From the NCBI GenBank assembly GCA_973895155.1, contig OZ316893.1, positions 21,436,955-21,500,954 on the forward strand: a stretch of DNA of 64,000 bases, read 5' to 3'. The notes under the pieces were generated by a model. It searched no databases. It was not told where the DNA came from and worked only from the letters and a program-made list of their open reading frames with translations. Shown in pieces: positions 1-64,000 of the stretch. Both the position numbers and the translations under genes were made by a program. The stretch is from Marsupella aquatica. Its lineage: Eukaryota > Plantae > Marchantiophyta. Every line of letters starts with the position of its first letter. The stretch's first letter is position 1.

Positions 1-69
1 CGCAAAGCTTCAATCTTCCAGACTTGACAGCTTCGGAATGCGGATTTGTGTGCGGTGAGTTGCGTGCAC

Positions 70-1370
70 TTAAGCTGATGTCGCAGCATGTCCACCCCCT
101 CCCAGGAAGGGCTCGTTGATAAGATCGGCATCGGTCACAGACCGATGAGCTGCAAAAAACATTGCATGTAGAAGTTTTGAGTTAGAATTTTGATACGCTG
201 TCTGTGCTTCACAAGAGCTTAGTCTTATAAAAAAAGTCTACAGGTAGATGCGCCAAGTCATCATGCACTCATGCAACACGAGCGGGAACACGAATCCAGT
301 GAGTGTAGGATACTAACATTTGCCAAGGAATCCCATGACGGAAATTAGAAGCAGGGAAAGTCCCGTAAAGGCCAAGTCTGCTCCAAACGCGATGCTGATG
401 AGCCCGGTTCCGTATTTGCCAGTCATGGACCAGACAACCAAAGCCAAGATCATTGACGCGACGCCACTCACCAACACCACCGGCCAAGTGACAATTTTCC
501 TAACTGCGATGGCCATGAATACTTTTATACACCCCTGCAACCATGCAAACAGTCAGCTCAATGGACATACTCGGTACGTGGTATTGCCAGTTGAAGATTG
601 AAAGCCCATCGGAAAGTTGACCATCCTTTTCTCAAACTTGTCCACATCTGTTCTCCCTCCTACTAGCTAGTATCAAGTCCAATCATGATGCGATGGCCCA
701 GTCCACTAACTTTCAACTGTAATTAATGCACAACCACAAATAGAACAAACATCAAGCTATCGGCTGGTCCGGAATGGGGGTGGAGGCAAAGAGGTCACCA
801 TACATGGAGAATAAACCATCCAGCGAGCAGAATTGTGAGATGAGAGGTGGTCGACGGCGGTCTGATCAACATGTAGATACCGGCTGCCAAATGCAAGCCA
901 CTCAGTAAAAAGAACGCCGTCGTACCAGGGGCACCGCAGATCAAGAGAAACATCAAAAGAGTGACACTCCCGCCGAGAATCAAAAGCCATGCCAGGAGTG
1001 TCTCAACAGCCACTCCGAATACCAGAGGCAGAACGATCGCCAGCGCCCCCACCGCAGCGAACACGATTCCATAGAGACTGTAGTACAGCGTCAGCCGGTC
1101 CAGAGCCTCGTCTGGAATGTGTCCGGACATGGGCCGAATGGGAATCGTGAAATAAAATGTCCTTCCCCTGCTTCCGGCGGCCTGAGAGCGACTCTCTGAG
1201 CCCGCTGGCGGCTGCTCGATGTCTGGAGAAGCTTCGCCATACTCCTCCGTCCGCTCTTCTTTCGTGTCACTCTCCTCCACCTGTTTTCTGCCTTTCTCGC
1301 TCTCCTCACCATCGCCACTCCCTCTCGCACGTACTACTGCATATTTCTCATGCTGCTCTTCTCGCGCCAT
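70..1370 (-). CDS. HdeD/DUF308-like multi-pass membrane protein, paralog A; exons 1370-804, 534-318, 149-70
   Basis: Spliced translation gives a charged N-tail and then about 6 hydrophobic helices (LYGIVFAAVGALAIVLP...LLAWLLILGG...GWFILH|GCIKVFMA...WPVVLVSG...FGADLAFTG). Both introns are GT-AG and in frame. The third exon (HRSVTDADLINEPFL...) matches the third exon of paralog B. The start is taken as ATG 1370; the ORF track starts at a TTG at 1502. Confidence 0.8.
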
Positions 1371-4050
1371 GTCGAGGAGCCGGTCCACTCTTCCTACCAA
1401 ATCCTCCGTGATGACAAAACCTTCCCTTCCCGATCTCGACTCAGACTCGCGAAATTGAACCACCTCAGGCTCACAGGACTCCGAAATTTCAGACTCCAAC
1501 AACCTTCACCATCAATTTCTCCTCACTTTGAGAGCTGAAACACTCTCGAGACCTCTTAATTGAAGCAGAATTCTACCGACATGTCGGTCGATCGCGAGAC
1601 CACCACAGCGAAACTAAATTCGCTTACTCGAACGGCGATTCGACTAGGAAACTATATCCGGCATCCCCAGCAGCGGACCCGCTTCAGATTGAGTACTGCT
1701 CGGATCCGAGGTCGGCGAGGTGCTGAGATTTGGAAGTGCTTGCTCATGGTTTTCTTCGCATGCTGCCCACCGATCGAATTGGAAACAGCTGCCATGCTTC
1801 TCGACGGTATCCCGAACCGTCGCAAAACAGCCGTCGCGGGCGGACGGCGGGATTATCGAATTTCCATTATCTAAAAACGAACAGTCAGCGAAATCTCACC
1901 GTTCGAATCCCGATATCGACGATCGTCCGAGTGTTGTAGTTTAGGCCCAATAGGAAACGTGGGTTAAACTCAGGGCCCGGGAGACGAGTCTGGGGACCCG
2001 GCCCGGTCCGGAGACCCGCGAAAGGGAGCCGTGAGAGGTGTCGGTTAACAGTGTTATCCAAGTGCCATGCATTTGGACAGGTGGGGTGCCACGTCTGTGG
2101 ATTCGCCCTGCCCCGCGATCAGTACCCGCGATACGGGTTGGGGCCTGAGAGTCAGGTTTTGGACGGCCGCGTGGCCCACCGTTTGCATGATGTAGCGTTT
2201 GCATGTGACAGGCGCTGGCGTCCGCAGTGACAGCGTTGCAAAGGAACTTTAATTTTTTAATATAACGTACTCCTTAGCAAAATGGGCTATCCCACAACAG
2301 TCATCATGTGTCGGGACAGTTTCTTTGGAGAAATAAAAAAATATTTGGGAAAAAAATAATTATTTAAGATGGCTTTACGACAAGTGGGGGCCCAGGGCTT
2401 CCATTTCTCCACTTTTAGATTAAATTGTTAGATTGATTCTTGACCTTATAATGAATGGAAACACTTGTAGTTGGCTTTAGAAGAACCCCATGGCCAGGTA
2501 CGGTGTGACCAATCCTAAGTGGCAAGAACTGAGCCCTAGTGAATGCTGATGTGGAGGGCTTGTTTCGTTGAGAATTTTAGGTCGCCTCTAGACATCTGGG
2601 TCTAGACATGTTCAAACTTTTGCTCCTTTATTTAAGGGAATTGGAATTAGTGAGTTTCATTTCAAAGTATTTTTAATCTGATCGAGCAACCATCTGGGCC
2701 TCTCCAATCATCCATTGGACATGCAACCGTGAAGCATTGGAGGATGAGAAAAATGAGAGAAAATGGAGGCAGAAACTTAATTACATAGAGGAAACAGGGC
2801 CTTGGCCCTGAAATAGTTTTACATGCTGTGCTCAGTGAAACAAAAGAAGATCATAAAGCCTATAATTGTGGACAGATCATGCCGTCAATGCTTGTTTGCC
2901 AGGCTGATTATCCTTCAATCTCCCACTTTTCTCAGCAGCAGATTGGTAACAGCTAGCTAGTTAGAAGCAGCTTGGAAAGATCTGTCCTATGAGCCTAATA
3001 TAATCAAATTTGAGTGAAAAGTGAGACCTACAAAGATGATTGTCTCACTTTTTTGCCTCATTGCATTTATTGCTGACATACTACATGAGCGGAAGATATA
3101 GTTTTGCCATGGTAAATTCAGTTTTCAAAAATCTATCTGAGCATTGGTAAATGTGATGGCCCATCCATGCCCAGATTTTTAATGATGAGTGATTTTTGCA
3201 CGAGCCGAGATGACACTAAAGCAGTAGCATACAGTATCAAGGCAGGCGTGGGCTGAGTACTGTAGTGCTTTGTAACATTGCAAAGAGAAGGCACTTTGCA
3301 AAATAAAAAATAAACCAATTGTGTTGGGAAAGGAAAAAAAAAAAGGTCTCACTTTGTAAGATGTGTAGAAATGATGCTCCAATATGGGATAGTGCATGTT
3401 TATTGCCCAGAGTCAACAAGCACTACTGTCAACCGTGTCCTAGCTAGTGCAGGTTCCTGGGAAGATGCCCTAGCCTGCCCATGCACTATGTTATAAATGC
3501 ACAGGTCGGGATATCATTGGTGCAATTCTCCATATGTGCACAGGTCGAACTACCTCTAAGTGCATGGGTAATTGCCTACCCTCTTCCCCATGAGTCTTGT
3601 CAGGTCACTCACACCACTCTTCATAAAGTGAGCTCTCATATTGCACAATTCAACTGGATACATGCATGAAACTACTTGATGTAATTGTCTGCTGCACTTA
3701 TGAGTCCGTGTTTCTTACATATGCATCGCAGTATCTGATAGATGCATGCCTATCATAAGTATAGATGGAAATGGGCTTATGCAATTAGTATCATTTAATG
3801 ATGCTTAACATGCACTTATGCAAACTGCATTTTTGGTGCATTTCCAAAGAAAATCTTATAATACTAGGAACTATGCATATGTCTGGCTTACACAAGTGTG
3901 GGATGCATTAATTTATAAATCCTGCACTTGCTTGTGCACTAGACAATACATTCCCAACACGTGTTACTTTTCTGTACAACAATTACCCCATCCCTTACCC
4001 AAACCTCATTTTTGGGGGTAACTTTTGTCCAAAAGATGATTAGATCTTAT

Positions 4051-4360
4051 TGTCAGGAATTAACTCGAGTTCCCGACTTTAGTTAGTTTGTCTTACAAGG
4101 GTTAGTTAATTCTTGATTACATTAGGATAAAATTTTCTTTGATTAGGCCCACATGTTTCAGCGCCCCCTGGGGGGTTGGTTAGCCAGAGAGCATTATTTC
4201 CCTCATTCTTCACATATACTTGGGCATGTATTCTCATATGCTATGAATCCTTCATGAGTTTCTTTACTTGTGGTATCTTGTCAGTGTAGCGTTTGATTGA
4301 GTGTGCTCTCATGTTCCGCATTTGTTATCTAGTCTGAAACGATGGCTTCTTATACTTATT
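4051..4360 (+). repeat. Dispersed repeat, probable LTR fragment or solo LTR; related copy at about 44715-44999 (minus)
   Basis: Starts TGTCAGGAATT. It shares blocks such as CTTTAGTTAG, TTGATT.CATTAGGATAA, GATTAGGCCCACA and GTGCTCTCATGTT with the reverse complement of 44715-44999, which starts TGTTAGGAATT. No TSD found. Confidence 0.55.
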
Positions 4361-5827
4361 ATAAATTCTAGGGTATTAAAATAACATGGAGTAAATCTGG
4401 TTAACCAGTTATAACCTTCAATTGTTTCATACAATAGTTAGTGTATATAGTGTCAACGAGCACTACGATATTGGCAGGCAAACCTTTTTTCAGGACAAGA
4501 GTTAGTGAATTGTCAACAAGCACTATGGTATTTACTTAGAGATCTTTGTGCAGGGCAAAAATGTAGGCATTGTTCCTTTTTGGAAGAACACTCCATCCAC
4601 ATAGTTTTGCATGAGTGAGTGGGCAACACACCACGACCCCAATGCCAGTTCTGGTGCATCTATGGCCCAGGTTTAACTTTCCTACAGGCCAATGGGAACC
4701 AAAAAAGAAATTAACTTTAAAATGCCACTAAACGTCATCTCAGTGGCATTCCCCGTCACTGTCTCCAATGGTTAGTACGGAATTGGTCTACTATGCTATG
4801 TATTTATTCTTAGGTCTATAGTCATTAGGTAATTGTAGCAAGTCTAACTGTAGTTAGATGCTTGTTTTAAGCAACCTATATGTTCTTCAACAAAAACTTA
4901 AAAGTTTTTCACTAAACCCAACACAAAAATCTTATACTAATTTGCGCAAGATGGGTTGAAAGAAAACAAGTGAGGAACTCCGGTTTCAAATTTTTAGTAA
5001 TGTGTAATGTTGCTTTAAAGTAGAAAGTTTATTCTCTTTCAGAATTTGAGTATGTAAGTAGGGGAATTAGAGGCTGCTTTAGGGATGAAGAACGAGGTCC
5101 ATGGTGAATGAGGGTGTGGAAGAGCAAGGGTGCTAGTGATCAGGATGGGGCCAGCAATAATGGTTTTCCAAAGGAGGGCATTAGGGTTGTCTGGAGGTCT
5201 AGCATTGTAGCATAACGCATCCTAAGCATGCAGCCCAACTATCAAGGCCACACAATGCAACCAATACGTTCCTAGTCATGGGGGCAGCAACCAGGGTTTC
5301 TTAGTAACCCTGGCACAAGCAAAAGTGAGTGTGGCTTGGTGATGGTCATGGGTACTCACAAAAAGTATCTCAATTCTGTAGAGTCTTTGCTAAACCTGGG
5401 TCCTCAATCATTGAATGCCAGAACTAGTATGCAAAGAAATATAAAAATCCTCCAACCATGGCACAGTCGCCACAAAGACTTTGATGTAATGCCTCTCAGC
5501 TTACACGCACTTGGTCACTGAAAAGTTCAGAAAAAAGTAGTTGAATCCCATATTTGTATGAAAAGACACCATAGGTACTGTATGTTCATGCTGAAATTCA
5601 GTTACAATGCCTTTCTTGTGACAGGAGAGTACCATGGCAACAGTTGCTACCATCATACCTGTGTGCGTGCATGACATTGTTCATTTGAGTCCCTTGTGTA
5701 TTCTTCTCATAAGTACCTCACACAACCCCACACCCGACAAAGGTACGCTACAAAGCAGCAATGAGTTTATATTTCATTTACAGGTCACAACACTGTCGCA
5801 TTTACACATTTCCCTGCAGTCTGGAGG

Positions 5828-6114
5828 GTTTTGGCAGTCCATAGGAGAACAATGGCAAACATGACAAGCTTTTTTTGAAGTAACAATTGCATGGAAATGT
5901 AAGGTACCGGCTACCAACACCGGTTTTTGGCAGTCCACAGGAGCAATATGGCAAACATGACAAGCTTTATTTTAAATACCAATTACATGGAAATGCTAGG
6001 TACCTGTTACCAACACCCGTTTTTGTCAGTCCATGGGAGCTAAATGGCAAACATGAGAAGCACTTTTTTAAATAGCAATTACTTGGAAATGAGAGGTACC
6101 GGCTACCAATACCT
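5828..6114. repeat. Tandem repeat, about 96-bp unit x3
   Basis: The unit TTTTG(G/T)CAGTCCA...ATGGCAAACATGA...GGAAATG...GGTACC..TACCAA recurs at about 5829, 5924 and 6021. Confidence 0.85.
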
Positions 6115-6732
6115 GAAAACCGGCTATGACTTGATTTTTCATTTACAGCTCAAATTACTGTAAGAGCACATTTACACATTTGCATGCTCTCTTTATAGTA
6201 TTGGCAGTCCAATTGAGCTTACGAGCCCATCATCCAACACACCATACAGCCTTCAACTACGACACGTTGTGAAGTAACCGGATCCGAGAAGAGTGCCCAC
6301 ATGACCTTTGATGGCAGCCCCAAACTTTTCAGGGAAAGTAATGGGGAAATACTGAGCTCCTTACTGTTTCCGTCCTAAAAAGATTTGCACTTAGTAGATC
6401 TAGTTCAGTTCTTGAAAGCATCTTCAGAACGTACCCCAAGTTCCACGAGATGAATTTGCAGTGTGAGGGAATTTTCTGGGGCCTTCAAAGTGTTCTTGAC
6501 AAATTGCCACAACGAAGGAACCCTTGCCGATCGGAGTTTTGAACGGTAAGCGAGACTCAAATCATACTCGACGACGACTACTTCATCACATATTATCGTT
6601 GATGAGCCAGTGAGAGACGTCCATGCAAATCCCTCACACGTATCATATCTGTTCTTCCCGTAAATGCCAACTTTCTCATTTTAAAAAATTCATTATACCC
6701 ATGGGCTACAAAAATCTGTTGGACACTCCTAA

Positions 6733-8704
6733 TTACGAGGGCGATATCCATATGCTGTAAATTCGCTGTCCTATCTTACAATCCACTTTTCTGACCTGTG
6801 ATGACCATAACATTCTTTTCTTACCCCCTGGAGCGTTCAAGCTTGCATTGACTTTGTTCAGTTCGGTGGCCACCCTCTGCAGGGATGGCGAAACCTCTCC
6901 TAAGGCCCATGCAAGTGAAATGTGAGGTCGTGGTTCCTGCCAAAGGATACTCAGTTCAAAACTTCCGAGTTTGGGGTAGACCAACCGCAATTTATGTGAA
7001 AGCAGTAGAAGGGAGACGATCCTGAAGGCTATGGCGTACAATTAAAAGGATGCATGAACTGAACGAGCCTGTAACATAGATGACTCCATGAAGTAGAATA
7101 TCAAGCAAGGAAAAGCAAACTGAATCTAATCTAGAACCGGTGAAAGCTTGAGAATATCCGGACATCGTCTTTATCTGCAAGGAGAGTTCAAAATCTGGCA
7201 TGTTCGTTGCAGGATATACCTTGTAAAAAGCGGGCAGATTATGGAGTCTGAAAACATCGTCAACAAGCGTGACTTGCTTTTGTGTCTGCAAAGCCCAAAA
7301 TACTCTACTTCAAAATCTTGCTGTACCAAATCAAGAAAATACTCAGTAAATCTGTAATGTCAATAAAGTTGCTCACCTCAACAAGGCCTGCTGTGGTGAT
7401 TTCTACGGATAAAAAAGTTCTTGTCTTTTCATCATTCGTGAACACCTCCCAAGAGTCAAAACCTGCCAGATATCTACCAAGCCACGGAATTCATTAGCCC
7501 ACCTGCTACGGCTTATCGTTAATGGTGTCATAGATTTGAAACCTTGGTACAGAAACCAAAACTTTACCTATTGTGAGAAGAGAATTTGCGACGAAGCATG
7601 GAAATGATGCTCTCAATTTGGTGTATGCGAATCGGCACTGTTCGTGAGAGACTGATATGGTACTCTATGCCCGACTTCAATCGCCCTGAGCTCCCAGGGT
7701 GCAATCCCATCCCTCCGTAATTACCGACTGATGGTTCTGCTAAACCTTCCTCCAATAGCCGAAGCCCGGGATAAGCTTGTATGGCCTTGTCAATGAGTTG
7801 CTCAACCTCGCTCCTCGCAAATGAGGGCAATGTAACTGCATCAGAAGCATCCCATAAGTTTGCATCACCTCAAAGGAGCCCAAAGACTCACCCTGACGAC
7901 AATACTGAGAAGGAAGGTTATAGTAACTGTACCTTTCGGTTGTCATCCTATGTAGGAGAGTTCATCCGACTGTCTAGCCAAGTGTCCATGGTTGTGTTTT
8001 AAAATGGTTCCCCGGAACTTACAGTTCCACCTTAGGAAGAATGGAGAAGGAAGAAAGTCTAAAGGAACCTAAAAGTCCACAGGCAAGCAAGCAAGCTAAG
8101 AGCCTAAAGGTAGAAAGCTTAGTTACCAGGAATGTACACGTGAAGTGGATAATTTCCCTCGACATGAGGGAAACTACGGATGCGTCCATCGTGCAACCTC
8201 TCATTCCACTTGTCACTGCCTGGACAGGAAAGTCACACAAAATTGCACACATTCAAACAGGACACAAACAAGATTGGGTAGTGTTGAGGCACATAAGCAT
8301 ATCCACGACTCATTTCGTCTCACATCGTGAGGCTCGTCATCCTTCTAGCTCATCTCAACCTAAAACACAGAGACACGTTAAGATGTATTACTGACCTAAA
8401 CCTACTTTTCCATTACCCACGAGATAAACCACTTGAACTCAAAGCACTCTCTAAATGCAGTTCGGTCAAATGCGCAACCTGGAGGCAACAAATCCTCAGG
8501 AGGAGGAGGCAACAACGTTGAAGAAGTGGTTGCTGGAAAGCGCAGCGAGACAGAGTTTTGTTGAACGGGATTAACATCTAAAGTGGGGCCCCTCTCCAGC
8601 TCTGAAGACTGGATTGTTGTGACACCTTCCAAAATTTCGGATGAGGGCTGAGGAGGATCTCCATCAGAATCCGTGTCCGATCCATAAATCAACAGCGACT
8701 CCAT
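6733..8704 (-). CDS. USB1: U6 snRNA phosphodiesterase USB1 (2H phosphoesterase); exons 8704-8479, 8219-8127, 7835-7568, 7473-7377, 7285-7220, 6936-6733
   Basis: Spliced product contains MESLLIYGSD..., GRIRSFPHVEGNYPLHVYIP, YHISLSRTVPI, WEVFTNDEKTRTFLS and FYKEPRPHISLAWALG, so both HxS catalytic motifs are present. All introns are GT-AG and in frame. Confidence 0.92.
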
Positions 8705-11700
8705 ACCATTTCACCTTGTTGTTTGGTCGCGGTCTAGTCTAGCAGAGCATAGTGACATGCACCTCAATCCGCTTCATTGCTTTCTGTTGCTACATATGCC
8801 TTTGCAAGATCCTCCAAGTCCTGTCCGGAAGCCATTGAGTCGAACCTGCCCCTGAAGGAATTGGAACGCAAATAAATCACCCCCCGAAGGTCTAATTTCT
8901 AGGCCTACCGAACAGGAGACAATACTATAATTGCCACCGATCACAATTGTACAAGGAAGGGGGGAATGGGGAGGCGCACTTGGACAATTCCTGGAACGTC
9001 AATAATGTGAGGGACTGGTCAGTCAAGAAGTCGGGGCTGCAAGTAGGGGTGATAAGGGTCGAAACACCCTGCTTTGAAGCCCAGCATGCACACTTGAGAC
9101 ACAGTTCATTGACGGCAATGTATGTTATAAAAGCGATTTGTCAAGCAGCAGAATGATTGTCAATCATGAGCCACAGTTGAGTGAGCTCTTGGTCCTCTTT
9201 CCTCCTTGCCAGCTCTCGACCTCACTCAAAGTGCAATTTCGACTAAATGTCTCATGGATCTCATGATCGATGCTCACAGCCACATATTTGCCTCTACTCT
9301 CCGTCATTATATAGGTGCACCAGCAAGAGAACGGAACGGAATGCAAAGGAGTGCATGGTTTGGGTCGAAACGCCCGACTTTGAACTGCTTCTCTATTTCA
9401 ATTACTTTAAACATTGAAGTAATAAAAAATTGGGAATGTGAAGGTTTAATTCGGGCAGCGTTCATGGAGTCTGTGGTCGCCAGGACCCAGAGAAACCAAT
9501 CAGCTGAGCTGATCAACCTGGAGAGACCTAGGTCATGTCGTTCGAAGCTCTCTCTCCCTTTCCCACACATCTCTCCCACAGTCACACGCATACGTCCACG
9601 GACAACTTTCCTGGCTAGAATTTCGTGGCGTTTCGGCAAGCAGTGGAAGTGGATGACTGAGTCGATAGCCTTAACTGAGGATTGTGTGAACTAATTCTTG
9701 CAACACTTGAGAAATTACAATTCGCAGATTGGCATTCAGACTGTCATGTATATTCAAGAAGTACCTGGTAAGGACGAAAACAATGTCGGAAGCTAGCCTT
9801 GTGAGTCGAGATCCCTCGTGCTGATCGCAGACTACACTGACGCAAAATAATTTCAATGCTGTCGCAAACGTTCTGTCAATCACTCTGTGGGTCAATCACT
9901 CTGTGGGGCGCAATCACTCTATGAGCCCGGTTTGAACTAAGTTGCCGAGCCCGGTTTGCCGAGACGGGCAAGTTGCCGAGTTGCCCGGCACATAAACTCG
10001 GTATTTGTCGGGTGAAGAAGGTTCTATTTGACGTATATTCGCGATTATTCCCCGTCCCGGCGCCGTCCCTTCCCGAACCATTCCCGGCCAAGACCCTGCC
10101 CGGTCCCCGACCCTGCCGCCCTAACCCTCCCGGACCCGGCCCTGCCCCTGCACCCGGCCCCGACCGGGTGAGTGGTGAGGGGCCGGGTCCCCCTCCTCCC
10201 GAACCCCCTCCTCCTGAACTCCCCCTCCTCCCCGGACAAAGAGAGCTGCAAAGCGGTTCGCAGCAGAATCCCCACTTGCTAGCTCGAATATATAGGGTAA
10301 TGGCAGCTTGGTCTGGGGTTACTATAACCCTGTGACCAAAAAGTGAAAAAATGCTGACAGGAAATTTTCAAGAGCCAGTAAATCCTAAGTTTTTCTGAGC
10401 TTTGTGGTAACAGGTTTGGGAGTTTTTTTGAGCTTTGTGGGAACAGGTTTAAGACAAGCTTGGAAGTTTTTCTGATCTTTGTGTGAGGTTTCACACACTA
10501 ACCCCAGCCCAAGCAATCATTATCGTAAGTAATACCTATTCGGAAAAAGATTACTGGGCAAGATTTTCTGGGCACAAGGTTATGGAAATGGTGGCACCTA
10601 GTAGACAAGGTTACACACCAACAAGAATCACACAGGTCAGGTTCTCAGGGTGACTAACGTTTTAGTGAAGAGACACACTGTATATGCTCCTTTGCGAATG
10701 CGTGACATGTGCCATGAGACTCATTTTGTTTTATTAGGCATTAAGAGGTTGCGACCTGCACGGACTGGAAGCTTTCCGGCCCTTGCCCCTTGGGACCCCG
10801 GGAAAAGCGGCGACAGGACTGCCACAGGAGGGGGTTATGCTACAAACCTCTCATTCAAACATATCCTCCCTGAGGTTCAAGGCAGCATTTCTTAGGACCC
10901 TCCACATGCGAGTTGGGCCTTAACCCGCGTTGTCTTTGGATGCAGATCTGGTTGATCAAATAAATTTGGCTGTGCAGGCATAATGTCACCCTGTAATCTA
11001 GCTATTCTGGACCTTTAAAAGACTACTGTTGATAACCTAAAGTTTCTGTCGAAAGTTACATGTACCTACAAGAAGAATTTCCTTCAGCAGCAGAAGTCTC
11101 TAGGGCTGCTACAACTATGTCAAGGCAACAGACAAGCTACACAAATGAGACAAAGACTAACCAAAATAGCATAGAAATTTTATTGCACAAGATTTTTCTT
11201 CGTATCTATTTACATTCAAGGAACTGGGTCATTGGGCTAGTCCATTTGTTTTTTTAAGTGCAATTGGTTGTGAATCAGCCCCATACTTCGCAACCAGTGG
11301 CCCATTTCATATCTCTTCATGTTTTTGAGTGTGACTAGCTATAAATGAATCCACTTTTGGGTGGGATGTGTATTAAAAAGGATTGATGTCAGAAAAATTC
11401 AAATCTAGGTCTTGGCCTCCCCAATCAAATGCTCTACCATTGCATAACAAGTGATACACATTGAGAACCACCCACAACTAGTATTTAACCTAAAAGTGGG
11501 GTCAGGCACATGCAAGCAAACGCCTCCCGAACCATTCAGGTCGAATGACAATAATGAGGCTGAATGACCCTTCCACTCTTCTTGCCTATGGTCACTTCAT
11601 CCGCTGCCTGCAAAAAAGTGATGATCACATGTTTTTTCTTACTGTAAATCCTTTTGAATGAACCCCACATGAGTGGGTTTGTGACAAAAGTAACCGTGGT

Positions 11701-12227
11701 AACTGACAAGATTCAAACTACACTGTCATGCCGAGGGACAATGCCTCTTATGCACATCGGCATGTCCCTCGCATGCCCGCTAGGTATGTGGTTAGGGCTA
11801 GTGTACTACTTGAGTTAGCGACATGTTCTTATAGCAAATGTCAGGCGTTCTTGAAGCAAACGCGCTTGTTAGTGTGACGCCAGGACTTTGTTTACTTAGG
11901 GCATGTCTTTCTTTGTGGGTTTTTCAGTTCTTCTTGAATCACTGTTGACAGAGCTCAGACAATGCTCTTCGGTTCCGTACACGGGATTCACACAGTGATT
12001 CGTTAGATGCTCCCGGCCGATCTTGGCATCCTGCCGATTTTTGATTCGATTTCAGTACAATTGTTTCTCTTACGCCTTTTATTCAAGAAGAACTGCCGAG
12101 TGAAGGGAAGAAAATCAAAAACGTTGTGCTTCTCAGCTGCTCATGCCGGTCTAGACAATTTCCGTCAAAGCCGGTGCAATTTCTTTGCAGAAAAATCAAG
12201 CGATGGGGTTAGAGTTAGATTTTTCCT

Positions 12228-13510
12228 TGTATACACATCACTTATGTGTATACACTTAAACTCTCGGACTGGCGGAGTACACCCAGGAGAAGACGAGGGG
12301 AGAGCTTCCGGGAGGTTTTGCATGTTGCCCAGGTTTTTCTTTTCCGGCCGCAACCTGCTTCACGACCTACTGCCGTGACCTTCACTGGCGACTTGCTGCC
12401 GACTGCACACGGCGCAGTGCTCTTGCTGGAGTTTTTAACGACCCTTTGAAGCCCCTTTTTTGTTGGTTTTATGGCCATTTCTCGGCCACGGCTGCCATCC
12501 TGCATCGGCTGCCGCGCGACAACCTCCGGACTGCCTCGACCACTGCGCGACTGCTTCTCGACTACATAGGGCCGCGCGCCCGTTTTCATTTTGCCTTTTT
12601 TGCCATTTTTTGCCTTCGTCGCCTTGCCACTCCTTTCGCTTTGGTGTGCAGGCTGTGCATAGGGCATCGTGCCCCTTGCCTCGCCCATTTCCTTCCTTCT
12701 TTTTCCCTACCGTTATCAGCAATTAAAGCAGCTGGATGGGGGGGAAGCGAGCGCAAGGAGAGGGCACAAGGCCCTATGGAGAATAAAGAGGGGGAGGGGG
12801 AGTAATCATTCGACTCCCTCTCTTGGGAGTCCCCCCCTGCAGGGCACAAAGCCCATCCAGCAGCATTAAGGAAGGAGGGGGAAGCGAAAGGAGGGCACCA
12901 AGCCCTAGGTAGCATTAAGTGGGGAGGAGGTGATTTTTGGCAGTAATGGAGGAGCCCTGCCAGAAGCAAAGCGAGGGAGAGGGCATGAGGCCCAACAGGA
13001 ATCATTAAGGAGGGGAGAGGGAGCTCGTAGCCTCTCTTTGGGAGTTCATAAAGGGGGGCACGAAGCCCTATGGAGGGTTCAGGAGCCATTAAGAGGGGCT
13101 CATTTCTTTCTGTTTGCCCTTGCCTTAATTTCGCGTCAGTTTTTCTTTGGCACTTACCCTGCCTCGCCTCACCCTTTCTTTGTCTTTCAGGCTGGATTCT
13201 TTCCTTTCGCCTTGCTGCGCCTCGCCTTGCTCGACAGCATAGGGCTGCACACCATTTTTATTGTTGTGTATAGGTCGCTTGCCTATACACATTCGGCCAG
13301 TCGGCCTTAAACCCAATGTGTATACACTTAGGGGCGGGCCCGTTTTACTCGTATTTCTTTTCCCTCGATGCACCTCCCTTGCTTTCCATTCCGAACGGCT
13401 GCACTTTCCGGGTCCACAATGGGGCCCGATGTGTATAGATTTTAGGGGCCCTCCTTTACGCCCTCCTCATATGCATACCGCTGCGGGTCCTGTGTCTACA
13501 CATCGGACGG
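12228..13510. promoter_or_regulatory. CpG-rich structured region upstream of the gag-pol; putative 5' leader or promoter of the retroelement
   Basis: Hairpins TGTATACACAT/ATGTGTATACA (12228-12254) and TGTGTATAGG/CCTATACACA (13265-13291). About 5 purine-rich units with GGGCA..(A/G)GCCC...CATTAAG lie at 12760-13100. Membership in the element is inferred from position only. Confidence 0.35.
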
Positions 13511-13655
13511 TCAATTTGGCATATAATAGGCAAATGTGAAGGGGGCTGAATTTGCGCTTTTAAGGGTCATTTTTTTTCCGACGGGTTGTCTTTGTAACGG
13601 TTTTTATGTGTGTTCACACATTTTGTACATTTGGCACCCTGGGTTAGCATGCAGC

Positions 13656-16523
13656 ATGTCAGCAGACGAGCCAGGAGGTAGCAGCACATCACCATCGACA
13701 CCCAGGTATCATTTACGGAGTGATCCACGACCGTTGGTGCCAATTTCATTGGAATCTCGGCAATTTCAATGACGTCAGCAGACAGCAATAGCACCCACAC
13801 CACGCCATCCTTCTGCTACATTTGGCGGTCGCTTCATCACTACCCCGAAGCCTACTATCACTTCATTGCCATTTACCCCTTCTACATCAGTGGTTGTTCC
13901 AGCTTCACCAACATACAGCATGGATGCCAGCCACTCATCTGGCCGCATTGAGCGCTTCAGCGGGCGGCCAGGCACTGTTTCTTTGCGTGAGTTCAAATCC
14001 ACTTTCTACACTGTCATATACAAATTGGAGTTGAAGTATGGCAGCCATTTCACAAATGCTTTTGCATTTAAGCAGCTAGCTAGGTATGTGCACCATGAGG
14101 CTTTGGATGTGTATGAGCAGCATTCTCAACGGCTGCTTGCTGTCACACAGTTGCCTAACCCTACCTATGCCAGTGCAATTGCGGCAGCCTCACAATTGGT
14201 CTTACAGAATGCCATTGCAGCCCATGCTGTTGCTCCTACCACTTCCCCTCCTACTCCAGTTCCTACCACTGCGCCAGTTACTCCCACTGTCTTGGCACAG
14301 GCTACATCAGGCATTTCTCCCACCATTGATTCTCCTGCCTTTGCTGATCCAGTGGCTGAGTTTTTCCAGGTTCTTGAATTGGAATTCCCAATCAAGAGTG
14401 CTGACAAAATCATGCAGTTGGCCACCTTTGTGAGGCAGCGCGATGAAACCTTGAAGATGATGTATCGTCGGCTTCTCAAGCTGAAGGAGGACACCCAGAG
14501 CATCACTGACCTGGAGGCTGCTCATCGCTATCTTCGTGCATTGGAGGGCACACCAGCTCTCCATTCGCAAGTATTGCAACAAGTATTCTCAGAGTTTGGA
14601 GACAGCTACACACTGCTCAATGTCTATGACACTACTGAGAAACTTGAGTTGGCCCATGCACATTATGAGGCCAGTATTACGCGTCCACCGCGATCCAGGT
14701 ACTAGGCTGCTGCCCCTACACTGGCCACTCCTTCTCGTGTGCCACAGTATGGTTCCAAAACCAAGCCAACACATGCTACTTTCATGCTGCCATCTTGCAA
14801 CTACTGTGGTAACCTCAATCACAAGGCTAATGAGTGTGATATTGTTGCTGAGGACTTGTCTTGTGATTTTTGCGGGAAAGTGGGTCACTTGGAGGCAGTT
14901 TGTTTTTCCAAATTCCCAGAGCGGAAGCAGCTACGACAACAAGCCCCTCATCCTGCTCCTGCTTCCACTTCCCCACCAGCTAGGAGGGCTCCTACTACAT
15001 CAGTTGCTCCTCCTTCCAATGGCAAAGCACCCAGTGCTAACAAATTGCCCAAGCCGCAACAAAAGCAACCAGCTCAGAAGGAGGCTCACAACGCACAGGC
15101 AACTCAACTCCAGTCTCTGACTCATGAGGTTGAGTCCCTACGTGCCCAACTTGCCAACATCAAAGGCAAGTCAACTGCCTCTGCTGGTCATTCTCAACCG
15201 GCTGGTCACGTGCAACCCATCCCTGGCCCACGCACCACTGACAGTTCAGCACCTCTACCCTGCTCTTTCTATGGCTTGCCATTTGATGCTCATATGGGTG
15301 AGTGTGTGCTGTCCTCTGCTACACAGCCTGGCCTTACAGCAGAATTTTCAGATTCATTATGCCCTTCCTATTTTGCTTACCAGCAGGCCAGTGCTGCCTC
15401 CCGTATTGCTCCCACATGCCGCATTGTACAGGCTGATGGTCTTGCTGCCGGTCCTATGACTAGAGCCAGGGGAGCTCGGGCTGTCATGCCCCAATCTTTT
15501 CAGCCACTCACACTTGCTGAAGAGCGCACCTTGTTGGCGAGGTGGGAGGGAGCTGCAGCTACATCCATTCCACCACCAGGTGTTGTTGACATTTCACAGG
15601 GAGTTGTTTCTCCTGAGCTGCTTGAGCATTTCACCTCCGGTATGGCACGAAGGATTTTTACAACTCCACTTTTTAGTTGCCATGATTTACAGCTGGATGC
15701 TAGAGCTGTCCTCAGAGCGCTAGAGGGTTCACCGCATTCTTCATCAGCCCCTATGACACCGGTTTTGGAGGTCCAATCTCATGTACATACTGGACCTTCT
15801 TCTTCTCCTTTACATGTTTCCACTAGTTTGGCTGCCCCAGTATCGATTGCTGCTGATTGTGTGACCAGAGCTACACTTGATTCTGGTCATGCTGCTCCAT
15901 CTTTCCTGGCTATGTTGTTGAGTGGAAAGACCGTGGACACTAACTCCCTTCACAAGGTACCTCATCATTTGCCGAGAGTGGTGCCTAGTGACAGGACTTC
16001 AGTTTCCACCACCATTGCCATTGTTGACAACAGAAATTCAGTGGTCAAGTTGGAGGGTCACACTCCTCAGGTGGTCATGCTAGACACAGGTGCTCAACCA
16101 GTGATATTGGGCATTCAGTTTGCCAAGAAGATGGGACTGTTGACTGATCATTTACAGCAATCCAAGTGGCACATTCGGACTGCTAGTGGCACTGTGGAGG
16201 ATGTGTTGGGTGAGAGTTCTACTTTACTCACTCTCACTTTTAATGGAGGTACAAATCAGGAATTGCATTTCCCAGTCAGATGTTTGGTTACCAATGCCAC
16301 TACGTATGATGTGCTCATTGGCCAGGAGGCTTTGTTCCCACCAGGTTTTACCATTGACAACTGGCATGAACATGCATACTACAGAGTTGATTGGCATATG
16401 GGTGGCTCACACTTGGGCTACATTCCACTTGATTTGCATGGTGCTCATACACCTATGGCTCACCATTGTGTGTTGAAAACAGTGCACACAGCTACCTATG
16501 TCAACCACCCATTGCAGGATTAG
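13656..16523 (+). pseudogene. Retrotransposon Gag with two CCHC zinc knuckles and aspartic protease
   Basis: CNYCGNLNHKANEC and CDFCGKVGHLEAVC are CX2CX4HX4C motifs (about 14796-14903). The protease shows VMLDTGAQPVILG...YDVLIG (about 16070-16330). In-frame stops at 13770 and 14703. Confidence 0.9.
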
Positions 16524-16726
16524 ATTGAGGAGGATGATGATGAGGTGGCTACTGCACATGCTGCTGCACGTATAGCAGCACTTTCCATCAGCGTGGATAA
16601 TCAACCAGAGGTGGTACAACGGCTCCAAGCAGCCCATGGACCTTTGGTGGCTGCATTGCGCAAATTTGAGGACCTTGGGTAGCACAATGGACAACCAATA
16701 GCCCCAATCTTGAGCGCACCAGTTAC

Positions 16727-17680
16727 ATGGATCCTCCTCCGGATGGCCTTACATTGCTTGAGCTTTTCGGTGGCATTTCTACATGCCTGGAAGCTCTCCT
16801 ACGGTCTGGCATGGTGGTGAAGCAGTACATCTACGTGGACATTGATCCAGGTGCAAGGCAAGTGGCTGAATCTCGTCTGCTGGAATTTTCAGAGCGATTT
16901 CCCCAGCAGTTTCCACACAGTGCATGGAAATCTGCATTTTCTTTCTTCCCTCCGGATATCTAGCTTGTCCAGCACCGGCACTTAACCCTTCTTGGCTCCC
17001 TTGATTTGATCATAGCTGGTTGGGAATGCCAAGGGTTTTCAGCTGCTGGTCATGGTGCTGGACTGCATGATTCTCGTTCTGGCCTTTTTACAGCATTGGT
17101 TCAGATTCTCACGTGGGCTCAATCCCTTTATCCTGCTGTTGGTTATATCATTGAGAATACTCCATCTCAGTTTGACCAGCGTCCACAGGTCAAAGAGGAT
17201 TTCAGTGTGGTCCAGCACTACTTGGGACCACCCCTTCTCATTGATGCAGTGCACTGTGGTTCTTATGCACATCGTCTTCGTAACTTTTGGACTAACCTTG
17301 CACCACCTTCCTTGTTGGAGTTAGCTCTTCACCACACATCCAGGGACACTAACCTCACAGTGGACCAGATTTTGGATCCTGACAGTTCTTGCCAACCAGT
17401 TACACGGCAAGAGCCAGCACCTTGGTATCCAGCCAATACCATTGGACAGCCCCGTGCTGCTTGGCCTACATTTGTATCCTTTCCAGGTGCACATGCCTTT
17501 CAGGGTGATGGTCCTGGCCTGGTTTATTGACATTCTACCGGTACTTGGGATGAACCTAGTCCTGAGGAGAGAGAACGGCCTATGGGCTTCCAATCTGGTA
17601 CTACAGGCCACACCCACATCACCAGGCTGGTCCGGAATGCTTTACTTGGTAGGGTAATGGATCTTAATGCTCTCACTTGG
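16727..17680 (+). pseudogene. DNMT3-like C5 cytosine DNA methyltransferase domain inside pol
   Basis: Motif I LLELFGGI, II YVDID, III DI, IV DLIIAGWECQGFS, V SRSGLF, VI IIENT, VIII AHRLRNFWTNL, IX EERERPMGF and X RNALLGRVMD occur in canonical linear order. Two in-frame stops (16961, 17528). Same frame as the downstream RT. Confidence 0.9.
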
Positions 17681-18039
17681 ATTCTGGTCACTTGCATCCT
17701 TTTTCAGATGTACATTCATCCAACATCTGGAGTTCCAGCTCTACCACTCCATGGTGCTGCTACATGGCATCCAGACCAGGTGCACTTACCTCTATTCAAC
17801 ACTCATCGCTTCAGTCCAAGTGTTGGGGGGGAGGAGGTCCCTTGTAATGTGGCTGATATTATTTTTGAGTTTCATGGTGTGGATCAGACCAGAGCAACAG
17901 ATACAACAGGCCTTGGAGAGGCCTCATCACCTTATCAGCAGCATGCTAGCAGCTTGGGTGGAGAGGCTGGCACTTCTGGCTCTTCAAGCACGAGTACATC
18001 AGGTCCTATTCCTAGTGTTGTCAACTACACATTCATCAT

Positions 18040-19450
18040 GGGCAACCACCTGAGTAAAAGACAGAAGGACCAGCTGCTGAATTTGTTCCTCAAGCATGAG
18101 AATGTGTTTGCTTTCTCTATGAAGGACTTGGGTAAGTGCAAGACTATGCAGTTCTCCATTGAGTTGGCTGATGAAACACCTATCTTCAAGCGGAGACACC
18201 GTTTGAGTAAGCATGAGTGGCAGCTGGTGGATGAGAGGTGCCAAGAGCCCTATGAAGCTGGTCTTATTCAGCCATCTACATCAGATTTTGCAGCAGCTAC
18301 AGTGATGCCAGCAAAGAAGAATTCCAGTGGATTATGGACAGAGAAGCGCATGTGTGGGGACTACAGGCCACTGAACTTGGTCACACCCCAGGACAGGTAC
18401 CCCATGCCACGGCCAGAGGAGCTATTTGACAGCATTGGAGACTCAGACATCTTCACTCTTGTGGATCTAAGGCAAGGCTTTAACCAGATTTTGCTGTTTG
18501 CAAAGGATCGCAAGAAAACAGCTTTCCATGGTAGTAACCAACTATGGGAGTGGTTGATGATGCCATTTGGCTTGGAGAATGCGCCCATATTCTTTCAAAG
18601 AGTCATGGACCAGGTTCTTCAAGGCGCTGAGTTTCTGAAATGTTACATTGATGATGTGTTGGTCCATAGCAAAGGATTTGACCAGCATCTACTTGACCTT
18701 GAGGAGCTATTCATGAGGCTTAAGAAGGTGAACCTAAAGATACACCCCAAGAAGTGTGAATTTGTTGTTAGATCAGTAGTATACCTTGGGCAACGCATTC
18801 TTTCAAATGGAACCATGGCTCACTAGGCCAAGGTGGTATCCATCTTGGAAATGCCCACTCCTACTGATGTTCACACTCTTAGGAGCTTTATTGGGTTGTG
18901 CAATTACTACCGGATCTACATCAAAGATTTCAGTACCATTGCACATCCATTGTACTCTTTGTTGAAAAAGAATGTGACTTGGACATAGAGTACAGATGCG
19001 GAGGCAGCATTTGCCACTTTGAAGGAGAAGCTCTCAGAATACCCGATGCTGAGAAGACCTGATTTCAGCAAGGTCTTTGTGCTCCACACAGATTGGAGTG
19101 CCCTTGGGATTGGTGCCATTCTAGGCCAACATGATGAGGAAGGTAAGGAGTACGTCATTGCCTATGCATCCAGGAGCAACAATCAGGCTGAGAGTCATTC
19201 TTCTTCTTATGAGGGTGAATGCCTTGTTGTTGTGTGGGCTGTCATACATTACAGGCCCTACCTCTATGGGACCAGGTTTACTCTCTACACCGACCACCAG
19301 CCCTTGAAGTGGTTGATGACTAACGACAAGCTTACTGGCAAGCTTGCTCGTTGGGCACTCATCCTCCAGGAGTATGATTTTGAGGTAATTCATAGGCCTG
19401 GTTTGACACATCAGAATGCTGACACTATGTCCCGCAGCCCTTTGATTACC
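18040..19450 (+). pseudogene. Reverse transcriptase and RNase H of the retroelement
   Basis: RT motifs RMCGDYRPLN, YPMP, VDLRQGFNQI, MPFGLENAP, YIDD and KCEF. RNase H motifs HTDWS, VIAYASR, YEGECL, TDHQPL, RWALILQEY and NADTMSR. Confidence 0.95.
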
Positions 19451-19675
19451 TCTGATGATTCCTCAGATGCACGGCAGGATTTTGACCAGGTTTCCATCCT
19501 GCCTACATTTCATGCATCTACCTATCTTGCTTTGCTGCCATGCTACGTTGTTGACCAACCTGTGGTGGACATATGGGAGGACAACGACACTGTGAGATTT
19601 TTGCAGTATGGGAAGTACCCCATACATGTTACTGCAACCTAGAGAGACCAAATTCAGCAAAGGTCCAAGCGCTAC

Positions 19676-21020
19676 TTGTGGAAGGGAGATCATCTCGTGC
19701 GCTGCTTGCCAGACAGGGAAGTGGTGGTTCCACCCATTCATGAGAGGGTTGGCCTTATCCGTAAGGTACATTCTGAGCTTGGTCATTTTGGTGTTAAGAG
19801 GACTTACAGCCTCTTGGTCCCTCATTATCATTGGAGAGGCATGCATGGCCAGGTTCGAGATGTTATTGCCCGGTGTGAACAGTGTGATAGGGTGAGGACT
19901 TCTTTCACATCTCGGCAACCCACACTTCATCCACTCCCTATTCAGGGCATGTTTTATCGCTGGTCATGTGATTTGGCTGGAGAATTACCCCTCACATCTC
20001 GGGGTAATCTCTACATCATGATCATGATAGAGCATTTCTCCAAGTGGATAGAACTTGTGGCATTGCCGGATAAGACCTCCCATAGCACCAGCCAGGCATT
20101 CCTACAACAAGTTCTCGGCCGCTTTGGAGCTTGTGCAGAATGTCTCACTGACCAGGGCTCAGAGTTTAGAGGAGAGTTCCAGGAGCTGCATGATCAGGCC
20201 CTCATTGACCATCGCCGGACATCACGAGATCACCCACAGGCAGATGGCTTGGCAGAGCGCATGGTTCAGACATGCAAGAAGGGCCTCTGGAAGATCTGCC
20301 TCACCAAAAACAAGGAGGATTGGGACCTGGCCTTACCCTACATTGCCATGGGGTATAGGATGTCCAGACATGCATCACTGTCTAACTTTTCTCCCTACTT
20401 CTTGCTGTTTGGTCGTCACCCAGTTCCACCTTTTGCTATTGCTGCTCACATGCTTGAGGTGGTAGACTTGGATTTAGCTGTGACTTGGTCTGATGTGATC
20501 TCTGAGAGGGCTGCCCTATTCAGGAGGGTTATGTCCATGGCCATGGAGAATTTGGCCATTGTACAGCACAGGGACACACTGCGTTATGCACACACACGAG
20601 GGGGCACTTTTCAGCCCAAGGTCAGGAAGTTTGATGTGGAAGATTTTGTGTACTTGCAGCGGCAAGCTAACGACACCCTGGATGGACACCTCTACCAGTC
20701 GTACTATTCTTAGGGTTAAAGCTATTCGACCGTCTAGAGTGCTAGAGTTACAAGGGGCAGATGGGCGCACAATTGCTGACAATGCCAAGAATTGCGCCCC
20801 TTGTCATCTGCCTAACCTGGATCCCACCATTGTGACTTCTACTTGGATTCCACCTGTGGACTACCCTTGCAAAGTGTGTTTGCGAATTGATGATGCTGAC
20901 CAGATGCTGCTGTGTGACAATTGCAATGGAGGGTACCATCTTTTCTGCCTTCGGCCTGAACTTACCCAGGTGCCAGAAGGGTTATGGTTTTTCCCTTCCT
21001 GTGCTCCACGTGCTACCTGA
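19676..21020 (+). pseudogene. Retroviral-type integrase (HHCC, DDE) with C-terminal PHD finger
   Basis: HSELGHFG...CEQC zinc finger and catalytic CDLAG / TDQGSEF / LAER. After the 4-bp frameshift comes CKVC...MLLCDNCNGGYHLFCLRPELTQVPEGLWFFPSC (20868-21002), a C4HC3 PHD with the 7th ligand changed to Phe. Confidence 0.93.
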
Positions 21021-21749
21021 ATTTTCTTCAACCCTCCTTTTGGCTGTGGTCTGGGGGGGATACAGAGGTTTACACCTCCACTATGTACATACCACCTCAG
21101 TTGCTTTTTCTTGGCACTTGTGAATGTGATTGGACTTTTTCTATGCATGTTGGTTGCTAGCAGCTTGCACATATGCCTTGCCGGTGACTTATATGTTTTC
21201 GATACACTATGGCTACGATACTATATGTCACGACAACACACCTGTTCACCCAACTTTGCTGGCATGATTGGACTAGCACTTGATGCACAGCAAGGGGCAC
21301 CCACTTTTTGTACTTATATGAATATCACAGTTGGGCACTGACCTGCAAAGTCATATCAGGTTCTCCATTAATATCCATCAATATTAATTGAGCGCATAAA
21401 AGCAATGAACATAATATCTGCCCACAAAATCCAAGTTTTTTGTAAGTCACAACAGCATGAATGTACACCACTTTTGGGTGGGGTGAATGTCAAAACACTC
21501 TTGGACTACAGGTTTTGATCCTTGCACGTGTCTTGCCCCACTCAAATGTGCTACCACCTAGCTTGGAGCAACTGACTTCCTCATCAAATTGCGTCTAGTA
21601 TGTATCATGAAAATAGGATGTAGCACATTTGGGCAACTGGCAGTACTTACATGCTAATTAATGTGCAAGGCTCTCGATTAGTCTCGAGAGTGCTTTTTGT
21701 CCTTCACCCACCACTAGACATGACAAAACCATAAATAATTCTCTTTTCC

Positions 21750-21905
21750 TGCATTGTGGAGCTAAAGGGTGGGGGAGAGGAGATGAATGTGAAAAAGAGA
21801 CTTGAAATTGTGGAGCTAAAGGGCAGGGACGAAGAGAGAAATGTGAAAAATAGACCTGAAATTGTGGATCTAAAGGGAAAGGGAGAGACAAGAAATGTGA
21901 AAAAG
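21750..21905. repeat. Purine-rich tandem repeat, about 54 bp x3
   Basis: ATTGTGGA(G/T)CTAAAGGG...AATGTGAAAAA occurs three times. Confidence 0.8.
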
Positions 21906-22361
21906 AAAGAAATCTTGGACATTCCTCTATTTGTAAGTCTACTGGCTGGCTAGAGGCTGTTTAATCTGATATTACCAATTGCACTGAATCCTTAATTTCC
22001 TAGGTGAGAGGCTAATTCACATTAATTAGCCTTAGCCTTTTGTTATCAATGCAGGGATGGGGTTGGAATGGAGTGGTGGGCCTAGGGTGAGCCAGGCAAG
22101 GGCAAACGGAGTGCAAGGACACAATTAGGGCATCTCAAAAATGACAATTTGATGGACCTTAACTTTCTAATCGCAACAGGTTAAGGATACAAAATTGGTA
22201 GTCAATGACTCTTTGCTGTAAGGATTGGTCATATGCTATTACCATTATAGTGGCTAGTGAAAGAAAAAACAATTACTTGTGAGTGAATGCCATCATCATT
22301 AATTTCTCAGTAAATGGTCCTGGTAGATGTACATCAAAGTATGACATATAGATTCTCTGCC

Positions 22362-22795
22362 TACCATGATAAACCTTGTTTTGATTTTAAAATCAACGAG
22401 TACACTACATCCTCCACACCATGATAACCCTTGTTTTCTTTTTAAAAGCAATGAGTTTACTCTGTACCATGTTAAACCTTGTTTTGTTGTTAAAACCAAT
22501 GAGTACACTACATCCTCCATACCATGATAAACCTTGTTTTGTTTTTAAAAGCAATGAGTGCACTACATACTCCATACCATGTTAAACCTTGTGTTGTTTT
22601 TAAAACCAATGAGTACACTACATCCTCCAGACCATGATAAACCTTGTTTTGCTTTTAAAATCAATGAGTACACTCCATCCTCCATACCATGACAAACCTT
22701 GTTAATTGTTTTAAAAGTCAATGAGTGTAGGCTCCATACCACGTTAAACCTTGTTTTTAAAACCAATGAGTAAGGTACATACTCCGTACCATGAT
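22362..22795. repeat. Minisatellite, about 50-60 bp x about 8
   Basis: Recurrent CCATG(A/T)TAAACCTTGTTTT...TAAAA.CAATGAGT.CACTACATCCTCCA. Confidence 0.9.
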
Positions 22796-23150
22796 ATAGC
22801 ATGTTCATCATGGAACATGCCTCTTTTTTTGTCTTGTAGTGATATGTAATTCATTTGATTTATTTTATGATAAAAAATAGGTACATGTAAAGTATATGCC
22901 AATAAATTAATATCTGTTAATTAACAGTTTTTACCAGGCTCTACCAGGCTTTTCAGTTCTTCGCTAAGTAGGGTATTAGCTTTCACGGCTTGTTTCTGGG
23001 TTACTTTTGAGTAGGTTTTTGGGTTAGGGACCCCTTGGCGTGTTTTTGTTGGGGCCCTTTCCCCTCTTTTCCTCCCTTCATTGGGTTGCTTTGCCTTTGG
23101 GATCTTGTCTCCCAGTTTGGCATTTTTGCCCTTGGGTACTGTGTTATATA

Positions 23151-24110
23151 CATTCACGAAGATGCTTCCTTGTATTGTCATTAATTGCACCTCCATTATC
23201 CACCACACCCCACCTCAATACTCTCCCCATTTTTGGGTCCCAGTTCCGTTTCAGGCCAGGACCTTTTTGGGTACCCTTGCTGTCCCTGCCCAACCCATGT
23301 CTTGCCCCAGCTCACAGGATTTCACAACAGTCGAGCACTAACTCAATTTGAGTGAAACTTATTCTCTCCCCGCATGAGGAATGTGCAAAGATATTCTGCG
23401 CGCACATTCCACATGACAGCTAGAATATATGCCAGAATGAAACACTGCATGTGCACATGCATTTAGATTCTAAAAATGGCAAGGCAAACTAGTCACTCAA
23501 ATTGTAGGGTGCCATTGGCATGCCTAACATACTGCCATATCTTTCTTGATTTGAAAACAAATTTCATGAATAAAGTTTTGCTTCTTATGCAATAAAATGT
23601 GTGCTTACTGTGAATAGCTTAGGAGATGAATGGTTTTTTATTTGATTAGGTCTCCTCTATTGACAGGGACTAGATGACAGATTTATTAAAAGGTATGCTG
23701 GAAAAGACATAGAAAAGCTTTTCCGTTGGGTGCCACTTTTGCAGGCTTAAAGTATTACATGTGCATTGGTATTAAGTATCCTGTCGTGACAAAAAGAATC
23801 CACCCAAAACATCCAAGTACAGGTTCAAGTCAGAATATTATCCATGCAAAAATCCAAAGAAAATCTGAGGAACAATCAGAGAGCGCACCAGAAAAACCAT
23901 TAAAATTTAAAATAGTAGTAAAGGGGCTATCAAAAGGACTGGGTTTAAGGGCTGCCCAAACATGGGATGGGCAGGGCAGCCAGGGGACCAAAAAAGGTCC
24001 TGGCCTGAAACTGAAATGGGACACAAAAATGGGGAGAGTCTTCGGGTGGGTGTGGGGGATAATCAGGATGCAATGAATGACAATACAAGGAAGCGTCTTC
24101 GCGAATACAG
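23151..24110. mobile_element. Foldback/MITE-like element with about 160-bp imperfect terminal inverted repeats
   Basis: 23151-23311 (ATTCACGAAGATGCTTCCTTGTATTGTCATT...TTTCAGGCCAGGACCTTTTT...) is the reverse complement of 23951-24106 (...AAAAAGGTCCTGGCCTGAAA...AATGACAATACAAGGAAGCGTCTTCGCGAAT). The core is AT-rich and non-coding. Confidence 0.7.
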
Positions 24111-24538
24111 TATATGCAAAGAAAAGTACATTATAACCAAGAAAAACACAAAGGTACTACTAACTAGTTATGCACAATACAGTATATATTTTCTCTTGCT
24201 TCTAGGTAATGACAATCAATTAAAACCTTAAATTTTGTAAAAGAAACCAGGAGGGAAACTTAGTACACCAAATGTGCACATTGTTAGACTCATTTGTCTC
24301 TCTCTCATGAGAAAAAAGATAATTCACTAAAGAATGATTGAAAATGAAAGATTAAATATTTATGAGGGAGCCAAATATATTCACAATACTCTAAATTCAC
24401 TATAAAATTAAAAGGGATCCAAAAGTAACCTTCAAAATCAAAGACACATTAAAATAAAAATACTGAACACAAAATATGAATAAGACAAAATTTGAAAAGG
24501 TGTAATCACCATATAAGAGCTTAATGATTTTCAGGCCA

Positions 24539-24743
24539 TATATGATCACATTTTGATGTGTGAGTGTAGACCTTATATGATCACATTTTGTGATGGGTGA
24601 GTGCAGACCTTATATGATCACATTTTGTGATGGGTGAGTGCAGACCTTATATGATCACATTTTTTGATGGGTGAGTGCAGACCTTATATGATCACATTTT
24701 GAGGTGTGAGTGTAGACCTTATATGATCACATTTTGAGGTGTG
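24539..24743. repeat. Minisatellite, 35-37 bp x6
   Basis: Near-identical contiguous units TATATGATCACATTTT(G/T)..G.G.GTGAGTG(C/T)AGACCT with no unique spacers. Confidence 0.95.
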
Positions 24744-25358
24744 ATTAAGGCTAAATGATGGCGTGCTGAGGTGGCAGGCAGGGTGATGGAGCACGAGTAG
24801 TACGATGATCGATTCGGTCGATCGAAGTAAATGCTTCACCTCCAACGTTCCCCTCCTGGATGAGTATCACCAACGATTCCCATTATTACGGAGACCTTTC
24901 CTCCTCTCCTCTCCTCTCCTCTCCCCTCCTCTCTCCTGCTGCTGCTGTTCCTCTTTTGGCCAATCGCCTGAATGGGGGATCGTTTCGTGATCGATCGATG
25001 TCGACCCACTTTTGCCTCGTCCAAGTTCAGTCCGGCCGGGTTGCGAATTGATCGAGGGAGTGTGAGGATTGACGCCTCTTTCGTTTTGGAGCTTTTCTGG
25101 ACGAGGGGTTGCTCGTTCGATTGATTTCCGAATTGCTTCCTCTCCCTCTCTCTGTCTCTCTCTCTCTCTGTCTCCCTCTCTCTCGACCTCGTGTCGGTAG
25201 GTTTCTTTCATCGGGATTGCACATTTATCGAGGAATTGTGAGGAGTTTTTTGGTCTGTTTTTTGGTCTGTTTTGTGGTCTGTTTTTTGTGTGTGTGGACC
25301 TAAGGATTGGGGTTTAAGTCAGGTTTGGTTGAAGTGAATTGTGGGATACATTCGAGAC

Positions 25359-27668
25359 ATGGCGGGGGAGAATGCGGATGGGAGTGGATGGGGGCGGGAG
25401 GAGGCGACAGGCTCGCCCCTGCCCGACACGCCAGGCGTAGGAGCGTCGCCGCAAGTGCGTCGAGATGAGGTAGCGGACGGGTTACCTGGATACAGTTTGG
25501 CGTCTGTGGCGTTCAGCCGGCCTCTGACGGGGACTATAACGGACGAGGATTTGCAATCGATGACCAAGCAATTCGCCATCAAGGGGTTGTTGTTCACGGT
25601 CGTCGGAGTGGTGGCCATTCTCTTCCCATTCCTCTTCGGGCTGGCTGTCGAGCAATTGCTGGCGTGGCTTCTGGTGCTCGGGGGAGGGATCACTATCGTC
25701 CAATTTCTGGTGGTTTGTGGGGCCCCAGGGACCACCTCGGTCTTGCTGCTCGGCGCCCTCCACTTCGCCGTAGGCTTGTGGCTGCTCCTCCGGCCCATCG
25801 AGGGCCTTCAGGCCCTCACTCTCGTCCTCACCGGATGGTTCCTTGTCCATGTTAGCATCTTTCTCTTTTCCTTTTCCGTTACGCTCTGAAGCACTGTTTT
25901 CATTGTCTTTGTCAAATCTGAAATATCTATGACGTTTGGATGCCAATGTCGGGTTGGAAAGTTGGAATGCAGCCTGAAAAGGCAGTCCAAGGATGAGTCT
26001 TCTTGATGTGTCCATGGTTCGCTGTCTGTTCCGTTTCTCTCTATGCATGGTCTGGATCCTTTGTTCCTCACCTTCAAGATATTTTTCTGCTCTGCTATTT
26101 CCCAAACGGGTCTAGCCGACCCAATTCTGCGGAGCATCAAAAGTATTGATTTTAAGTGCTGTGAGCGAATCCTTTCTCCGATAGTTGTAGTCTATGATCA
26201 TTGTGGGTTTCTTCTTGGATTTGTTTCTTTCAAGAAGTGTTCCATTCCAGTAGATCTGATGAGTGTAAACTATATCTTTTTTGTGATCTCCAAACATATC
26301 TATATCAAAGGAGGAGTATTCATTATAACTTCAAATTTTATAATTTTTTTTAATCGTTGCTTAAACTCAATGCGATGAAGGACTGAATGCAGTGAACGAC
26401 TTGAAGTCCAGCAATTTCCAATGTCTTAGAGACAGAATATACATGAACCAATGCAATAAGTCGGAGAGATAAAAGAAAACGAAGCATCCAATAGAAATCC
26501 TGGGATTAAAACTCAATAGTCCTTTTCGAAGCGATGTATAGGTCTGCTCTCTCTCTTCGGCAAATTTCCTTATGGATCTGGAAACGCAGAGGTGGTCCTC
26601 ATAGGCAAAGTAGTCACTGACATTTAAAATACTTTGTGAAGATTTGTGCGCGGGGCTTCGGTTTACGTGTTACTTCTTCTACAAGTTGCTTTCATTCGAA
26701 CTCCTGGAAATCGAGGTCGCACACCATTGTGACCAGCTTGGACAACAGTCAAGAGAGAAATGAGATAATAAGTCTAAAAAATGGTTCAATGTGGAAGGAA
26801 CGGTTTTGTTAAGTCGTACGAGGGATCCTATCGTGGACCTAGCAAAGGAATTACGATGAAGCTCTGGCTTGATTTTGTAAGGCATCCTAATCTCACTACC
26901 CGTGGACTTCCCATGTGGATCTATCATCATTTGTAGCTGTGAATGGATGTTGGCCATTCCTGCCTCATGTATATTGTAGGCAGAATCTTATTTCCTACGG
27001 TTGACAGAATTGTCTTTGTGGACTGGTAACTTGCGCAGGGTTTTCTGAAACTGTTGCTGGCTTTTCAATTACGTGATGTATCAAGCTGGCCGGCAGTGTT
27101 GGTCAGCGGACTCATTTCGATCGGACTGGGTGTTTTCATCGCATGGCTTACTCCAACCTATGGGCTCCTGCTGCTGGGCATCATCTTTGGTGCCGACCTT
27201 CTGTCGACTGGGATCTCTATGCTTATGATTTCTCTGGTGGCTTGCGTTGGCAGAGGTTCAAATCTGATCGTAATCCCCGTGCCAGTCGTTTACAATCCCA
27301 CGAGCTGATGTGCCCATGCAATTTTGGTTCTGCTTCTAGTTGCTAACCTTTGGCGTAGATTTCTTTCCAGTTTAAACCCTTCTTTTAAAGAATGGCTGCT
27401 AGAATGTTTATGTCCCTACAGAATACCGTTACATTGACGGTTTTGCATTTTGAGAAAGGTTTGGTCAGTCATAAAGTGTATGTGTAGAGACTACTCCGGT
27501 TTATAGCTCTATCCTTGGTAAATATGTGAACTTTTTGGCCATTATTTCAATTTCTCATATCTTATGGAATGCCCAGGTCGTTCCTCTATAATGGATGCCG
27601 AGCACGCCCGGGAGCCTTTACTGCATCCCAACGGTAGCGGACCCCCAGCTGCAGCAGCATCTGCTTGA
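25359..27668 (+). CDS. HdeD/DUF308-like multi-pass membrane protein, paralog B; exons 25359-25850, 27039-27255, 27577-27668
   Basis: Translation includes IKGLLFTVVGVVAILFP...LLAWLLVLGG...CGAPGTT...GWFLVH|GFLKLLLA...WPAVLVSG...FGADLLSTG. Intron positions and phases are the same as in paralog A. The third exon reads RSSIMDAEHAREPLL... Confidence 0.85.
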
Positions 27669-28957
27669 GGTTTTTGAGAGTTTTCACTGGATTTCCCTTC
27701 ATGACAAATTGCACCTTCAGCGAAGGGCGTGAGCCACATCTGAACGAGGAAGATGTAATCTTGAATTACAGGTCAGGGTTTAGGCAGCAGTATTCTAGCA
27801 ATCTGGGATTCTTTAGTTGATTGGACGTTGATTCCCAATACAAAAACTTTCCAGGCTCTGAAGTACATATGTTGATAGTCAATGCTGTAAATATTTTGAG
27901 GCTAACACCATAGCTTTGTTGTATGAAACACCAAACTGATGCAAATCTGATTTCGATGTTATCAGACTCTTTGCTAGAGCACAAACTGAAGATTGAAGAT
28001 CACAGAGGAAACTCTATTTGTAGAAAATTATCACCAAGAGCTGTCTGCTTCAGCTGGTCTGGATCGTCCCTAGTCAGTAGTGTGGCTTAATCTCTCAAAT
28101 GACAATGGTTGAATCAGGGATCTCCCATGACGCTTTGAATTTTGCCATGGACAAAAACGACGCCTGTACAACCAGTGAGATCATGTTAGACTCACCTGCA
28201 ATATGTGACTTGATCGTTTGAATGAGTTCGTTTACATCTTTCGTCGCGAATCGGCTTGTTCGCAGTTCTAATCTGAAGTGGTTTATTTGCGTTTTCCATC
28301 TTGATTGTTTTGATCATGGCCATCTTTGAGTGGGTGTTCGCATTTCTCACCTTGATTGACTTCATTTGCGTCTCTTTGAGAAGTTTCGTGCAACATAGTT
28401 GCTTCCAGAGAGGCAGAATATTTCGTGCGAGATAGTTGCCACATAGCATCATGTACTGAAGGAATTTTCTGAGACCAAAGCATTCATGCTACTCTTGGAA
28501 GGGAAATAAGCGGAACTCCAAGATATTCCAAACTGGGAACTCTGTATTCCCCACTAATGCTATTATAAATGTGAAGAAAAGTTACTCGAAGCCCTTTCTC
28601 GCGTTGTTAATGGATTCCGTACAAGGCCATTAAGCGGTGTCCCTGCAGCAGTATGGATTGCCAACAGAACTAAACAATGCATACTAAAAGATGGATCTAC
28701 TTCTCGGTTCCTAAACCTCCTCATTGGGTATCACCTCAAAGTACTGGGGCAGTAGTTTTAGGTATTGTCACCCCAACAAGACAGAACGATTGTCTGTCCT
28801 AATTCTGTTTGACGGACATCAACCACTGGGCCTCGGGTAGAAAATGTGCTGATGCATCGATACGGGAGTGTCCCACGAGATCCTCATGGAAGATATCCCA
28901 AGTCTTTACCACCTAGAGTGGCAACGAACTACTAAAATTGTACCAGGTTTGCTCACA

Positions 28958-29225
28958 TTAGGCTGAACAAAGTGAAAAAGAACCAAAAAATGAAGTAAAC
29001 ACAAAAAAACAAATCATGTTCTCCTCATCTTTTTCGTCTGCTTACGTTAGACTGAACAAAGTGAAAAAGAACCAAAAAATGAAGTAAACACAAAAAAAAA
29101 CAAATCATTAAATGTTCTCCTCATCTCTTTCCTCTGCCTAGGTAAGCCACCATGATCCCTCTTTCCTCTGCCTACGTAAGCCACCATGATCTTGCCTACG
29201 TAAGCCATCATGATCTTGCCTGAAT
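28958..29225. repeat. Local duplications (about 88 bp x2; about 23-30 bp x3)
   Basis: TTAG.CTGAACAAAGTGAAAAAGAACCAAAAAATGAAGTAAACAC occurs twice and CCTA(C/G)GTAAGCCA(C/T)CATGATC three times. Confidence 0.85.
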
Positions 29226-29301
29226 ACAATATTGCATACAATACATTGGATTTTGTTTTTGTTCTCTTTAGAACAAGGGAAATTGTATAGAAATACAATA
29301 T

Positions 29302-32300
29302 TGTTATACCCTAACTAGACTCCATGGTTACCTTAACCATAGTTACCGTATAGGATAACTCGGACGGAGACTATATATAGAGATGCACCCATCATTCTAT
29401 ACAGAGGAACATTATCATTTCCCGCATCATTCCTCAACACGTTATCACCACGACTCTAGACCAGCTGAGCTTGATCATGATTTTTTTTTAGGAATTTCCC
29501 TATGGCTATGATGAATGAATGTGTTCTCTTAAGGATTTCCAAGTTATGGAGGAGAATTGAATTGGGAGTGAGAAGACTAGTAGTTTGAACCACCAAGAGA
29601 ACATGAGTCACGTTGAAGCAACGACAGGATGTAGCATTGTGGTCGCGCCGAGAGCAAGCTTATGAAGGCTGTGATATGATCAAAAGAAATTTTGTTTTGA
29701 AGGGTGATTCTGAAGATCGTGTGGGAAAGCAGTATTCAAGACAATGATTTGAGTCAAGTGGAAAGCTATGGCTGAGGCAAGAGAGATCGAGTTCAGCCGC
29801 GCTGCTTCCTTCTACCCAACCAGGCCAGATCAACCTAAATCACTCGAGGCGATGAGTTGACAACCTTAACAAGAGGCAGAAAGAGAAGAGCAGAGACCGG
29901 AAGCCAATCAGAGACAGCCTTGAATGAAGCCGGGTGGATCGAGAGCAAATCAGGACCCGATCGGGATCATAAGAAAATCTTTCAAAACCCTAACCTCATA
30001 AGGGACGAACGTAGGCGCCTTCTCTTCACCTGAATTTCACAATGTTTCTCAACCGCTGACAGTTTCTTGTTGGTCGATCTGCGAGCCATAAAGGATGAAA
30101 GGAAATGCCCATTACACACGATCGAGTGAAGTACAGGCATTACAAGAGCCCAAACATGGATGTTGAATTGGTCGTTTGCTGATTCAATGAAGATTTCAAT
30201 AAGAGCCATTTGATACAGTCGTATCAAATTGGAGAAGATAGAAGCAAATGTCGTGGAGGAAGAACATCTTGGCTTTGGTTGTGAACGTACGGGAGATGGC
30301 ATCCAGCGAAAGAAACAAGTCATCGTTGTGGGGTCTAGATTTGATAGCATTTTCTGAATCCTAAATATGGAATGTTGTGCTTGTCCAAGAATGAGCCTGA
30401 GAATCTGATCGCAATCAAAGAATGAGCCAAAGCGACAAGTGAGATTTCAAGAGACACACATGAGTGACTTAAACATGCAACATTCGATCTCAAAATCCTC
30501 GAGAAAAACTCGAACACCAGATAAGTGCAACCCTCATTAAATGCACAGTATAGTAAAGAGTTTCTGAAATACAAATGCTTGGGTGCACTTATCCAAAGAC
30601 AAGAGAATCCCATGTGTTTCAGTGCAAAATCTTCATTTTTGAAAAACTATCCATATATGCACATATTAACAAAGAAAATCTTGTTGACAACGGATGTTTT
30701 GCACTTATGGATAAACAAATGAAATGGAAAATGATAAGTGCACATTGCAAATTTACACAGCAATTTACACAGTTTACACATGTAAACACATCAACTGGTT
30801 TAGGGAAATTACATGTCACTTGTTGAATTTGCATACATTAACATGCCTTACATGTGCAACACATGCTTTACATGCATTTGACATATTTACATGTCATACC
30901 ACCCTTACTTGACTTTGCACATTGGAAATAATGGTTTTATACCAAATATCTCTACTTTCCATTTACAAAGTGGTTGTTACACCCATTTCAATCACAAAAT
31001 GGTTTTTACATCATTTTACACCCCTAGTTTACACCTAATGATACCATTCTAGATTATACCTCATGACACCAGTTTACACTGGTGTATGTCTTACCATTGT
31101 ATAATCCCATGCTTTACATTGGGTTTATACTTGTTTACACTGGTTACACCTGATTACACCTGCTTATAGCATTTACACTGGTTTACACCAATTTACACCA
31201 TCAGGGGGAGTAAACTTTGGTCCATACACTTTTTGGTGTGTAAATTGACCATTTACAACTTTTACACCAATTGACATGGGTTTACACCCATTTACACCCT
31301 ACATTAGGGCAATATCTTACTTAAGGGCCTTATCCTCATGGTCTTTACACCATAAACAACTCCAACGAGAGCTTTTATAGCCATCGTTCGGTGGGATGAT
31401 AGTTTTTAAGTACGGAACTAATACCATACCTTTAACCATGCTCTATGACCTAGTTTTTGAGGTATTTTGGTAAGGTATAGATTTTCTGAGATCCAGTGAT
31501 CGATGGCAGATATGTTTCTCACGAAAGATCCAGAATAATCTAAGGTACAGTACTTCAGGTTAGTTCCATGACCTTAGTTTCTGGCCATATCCAAAAGCGG
31601 ATAATCAATAACCCTTTAGGGGTTTAACTGCGAATATCTAGAAACCCAAAGAAAACTCAAATCAGAATGAGTAATGAGGGGTTAATATGGACAAACCCCA
31701 TAACTTTGTCCGGTCCAACTTAATTCTAGCTTTCAACTATAATATATGCATAAAATGCATATTTAGGGGGAGAAAGTTTATTTTCTCAAACCCCAATCAC
31801 ACTTGATTTACCCACTACGAGTACATTTTGGTACTTGGTCATTAAGTGGGATCTTTTGACTATCACTAGCTCTAAACTATTTTTATATGGAGTTGTTTGA
31901 CGTTTATGAATATCACTTTACCTCCGCAAGATAGCGAATCATTTTGAGCTAGCATTTCTCTGTGCTATGACACACATGGACGTTCGACTGGATGTTTGGA
32001 TTCGACAGGGTTATTTGTGAAGTTATATTGACTTGACACTTTTTGTCAAAATATGAAAACTGCAGACGTGCAGGACAGACGTGCCATATTATACACACAC
32101 CCGTTGGTGTTGTGAATGCACACCCTTTGGTGCTGCAGATTATTTTTCACATAAAAACTATTTGATACTACATGTTTTTGAAATCTAAGATTGAGAGATT
32201 TCTTTGTGTGTCGACTACACACGCTTGCGAATTGTGCATTTTGCACAAGAACCCTCTATTTAAGAATCTAATTAGGAGTCCTTGAACTCTAAGGGAGAGT

Positions 32301-33026
32301 TTCGATATTTGAGTTTTACGAGAATAATATATTCCTCGAAACCTTGTTTTGAAGGGGAGATCATATTTTTTGGACTTTTTACATCCCATACTTTACGCAC
32401 TGAGTTGCACGAGATGACATTATTTATTATTATACTTTACACTTTGCGCAGATGAGCCAGGGACAAGTGATTTTATGATAATAACTTAATTACTAATCAT
32501 TTTTTCATATATGTTTTAATTTGTATTCGATGCGAGGATGTATGTGCGGATGTATGCGCGATGGTGAGCGATTTGGAGACATGTCGCATTGTTGTTGAGT
32601 CGTTGAGCATATGACAACTTGTTCATTTTGACGGAGTGGAGTTGTTACTGTTAACTCCACATACCACCGGATTCACTTGAGGACCGACAGGGCTGTACTC
32701 TTTTTCCTTTAGAGCCGAGATATATATTTTTTCTCTGTTACCCTGATAGAGTTTTTTAGAGCTGTTAAAGGTTTTAACGAGGCAGTACCTTCCTCATTTG
32801 TACTCAAATCATGTCATGTTTATAAGCATGATAATCTAGTTAGAAGACTTTTTGTCTACATAGTTATCACTATATAGCCAAGGGGGAGTGTTATACCCTA
32901 CTAGACTCCATGGTTACCTTAACCATAGTTACCGTATAGGATAACTCGGACGGAGACTATATATAGAGATGCACCCATTCATTCTATAGAGAGAAACATT
33001 ATCATTTACCGCATCATTCCTCAACA
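29302..33026 (+). mobile_element. Non-autonomous Copia-like (Bianca-like) LTR retrotransposon; LTRs 29302-29439 and 32889-33026; TSD AATAT
   Basis: 138-bp TG...CA direct repeats differing by 3 substitutions and 2 one-base indels. TSD AATAT at 29297-29301 and 33027-33031. PBS-like CGTTATCACCACGA at 29440 and PPT AAGGGGGAG at 32880-32888. No recognisable gag/pol ORF inside. Confidence 0.9.
30750..31360. repeat. Degenerate TTTACAC microrepeat region inside the LTR element
   Basis: Many TTTACAC / TTACACC motifs, often paired with GGTTTA / GTGTA. Confidence 0.7.
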
Positions 33027-33044
33027 AATATTGCAGTCCAGGAT

Positions 33045-33200
33045 TGCAGTCAGTATATATTTTTGACAAAAGTATAGACAGTCGGTATATGTATCTTTGA
33101 CAAAAGTATATTGGGGGCTTTTTTGGGACCCATCACATAGTCGGTATATATTTTTGACAAAAGTATCTTGGGGGCTTTTTTTGGGACCCATCACATAGCT
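33045..33200. repeat. Tandem duplication, about 60 bp x2 plus a partial copy
   Basis: GTCGGTATAT...TTTGACAAAAGTAT.TTGGGGGCTTTTTTGGGACCCATCACATAG is repeated. Confidence 0.85.
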
Positions 33201-34545
33201 GAACATAGTTCAGCCAATCACTGTTCGTCATGTCCGGGGCTTGGATTCTTAGTTTTTAGGGCAAGCTTATATGGCCTACTTACCTCCAACAAGGGCTAGT
33301 GTACTTTGCCCCTCGTCCCATCCTTGTAGAATACATCTCAGAAAGGAGAACAGTTCCATACCATACACAGTCTTGTACGATACACTCGCCTTACGGTACA
33401 AGGATGGGAACTCGGCTGGGGATGGCCCTAGTCGCTCTCACATTCCCTTTTCTGTCGATGACGATCATGTTGGGTGAATTGCCACCAGAGGTGTTAAGAC
33501 GTGATATGGGTACTGCTTCACAATACCAGATAACCTGCGTCGAGTGGTTTTGCAAAACCGCCTAGCAAACTCTCCAAGACTTTCATAACTAAACTACAAA
33601 TGGGACTCCTAAGCTCATGGCCACCACCCTGAGCGACATCAACGACGTTGTTCTCAGTGTTCCGAATCACTGTTGAAATGAACCGATGAAGCCAATCAAC
33701 GTCTACATGGCGTCAGTGGTAACATAGGTACGAGTAGTCTAGCAACCAGTGAGACGGGTCATATTGCTTCACACAAAGGAGTCAGCAAGTAGCACGGGTT
33801 TTCAATATCCTGCCCTCCTGACCCTTCTACTGAAGAATTTGAGAAAACGCAAGTTTCCAATGCTATTGCCCTAACGAGCTTTGAACTCCACATCTGACAA
33901 CGACTAAAAAATTCCCACCAGATCTAAGACCTCAGTGATCGTCTTCGTTCAACATGTCTCCCTGTTCAATTTTCAAGCAGCAGGACTTGCCATCTGACCT
34001 CTCCCGTTGATAGTCTACAGTGCGTAGGATATGTCTATTAGAAAGATGTCGGGCACACTTCGTTTGAAATCTCGCGGAGAAGGACCAATTTTACTAAAAA
34101 CGGCCAAACAGAGTACAATGGAGTGAAAGCCAAAGAAGCCCAGGGAGGACAAACACAAAACTCAAACGAAGTAACCCTGAATACAAATCTTTAGATCTGA
34201 GGACTACGCTTTGACAGTAACAGTTAATAAAATAGACCCACCAGTGGGGACGCTCAGAAGCTATTTAAGTAACAAGTTCAATCCTTCTGGTTAGTTATGC
34301 CACATCTCTGCACAGATTCTGCCACTAACTACTCCGGACAGTCTCTTCTCTTCTCATCTACAAGTCCCATTCTGAATTTAACAGTGGTGTCCTAAATACT
34401 ACCTCCGTCCCGGCTTTACCCATCCTGTTTCTAAAATTGAATTTCACACTATACGATAATTGCCACATTGGTTAAGGGCAAGGAAGGGAACTGGACACTA
34501 AAGTTTGACTTCACCGTTGTAAAGCCTCTCAAAGATGTCGCTCCA

Positions 34546-35963
34546 CTAAGTCGAAATCTGTTTTTGAAACTGTACAAGTCTTTTGGGTGTCTTCCTTTTG
34601 GTCAGGGGTGGCCTCCACTTTGCTTTGCTTTCTCGATCACTTCCATCATCGTTCTTAAGAAGCCTCGACTTCCTCCTGCGCTGCTCTGGCGAAAGCTCTC
34701 GTTCTTCGTCGTCAGCTGCGCCAATCAACAGTTGTTGGCGGGCTTGCAATCTCAATTTCAATCGCTTTGTCATGTTGACCGGTACAGCTTTGTTGACTAC
34801 AATTGGACGATCTACTCTGTTCATGGTGAGATATCTCTCCTTAATCATATCCGTGACGATCATGTATGATTTTCTTGTGCCCTCGGCGGTTGGACACAAC
34901 CCGGAGGGTGGGCTATGCAGGGACCGATGCTCGGACTCCAAACGCCAGACAACCACACTTGATTTGTCTCCAAGGATGGCATCAGGAAGCACCTGAACGT
35001 AAATCATGTAGACTTGGTACCATATATGGTATTGTCCTCCCACGCGTCGCACCACATACAATTTTGAGTCATCGTCGCGGACCTCTACTTTGTTTATCAG
35101 GTACTTATCGTCGCCTGGTTTCACCCCTGTAAACCCAAAAGATAGATTAAAATCTTGACATCATGCTCACCACTTCCTGCACGATTTGATTTCCGGTTCC
35201 CTACTCCTACTTATTAGCTTCAACTTGAAGTCCGAAACTCCACACCCTCAGTCACTACAACAATGTTTAATAGGCACAGACGCTGCTAATCTCGTTGGAT
35301 GAATGGCATCACTTCCATGTATTCCAAAGTATAATTGCAATCAATGGAATTAACCACCCCGTTGGGAAGTCTCTAGGATATTAATGCCTGAAATGCAGCT
35401 ATGTTAGTCTGTGACGTTAACATGCACGCCGGAGCCGGAGCTTTGCTTCTGCTTAAGCAATTGTAAACGGGACTGACGGATTACGAGATTGCTTGCAAAG
35501 TATTGATACCTAAAATCGTTCACTAATTTACTCATTCATCCATCATGATTGGCATGACCAGTGCGGATATGAACTCACAAGTGGGGGCGTAGTTCGCGAC
35601 GTAGAGGCTCCCAGTGCCTCCCTCGCCTTCAAGGTGATGGAAACTCTCAATGATCCCGGGAACCAGAGAAGCCAGAGCTCTTTGGTCTCGAAAAAACGAC
35701 CACACTGCTTCTACCGGCACACCACGTACCTCCTTCACAAACTGCTGGAACTGCGTCCCAACCTTCTTATAAGCACTCGTACCCGCCGGTCCGCTCTTGA
35801 AACGATCTATCTGTGTATTCTGCTTTTGCTTTGCCTTCCGCGTCGAACACTCAATCTCAGCGGAACCGACAGATTCGACCAACGACCCCGTCTCCGAGTA
35901 CCCCACGAACTCAGACGAGAACTCCGAGATGGAATCATCGCATGGTGAGGCCTTTTCCTCCAT
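34546..35963 (-). CDS. Bet v1 / polyketide-cyclase (SRPBCC/START-fold) domain protein; exons 35963-35579 and 35126-34546
   Basis: Contains VRGVPVEAVWSFFRD...LVPGIIESFHHLEGEGGTGS (Bet v1 Gly-rich loop). A GT-AG intron joins in frame to WVKPGDDKYLINKVEVRDDD...SSVVVWRLES. Acidic/Ser-rich N-tail and basic C-tail. Confidence 0.75.
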
Positions 35964-36314
35964 GACTGAATCACGCGACCAACCAAACCGCAAGATCCTG
36001 ATGAACGGTTTGCCAATTCTCTCCCTTTTCGGTTCTCTACAGCGAGAAGTACGCTTTGCTGGTCCGAATACTTGCACATGTACAAGACGGATGCGATGGA
36101 GAGTATGTTCGTCCTTCGCAGTGACAACTTCTTCCAGACAGGCCAGTCCAGTGACATAGTTAGTCCCTTTCAATTCCCGTCTGCACGGCTGCCGGATCTG
36201 CCATCAAAACTCAACTCCCCGCACAACCACCACCATGAACAGCTACAATCTTTCGTAGACCTCTCGAATCATTTAAAAACTCTCTCCAGCACATCTCCCT
36301 CTACAGGCTCAATG

Positions 36315-36705
36315 TTCCACCTCTCTCCGACTCGACCTTCCAGTCCACAGACTCCGTGCCCTGAAATTGCTCTAATGGGTCGGTCTTACATATCTCACAT
36401 CTCTCTGACTCGACCTTCCCGACCACAAGCTCCGTTGCCCTGAAATTTCTCTCTCTCTCGCGATCTTTCAGTCTACAAATTCCGTGCATGAAATTGCTCT
36501 AGGGTTTTGCTCTCTCTCTCTCTCACTCTCTCTCTCACTCTCTCTCTCAATTTCGAGCTTGAATTGCGCTAATGGGGTTCGGGACCGATCTCTCTCTCTC
36601 GACCTTCAGTCTAAAAACTCCCTGCATTGAATGGACCTGACGGATTTGGGTTCCACCTCTCTCTCTCTCGCTCTCGACCGTCAGTATACGAACTCCGCGC
36701 ATGAA

Positions 36706-36747
<42 letters not shown>

Positions 36748-36760
36748 CTCTTTCTCTCTC
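36315..36760. repeat. Degenerate tandem units interleaved with (CT)n microsatellites upstream of the Bet v1-like gene
   Basis: Recurring CTCGACCTTC.AGTC...ACTCCG.GC.TGAAATT, plus a long (CT)n at about 36709-36760. Confidence 0.7.
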
Positions 36761-38869
36761 TCCACAACTATGGCGCATTTGGGTCTTTGCGCCTTCGCTT
36801 TTCGGACTTTGCATATTTTATATTTTATATAGATGTAAACTGTGTTTGGCTTATCTCTCTCTCTAAACTCCTGTCAAAGTGCAATCGTGTGTCATGAAAT
36901 GGGTTTGGGTTACACATGTCTCAACCTCTATCACTGGACCTTTCAGTGTCACATTTCGTACCATGGCACCCCTCCAATAGGGCGTCTCAAATCCTCCAAC
37001 AGTACGGAAAAGCTGCTTCCTAACCACCCCAGTGCCATCTGGGTTCGTGCAAACAAATAAATAATCGTTGAAATTGGGGACCAATAATTACTTTAAAAAG
37101 TTTGGGCTGACTAGTGAAACCTAGGAAGACTTCTTTGACGCACATTTAAAAAGAATATTTTGAGCATAAAGAATTGTGGCTCTTGGGTTTGTCTGCCTAC
37201 AGTGTTTTGATGTATATAGTTAAGTAAGTGGGGTGTTTCTTAATGAGTTATTTGATCTATCTTATATGGTTGACTTGCATGCTACAATATACAGGAGGCA
37301 AACTATTGACATAAAGAAACAAACAGTTGCCCTTACTTACACTTTAAGGGTGTTTGTGGGGTTCAACATTGATTTATTTCCCCCTTTTTTTATAAACCAA
37401 AGGCAGCAGGGTGCCTGGTTATATTTGTATACTATACTATGATAATAATAATTAATGAGATATAATCAAGTAAAAATAAGCTATTGTGACTGGAGCCTAA
37501 AGCCCTGAAACCTGAAAAACCACACAGACGACCTTAAAGTTTAGAAAGCAAAAACGGGAGACCAGTATTTTGGATTCCATTGCATACTGGAGGACAAAGG
37601 AATTAATATTTTGTGGAGGTCCTATGTTGACTGGGATACCATCGGGTGAGACAAATGATTTCCAAGTGGATTAAGATGGTGTCTCTAACCCATAACTGAT
37701 TTGTTGACAACTTTAAACTTTGGATTTTAAGAGGCCCTGTTTGGGGGCATCTCAAGGTTAACACTTAAGGGTGATGGCTTTTGGCCATAACTTCTTCACA
37801 TTGTTACGTACAAAGATCTTTAATTTCTTCAGTAGCCTGTGAAGTGACTTGTGGTCATGGGATATAGGGGCGGCTCAAAGCTTCACAGTTAAGGGATGGC
37901 TTTTGGCCACAAAAGAAATGGGCTAACTTTACTCACATGGCTGTGTAAAAGGTTCTTTTAGTTTCTTGTTCAGTAGCCTCTAAAGTGACTTCTGGTCATT
38001 GGATATGATCATTCTCTGGTGCCAATGTTATGTACTATCAATATAATACTGTATGTATTTTCTATCATTAACCTTAACCTATATATAACTTTTGCAATAT
38101 GAGACCCCAAAATAGGATGTCTCAAACCAGCTGTTCCATGGAGATCTGCAGGTCAGGTTGCAGATCAAAAAATTGCAATTCCTCAAAAATTCTACCTCCT
38201 TTAACCCAGTTGGTCAGTGCACTAGGGCTCGCTCCTAAAATCAGTCCCCACCATTACATTGGTGCCCTTCAAGAATCAATGGCACCTCTGAAAAATGATA
38301 ATGTTTAGTTAATACACAAACAGCTATTGTGACCCGTCTCAAACCAAAACTCCATGAGTAGGGTTTGTCCTAATATTGACTTTCAATGAGGTCATGGAGG
38401 AAAAAATTTCGCAAGGGCCTACTCAAAAAATTTCGGAAATAACAGCTGGGGACGCCCTATTGGATTTAAGACTCCCGTTGTCATCTTGTAGGAGAGTTTT
38501 ACTCTAAACCATACCTACCCTCATTTCTGCATGTGAATACGAGGTACGGGCTCAACAGTGGCTTTTGATTTTGGTGGAAAGGTCTCCTCTGAGAGCCCAT
38601 TTTCAATTTAAAAATCCACTCATTGGTTGTGTGGAAAGAGTGCCCACCAAAACAGGAACACAATCATATCTCTAAGTCGGAATTCCTCTATTTTTTAATG
38701 GAAGCACGTTACTAAAAGCGTGAGAAGAGTAGAGGAGCAATCATGAAAGTTCAGGAAGTCATGCGCAAAAGCAGGCTGATTCCCGTACCGTAGGAGTACC
38801 TACTGTAGGTTTGCACAAATAATAATCAATTGAAAAATTGGCGTTCAGCGCAGTGAAATGATCTTCCAA

Positions 38870-41800
38870 CAATGTTGAGCTGGAAAAATCTCGAACCTGA
38901 GAAAACCCTTAAAAGCCCTGAAAATCCCCCTTTATTTTTGAAAGGTATTCCCTTGGCCAATCCCTCTCGCCCACATCCCTCGTAACCAAATTCACGGTCA
39001 AACCAGCTTGGCACCATGCAGCCTTAGTGTCCCGCTCAGAAAAAGACACTATGGGGCCCTCCACGGGGCAAAAAGCCTTTAAGAGCCCCCCCCCCCCCCT
39101 TATTTTGAAAGGTACTCCCGTGAAGTCGCTTTAGCTCACATCCCTTGTAAACCTCTTAGGACTCAGGGTCAACCATCTTGGTACCATGCAGCCTTGGTGT
39201 GCGTACCAGTCTATTTTTCAAGGTTTTTACTTTTGTCCCATAATAGTGAACGTCACCTGATGGAAAGTAGGAGATTCTAAACATATTAATGATAGAATTT
39301 TATATAAATTTTAATTACTTTACCACTAAAGATATTCAAATTGATAATACTACTATAATTGTTTTCATATTTACAAAGTCAATAAGTTTAACAAAGTAAC
39401 CAAAACTAAAGCTCGGATGGACCTCCACTTTGTGTATAAACCCCAAATGGACTGGCAAAGCTTGGATGGACTTGCTCAGAACATTTAAACCAACTCAGGT
39501 GACACTATTACATTTTTGACTAAAATAAGGCCAGTTTCAATTACATTACCAAACCAGCTTCCTTGGTAACTTGACGGCCTTGAAGACATCAAGATGTCAT
39601 GCTATTACTCAGGATCATTATGACGTCTTGACTACTTTCTCCCCAAGGTAGTCAAAGTCATCAACTGCGATCAGCGACCGGTTCCTTTTTATTTTTGATG
39701 TAAAAGCAACGATTGCTTTATGCACTCCATGGAGAGACAATGTCTCGGTTCATCCAAAGTATTAAAGTAACCAGAGTGAGAATATACTAAAAAATGACAC
39801 ATTTGTAAACACAACAAAAACAGTGGCCATGTTGTAAATTAGAATATCTTTAGTGACAATGTCTTTAAAAAATGTAAGTTTATTAGATTATTTTTTAACA
39901 TTAGATATCAGTAAAGTTGAATAGAACAGTCAGAATCTGGGTTCTAGATTACCCAAAGTTTCTGGTGTCCACTTTGGGCAATCATCCACATTTTTCTATA
40001 CTTTCCCAGATTGGGTCCTAGATTGCCCAATGTGCCTAATACTTTATAGTGGGTGGAATTTGGAAAAATTCTTGCACTTTAAAAAGTACACTCCCTTTGC
40101 TTCTTTTGGTCACCAAGTTGGAGCCATGTGTTTTGACATACTAGAGGCTTCCTTGTGTCCGGCTGAAGCAGGGCAAGAGGTAAGCAAGAAAGTTTAGAGG
40201 TTGCACTAGGTCTTAGAGTAGCCCTTCCCCAGTGATTTTCTGCACCCAAAATGCTATGGGTTGTGTCACTGAATTTTTTGTCACCAGCTTGTACAGTCAG
40301 GGCTCTGGTGTCCACAGTGTAAAATTGGGTTGTCCAAATGTGTTGGCACCCTACTAATATTGAGCTAACCCATGGGCAGGTGTTGTGACCTGCCGTGGTG
40401 CTGCAGTAGGGCATCTCAAAGTTGTCTTTCTTTGATTAGCCTTTGTGCAAAATTCCAGTTTTCAAGCCCACTAAAAATGTATTAGCCATTTTGTTTAACA
40501 CTAGTTAGTGTTTTTTTGTTAACTTTCGCACTTAGACATAGACCCCATTTGCCAGAATCTAACAATTCTTTAAATATAGGGAGATCCAATGGTCATGCAT
40601 TAATCTAAGAAAATGATATAAAGAACATTATTAAAATCTTCTACCCTCACTGTACCAGGTGACATTCACCAGTTTAGGAAAAAGAGAAAAATCGTCTTGC
40701 AAGGACAACTGGCTGCAGGGTACTAGGCTGGTTGATTGGGGAACACCCTAGGGGTTAAAGGGGCTGGGCTCCAGGGACTGGGCTCAAGGAGTCCCTTTCA
40801 AAATAAAGGGTCTTGTGGGGGTTTGTTTCCCTGGGGGGGCCCATGAACTCTGGGCCCAAGAAGTCCCTTTCAAAATGAGGAGGGGATTTGTTTCCCTGGA
40901 GGGACCCCATCAAGTCTTTCCTGATGTTAATGTTGGGCTGGGAGAATATACTGGAGGGTCTAGGTCCATGTGGAGTAAATGAGATTCTAGAGATGATTGC
41001 CTGGAATTTTTTATGTGAGATGTTGATATTAGTAGCATGGCTAGGGGTTCAGTGAAATGCCAGGAAAACTAGACTCAAACAACCTTTTTGGCTGGGACAA
41101 CTAACTAATTTGAGACTCGTGGCAGTCTCAAATTAAAATAACTTTCTGCAATCAAAGATAGCGCACCAGGTTAGGACTACTGGAGGCCATCGTAATACGC
41201 GGAAAAAAAAAACCAATTTAGAGCCTTGGCCGAATTAACAACATACTGTGGGGCCTTTGTGAACCCCTCGAAATAATTTAGTCATGAAAAATTTAAGAAC
41301 AGTATGAGCATCTATGGAAGTATTGACTTTTCAATGTATTGTTTTCAAAAGAAAAAGTGAAAAAGGGAGTAATGAAATGAAATGTGTATGAAAGTGAAAA
41401 ATAATGAATGCTTCGGTAAACGTATTCTCGAACAGGGATGGCACTACTATAGTCACACAGGAGTCAAGGACCAGTTGGCCAAACTAAGGAGAGCCATACA
41501 ACAAATTCTTTCGTACGAGTCCCCCCAAAGGAGGAGGCAGAGGCAGCCCACATGGGGGAGTAATAAGGATTCTGCTCTTTCCCCGATGTGTGCTTTCTGG
41601 TGTAACCTTGTTAGAGACTAGAGAGACTATATAATGAGGTTTTAGCTTGTCTTATTGAGATTAAAGTTATACATAAATACACTCAAACTCAGAAAAGTAG
41701 AAACTAAAGTTGGACATAGTGCTCGTGAGAACCACATTTTGATGGTTGATGGGAGTTTGGGGCCCATGATTTGACAATTATGAGCACTAAATTAATTTAC

Positions 41801-42840
41801 TTGTGCAACTACAAGACAACTAGGGAAGAAGGAGACTTGGAAAAACACGAGCCCAAATATTTCACGATGACACAATGAAGATTAATCTAATGAAACTTAC
41901 CCCTCTGCATTTTGTGATGAAAGTCTCAACAAAACTACCAGAAAATCACTGTTACTTTGATAGAAATGTAGTTTACCTTATGAATATCAATTTATTACAA
42001 TTAAACTCCAATTCTGGGAAATATGGTCCATGGGGCCCAGGTTTGATAAGGCAAATTTAATTCCTTATAATGGCTCTGTATCCAATTAACCATGTAAAGT
42101 TTCATTATAGTCTACTAAGCTCTTATACCTCTCTACTCAAGAAATCCAAAGATATAACTTTAAAAAAACCAACTTATTTTGATATGCAAATATTTGACAA
42201 ATATCAAATTATATGGCTTTTCTAATACACGTGTCTACAGCCAAAGTAACCTTGTGGCTCATGGGGCTTTCAAATCCCAAAACAGTACCTTGAGTTAAGC
42301 CAACAACATAGAAAAAGTTTAGTGGGCCTCTCGTGCAACAAACCCCTCCTGAGGCTGCTTCTTTTGGAAGGGACTACCTCGACCAATAGTTGTTGCAGCC
42401 TATATCTGTTTGCTGCAACCCAGTCCTTTAACCCCTACAGTGATCCCGGGTCTACCAGCGTAGCACCTGGCAGCCTTCTCGTCCTTGCAGGCCTATTTTA
42501 TGGTTTTGTTTTTCCAAAGTGACCGAGTAGAAAACTCTCAGAATGTTGTTGGTGTAGTTTTCTTAGATTAATAGCTGACCAATGTTCTGAAATTAATCTA
42601 AGAAAACTCAATAAAACAATTATTTCTAGAACAGTCTACTTTACACCAGGTGACATTTGCCACTGACTATGGGATAAAAGGATAAACTATTAGAAATAGG
42701 CTCATAGGGACACGAGGGCTGCATGGTCCCAGGCTGGTTGACTGTGGACCGTCGCAGGGGCTACCGGGATGTGCAAGGGCTACAACACTCGTAAAGTTTT
42801 TTTTTTTCCTGGAGGGGCCCCCATCAAGTCTTTCTCTTAA
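38870..42840. repeat. Cluster of related repeats in both orientations (38870-39290; inverted copies at 40600-40930 and 42600-42840); probable DNA-transposon terminal remnants
   Basis: CCATGCAGCC / GGCTGCA(T/G)GG, TTATTTTGAAAGG / CCTTTCAAAATAA, GTCACCTG / CAGGTGAC and CCCCATCAAGTCTTTC recur in direct and inverted orientation. Confidence 0.5.
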
Positions 42841-44339
42841 AAAGAGAGTAACCGTAAGTACGTCCCTTGGAGCTCTTAACTCACCAAAACTAAGTTGGGT
42901 TTACTAAGTACTCCTTGAGATTTACTTTTGGCTGGGAACTTGTGGAGGGGAGTACCATCCTTTGATGTGAGGAACTTCATGGGCTGCTGAACTAAATTCC
43001 TTACTAGCTCAACTGAAACAAAATTGCAATCCCACTTGACATGGAGCTGAAATTTCAAACTGTCAACCAGAACCAAATTGAAAGGAGTCAAACTGTAACA
43101 TGAGATGTCACTAGAACTAAATTTTTCAGTGGGTCAACTAAAACAAAATTGTAATCCCAATTGAGATAGAGCTGAATTTTGAATTGGCAATCAGAACAAA
43201 CTTGAAATCAGCAAAAACTAAATTTGATATTGCACTAGACATGTAGCTGGGATATGAATTGTCAACCAGAATGAAATTAAATTCAAAGAAAACTAATTGG
43301 GAATGACACTAGACATAGAGCTTATATTTTTTAACTATCAACCAGAAACAAATTTGAAATGGGTCTAAGCTATCAAAATAGCTCAAAAATATAAGTTCTA
43401 TATGTAGTTGAATATGAGTTCTATGTCTAGTTGAATACTGCCAATAAATTTGAAACCCCTAAGCTGCAAATTGAAGCAGCTCATCAGAATCATGTTTGAA
43501 CTCCATCTACTGGGTGACAAAAGTTGACAGAAATTTCAATTGAACCACCTGGAATCTTGAATATTAACATTCCAAACACAGGGGCACATACATAGACAAC
43601 ATCAAGAGTTTAGCAATAAATTCTCTTGAATTGAAGCAGCTCGAAATCTTCAGGGCAAGCTCGAAAGTAAGGCTGTGCAGACATACGGTTTTCACAGGAG
43701 AACGTTCAAAGAATATTTCTGGAAAATATAAAAGAGAAACTCAAACTGCAGATGCAGAGGACCAGCAAAGACAGAACTTGAACTCAAAGGGGACACAAAG
43801 TGTAAGAGAGCTCACAAGCACAAACAAAAACTTTGTGTGACTCGGGGTAAAGTAAAGTTTAGAAGCATTAGTTGAATTTCACCCCTAATAAAACACAGAG
43901 CAGTTCATATCAGGTTGGAACCTTAACTCATCCTGAACCCAGTCAATATGACAAATGACTCACTTGGCTTCTGAACTTTACAAAAACTCTGTTGGTCCTC
44001 CAGTTTTTCTGAAGAGAAGGTGTGTTTTCTTCTCTTAGACCCGCTCTTTAGCCCTATACTTATTTTTCAATGTACGTCTTGGCATTATTGGATTATGTTT
44101 GCAATTATTTCCTCCCTTCTCTTTAGCTCTGAGTATATTTATTCTTCAACTAATCTCATATATATATATATATATATATCCTTTGTAAGTTGCAGGTTGG
44201 TTGCTAATTTTATCTTATTTTTAGGTAGTACTTGATTTAGATTTGATACATGTCTGAGTGACTCCTTACCTATAACTGCCCAGGAACTAGTGTGAGAAAA
44301 TAGACTTCAAGATCATGAATCCCTCCAGCGCAAACATAT

Positions 44340-44999
44340 ATAGCTGTAGCTATGGCCGCCAGGAGCAGCAGCTGATCAAGCTACGGCAGCCTTAGAGAGG
44401 GCATACTCTGGGTGGATTCAGCAGCTAGCCAATATTCTTGCTAAACCTTAAACCCTAACGACCACCCTTTTTCCAATGTTGCAGCAGCCAAGCCCCAACT
44501 ATGGTAGCTGTGAGCTATGAAGATTGGGGAGAGAGGAGTAGCCACAAGGTGTGAGGGAGAGCTATGTGTAAGCAGCAGCCTCTGAGCTCCACAGAGCTTC
44601 AGCTATGGCAGCTGCAAGCTGTGAGCTCGCTGTGAGCAGCCTCTGAGCTAGCTATGGCAACCAAACTACAACATTTTATGAGGGATAAACAGTCGCAAGG
44701 TGTGAGAGAGAGCTATGTGTAAGAAACCGTCTGCTCCACATAGATATCAGATGTGAAACATGAGAGCACTCAATTATCTCACTACCCCAACAAGGCACCA
44801 TAATCATGAAGAAACTCTTGAAGTATCCAGAGCTCATGAGAAAGTACATGAACAATGAGGAATTGAGAGAATGCTCTCCCTCCAACCTATACCCCCCGGG
44901 GGTCCGAGATGTGTGGGCCTAATCTAAGCAGATCTTATCCTAATGCAATCAAGGGTTAACTAACTAAAGTTGGGATCGAACTAGAGTAAATTCCTAACA
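44340..44999 (-). repeat. LTR-like repeat related to 4051-4360, followed by AGCTATGG/GCAGC-rich degenerate repeats
   Basis: The reverse complement begins TGTTAGGAATTTACTC and is collinear with 4051-4355. 44340-44720 is built from AGCT/GCAGC motifs. Confidence 0.5.
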
Positions 45000-45848
45000 C
45001 TACGAAAGGGGTGGCCATGAGGCACGTACTGGTAGGGCAAGGACTAGACTGAGGCCCTACAGAGCCCAAGCGGGGAAGCCACCACAAGTGAACAGGGGGC
45101 GCGCTCAGTCTGTACCAGGCAGACATGTTATTGCTCGGGCAGGGCTGAAGTCCCTTTGTACCCTGAGTTGTGGTCTAACCACTGCTCACAGTGTTGTTTC
45201 CTAAGGCTTATAACTAAACTACAATACTTTTCTCTCCACTCTTGTCCTCTCTCTTGTCAAATTCAAATATTTGGACAAGGAATTGTGTAAAATATAGGGA
45301 GTTCACTTTGAATTGTTTGTAGTTACGAAATAACACTAGGGTAACCAAAATGCTGAACATTTAATGTGACATTAAATAGCACTAGGGTGACAATAATGGG
45401 ACAACTAAAGGAGTCCCATAAACAAAACTAGAAAGGTCAGTTAGAGCATCTCCAAGAGTGTCTCCAAAGAGCTGCTTTTGGAGGTCCAATTTTCTTGAAC
45501 CCTATCCTGTCCCTGTCATATCAGTTGTGTCCTAATTAGTTGAATCAACAAACATGAAACTATGCCAAGTGTGATGCTCATGCCTCTTGGAGGTATGGAC
45601 GGGATGCCAAGTTGTACAGAATGATCTCCAAGATTTGAGTGATTCATCTGGTTAGGGTGACTGCCAATGACATTCAAGGAGACTGTTCCCTGGAAAGTAA
45701 TTAATGGCTCCAACGTATGCTGCCCACTCACTGCCTGCCAGTTGCCCACTTGCTGCTCGCAAAAATCCAAAATTTGGTATTTTTTTTAAGTGTCACACAA
45801 GCTTTGTCTCAACCCTACCTTTGGGTGGAATTGTGTAAAAAGTTGCGT

Positions 45849-45914
45849 GCTCAGGGGGATTCAAACCCAGAACCTCAGTCTCCCCACTCACATGAGCCAC
45901 CACTACACCAGAGC
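45849..45914 (-). repeat. Degenerate tRNA-derived (SINE-like) sequence; related weaker copies at about 11390-11455 and 21500-21570
   Basis: The minus strand reads GCTCTGG-TGTAGTGG (A box)...GGTTTGAATCCC (B-box-like)-CCTGAGC with a 6/7 acceptor-like stem and a degenerate anticodon arm. All three copies lie beside a C(C)AC(T/C)TTTGGGTGG motif. Confidence 0.45.
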
Positions 45915-47818
45915 CTGCTAAATAAAAGCATTGAAGCATTTTTAGTACTTATCCAGTTTTCGCCGCAGGCACGTTGGGCAGCAGTGGGCGGGCAGTGGAG
46001 CAATGAATACAGAAAGTCATTAATGACTTTCTATGGACTGTAGCCCTGAATCCAATGACTAGTGTCTCATTCATCTTTTGTGTTGCATTGATTGAGGTAA
46101 TGATCTCCCATGAGGCATGAATTTTGGCAGAAACAAAAAGCATGCTCTTGACACTTCAATTATACTAGGAATATATTTGATGTAATCACTTAAACCACAC
46201 CTGCCACTATAAAAGCCTCATTCCATGTCTCACTACTCACCATAAAAGGTGGAACACTAGCACGTTTTGTGGAGTACTTGCCAAAAAAAGATTTTGCCAT
46301 CAGCACCTTTTGTGGAATTCAAAGCCCATTTCTGAACTTGTACTCCTTAGAATAAAAGCTATGGGTTACCCATAGCCCTTTATAGGGGCACGTGTGGTTT
46401 AATTGATTTGTTATGGCTCAATCCAACTGCTTTACATTACTCATGTTGATTGGTTTTGATTTTATTTGTCATATGAATTGTGTTAGATTGCACTTCCCAT
46501 CATCAATGCTTTTATTTGCATGTCTCCCATAATACAATAATTATGCACTACATGTTGTTTATCTTTGCAGCAAGATGATCAACCTTACAGATAAATTGGG
46601 ACCCCGATTGGGACTGCTTGCATCATGTTCTGATAGAAGTTGCAGAACAAATGCAGTCATTGTGATGTTCCTGCAATATGCAAAGTGTTGTGTGTTCCTG
46701 CAAATATGCAAAGTGTCGCGTGTTCCTGCAAATATGCAAAGTGTCATCATCGCAGGGGTCTTCGATCAAGACTTACCAAGTAACCCTTGGCAGCTCAATC
46801 ACAAATATCATGCTTTAATTGCTCTTAAACCACAACTTCCCATATATATAGGGGGAAGTGTCCAATACTTCTCCCTTTTTTCACATTTCACTCACTTCTT
46901 TACTCTAAGATGCCATTGTGCTCCACTATTTTGAGAAAAATTTACTGGTGACACTAAAATTTGGATACTACGGGTAACCCGTAGGCCTTGAAGGGGCAGA
47001 AAATTTACTATTAACACTACAATTTGGATATTACTGGTTGAGGTCGTGGGGAAGTGCTGTGAAAAGAAAGTTGCCTCATTCTGGTCGTCTAATTTTGCTC
47101 AGCAGAACTGCTGGTGACTTCGAGCCGAGCACATCCCATAAGCCCTTCTGGGACTTTCATTCTTTACTTGAACCCTGACTAGTCCAACTGAGAGGTAATG
47201 CTTAACTCACCTGGGATCGGTGCCCCAAAAAATCACCAACTCAGCCCAATTTGGCCACATTAACGACAAGTACTCTATGAATTGAAAACTTTATAAACAT
47301 CCGCTAGTTCAGCTGGGTTATCGGTTGGGTCTGGACTGAATACTGTCGACGTAGTACTGGTAAAATCCATGAAGCAAGTATAACATAGATGCACCACAAC
47401 ATCGTTTCCTAATTTTATTCGCAATTTTCACCCAAATCTGACTCAGCCCCCTGCCCCCTGCCCCAGCTACCTGTACAAAGAGATTCGCCTAAAAAGAGCA
47501 GGTCAGGTTGCCAAATACTGACCAGGCACCCACCACCCACTCGTGAGCAATCCTCCGTGCCCTCTGTCGCCACCAATCCCCACCTCCCTGCTCTTGGCAG
47601 TCGCCGCTCGTGCTTCCCAGTCCCGACATGATAATTAAGCCGGTAAATCCTGACCCAGAGTGAGGCTCGGATCAGCACACCTCCAGGGGCTAGGGGATAA
47701 TGGTGTGATGAACTCGCCACCCCTACGAAGTAAATCCAAGTACAATGGCAACCTGCCATGGACACAAAAAAGGGACGCTGGCCTCGTAAAACTATTCTCC
47801 GTACCACTGTAGTTAAGC

Positions 47819-48787
47819 TCATAAGCTAGCTTGGTAATTCTGCCAGAGATGGCCCACACTCTTGCCAGTGATCTCGTCGAAGAAGGTCACATTCCAGGTT
47901 CTGCCCATCATGAAATTCAGCTGGTTTACAAACCCAGGAGCTTGAGTTCTGTCAATCCAGTCGAAGAAGAAGGCTGTGGTTTCGTACCCGGAGAACCACA
48001 CTCCCCCAACTCTCCTCACCCAGTGCTTAGCTGGGTACCCAGATCGAAGGCGTATGAAATCAGCGATGCCCTCGATGACACCCGTGACGACAGGGTTTCC
48101 ACGATTCAAAGCGCTGTTATTCTGCCAAATATGGGTAGACTCATGGATCAGAACTCCAGTGATCTCGTAGACGAGTGCAGCGTGGTCTCCAGGAGCAACA
48201 AAATCCACGTACTGTCCTGAGAGATGTATTTCTGCTTTCCCATGCTTGGTCAGATTGGTATATGCAACGCCAGGCATATTCTCCACAGACAGTGTGACGT
48301 CCCTGACATCCTTCTCCCGGCTCAAGTACAATGAATTGATTATGAAGCCCTTGGCCATTCTCAGGACTTGCAGCATACCATCGTTTCCAAGCTCAGCGTG
48401 AAACTTTCTCCCACCGCTTGTCTTCCAGTCCAACGCCGTGTTGTTGATACGGAAGGTTGTGCTGGAAGCTGGATTTGTTGCTAGGTACGCCTTGTAAGAC
48501 TTGTACAGCGGGGTATCTTCAACTCTCGGTGGACCGGCAGAACCCTTCGAGAAATTGGCGATGAAGCCCTTCGCCGGCTCGACTATGAAGCTCTTGGCGG
48601 AATCAACGATAAAGTCCTTGGTTGGTTCATATACATAGGTCTTCGCCGAATCAACTATAGCCCCCCTGGCCGAATCCACTGCGAAGCGCTTGGCCGAATC
48701 AACTAGGACACCCTTGGTCCATTTCAGACCTTTCCGCAGCACGTTTCCCCGCACGGCGTTCTCATCTTCCTTGCGGCACTCCATCAT
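47819..48787 (-). CDS. Basic secretory protein (BSP/PR-17 family) zincin-like protein with N-terminal 8-aa repeats
   Basis: Contains GGRKF, VTLSVENMPGVAYT, EIHLSGQYV, EITGVLIHESTHIWQ (HExxH), VIEGIADFIRLRSGYPAKHW, GYETTAFFFDW, GFVNQLN and GKSVGHLWQNY. Intronless 322-aa ORF. Confidence 0.9.
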   Translation of the reverse strand: MMECRKEDENAVRGNVLRKGLKWTKGVLVDSAKRFAVDSARGAIVDSAKTYVYEPTKDFIVDSAKSFIVEPAKGFIANFSKGSAGPPRVEDTPLYKSYKAYLATNPASSTTFRINNTALDWKTSGGRKFHAELGNDGMLQVLRMAKGFIINSLYLSREKDVRDVTLSVENMPGVAYTNLTKHGKAEIHLSGQYVDFVAPGDHAALVYEITGVLIHESTHIWQNNSALNRGNPVVTGVIEGIADFIRLRSGYPAKHWVRRVGGVWFSGYETTAFFFDWIDRTQAPGFVNQLNFMMGRTWNVTFFDEITGKSVGHLWQNYQASL

Positions 48788-51700
48788 CTCCTCCCACCGC
48801 CTGTGTTCATGTCTAGCTATACAGCGCTGTATTGTTCAGATTGAAGATTGCGATCCATGACTGGGCTTGCTGCCAGCTGATCGATGAGACTTGAGTCCAT
48901 TGCTGATGGTTACCTTCCAAGGAATCCAATCATAGTAGAGCTCACCTCTTCAATCACTGGGGAGGGAAATCTGCTGGCTATGCTCGTTCATCAAACCTCC
49001 TGTGAAGTCGACGCATTTTCAGGAATTATTTGTCATATCGGCCGCCCTGCCAGAGATGTTAGTCCTCGGACTCTCAGCCGCCATGGAAAAGTCAGTAAAT
49101 CAGTAAATCAGTGCATGAGTGATGAGTCTATACTCGAAAATATTGCTCCCATGGACCACAACGTCGGTCTTTGACAACCCCCATGGACCACATTTCCTAA
49201 AATTTAAGTTTAATTGTAATAACTTGATGTTCAAAGATTTAAATATTTTTTAGTTTTGAGTATGTACTATAGTAGTAGGTAAGCTGAGCTTCTATAAAAG
49301 TTTAGGTGAATGTTTGGCCATTTTGGTTAAGTTGTTCTTCATGGAATGTGGAGGTCCAGAGTAAATTCTATAGATTAATTTTTACTGTGTTAACATGAAA
49401 TCTTAGGGCTCTTGTTTTTTTGTGTGTTGCTTCCTTCTCGAGTTGCCTTGCAGGTGAAAAGCTAAAACTCATCTTAACTCATAATCATCAAGTTATAAGC
49501 CCAAACTCCCATGTACCACCAAAATGTGGTTCAGGGGAGCATTGTGTCCAACATGGAGATCCATCTGGGTTTTACTTCTGTCTTCACTAAGGTTTGTAAA
49601 TAAATTGTAGAAAAGGACTCGGTGTTGCATTGTTTGTTTGCAATATGCATGGATGGACTTTCACAACTAAGATGGACCCCTGAATCTTTTCAGAAAACAT
49701 GTTCTAAACTGAAGATTAAAAAAGAATATGTTGGTCGAAGTCTAATGATGATTGTGGATGACCATCTTTCTAGCTTCTCAACACCAACTTTAGCTGATTA
49801 AAAAGGGCATCAAATGAGCTTCCCAAGAAAACATGTTTTAGCTTGAATCCAATCACATTTGGAAATGCTATAAGTACCAAAAGCAATATAGGTTTCAAGA
49901 AGTCCTGCTCCCTTTTCTTGTTCTTGTGACTCTAAAACGAGGAAAGTCCATCTCGGCTTCAACTAAGCAGTCTCTTGTTTTTTGTAAATGAGCAGGTGGG
50001 GCAGGTAGGCCTGAATAGGATGTCCATCCAGAATCTTTGAATTCGGATGGGATCTTTCTATGCTCTTGTATGAAAGCCAATGCACATTTCCACAAATCCC
50101 ATGCAAGTCTAGGATTCCTATTTGGGCAAAAGGTTTCTGATAGTGATCCAATCTAACCTTACACCTTTGTCATCTTTTGGATCATGTAATAGCTGATGGC
50201 AAAGTAAGAAACACTCTAGACCCATCCGACAGATTGTGATCGAGCACACCACATACAGAATGAAACATGAAAAACCATACTCCTCCAAAAGCATGCATGA
50301 TAGCTCTACCAAACCCAGCATTTTACATACAGGCCTTGTGGCTCGGTTTCTGTCCTTCCAGCCTTCTTTAGATAATGGGTGTATGTTGCATTACAGAGGG
50401 CCAAGGCTGTTGGTTTTTTGGCCTGTAGATAAATTTCTCTTTGTGACCCTCATGTGTGGTTCACTCCTAATCTATAGTAGGGTTTTCAGTTTACTGCTAA
50501 GTAGAGCTTTAGTTCCTTTGTCATTGCAACGGACTCACATTCCTTTTTGCTCTTTGGTCTTGCTCGGGTTTTCCGTTGTTTTCTCCTCTTTATTGGGTCT
50601 CTTGAATTACTAGGTACCCTGCCTTTGGGATTGTGTCTTCCAGTTTTGCTCTTTTTGTCGTTGGAATTGTATGATATTATATTTTTTAGATTTTCTATAT
50701 TGTCAAAAAATGGTTAAATGATTAATGCCCAAGATCCCTGGATGCACTCCGCTTGGTGGATTGCTAGAGATCCCTGGCCCTATTAGTGTTGTCCTTGTGT
50801 TGGGGCATGTCTCCCTCTGGGTGGCTTTTGTCCCGGGTTTGTCTGTGTTGTTTTCCCTTCCCTCTTAGCAGGGTGTTTTGACAGGGTTTTTGAAAAAAGG
50901 GGAAAAAAACACATTCATTGGGTTGGGCCTCTAACTTTGCTCCCACCCCAACTTGCTTTGCCCCCCAAAAAATGAATGCAGTCAGGAAAACAAAGGAATA
51001 TGCTCGGAGAAGGCAACATGCTCTGAGAAGGCACAGCCAAAGTCTTTAAGTATACAGTAAAGTCCTACGTAGAGGGCACTATGGGATATAATGCTCAGAA
51101 AAATTAGATCTTAAGTTTGAGGGGCTATTATTGGACATAATGCTCCAAAAACAAGGCCCGAGAGGTTTCACATTTTCCAAACTATATTAAAAGTAGAAGA
51201 GATTCTTCCTAAAGAGGTGATCAAGATACCAATGCACCCATAATGCCCTGAGCAATACAAAGGGAAAAAAACAGTAATTTAATGGCATTAAGACTAGAGG
51301 AGTAGTTTAACTTCCAAAAAGAAAAACCAGCAAGGGCGTCAAGTCTTTCACTGCCTCCAAAAAAATTGCTTGTGTGAGTCATATTTAGGGCTTTAGGTGT
51401 GCACCACTCCTCTCGTCGTTTGGGCCAGAGAAACCCTTGGCTGCTCTGATTCAAGAATTTCCAATCTCAGATGGCAAACAGCTTTCGATCATCGACAGAT
51501 TCCATTCCAGTGTCTCCAGCTCCCCTCTATTTTCCTTGACTGATTCTCTCCCACTCAAATCGACCTTCTTCTATAATATCATTCTTTCCAGATTGATTTC
51601 CTTCAATTCGTGAAATCGTTCGAGCTCACTGTAGCGTTTTAAGGGCTTCTGAGCTGGTGATTTCAGAGCATTGTCAGGGGGCCAATCTTGACCAAGGGCT

Positions 51701-52390
51701 GGGAATTGGCTTGCCATCCCCCTTCGACGCAGCTTGAAACAGGGGAGCGCTTCTAAAACTAGTTACGGAGCGTCTGATTTGGTCGACGAGAAGCCATAAT
51801 CATCCATGTAAGCACTTGATGTCCGTACTTTCGTTCGTGCTATTCCGCGACTCCTCCCATACCCTAGCAATTTGTTTACCTCTGCCTCGGATTTGAAAGC
51901 GCCGAGGTCACTTCATCTCCTCCCCGGATTTGGAATTTAAGTCGCCGAGGTCATTTTGTTTACCTCTGCCCCGGGTTTCAAACACAAATCGTCTTGTGCA
52001 CGCAATCCAATTCTGTCATCTTCCGTGTTTTTGGGTTTCGAAGACACGATTTATTTTGATTTTGGTAGCAATGCCCTTCGAGGCAATTCATTTTCCTCAT
52101 CGAGCTGAGGGCTCTGGTTGTCTCCAGACATTTTGTGTTCAGAGTTCCATCCAATGCTTTAAGTTCGGCTAACTTTGCCACCAAATGCCACGCGGGTTTG
52201 GTCTTTAGGGTTGTAAATCATTGAAAACACTGTTCTGCACGATTCAAGGGAGAGGCCAGTGTTCTAGCTTCACGACAGAAAATATCCTTCATTTCTACAT
52301 TGGTAACAGGAAGTTCTTATCAGTAGTGATTGATGGTGTAGGTCTCTGCTCATGTTATGAATTGCGGGGAATTGAGATATAGCAACAGAG

Positions 52391-52882
52391 ATGGCGTCTG
52401 AAGCAGAGATCGGCAATCCGCAAGACGGAGGAGGAGGGGGGCCATCATTCAGACCTCCTTCTTTCGAGGAGATTCAAGCGCAGGATATGTTCAATAACTG
52501 TGCTGTTCGGACAGTAGTGAGTGGCGTCATGGGTGGTGGTATGGGGGTTTTCATGGGAGCATTATTCGGAGCTTTGGAAACTCCCCTCAATGCAGACTCG
52601 ATGACTACCAGACAGCATCTTGTTCACTCGGCACGGATGATGGGTAGCAAGAGTTTTCAGATGGCGAAAACCTTCGCCGTGATGGGGGCTATATTCTCCG
52701 GAGCCGAGTGCATTATCGAGAAGGCTCGCGCAAAGCATGATACGACCAATACTGGTCTTGCTGGTTGTGTGACTGGGGGAGCTTTATCTGCCAGAGCTGG
52801 ACCACAGGCAGCATGTCTCGGATGTGCTGGATTCGCAGCATTCTCTGTTGTAATTGAAAAAGTGCTAGACCGTCATGATTGA
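52391..52882 (+). CDS. TIM22: Mitochondrial inner-membrane import translocase subunit Tim22 (Tim17/22/23 family)
   Basis: Contains EEIQAQDMFNNCAVRTVVSGVMGGGMG.FMG, AKTFAVMGAIFSGAECIIEKARAKHD and AGCVTGG..SARAGPQAACLGCAGFAAFS. Uninterrupted 163-aa ORF. Confidence 0.95.
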   Translation: MASEAEIGNPQDGGGGGPSFRPPSFEEIQAQDMFNNCAVRTVVSGVMGGGMGVFMGALFGALETPLNADSMTTRQHLVHSARMMGSKSFQMAKTFAVMGAIFSGAECIIEKARAKHDTTNTGLAGCVTGGALSARAGPQAACLGCAGFAAFSVVIEKVLDRHD

Positions 52883-55800
52883 GTTTTGCTTGGCAGTCAT
52901 ATGCCTCGGATGAATTTTGTAGGGTTTTAGGGTAGGAATATATCAGACCTCACAAATTTGTTTCTGGCCTCATATTCTTGAGGCGTAGGAAGTTGAGTCG
53001 AAGGTCTCTTGAGGACTTTTCATTTTTGATCTCATGGAGCCTTCATTTCTAGGCTTCACGAAGGTCATTGTTACCATGTGCATAGATGCAATAATTTGAC
53101 CAAATTGATATGATATTCACCACCTTACCTTCGGCAAGACTAACCCAGTGAGAAATTTGAGGACTTAATCATTAGTGAGGTGCTTTTTAAATCGTGCTTG
53201 CTTCGAGCTGGTCGTTGACGGCAGATTGGAATGAGACTTTTCCACATATCTGCCATCTCTTATGCGAGTTTCCCTTCTGAAGAGCTCGGTCTCTGGGTAC
53301 AGGTTCTCAAGGACTTGTTGGTCTCTTAAATACTGGAAGTGGCCAGGCAACAACACCCTCTAGGGCCCAGCAAACTTGTGCGTGCGTCTTGAGAACAGAG
53401 TCTTAAGATTTCCGGTTTTACTTCTGTTTGCCCTGCCAATGTTTTACCGAGATTTTGGCTAGAACTTCTTCCCTGAATGCTGCTCATAGAAGAAGGATAG
53501 TGGTGTTTTAAATGTATTTGGTCATATATGTCCTAGAGAAAACTTTAGGGTTATTGATTGTGAATCTGTAAGACAGACCTGTCACTTACCATCTTGGTCA
53601 TTTGTTCTGAACCCTAGTGCGGATTGAAGTGTGCTCTCCATCTCCTATCAAGAAAGTGTTCATGTTGATAAGAGTCAAAATTACTCCTACTTTAGTACTA
53701 CTTACAGCTCCCAGACAACATCCCTACTGTCTTTCCTTAATTCGATGAAATCTAGGCGCAAAGCCTTTGAGCTGGAGACTTATGCATGCTTACCATTCCT
53801 CTACTTTGAGTGCTGAGTGTCTGGACCAAAGCACAGTCTCATTAGGATTTTTCTGCTGTCAGAGGGGTTTTTGACTTGTTTACGGATAAACTGCATTTCC
53901 ATCTCAAAATAAACGTGGCTGGGATCCAGATCAACTGGAGAGGTGTTTGCTAAATCATCTTGATCACTCATAATTTGATTGTTCAACCTGTTTTCTCTCG
54001 TCATTGACAGTCAATTTAGGGTTGCCTGGTTTTAGTTTCTAAGAATATGTGTAAACTAGGAGAGCATGGGTAGCTGTGCTGAAGATGAGGAATCCCCAAG
54101 GTTAGCATGTTCACTTGTCAAACAAAGTTTGTCACATTATTGTTTGTTGGCAGGCTGGTAGATTTTGCTTGAGTTTTATCTGTCTTTTTGCATCAGGGCC
54201 AGTCAGTTTGATATCTGCTCCAGTCCCTTTGATTTCTCGCTTTCAAGTTTTGACTACAAGTGAAACTATCTGCCCCTTCAGAGCATTCCCACGGGGCTCC
54301 TCGACTCCCAATTACAGTGTTATTTGTAGTGATTCGAGGAAAACTCAAATTCCACCTCAATGACTAATTTGTGAATTTGTGAAACATATCTGGCTACTAC
54401 TATATATATTTCCTAACAGATCTGGCATCAGACATAGTTGTAATCAAATCTAATACAGTTGTGGCTCCTCCAATATGGGCTGAGAATTTAGTGAGCCGAA
54501 TTTTGTTTGATTGCTGCAGAGTTCGAGACAGTGAGTAGGGCCACACTACTTCCTTTCGTGAAAGACTACAATCTATGTCGCGCAAAAACATGTTCCAGAT
54601 CAAGCCATAGATCGAATGTTGTAGAGCAAAGGTATGTCAAAGGCACAAAGGTTTCTTAAATCCTACATAATTTTTGTCAACCACCTCCACAGGTGGTCCA
54701 AACATTTTTAGACTTTTGCTTTCACTGAAGGGATTTGCAATTATTGAACTTCATTACAAAAGGCAAGTGTTTGGTCCTGAGTCTATCTTTAGAGCAAAAA
54801 GAGGCTCTCCAGTTGGCTTCCCTGAGAACATTCCCTACTTCTTCTAAAGCCACTCTAAATAATGACAAAAGGAAAATGAAAAAGTCCAAGATGGGACAAA
54901 TCTAAATGGGAGATAGCATAGAATTCTTTTTTTTGTAAAATTTGCATTTGTCTTCATGCCTATTTGTATTCAACGAATGGGTAATCAGGCTGATATTACT
55001 AATAAATTGCAAAACCTCAGCTAGAGTTGAGGTATAGACTTCTAGACTGAAAACCTCCTCTAGCCAGTAACCCCTAAGGCCCCACCAAATTTCATGCCCA
55101 TGGAAAGACCTATGTGCTCTAAAATGAGCATGCATAATGATTTATGTATCACTAGCCTGAATGCAAATTTTTCGACTGACAATAAATTGGTAACAAAAAT
55201 TAGCATGCATGATCATTTTGACATACCATACATACTATTTTGCTCTCCATCCATTTGCATTTGGTGAGGCCATATACTCTCTAGAGGGTTCACTCTAGAT
55301 ATCTATCTAGACCCAACTCTGACTAGCTTATGTTAGCAAATTAATAATAAGATTTCTATTCACATGTCAAAAATGTGCATTTGGGCTCATAGATGTAGGT
55401 ACCAGCATTGTTTTTAGTGGCAAATTTGCCAAATTTCACCTCCCCAAAAATCTTTCGTTAGTATTTCTGTCTCATTAGCCAGAATCTAACGTCAGGAAAT
55501 TAATTGAATAGGGAGTATTTTGAGCATCCTTCTCCTTCACACCCCATACATTCTCCACTCTGGCGAAAAAGTAAAATCCTTAAAAAATACGCTGATAGGT
55601 ACCCACGGGAACCTTTGTTACTTTCAAAGATTTAGAAATAGTAACACAATATATCTCAAACTGCCAAAAAGCAGGGGTTCAGCAAGACAGGATCCCACCG
55701 GCCAAAAACCCAATCAAGGAAAAACAAGAAAAAGGTAAGAAAGCCAAAAGGCTAAAAGGCCAAAAGGACAAAATGCCAAAAAGACCAAGCGCCACCCCCT

Positions 55801-55890
55801 GGCAAGGAAAACAAAAGACACACTAAACTAAAGCTCACCCAGTAGCAGATTGAAGAACCTGATAAAGCTCAATTTGAAAGGTGAACAGCA

Positions 55891-56153
55891 TAAGAGGGTC
55901 AAACAAAGGAATCTATCTAGATGCCTGGAGTCCAACCTCCTCTCCTCTACACAATAATAAGAGGGTCAAACAAATGAATCTGACTAGATGCCTGGAGTCC
56001 AACCTCCTCGCTTCTCCTCTACACAATAATAAGAGGGTCAAACAAAGGAATCTGACTCTCTTCTCCTCTCCACTACACAATAATAAGAGGGTCAAACAAA
56101 AGAATCTGACTAGATGCCTAGAGTCCAACCTCCTCTCTTCTCCTCTACACAAT
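55891..56153. repeat. Tandem repeat, about 54-72 bp x4, upstream of the PRH-like gene
   Basis: TAAGAGGGTCAAACAAA.GAATCT at 55891, 55958, 56030 and 56084, with CTAGATGCCT.GAGTCCAACCTCCTC...CTACACAATA. Confidence 0.9.
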
Positions 56154-56328
56154 ACAAAAGAAAACACGGGACGTGATGTGGTACATGGGAGGAAACACGG
56201 GACGTGATGTGGTACATAAGGGACGAGAGAGACCGCGAGACACGGTGCGACAGACGGCGTGTATTGAGAAAGTCTCGTTGCTGTCGACCGTTTTCACCAC
56301 TTTCAGAGAAGAGTGCGACAGTGGCAGA

Positions 56329-56367
<39 letters not shown>

Positions 56368-57043
56368 ACTGTCAGTGGATTCTCGGTTGTTGTCGTTGGG
56401 GAAGCGAAGCGAAGCAAAGCAACGCAACGCAAGGAAACCCTAATAATCTCCTCCGCTTTCGTCAAACGACGGTCACGACGAGACTACAATCGACGGGGCG
56501 GGCGGGGCGGGGCGGAGGGAGGGACCGAGAGCGGAAGAGCGAAATATGGCTGCGGGGATGAATTTTAGCTGCGGGAGAGAAAGAGCGGAATAAAAGTATG
56601 CGGGGTTCGATGAATTTGAGCTTCGGGAGAGAGAGAGCGGAGCATGACTGCGGCCATTAATTTTAGCTGCGGTGGTGGGAGAGAAAGAGCGAAATAATAT
56701 GCCTGCGGTGATACATTTTGACCATCGGGAGCAGCGGCAGAGGTCCTGGTGGAACGATTCGTCGAAGGTCGTCTTTCGTTGTCGCTGGGCATTTGTTGGA
56801 ATTGTGTTATTTTTGGCAGCAGAACGAAGGATTGAACCAATTCCATTTACCTCTGGAAGGCTCGAATCAGATTGCTGGGAGTGTTTCTTTACTTCCTGCA
56901 CAATCTATTGAGGTCGGTCATGTGCTTGTTTTTGTTTTCGTGACACGACACCACACGACACGATACGACACGAGCGAGCTTGTTCAAGAGTGGTGAAGAG
57001 ACAGAGAGCACGCGCGTTGAGGAGGGGAAATCAAAGATCAAAG

Positions 57044-59053
57044 ATGCGTGCACCAGGATCGGAAACAACGGCTGTCGTCGTCGCTCTGCCCGCTCTTAGT
57101 GCGCAACCAGTGGACGAGACAGGGAAGAAAAAACCTCCACGGAGGCGAAAGAGTAGGAAGTCCACTTCCCTGAACGAGAATGGTCGACTATCCGGAAGAA
57201 AAGGTACCACAGCTTTCTCTTCTCCGATGGGAGCTCCTGAGCCGGATGAGAGGGCTGGAGATGAAGGGGTAGACAAGGATGCATCTGCGGCCGGACGACG
57301 ACGAAAACGGAGGCGCAGGTCCAGAAACAAGGAAGCGGGAGCAGCTGTCGACGAGAAGACGCGAATTTCAAGACGGGTCAAGACGATGGTAAATCGGATT
57401 CGTCAGGAACAGAATTTACTAGATGCGTACGCCGGCGAGGGGTGGAAAGGCAACGCACGGGAGAAGATCCGGCCAGAGAAGGAGCTCCAGAGGGCCGAAA
57501 CGCAAATCCTCAGATGCAAGCTCGCAATCCGTGACCTAATCCGCGACCTGGACAATCTCGCTCTCGAGGGATCGCTCAAGAAGGATGCATTCGACGCCGA
57601 AGGTCAGATATTCCATGACGATATTTTTTGCGCTAAGTGTAAGTCGCAGGAGACATTCACAGACAATGACATCATCCTCTGTGATGGGGCGTGTGATCGT
57701 GGATTTCACCAAAACTGTGTAGACCCGCCTCTGGCTACTGCCGACATACCACCGGGGGACGAGGGGTGGCTCTGTCCCGTTTGTGAATCTAAAGTCGAAT
57801 GCCTGAATTACATGAATGACTTCTTGGGGACTGACTACCAGGTGGAAGACAAATGGGAGAAGATCTTCGCCAGCGCTGCTGCTGACAGTGAACGTGCTGC
57901 GAATCCAGGATTGGGAGAGGATTGGCCATCTGAGGATTCTGATGACGATGACTATGATCCTGAAAGAAAGCCCGCCGTCCAAGATGCCCGCCTAGAGCAG
58001 GAGAATGGGGCGGAGAGCACTTTGGGGAGAGCCTTCTCTGAACTCAATTCATTAGATGGGTCGGGTAGTGAGCCCGAAGCGTCGTCTGGGTCTGGGTCTG
58101 GGTCTGGGACTGGGTCCGGGTCTGGGTCAGACGATAGTGATGACGAATCAGCGAGCTCAGGTTGTAGCGGAGATGAATTGGAGCCAAGTGTTCCCGAAAG
58201 GAGATCTCGTAGAGGGGATAGAGGTGTTGGAAATGGCCTTGATGCCGAACTCTTGGAACTTCCTCCACCTAGTCCGATCGCTATTGCGGGAGCTGAAGCT
58301 GAGGAGGTTGTGCCTGTTTTTGGGAAGAGGCAGCGCAATCCAGTGGACTATAAAAGGCTCCATAAGGAAATGTTTGGAGCCGATGATGACGACGTGTCGG
58401 AAGACGAGGAATGGGGACCAGGTGGAAGGCCGGGTAGACAAAGAGGGAAGCCTTCTGAAGGTGTGAACGGAGTAGGACGGAGAGCACCTGCCAGGCCGGC
58501 GGCGGTAGGCGATGAAGCGCAAGGTGCAGCACAGAGCAATTCTTCTGCCGGACAGCATGCCGATGAGCGACAGGATCATAGCGATAGAAAACAATCTGAA
58601 AATGGGAAGGCAAAAAGGTTATCGGACTCTGCAGCCAAAGTGCTACGTCAAGAATTTCAATCTGGGACTAATTTTCCCTCCCGGGCACATAAAGAACATT
58701 TGGCTCAAAGACTGGACATATCCCTCAAGCAGGTTTCTGCATGGTTCAAAACTGCTAGACATGCCGATAAGTATGGAATTCCCCGTAACAGAAACAGGAA
58801 AGCGGGTGCCGCAGCTAATGGGAACTCGATAGGTAGGGAAGGGGTAGACGAGTTAGAGATCACGAATGGTCTACTTGTAGAGAAACTAGATGAGGTACAG
58901 CTGAAGCTTCATTATCTTAAGCAAACTTTAGAAGCCATGGTGGCGAACCAGGACGTGGGTTCACAAGCAAATGGGAAACATATTGTGTATGTTCCCGTGG
59001 CTGAGGTGGTTGAGAAGGATATTGAGATGGCAGTTGAGAATGGGACGGTTTAA
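57044..59053 (+). CDS. PRH: Pathogenesis-related homeodomain protein (PRH/HAT3.1 family: PHD finger plus homeodomain)
   Basis: Contains EQNLLDAYAGEGWKG..REKIRPEKELQRA, the PHD CAKC...ILCDGACDRGFHQNC...EGWLCPVC, WPSEDSDDDDYDP, KRQRNPVDYKRL and the homeodomain FPSR..KE.LA..L....QVSAWFKTAR. ATG at 57044; the ORF is open from 56990. No introns. Confidence 0.92.
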   Translation: MRAPGSETTAVVVALPALSAQPVDETGKKKPPRRRKSRKSTSLNENGRLSGRKGTTAFSSPMGAPEPDERAGDEGVDKDASAAGRRRKRRRRSRNKEAGAAVDEKTRISRRVKTMVNRIRQEQNLLDAYAGEGWKGNAREKIRPEKELQRAETQILRCKLAIRDLIRDLDNLALEGSLKKDAFDAEGQIFHDDIFCAKCKSQETFTDNDIILCDGACDRGFHQNCVDPPLATADIPPGDEGWLCPVCESKVECLNYMNDFLGTDYQVEDKWEKIFASAAADSERAANPGLGEDWPSEDSDDDDYDPERKPAVQDARLEQENGAESTLGRAFSELNSLDGSGSEPEASSGSGSGSGTGSGSGSDDSDDESASSGCSGDELEPSVPERRSRRGDRGVGNGLDAELLELPPPSPIAIAGAEAEEVVPVFGKRQRNPVDYKRLHKEMFGADDDDVSEDEEWGPGGRPGRQRGKPSEGVNGVGRRAPARPAAVGDEAQGAAQSNSSAGQHADERQDHSDRKQSENGKAKRLSDSAAKVLRQEFQSGTNFPSRAHKEHLAQRLDISLKQVSAWFKTARHADKYGIPRNRNRKAGAAANGNSIGREGVDELEITNGLLVEKLDEVQLKLHYLKQTLEAMVANQDVGSQANGKHIVYVPVAEVVEKDIEMAVENGTV

Positions 59054-62000
59054 AGATCATGATGGCATTTTGATTGGCTGGAAGCAGTGGTCATGATGGA
59101 ATGCGATGTACTGTGGGCAATTTGTCTTGCAATATGACATTGAAAGATATCAGATGCGACCGGTCTGCGAGAGGGCCCGAGAATCATTCGCGGTTTGCCA
59201 GAATTGACCCCGGTTGGTTTTTGATGCCGTTTACACCAAATGTAATGAGCAGAAGGACCAAACATGGAGTGACTTGTGTAAGGACCCATACAAGTGAGCA
59301 CCTTGGAGGTCTTGGTGGAAGCGGAATTTGGTTTCCCAACTAAATGCCCAAACAAGATTTTTAGTAGGGCCGAGGCAACTGAGAGTTTGGATGCTCACTC
59401 AGAGGTTTTGGTGGAAGTGTCAAGGGTACAAATGATTTTTCTTATGACGCAGAAGCGTGCTACCCTCGAGGCCATTTCTGTTGCGAACCATTTTCTTCTG
59501 GAGGGGATTATACATGGCTTTCCAGGTGGGAAATGCAACGTGGTTCTTTTTTATTTCCTCCCCTGTGCTTGACGGCTTAGGTCACACGAGAAGATCTGTG
59601 TACGTGGATGCGACATTTTTGCCACTAATTCGCGAGCTCATTTAATTGAGAATGATAACTTCCATGATTAACCGTGTCATCAAGGTTGCACGATTTTAGG
59701 GTAATGGAAATAATCAGTCAATCAGAGAATGTTTTGACCACTGATCAATGGCATATTGCATGGGAGAGAGATTGCAGGCATGCAGCAGAGAACAGTTCCA
59801 AAGTCACTCACTTCTTCCAGCCAACTATATATTTTGTTTCACTGCCATGTCGGGATGTGTGTGAACATCCCGATTCCACACTACCACATTCTTGCCGCGA
59901 CCGATTGCAGTTCGGTGTATCAGGTCGCAAATATTGGACCTCTCAACATATTTCCTTGGCTTCATCAAACTAGTGTGAAGTCTATTGTCCAAGTTGAATT
60001 GGAGGAATTGTTAATGTGCCCTATTGGCATGCAAAGAGGAGAATAGACATGTAGAGGTCATCCCTCTACATAGAAAGAGATGGCCGTTATAGTCTTAGCT
60101 TCATTCCCTCGAAGTCTTTATAGTGGCTTAGTCATCCTAGGATACCTTCGTGGTTTCACCTCATGAATACCTTCTGTGTAATCCCTCAGTTACCTTTGAT
60201 AGTTGAAGTGGACATTCCGCAATCTGTGGAAATGACGTTGGTGGCTTTTGCACTTGGGGTATTTGACATGAAAGATTTAGCAGCTTGATGAGGGTGTTCG
60301 GTTTTTAGTGTGCCCTGTTTCTCTTACATTCCCTTCCGAGAAAATTCATGCCATCGACGTGTAGACTAGAGTTTCTTGCTCGTGAGGAGGGTGGCAGGAA
60401 GGACTCGAAACGAGATTTAGAGTTTTGGCGAGAAACCTGCAAGGGGAATTCGAACTGCCGAAGGCATCAGAACGTTTCCAAGGTTTTAGTGCATTTGTTT
60501 GAGGAACGATTCGTGAGAAAGCTCAATACCCTATGGACTCTAAGGTGTCGACAGAGTAGATGGATTTGAAGCATCTTCACAGTTGAGGAGATAAACAGGG
60601 AAGTGCATGTGCGAGATTTCCAAGAAGTAGTGCCAAGGTAAATCTATCAAGGAAGAATTCAATTTCTTGGTAAAGCTGATGGGTGTTTGAGAGGGAGGAT
60701 ACTGTTTACCCTGCGCACTCAATGTCTGAAAAAGAAATCGATCTGTACTCAAGGGACATAAGAGCAACTAAGAATATCTATGCACTACAGGCATGGAATG
60801 CATTTTTCCTCCGGATGTAGGTATGAGCTTGAGTCAGACGGTTTGTACTGGAGAACAAGAAGCATAGAAAGAGTAGTACAGGTGATATGGCCGGCAGGAT
60901 TTTAAGGAAGTTCACACCTGTGGATTCCTGAGTAAGCCCCATGCCCAGCATTAGGAATTTTGTTGGGATAGATGAACAGTACCATGATTTGGCAAGGTGT
61001 GAAGGACATCAACTTCATATCATCCAACGCCTAAACTACTGACATACCCTAAAATCCATCATCCGCATTCCCACATCCCAATTTCCAAGAGATTAGTTTC
61101 CAAGTTTTAACTTGTGATGAAAGCAGAAACGTGACGTGACAAGATGGTTCAAACTTTTTCCTGGGAAAGTTGCTTGGTGGGTCCAGTGTGACAAACCCAG
61201 CTTGGTGAGGTAAACTTTTGCAATATTTTATGGTGGGTCCCCTTGGTGGGCTATGCATTTTCAATTCTATTTTTGGTGGATCGTCGCGAGGTTCTTGTTT
61301 GGTGCAGGGTTGCAGCTCACTGCATACTCTCCCCTCCTGCTGGCATGACAAATAGAAGTGAGGGGACCTGGAACAGAAAAATGTTGCAAGGTAGAGGCAA
61401 CCTATGTTTGGGCAGGCTTTGAATTTTATTGGGAGGACAGGAGAGGGCTTTGCTAGGCAGCCCAGGCCTCTCCCTCTTCTCACTCACTTACTGCTGGTTA
61501 GAAGCACTGTCTGCATCGCCCAAGAACTCATTCCTCACCAAGGAAGCAGCGCATAAGTTCAACGTCAAAAGTGGTGGTCCGTTAGAGCATTTACTTCAAA
61601 CTGCCCCACTTCTTGACGCCAGAAAATCAAAGAAGAAATAAATTAAAAGGATCCAAACACTTGACATCATAAGATTCTGGCTACCCTCTGGCTGTTTACC
61701 ATTCATTTGAGCATGAGGGTTCCTTGTATTTTGACCCGCTTAGTCCAGCCACCGGTGGGGCTCGCAGGGGTCTCACCCCCCCATCACATGTGAAGTTTAG
61801 TAGTCTAGAACACTTTAAAACATAAGAAATTCTCTGAACTATTTATTTACCCTTGTAGTTTTGGGAAAACCCTATATTTTCTTATTATGATCAAAATTGA
61901 ATTAAAGAAACCCTAATGTTCTGCCACAAGAAGTTTAAGTCTTTCATTGGAACCAAACAAATAATGTTATAATTCTTCCCAGGTGAAATAATGTTGCATT

Positions 62001-64000
62001 TCTTTCCATGTGATGTGTCATTTTTGCGGAAGTAGGAACCCCAGGTTTGCTGCAACTTTCATTGGGGTTGAGTTGGGTTAGGTGGTCAGGTTAGCTGGTC
62101 TGGTCTTCCCTTCAACCCCACCGTTGTTCACCATGGGGCCCTTCATAAATCTGGCCCACCAATGCCTTTATGAAAACAAAGAAAAAAAAATTAACAAGAA
62201 GGATCCTGTTACACTAGCACTCTATTTGACTTAGCTGAGGAGGATATATGAAGTCAGCCATGCATGCATGCACGTTTGATGTGGATGCACTCATGATGTG
62301 TGAACGTAGGGAAACGCATCTGTACATCATACAAAAACATACATACGCATACATGCATGCCTATGCACATGCACATGCATACACATGTCCACACAGTACC
62401 TCCCTCATACGTACATCAGCATATACGTAGACATCGATCCAGAATCATACAATTATTTATTTTCTCTAAAACCCTTTTTCTAGGTGTGAGGTAGCCTTTT
62501 TCAATCAGTTTGGGAGAGGCCAGGGGGAGAGTCCTCTCCTGGCCCTGAGGTGGTTATTGACATATACAATTTTGACACGTGAATGTTAGGGTGGCTTTAG
62601 AGGATACTGGTGGCCCTTTGCTTCTTACTATTCACTCTGAAAATTGGAGAGTGTAATGAGTGGATATGGGCTGTAGTTGGCTTTACAAGAGTTGGGACCA
62701 TTTAGGTATGGTGTCTTCCTTTCCTATATGGCCAGCTGTGGGCCCAAGGAAATGCTCATGTGGTATGCTTACTCCAAACATTTTCCACCATTGGTTGCTT
62801 CATTCAAGTGTTTTGCATTTATTGAACTTTGCTTCAGAAGATTTGGGTATGGAGTCTATCTTTAAAACAAGAAGTGGCAGTCCAGTTAGCTTTGGTGAAA
62901 AATAGTCACAAATGCCCGTGACGTGTTGTAAAGCCACCCTTCGTCATTAAATTCTCCTACATTCAAGGAGAACCATTCTACTTGGCAATTTCTCCCTCAG
63001 CAAAACATATATCTTTGCTATAATTCTCAATGAAGTGTGATTTGTCTAGTAAGTAACAAGAAAATTTGATATTTAGAATGTAGTTTTTAACTACATTGCC
63101 AAAGATGTTCCAATTGACAATACTCACATTATTTTATTATATTTCCAAATATGCCACAATTGTTGGTAAGGTTAACTAGGGCACAATTTAACCTTGGTTA
63201 AGGGTTTCCGGTGAAGACTAGTCAAGAGGGGATATACCCTTGTGAGAGTATTTTTTGTGTGCTCATACTTAGGTATCAATCTGAGGAGAGGAGATTGAGA
63301 GGGAGAGAAGAATATTGTCCTAGAGCACCTTGCAAGCTTGTTAGGCTATGGCAGATGTAGATTGTGCATAGTGATTCTTCTCTTGGTCATGAATGTAGCC
63401 TAGACGGGGTAAATCACCTATCTTTGTGTCCATATTGGTTTTCTTGTTGTCGGTGGTTCTCTCTAAAGTGTGTTGTTGCGATATTTCCCAACAACTATTG
63501 TTGTGTATAGATAAGGGTATATATACAAAACTGTGCCATGTTTGTAAATACAATAAAATAGATGCAACAAGTGTTATCAATTGGAACATCTTTATTGGCA
63601 AGGTAGTTAAAACTTGATTTTGACTATGGTTGTGAGCTAGTAGTGACAGGCATGGGCAGTCTGAGTACAAGGAGCCCTTCCTCTGCATGCACACAGGCTT
63701 TTGGGTCAGTGTGTTTGTTAATTAGTATAAGGTTGGTATTAAAAAGCTTTTAGGACTATGCTCAGGACTATGGTATCTAGATAAACCAGCATGACAATTT
63801 CTTTAGGGTAACTAAACTTGTAAGCATCCCCCAAACAAAAGTAAAGTAGCTTGTCTTGTTTCCCACTCACAAATAGTCTGTGGTGAGAAGAATTATTAAT
63901 CAGTCCTTTCTAGGGTTGGGATGTATATTTTATGAACCACCTAAAGGCAATAAATAAATTAGTGTTAAATAATTGGTACTTGTGTCCTCTCCTCACTTCT

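Follow-up and report, generated by a model that had tools for sequence, protein, structure and literature searches.

Structure of the element in the window

The window analysed here, a 64,000-nucleotide stretch of Marsupella aquatica DNA whose first letter is position 1, contains a decayed Gypsy-type element that is unable to replicate (Table 1). It encodes, in order, gag, a protease (PR), a DNMT3-like C5 cytosine methyltransferase (DNMT), reverse transcriptase (RT), RNase H (RH), integrase (INT) and a PHD finger, and as stated in an earlier note made from the letters alone, the methyltransferase lies between protease and RT and shares its frame (frame 2) with RT, RH and INT. In the window copy gag-protease and the PHD finger are in frame 3, so that frame breaks fall near 16.73 kb and 20.68 kb, and the coding part is interrupted by eight in-frame stops (seven TAG, one TGA) and two frameshifts. 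The span first proposed for the element, 13656-21020, proved too narrow: it runs from 11724 to 21235, with TG...CA ends and a 4-bp target-site duplication. The window contains no pair of LTRs, and paired 5′ and 3′ LTRs are absent also from the moss-type relatives considered below.

The Pfam profiles for DNA_methylase, RVT_1, rve and PHD were all matched. The best PDB match of the window RT is Ty3 RT (7e-63). In the integrase, which has a stop just upstream of the domain at 19640, the second Asp (20150) and the Glu (20255) have 34 residues between them, a spacing shared by 97 of the 98 family integrases that match the pattern; the canonical spacing is 35 residues. No Pfam match to a tyrosine recombinase was found in the window element, which has a DDE integrase instead. 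The features that define Ty3/Gypsy elements are therefore present as far as PR-RT-RH-INT order, a Ty3-like RT, a DDE integrase, TG...CA ends, a 4-bp duplication and a predicted polypurine tract are concerned, whereas paired LTRs and a primer site are lacking. The PHD finger with which the integrase was said to end does follow it, but in a different frame in this copy and with Phe as its seventh zinc ligand, where 21 of 31 moss-type loci have Cys.

Table 1. Positions in the window of the element, its parts and the flanking duplications.
Feature	Position	Strand	Remark
Left target-site duplication, 4 bp	11720-11723	.	Same letters as 21236-21239
Repeat A (A1), TGTCATG start, left element end	11724-12082	+	Depth step at 11724
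5′ leader, subfamily-specific	12083-13650	+	Depth sums below those of coding part by a factor of about 50 to 100
Gag-to-protease reading frame, frame 3, single stop at 14703	13773-16520	+	66% identity with Calypogeia P0047 N-terminus
Cys/His knuckles in gag-to-protease frame	14796-14903	+	Window copy
Aspartic protease, LDTGA at 16080	16044-16334	+	Pfam PF13975 (gag-asp_proteas) 6e-7
DNMT3-like C5 methyltransferase domain in frame 2, with GWECQ as motif IV and two stops (16961, 17528)	16727-17710	+	Pfam PF00145
Reverse transcriptase, YIDD at 18644; stops at 18824 and 18986 downstream	18335-18799	+	Pfam PF00078 (RVT_1) 5e-27
RNase H	19061-19375	+	Pfam PF17917 2e-35
Integrase, H2C2 finger and catalytic core	19733-20440	+	Pfam PF17921 (H2C2) 3e-13, PF00665 (rve) 1e-11
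PHD finger, frame 3, seventh ligand lost; stop at 21018	20868-21002	+	Pfam PF00628 1.7e-10
G-run immediately 5′ of B, predicted polypurine tract	21053-21059	+	Sequence of window copy
Repeat B, CACGACA end, right element end	21060-21235	+	Sister-contig joints; moss-type loci
Right target-site duplication, 4 bp	21236-21239	.	Matches 11720-11723

Relatives in bryophytes and algae

The window element belongs to an abundant family. When contigs of sequencing runs X1, X2 and X4 were placed on the window, the summed depth of the DNMT resembled that of RT and INT; in run X1 it reached 85,000-130,000 in DNMT bins and 117,000-147,000 in RT/INT against about 70-140 in the single-copy flanks, values that are sums of contig depth and not copy numbers. 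Run X2, whose flank contigs are identical to those of the window, may come from the source sample itself and is therefore not independent evidence. DNMT-bearing sisters occur in Calypogeia fissa (78% identical), in Sphagnum magellanicum and in many moss-type contigs. The moss-type loci are the best 80 of 481 matches in a metagenome scan; sister copies keep the DNMT, although these 80, having been recognised by their DNMT motifs, cannot reveal sisters that lack it. A first metagenome scan with the Calypogeia protein P0047 gave no match, and viral contigs held distant methylases only (25-53% identity over short parts).

In P0047 and in the protein P0022, gag-PR-DNMT(-RT) occupies a single reading frame. 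The DNMT is found at the same place in proteins of Calypogeia, Sphagnum, Closterium and Klebsormidium, which bears out the suspected kinship with DNMT-bearing elements of charophytes, while a chlorophyte sister group presents a second domain order with the DNMT before the integrase. Algal polyproteins that are long and uninterrupted, with two domain orders and both variants of motif IV (see below), offer natural comparisons. Past transposition of these elements in embryophytes is supported because target-site duplications are present. The suggestion in the earlier note of activity in an embryophyte is supported for the past but not for recent times: no intact land-plant copy was seen and the longest stop-free frame was 853 aa among the best 80 of 481 matches.

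The presence of the family in both mosses and liverworts could reflect horizontal transfer between bryophytes, as opposed to descent from a land-plant ancestor, and we regard this as a serious possibility with a little less than even chances. The RTs of the window copy and a moss-type copy are 84% identical, with a path of 0.2 compared to about 1.45 to Closterium, and the named land-plant matches are Calypogeia and Sphagnum only. However, synonymous positions are close to saturated, the elements from Closterium may be deep paralogues, the majority of matches are unnamed, and protein annotation seldom includes masked repeats. A one-off capture, nested insertion, algal contamination or misassembly is very unlikely given the DNMT-bearing bryophyte sisters and the shared position of the domain: although contigs across the ends of the window copy overlap by 26-30 letters only, below the required 31, the 4-bp duplication matches on both sides, the TIM22 gene flanking the element is closest to liverworts (as expected of the land-plant host claimed earlier), the nearest named relative is a liverwort, on contigs of 15-67 Mb, and algal DNMTs are just 34-40% identical to the window copy.

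The window element and KnitGypsy-Dnmt3 of Klebsormidium nitens (de Mendoza 2018, PMC5890265) are of one kind, whose range the window element extends to land plants. According to the available parts of that paper, KnitGypsy-Dnmt3 likewise has an intronless, unpermuted DNMT3-like domain inside Gypsy Pol, is under purifying selection and combines Gypsy domains with a repeat structure termed DIRS-type in the legend to Fig. 4c. It differs in its algal host and in sequence (DNMT 36% identical), and the text available makes no mention of a PHD finger, termini, 4-bp duplication, G-run or junction. The K. nitens protein P0162 has its protease followed by the DNMT, as in the window element, but shows Pro-Cys in motif IV where the window copy has Glu-Cys; it carries no RT, and an unrooted FastTree tree places it, with poor resolution in that part, outside the 41-row clade to which the window DNMT belongs. 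The only printed description that we found of a Gypsy element with a DNMT3-like domain is from this alga. A 2019 review, in the part available, states that land plants, tracheophytes for example, have no methylase-encoding transposons (PMC6338049).

Split direct repeats and element ends

Relatives of the window element are bounded by split direct repeats in an A1-ORF-B1-A2-B2 layout, with TG...CA termini and 4-bp duplications, and the window copy is a reduced A-ORF-B form. Among the matches listed, 29 moss-type loci have room after the PHD finger; 16 of these, representing 12 distinct insertions, have B-A-B there, 10 have B alone, two have B-A and one has neither repeat. Joints from A to B and from B to A both occur in the window element's own family, where sequencing-run contigs lead from 12082 to 21060 and from 21235 back to 11722-11724, and repeat A has the same start in moss-type loci as in the window copy. 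An exact 4-bp duplication is seen at 8 of 15 moss-type loci with both ends (seven distinct sites) as well as around the window copy. The B1-A2 spacer consists of two bases in 15 of 16 loci (GC in six, GT in six, AC in three), and a purine run precedes B1 in 23 of 26 moss-type loci.

In the 28 moss-type loci with room, the 600 bp upstream of A1 contain neither an A nor a B repeat, which goes against both an LTR read as B+A and permuted insertions. Insertions of the form A-B-A-ORF-B, which would be expected from a circle with two equal junctions, were likewise absent from 28 loci with room. As to the minus-strand primer, no TGG-type tRNA primer site follows A in 10 of 10 loci or in the window copy, and in 15 tests for a self-priming duplex the results were no better than those of shuffles.

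The A-ORF-B form might have been made directly, by an integrase that took the B1-A2 junction inside the element for its right end, or by assembly collapse, and not by later recombination. We consider this unlikely, but not strongly so: the CA end of the inner junction is the same as the outer terminus, the B-only form is common (see above), and repeats may collapse in short-read contigs. Conversely, both forms exist at a single insertion site, shared by loci L012 (B-A-B) and L028 (B only), and therefore loss after insertion, or collapse, is needed; collapse is the less likely because most loci show a difference of about 6% or more between B1 and B2. In the reading that we prefer, later recombination between B1 and B2 likely cost the window copy its A2 and one B.

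Several known systems share some of these features. The plant Ty3/Gypsy lineages of REXdb, as covered in the available part of PMC6317226, agree with the window family in gag-PR-RT-RH-INT order, TG...CA ends, 4-bp duplication and polypurine tract, whereas the window family lacks their paired LTRs and tRNA primer site and has a DNMT domain and the 34-residue D-E spacing. The source elements of REXdb had two LTRs at least 95% alike (PMC6317226, in part), and a database built from such elements would miss the split-repeat layout. The PAT/Ngaro tyrosine-recombinase retrotransposons also have A1-B1-A2-B2 repeats with no tRNA primer site found (PMC4157794, in part). Unlike them, the window family has a DDE integrase with an H2C2 finger, a protease, TG...CA ends, a target-site duplication and a methyltransferase of the C5 type. 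Troyka resembles our family in its Gypsy-like domain order and unusual ends, but its paired LTRs, CG...CG ends, 3-bp duplications and animal-only occurrence rule out identity (PMC12440569, in part).

The methyltransferase, the PHD finger and a model of replication

Within the DNMT domain, the C5-MTase motifs follow one another in linear order at 16760, 16832, 16949, 17003, 17072, 17147, 17267, 17564 and 17633, and the match to Pfam DNA_methylase (1.7e-6) is above the cut-off. Compared with known structures, the family profile scored 1e-24 for DNMT3A, 3e-14 for DRM-type, 4e-9 for HhaI and 5e-4 for DNMT2, with DNMT3A as the best PDB matches. The domain as predicted (pLDDT 96.6) folds like DNMT3A, the top Foldseek ranks all being DNMT3A/B/C, in agreement with the initial assignment to the DNMT3-like and not the permuted DRM type. 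Matches in the ESM Atlas were generic C5-methylase clusters only.

Motif IV of the window copy reads Glu-Cys (GWECQ) in place of the canonical Pro-Cys and retains the catalytic Cys; 126 of 221 family domains have Glu-Cys and 59 have Pro-Cys. Glu-Cys occurs in bryophytes and Haematococcus, Pro-Cys in Tetradesmus and Klebsormidium. On an unrooted FastTree tree of the DNMTs the Glu-Cys and Pro-Cys clades interleave, as expected for a tolerated variant. The family DNMT is under purifying selection. Between the window copy and moss-type loci dN/dS is 0.13 for the DNMT, 0.12 for PR, 0.15 for gag, 0.07 for RT and 0.06 for INT, values that are rough because pS, at about 0.69, is close to saturation; comparisons among the moss-type loci give 0.37-0.51 for every domain. 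CpG observed/expected is 0.27-0.39 in the element and 0.76-0.88 in three host genes, a depletion for which host silencing is an equally good explanation.

It is conceivable that the domain has been retained as a non-catalytic or weakly catalytic DNA- or RNA-binding part, for example to grip cDNA ends or as a decoy for the host methylation machinery. The replacement of the motif IV Pro by Glu in most of the family would fit such a role, as would the yeast expression of KnitGypsy-Dnmt3, which yielded no methylation in a result that its authors call inconclusive; related dinoflagellate retro-DNMT3s, on the side of an active enzyme, produced CG methylation in yeast (both PMC5890265, in part). We nevertheless judge an inert domain improbable. 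The best-conserved columns include those of the nucleophile Cys, the motif VI Glu and the motif VIII Arg residues, and 90% or more of 63 diverse relatives keep the Cys, Glu-Asn and Arg-x-Arg; the Cys is present in 79 of the 80 decayed moss-type loci (the best 80 of 481 matches), and the two motif IV clades are interleaved.

The nearest relatives of the PHD finger are those of WSTF, BAZ2A/B, KDM5 (PHD1) and ATXR5, which read unmethylated H3K4. The earlier note envisaged a writer-plus-reader module in which DNMT and PHD would cooperate, much as DNMT3 does with its ADD domain, on the chromatin of the host where the element inserts. Membership of the class that reads unmodified H3, the presence of both domains in most long family proteins, and the chlorophyte form, where the DNMT stands directly 5′ of INT-PHD (90 of 150 representatives), lend this some appeal. 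In the window element, however, the two domains lie about 1,050 residues apart, with RT, RH and INT between them, and the protease would likely part them, and the relatives P0389 and P0394 carry a DNMT with no PHD match. Gypsy elements of Chlamydomonas, such as Gypsy-7a_cRei, resemble ours in having a PHD finger as an accessory chromatin reader, but no DNMT is listed for them in the part of PMC9940879 available. Such cooperation is therefore more doubtful still than an inert methyltransferase.

Our main reading, to which we assign a probability of roughly 0.55, is of a Gypsy-type family of liverworts and peat mosses with split direct repeats, whose DNMT3-like domain likely methylated newly made DNA copies of the element before they were integrated. 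In this model, the polyprotein would be packaged and cut by its own protease, plus-strand synthesis would start at the G-run before B1, and the inner B1-A2 junction would serve as template for both element ends. The integrase would then cut the near-palindromic junction (CA, two bases, TG) and insert the DNA; cleavage of palindromic end junctions is described for the foamy-virus integrase (PMC1180852, in part). Methylation of the cDNA by the DNMT in the particle would let the copy arrive pre-methylated and so escape host surveillance or pre-set its own chromatin, while the PHD finger of the integrase would recognise an unmodified H3 tail and so direct insertions to sites other than active promoters. 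More tentatively, and with the odds against it, one may envisage a green-plant-wide, as yet unnamed lineage from chlorophytes to liverworts and peat mosses, devoid of LTRs and tRNA primer, in which the integrase opens a palindromic junction and an active Glu-Cys DNMT3 pre-methylates the copies, and which grew abundant in land plants yet stayed unseen because LTR-finding pipelines cannot detect it.

Among other retroelements, EpiLTRs (10.64898/2026.05.21.726589, in part) also join a C5 methyltransferase to a chromatin reader, although their DNMTs are sister to DNMT4 and accompanied by DAM and a chromodomain, and SymbioDIRS-Dnmt3 (PMC5890265, in part) has a C5 methyltransferase on a DIRS backbone. 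The Gypsy-DNMT3 design, earlier from one alga, has multiplied in liverwort and moss genomes beside the hosts' own methylation systems, which raises the questions of why a transposon carries an enzyme class that silences transposons and by what route an element with an integrase and split repeats is replicated. Three features go beyond what had been noted from the letters, namely the split direct repeats at the ends, the Glu-Cys variant of motif IV and the alternative domain order of the chlorophyte elements. Annotated copies of the element may inflate DNMT3 counts in bryophyte gene sets.

Terminal repeats and abundance

In contrast to a standard Gypsy retrotransposon, the element is without paired LTRs, and no LTR pair was found in the window. 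Depth steps and contig joints instead delimit a repeat A at its start and a repeat B at its end (see table), with the same four bases on both sides; contig overlap at these ends was only 26-30 letters, below a formal bridge. Sister contigs contain both A-to-B and B-to-A joints. Among the moss-type loci, a set of 80 out of 481 to which a Sphagnum protein is up to 93% identical, 29 had room downstream of the PHD finger, and these carried B-A-B in 16 cases (12 distinct insertions), B only in 10, B-A in 2 and none in 1. One insertion site occurs in two forms, full (locus L012) and B-only (L028), which points to loss after insertion as the source of the B-only form. Exact 4-bp duplications flank 8 of the 15 moss-type loci with both ends, a purine run lies upstream of B1 in 23/26, and the B1-A2 spacer is two bases long in 15/16, the junction being near-palindromic when this spacer is GC. 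Neither a tRNA-type nor a self-priming site was found 3' of A.

Contigs of four sequencing runs were aligned to window positions 8000-27000 (14,041 contigs, including 3,240 with at least 99% identity). Summed depth in run X1 was near 100,000 from gag to PHD, against about 100 in the unique flanks; this quantity is not a copy number. The earlier note had considered that sister copies might lack the methyltransferase (DNMT), but X1 depth is high there too, which shows that many diverged family copies keep it. In run X5, from another organism, DNMT bins fall below RT-INT bins at an 80% cut-off. Every land-plant copy seen is decayed. The element is real, repeated and conserved. The host is liverwort-like, since the TIM22 gene of the window is closest, among named matches, to Calypogeia fissa (85%), followed by Riccia (77%) and Sphagnum (74%).

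Coding region and methyltransferase

Six-frame translation and Pfam confirmed the previously claimed domain order: on the plus strand, the protease is followed by the C5-methyltransferase, then by RT, RNase H and integrase, and finally by the PHD finger. The claim that the DNMT shares a frame with RT, RNase H and integrase also held (frame 2), while gag-protease and PHD lie in frame 3, with frame breaks near 16.73 kb and 20.68 kb and eight stops. These breaks most likely reflect decay of this copy, as its relatives mostly keep the domains in one frame: gag-PR-DNMT-RT is continuous in P0047 (Calypogeia) and P0022, and a common frame joins PR and DNMT in 48 of 70 moss-type loci, DNMT and RT in 56 of 73, and INT and PHD in 20 of 37. 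For gag and PR the figure is only 17/50, no more than chance would give across so long and decayed a region.

The DNMT motifs run in linear order, and the top PDB match of the single sequence is DNMT3A (2e-5). A 63-sequence family profile ranks DNMT3A (1e-24) ahead of DRM-type (3e-14), HhaI (4e-9) and DNMT2 (5e-4) structures, in agreement with the earlier assignment to a DNMT3-like rather than permuted DRM type. Furthermore, Foldseek with the AlphaFold model (pLDDT 96.6) places DNMT3A/B/C first (TM about 0.7). Conservation in the family is at least 90% for the catalytic Cys, Glu-Asn and Arg-x-Arg. Motif IV reads Glu-Cys instead of Pro-Cys in the window; across 221 family domains the residue is Glu in 126, Pro in 59, other in 5 and unmatched in 31, with Glu and Pro interleaved on the DNMT tree. 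Values of dN/dS, rough because synonymous sites are near saturation, were 0.13 (DNMT), 0.12 (protease), 0.15 (gag), 0.07 (RT) and 0.06 (INT) between window and moss-type loci, and 0.37-0.51 for all domains among the latter.

When 585 candidates were searched for the DNMT, 19 proteins carried it, including ones from Calypogeia fissa, Sphagnum magellanicum and Tetradesmus deserticola, and the full-library search gave 257 representatives (E up to 1e-30). Over the DNMT, Calypogeia is 78% identical to the window, moss-type proteins 67-71% and algae 34-40%. Among the best 150 of the 257, the DNMT precedes RT in 12 (named members include Closterium and Klebsormidium nitens), follows RT/RH or directly precedes INT in 90 (Tetradesmus, Haematococcus) and was unassignable in 48. 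The two orders fall on opposite sides of one RT-tree branch (10 versus 94 rows, support 99); either the DNMT moved within the polyprotein or it was gained twice. Both orders share 34 residues from the second integrase Asp to Glu (97/98 pattern-matching proteins, P0012-P0399), a possible lineage marker. RT-RH-DNMT-INT-PHD occurs in the long uninterrupted chlorophyte proteins P0012, P0052 (Tetradesmus deserticola) and P0347 (Haematococcus lacustris); going by their names, the Tetradesmus entries appear to be complete, transcript-derived ORFs.

Proposed mechanism and known counterparts

The closest PHD fingers are those of WSTF, BAZ2 and KDM5 (PHD1), which read unmodified H3. This fits a role in integrase target choice better than the ADD-like writer-reader module proposed earlier.

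The TG...CA ends and duplications indirectly show insertion by the DDE integrase. It is plausible that a G-run starts plus-strand synthesis and that the B1-A2 junction, cut by integrase, would regenerate the element ends; foamy-virus integrase is a precedent for cutting palindromic end junctions (PMC1180852, available text). A free circle would be expected to produce permuted insertions, but none were seen in 28 moss-type loci. For the DNMT we favour a putative role in methylating the element's own cDNA, as de Mendoza et al. proposed for DIRS elements; their Klebsormidium domain was inactive in yeast, a result they call inconclusive (PMC5890265, available text). The element is CpG-depleted, which is compatible with both self-methylation and host silencing.

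The element works like KnitGypsy-Dnmt3 of Klebsormidium nitens and very probably belongs with it; there, too, a Gypsy Pol contains an unpermuted DNMT3, and the repeats are of the DIRS type (PMC5890265). Assignment to PAT/Ngaro fails the recombinase test (PMC4157794) and to Troyka the terminal tests (PMC12440569), as far as the available text of each describes them. We found no published bryophyte elements of this kind in a literature scope outside subscription journals and Repbase, and no bryophyte case in the available text of PMC6338049, PMC12344493, PMC6453930, PMC11982613, PMC9940879, PMC6317226 or 10.64898/2026.05.21.726589; two later papers citing the 2018 work speak, in the text available, of 'streptophytes'. 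REXdb demanded two LTRs (PMC6317226), which may explain this gap. The element represents a new land-plant variant of a known algal design, with ends better defined and a family wider than found in print.

Surroundings of the element and interrupted copies

Features of the window
Feature	Position	Strand	Remarks
Repeat A	11724-12082	+	depth steps and contig joints; element starts TGTCATG
5' leader	12083-13650		common to only a small fraction of the family; sister contigs diverge about 12101 and 13652
Repeat B	21060-21235	+	depth steps and contig joints; element ends CACGACA
Host genes	798-1505, 6736-7869, 25338-25886, 34549-36203, 47822-48832, 52376-52879, 56912-59050		
Inverted-repeat pairs	23146-24115, 40587-42584, 41709-49552		74-87% alike; like MITE/DNA-transposon ends
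Direct repeat	29314-29439, 32900-33026		~126 bp, 94-100% identity, copies separated by 3.6 kb; may be a small element of LTR type
Tandem arrays	22300-22805, 24514-24770, 5826-6113		units of 55, 37 and 96 bp, respectively

The host genes encode two DUF308 proteins, an HVSL-family protein, a Bet v 1-like protein, a BSP peptidase, TIM22 and, in a single frame of 713 codons, a PHD-homeodomain protein. In the moss-type copies L044, L018, L058, L061 and L068, insertions of ~0.8 kb break the DNMT or nearby coding region; the two in L044 (10482-11210 and 14578-15318) are 74% alike, which suggests a small nested element. In L034 and L045 a second family copy directly adjoins the first, inverted.
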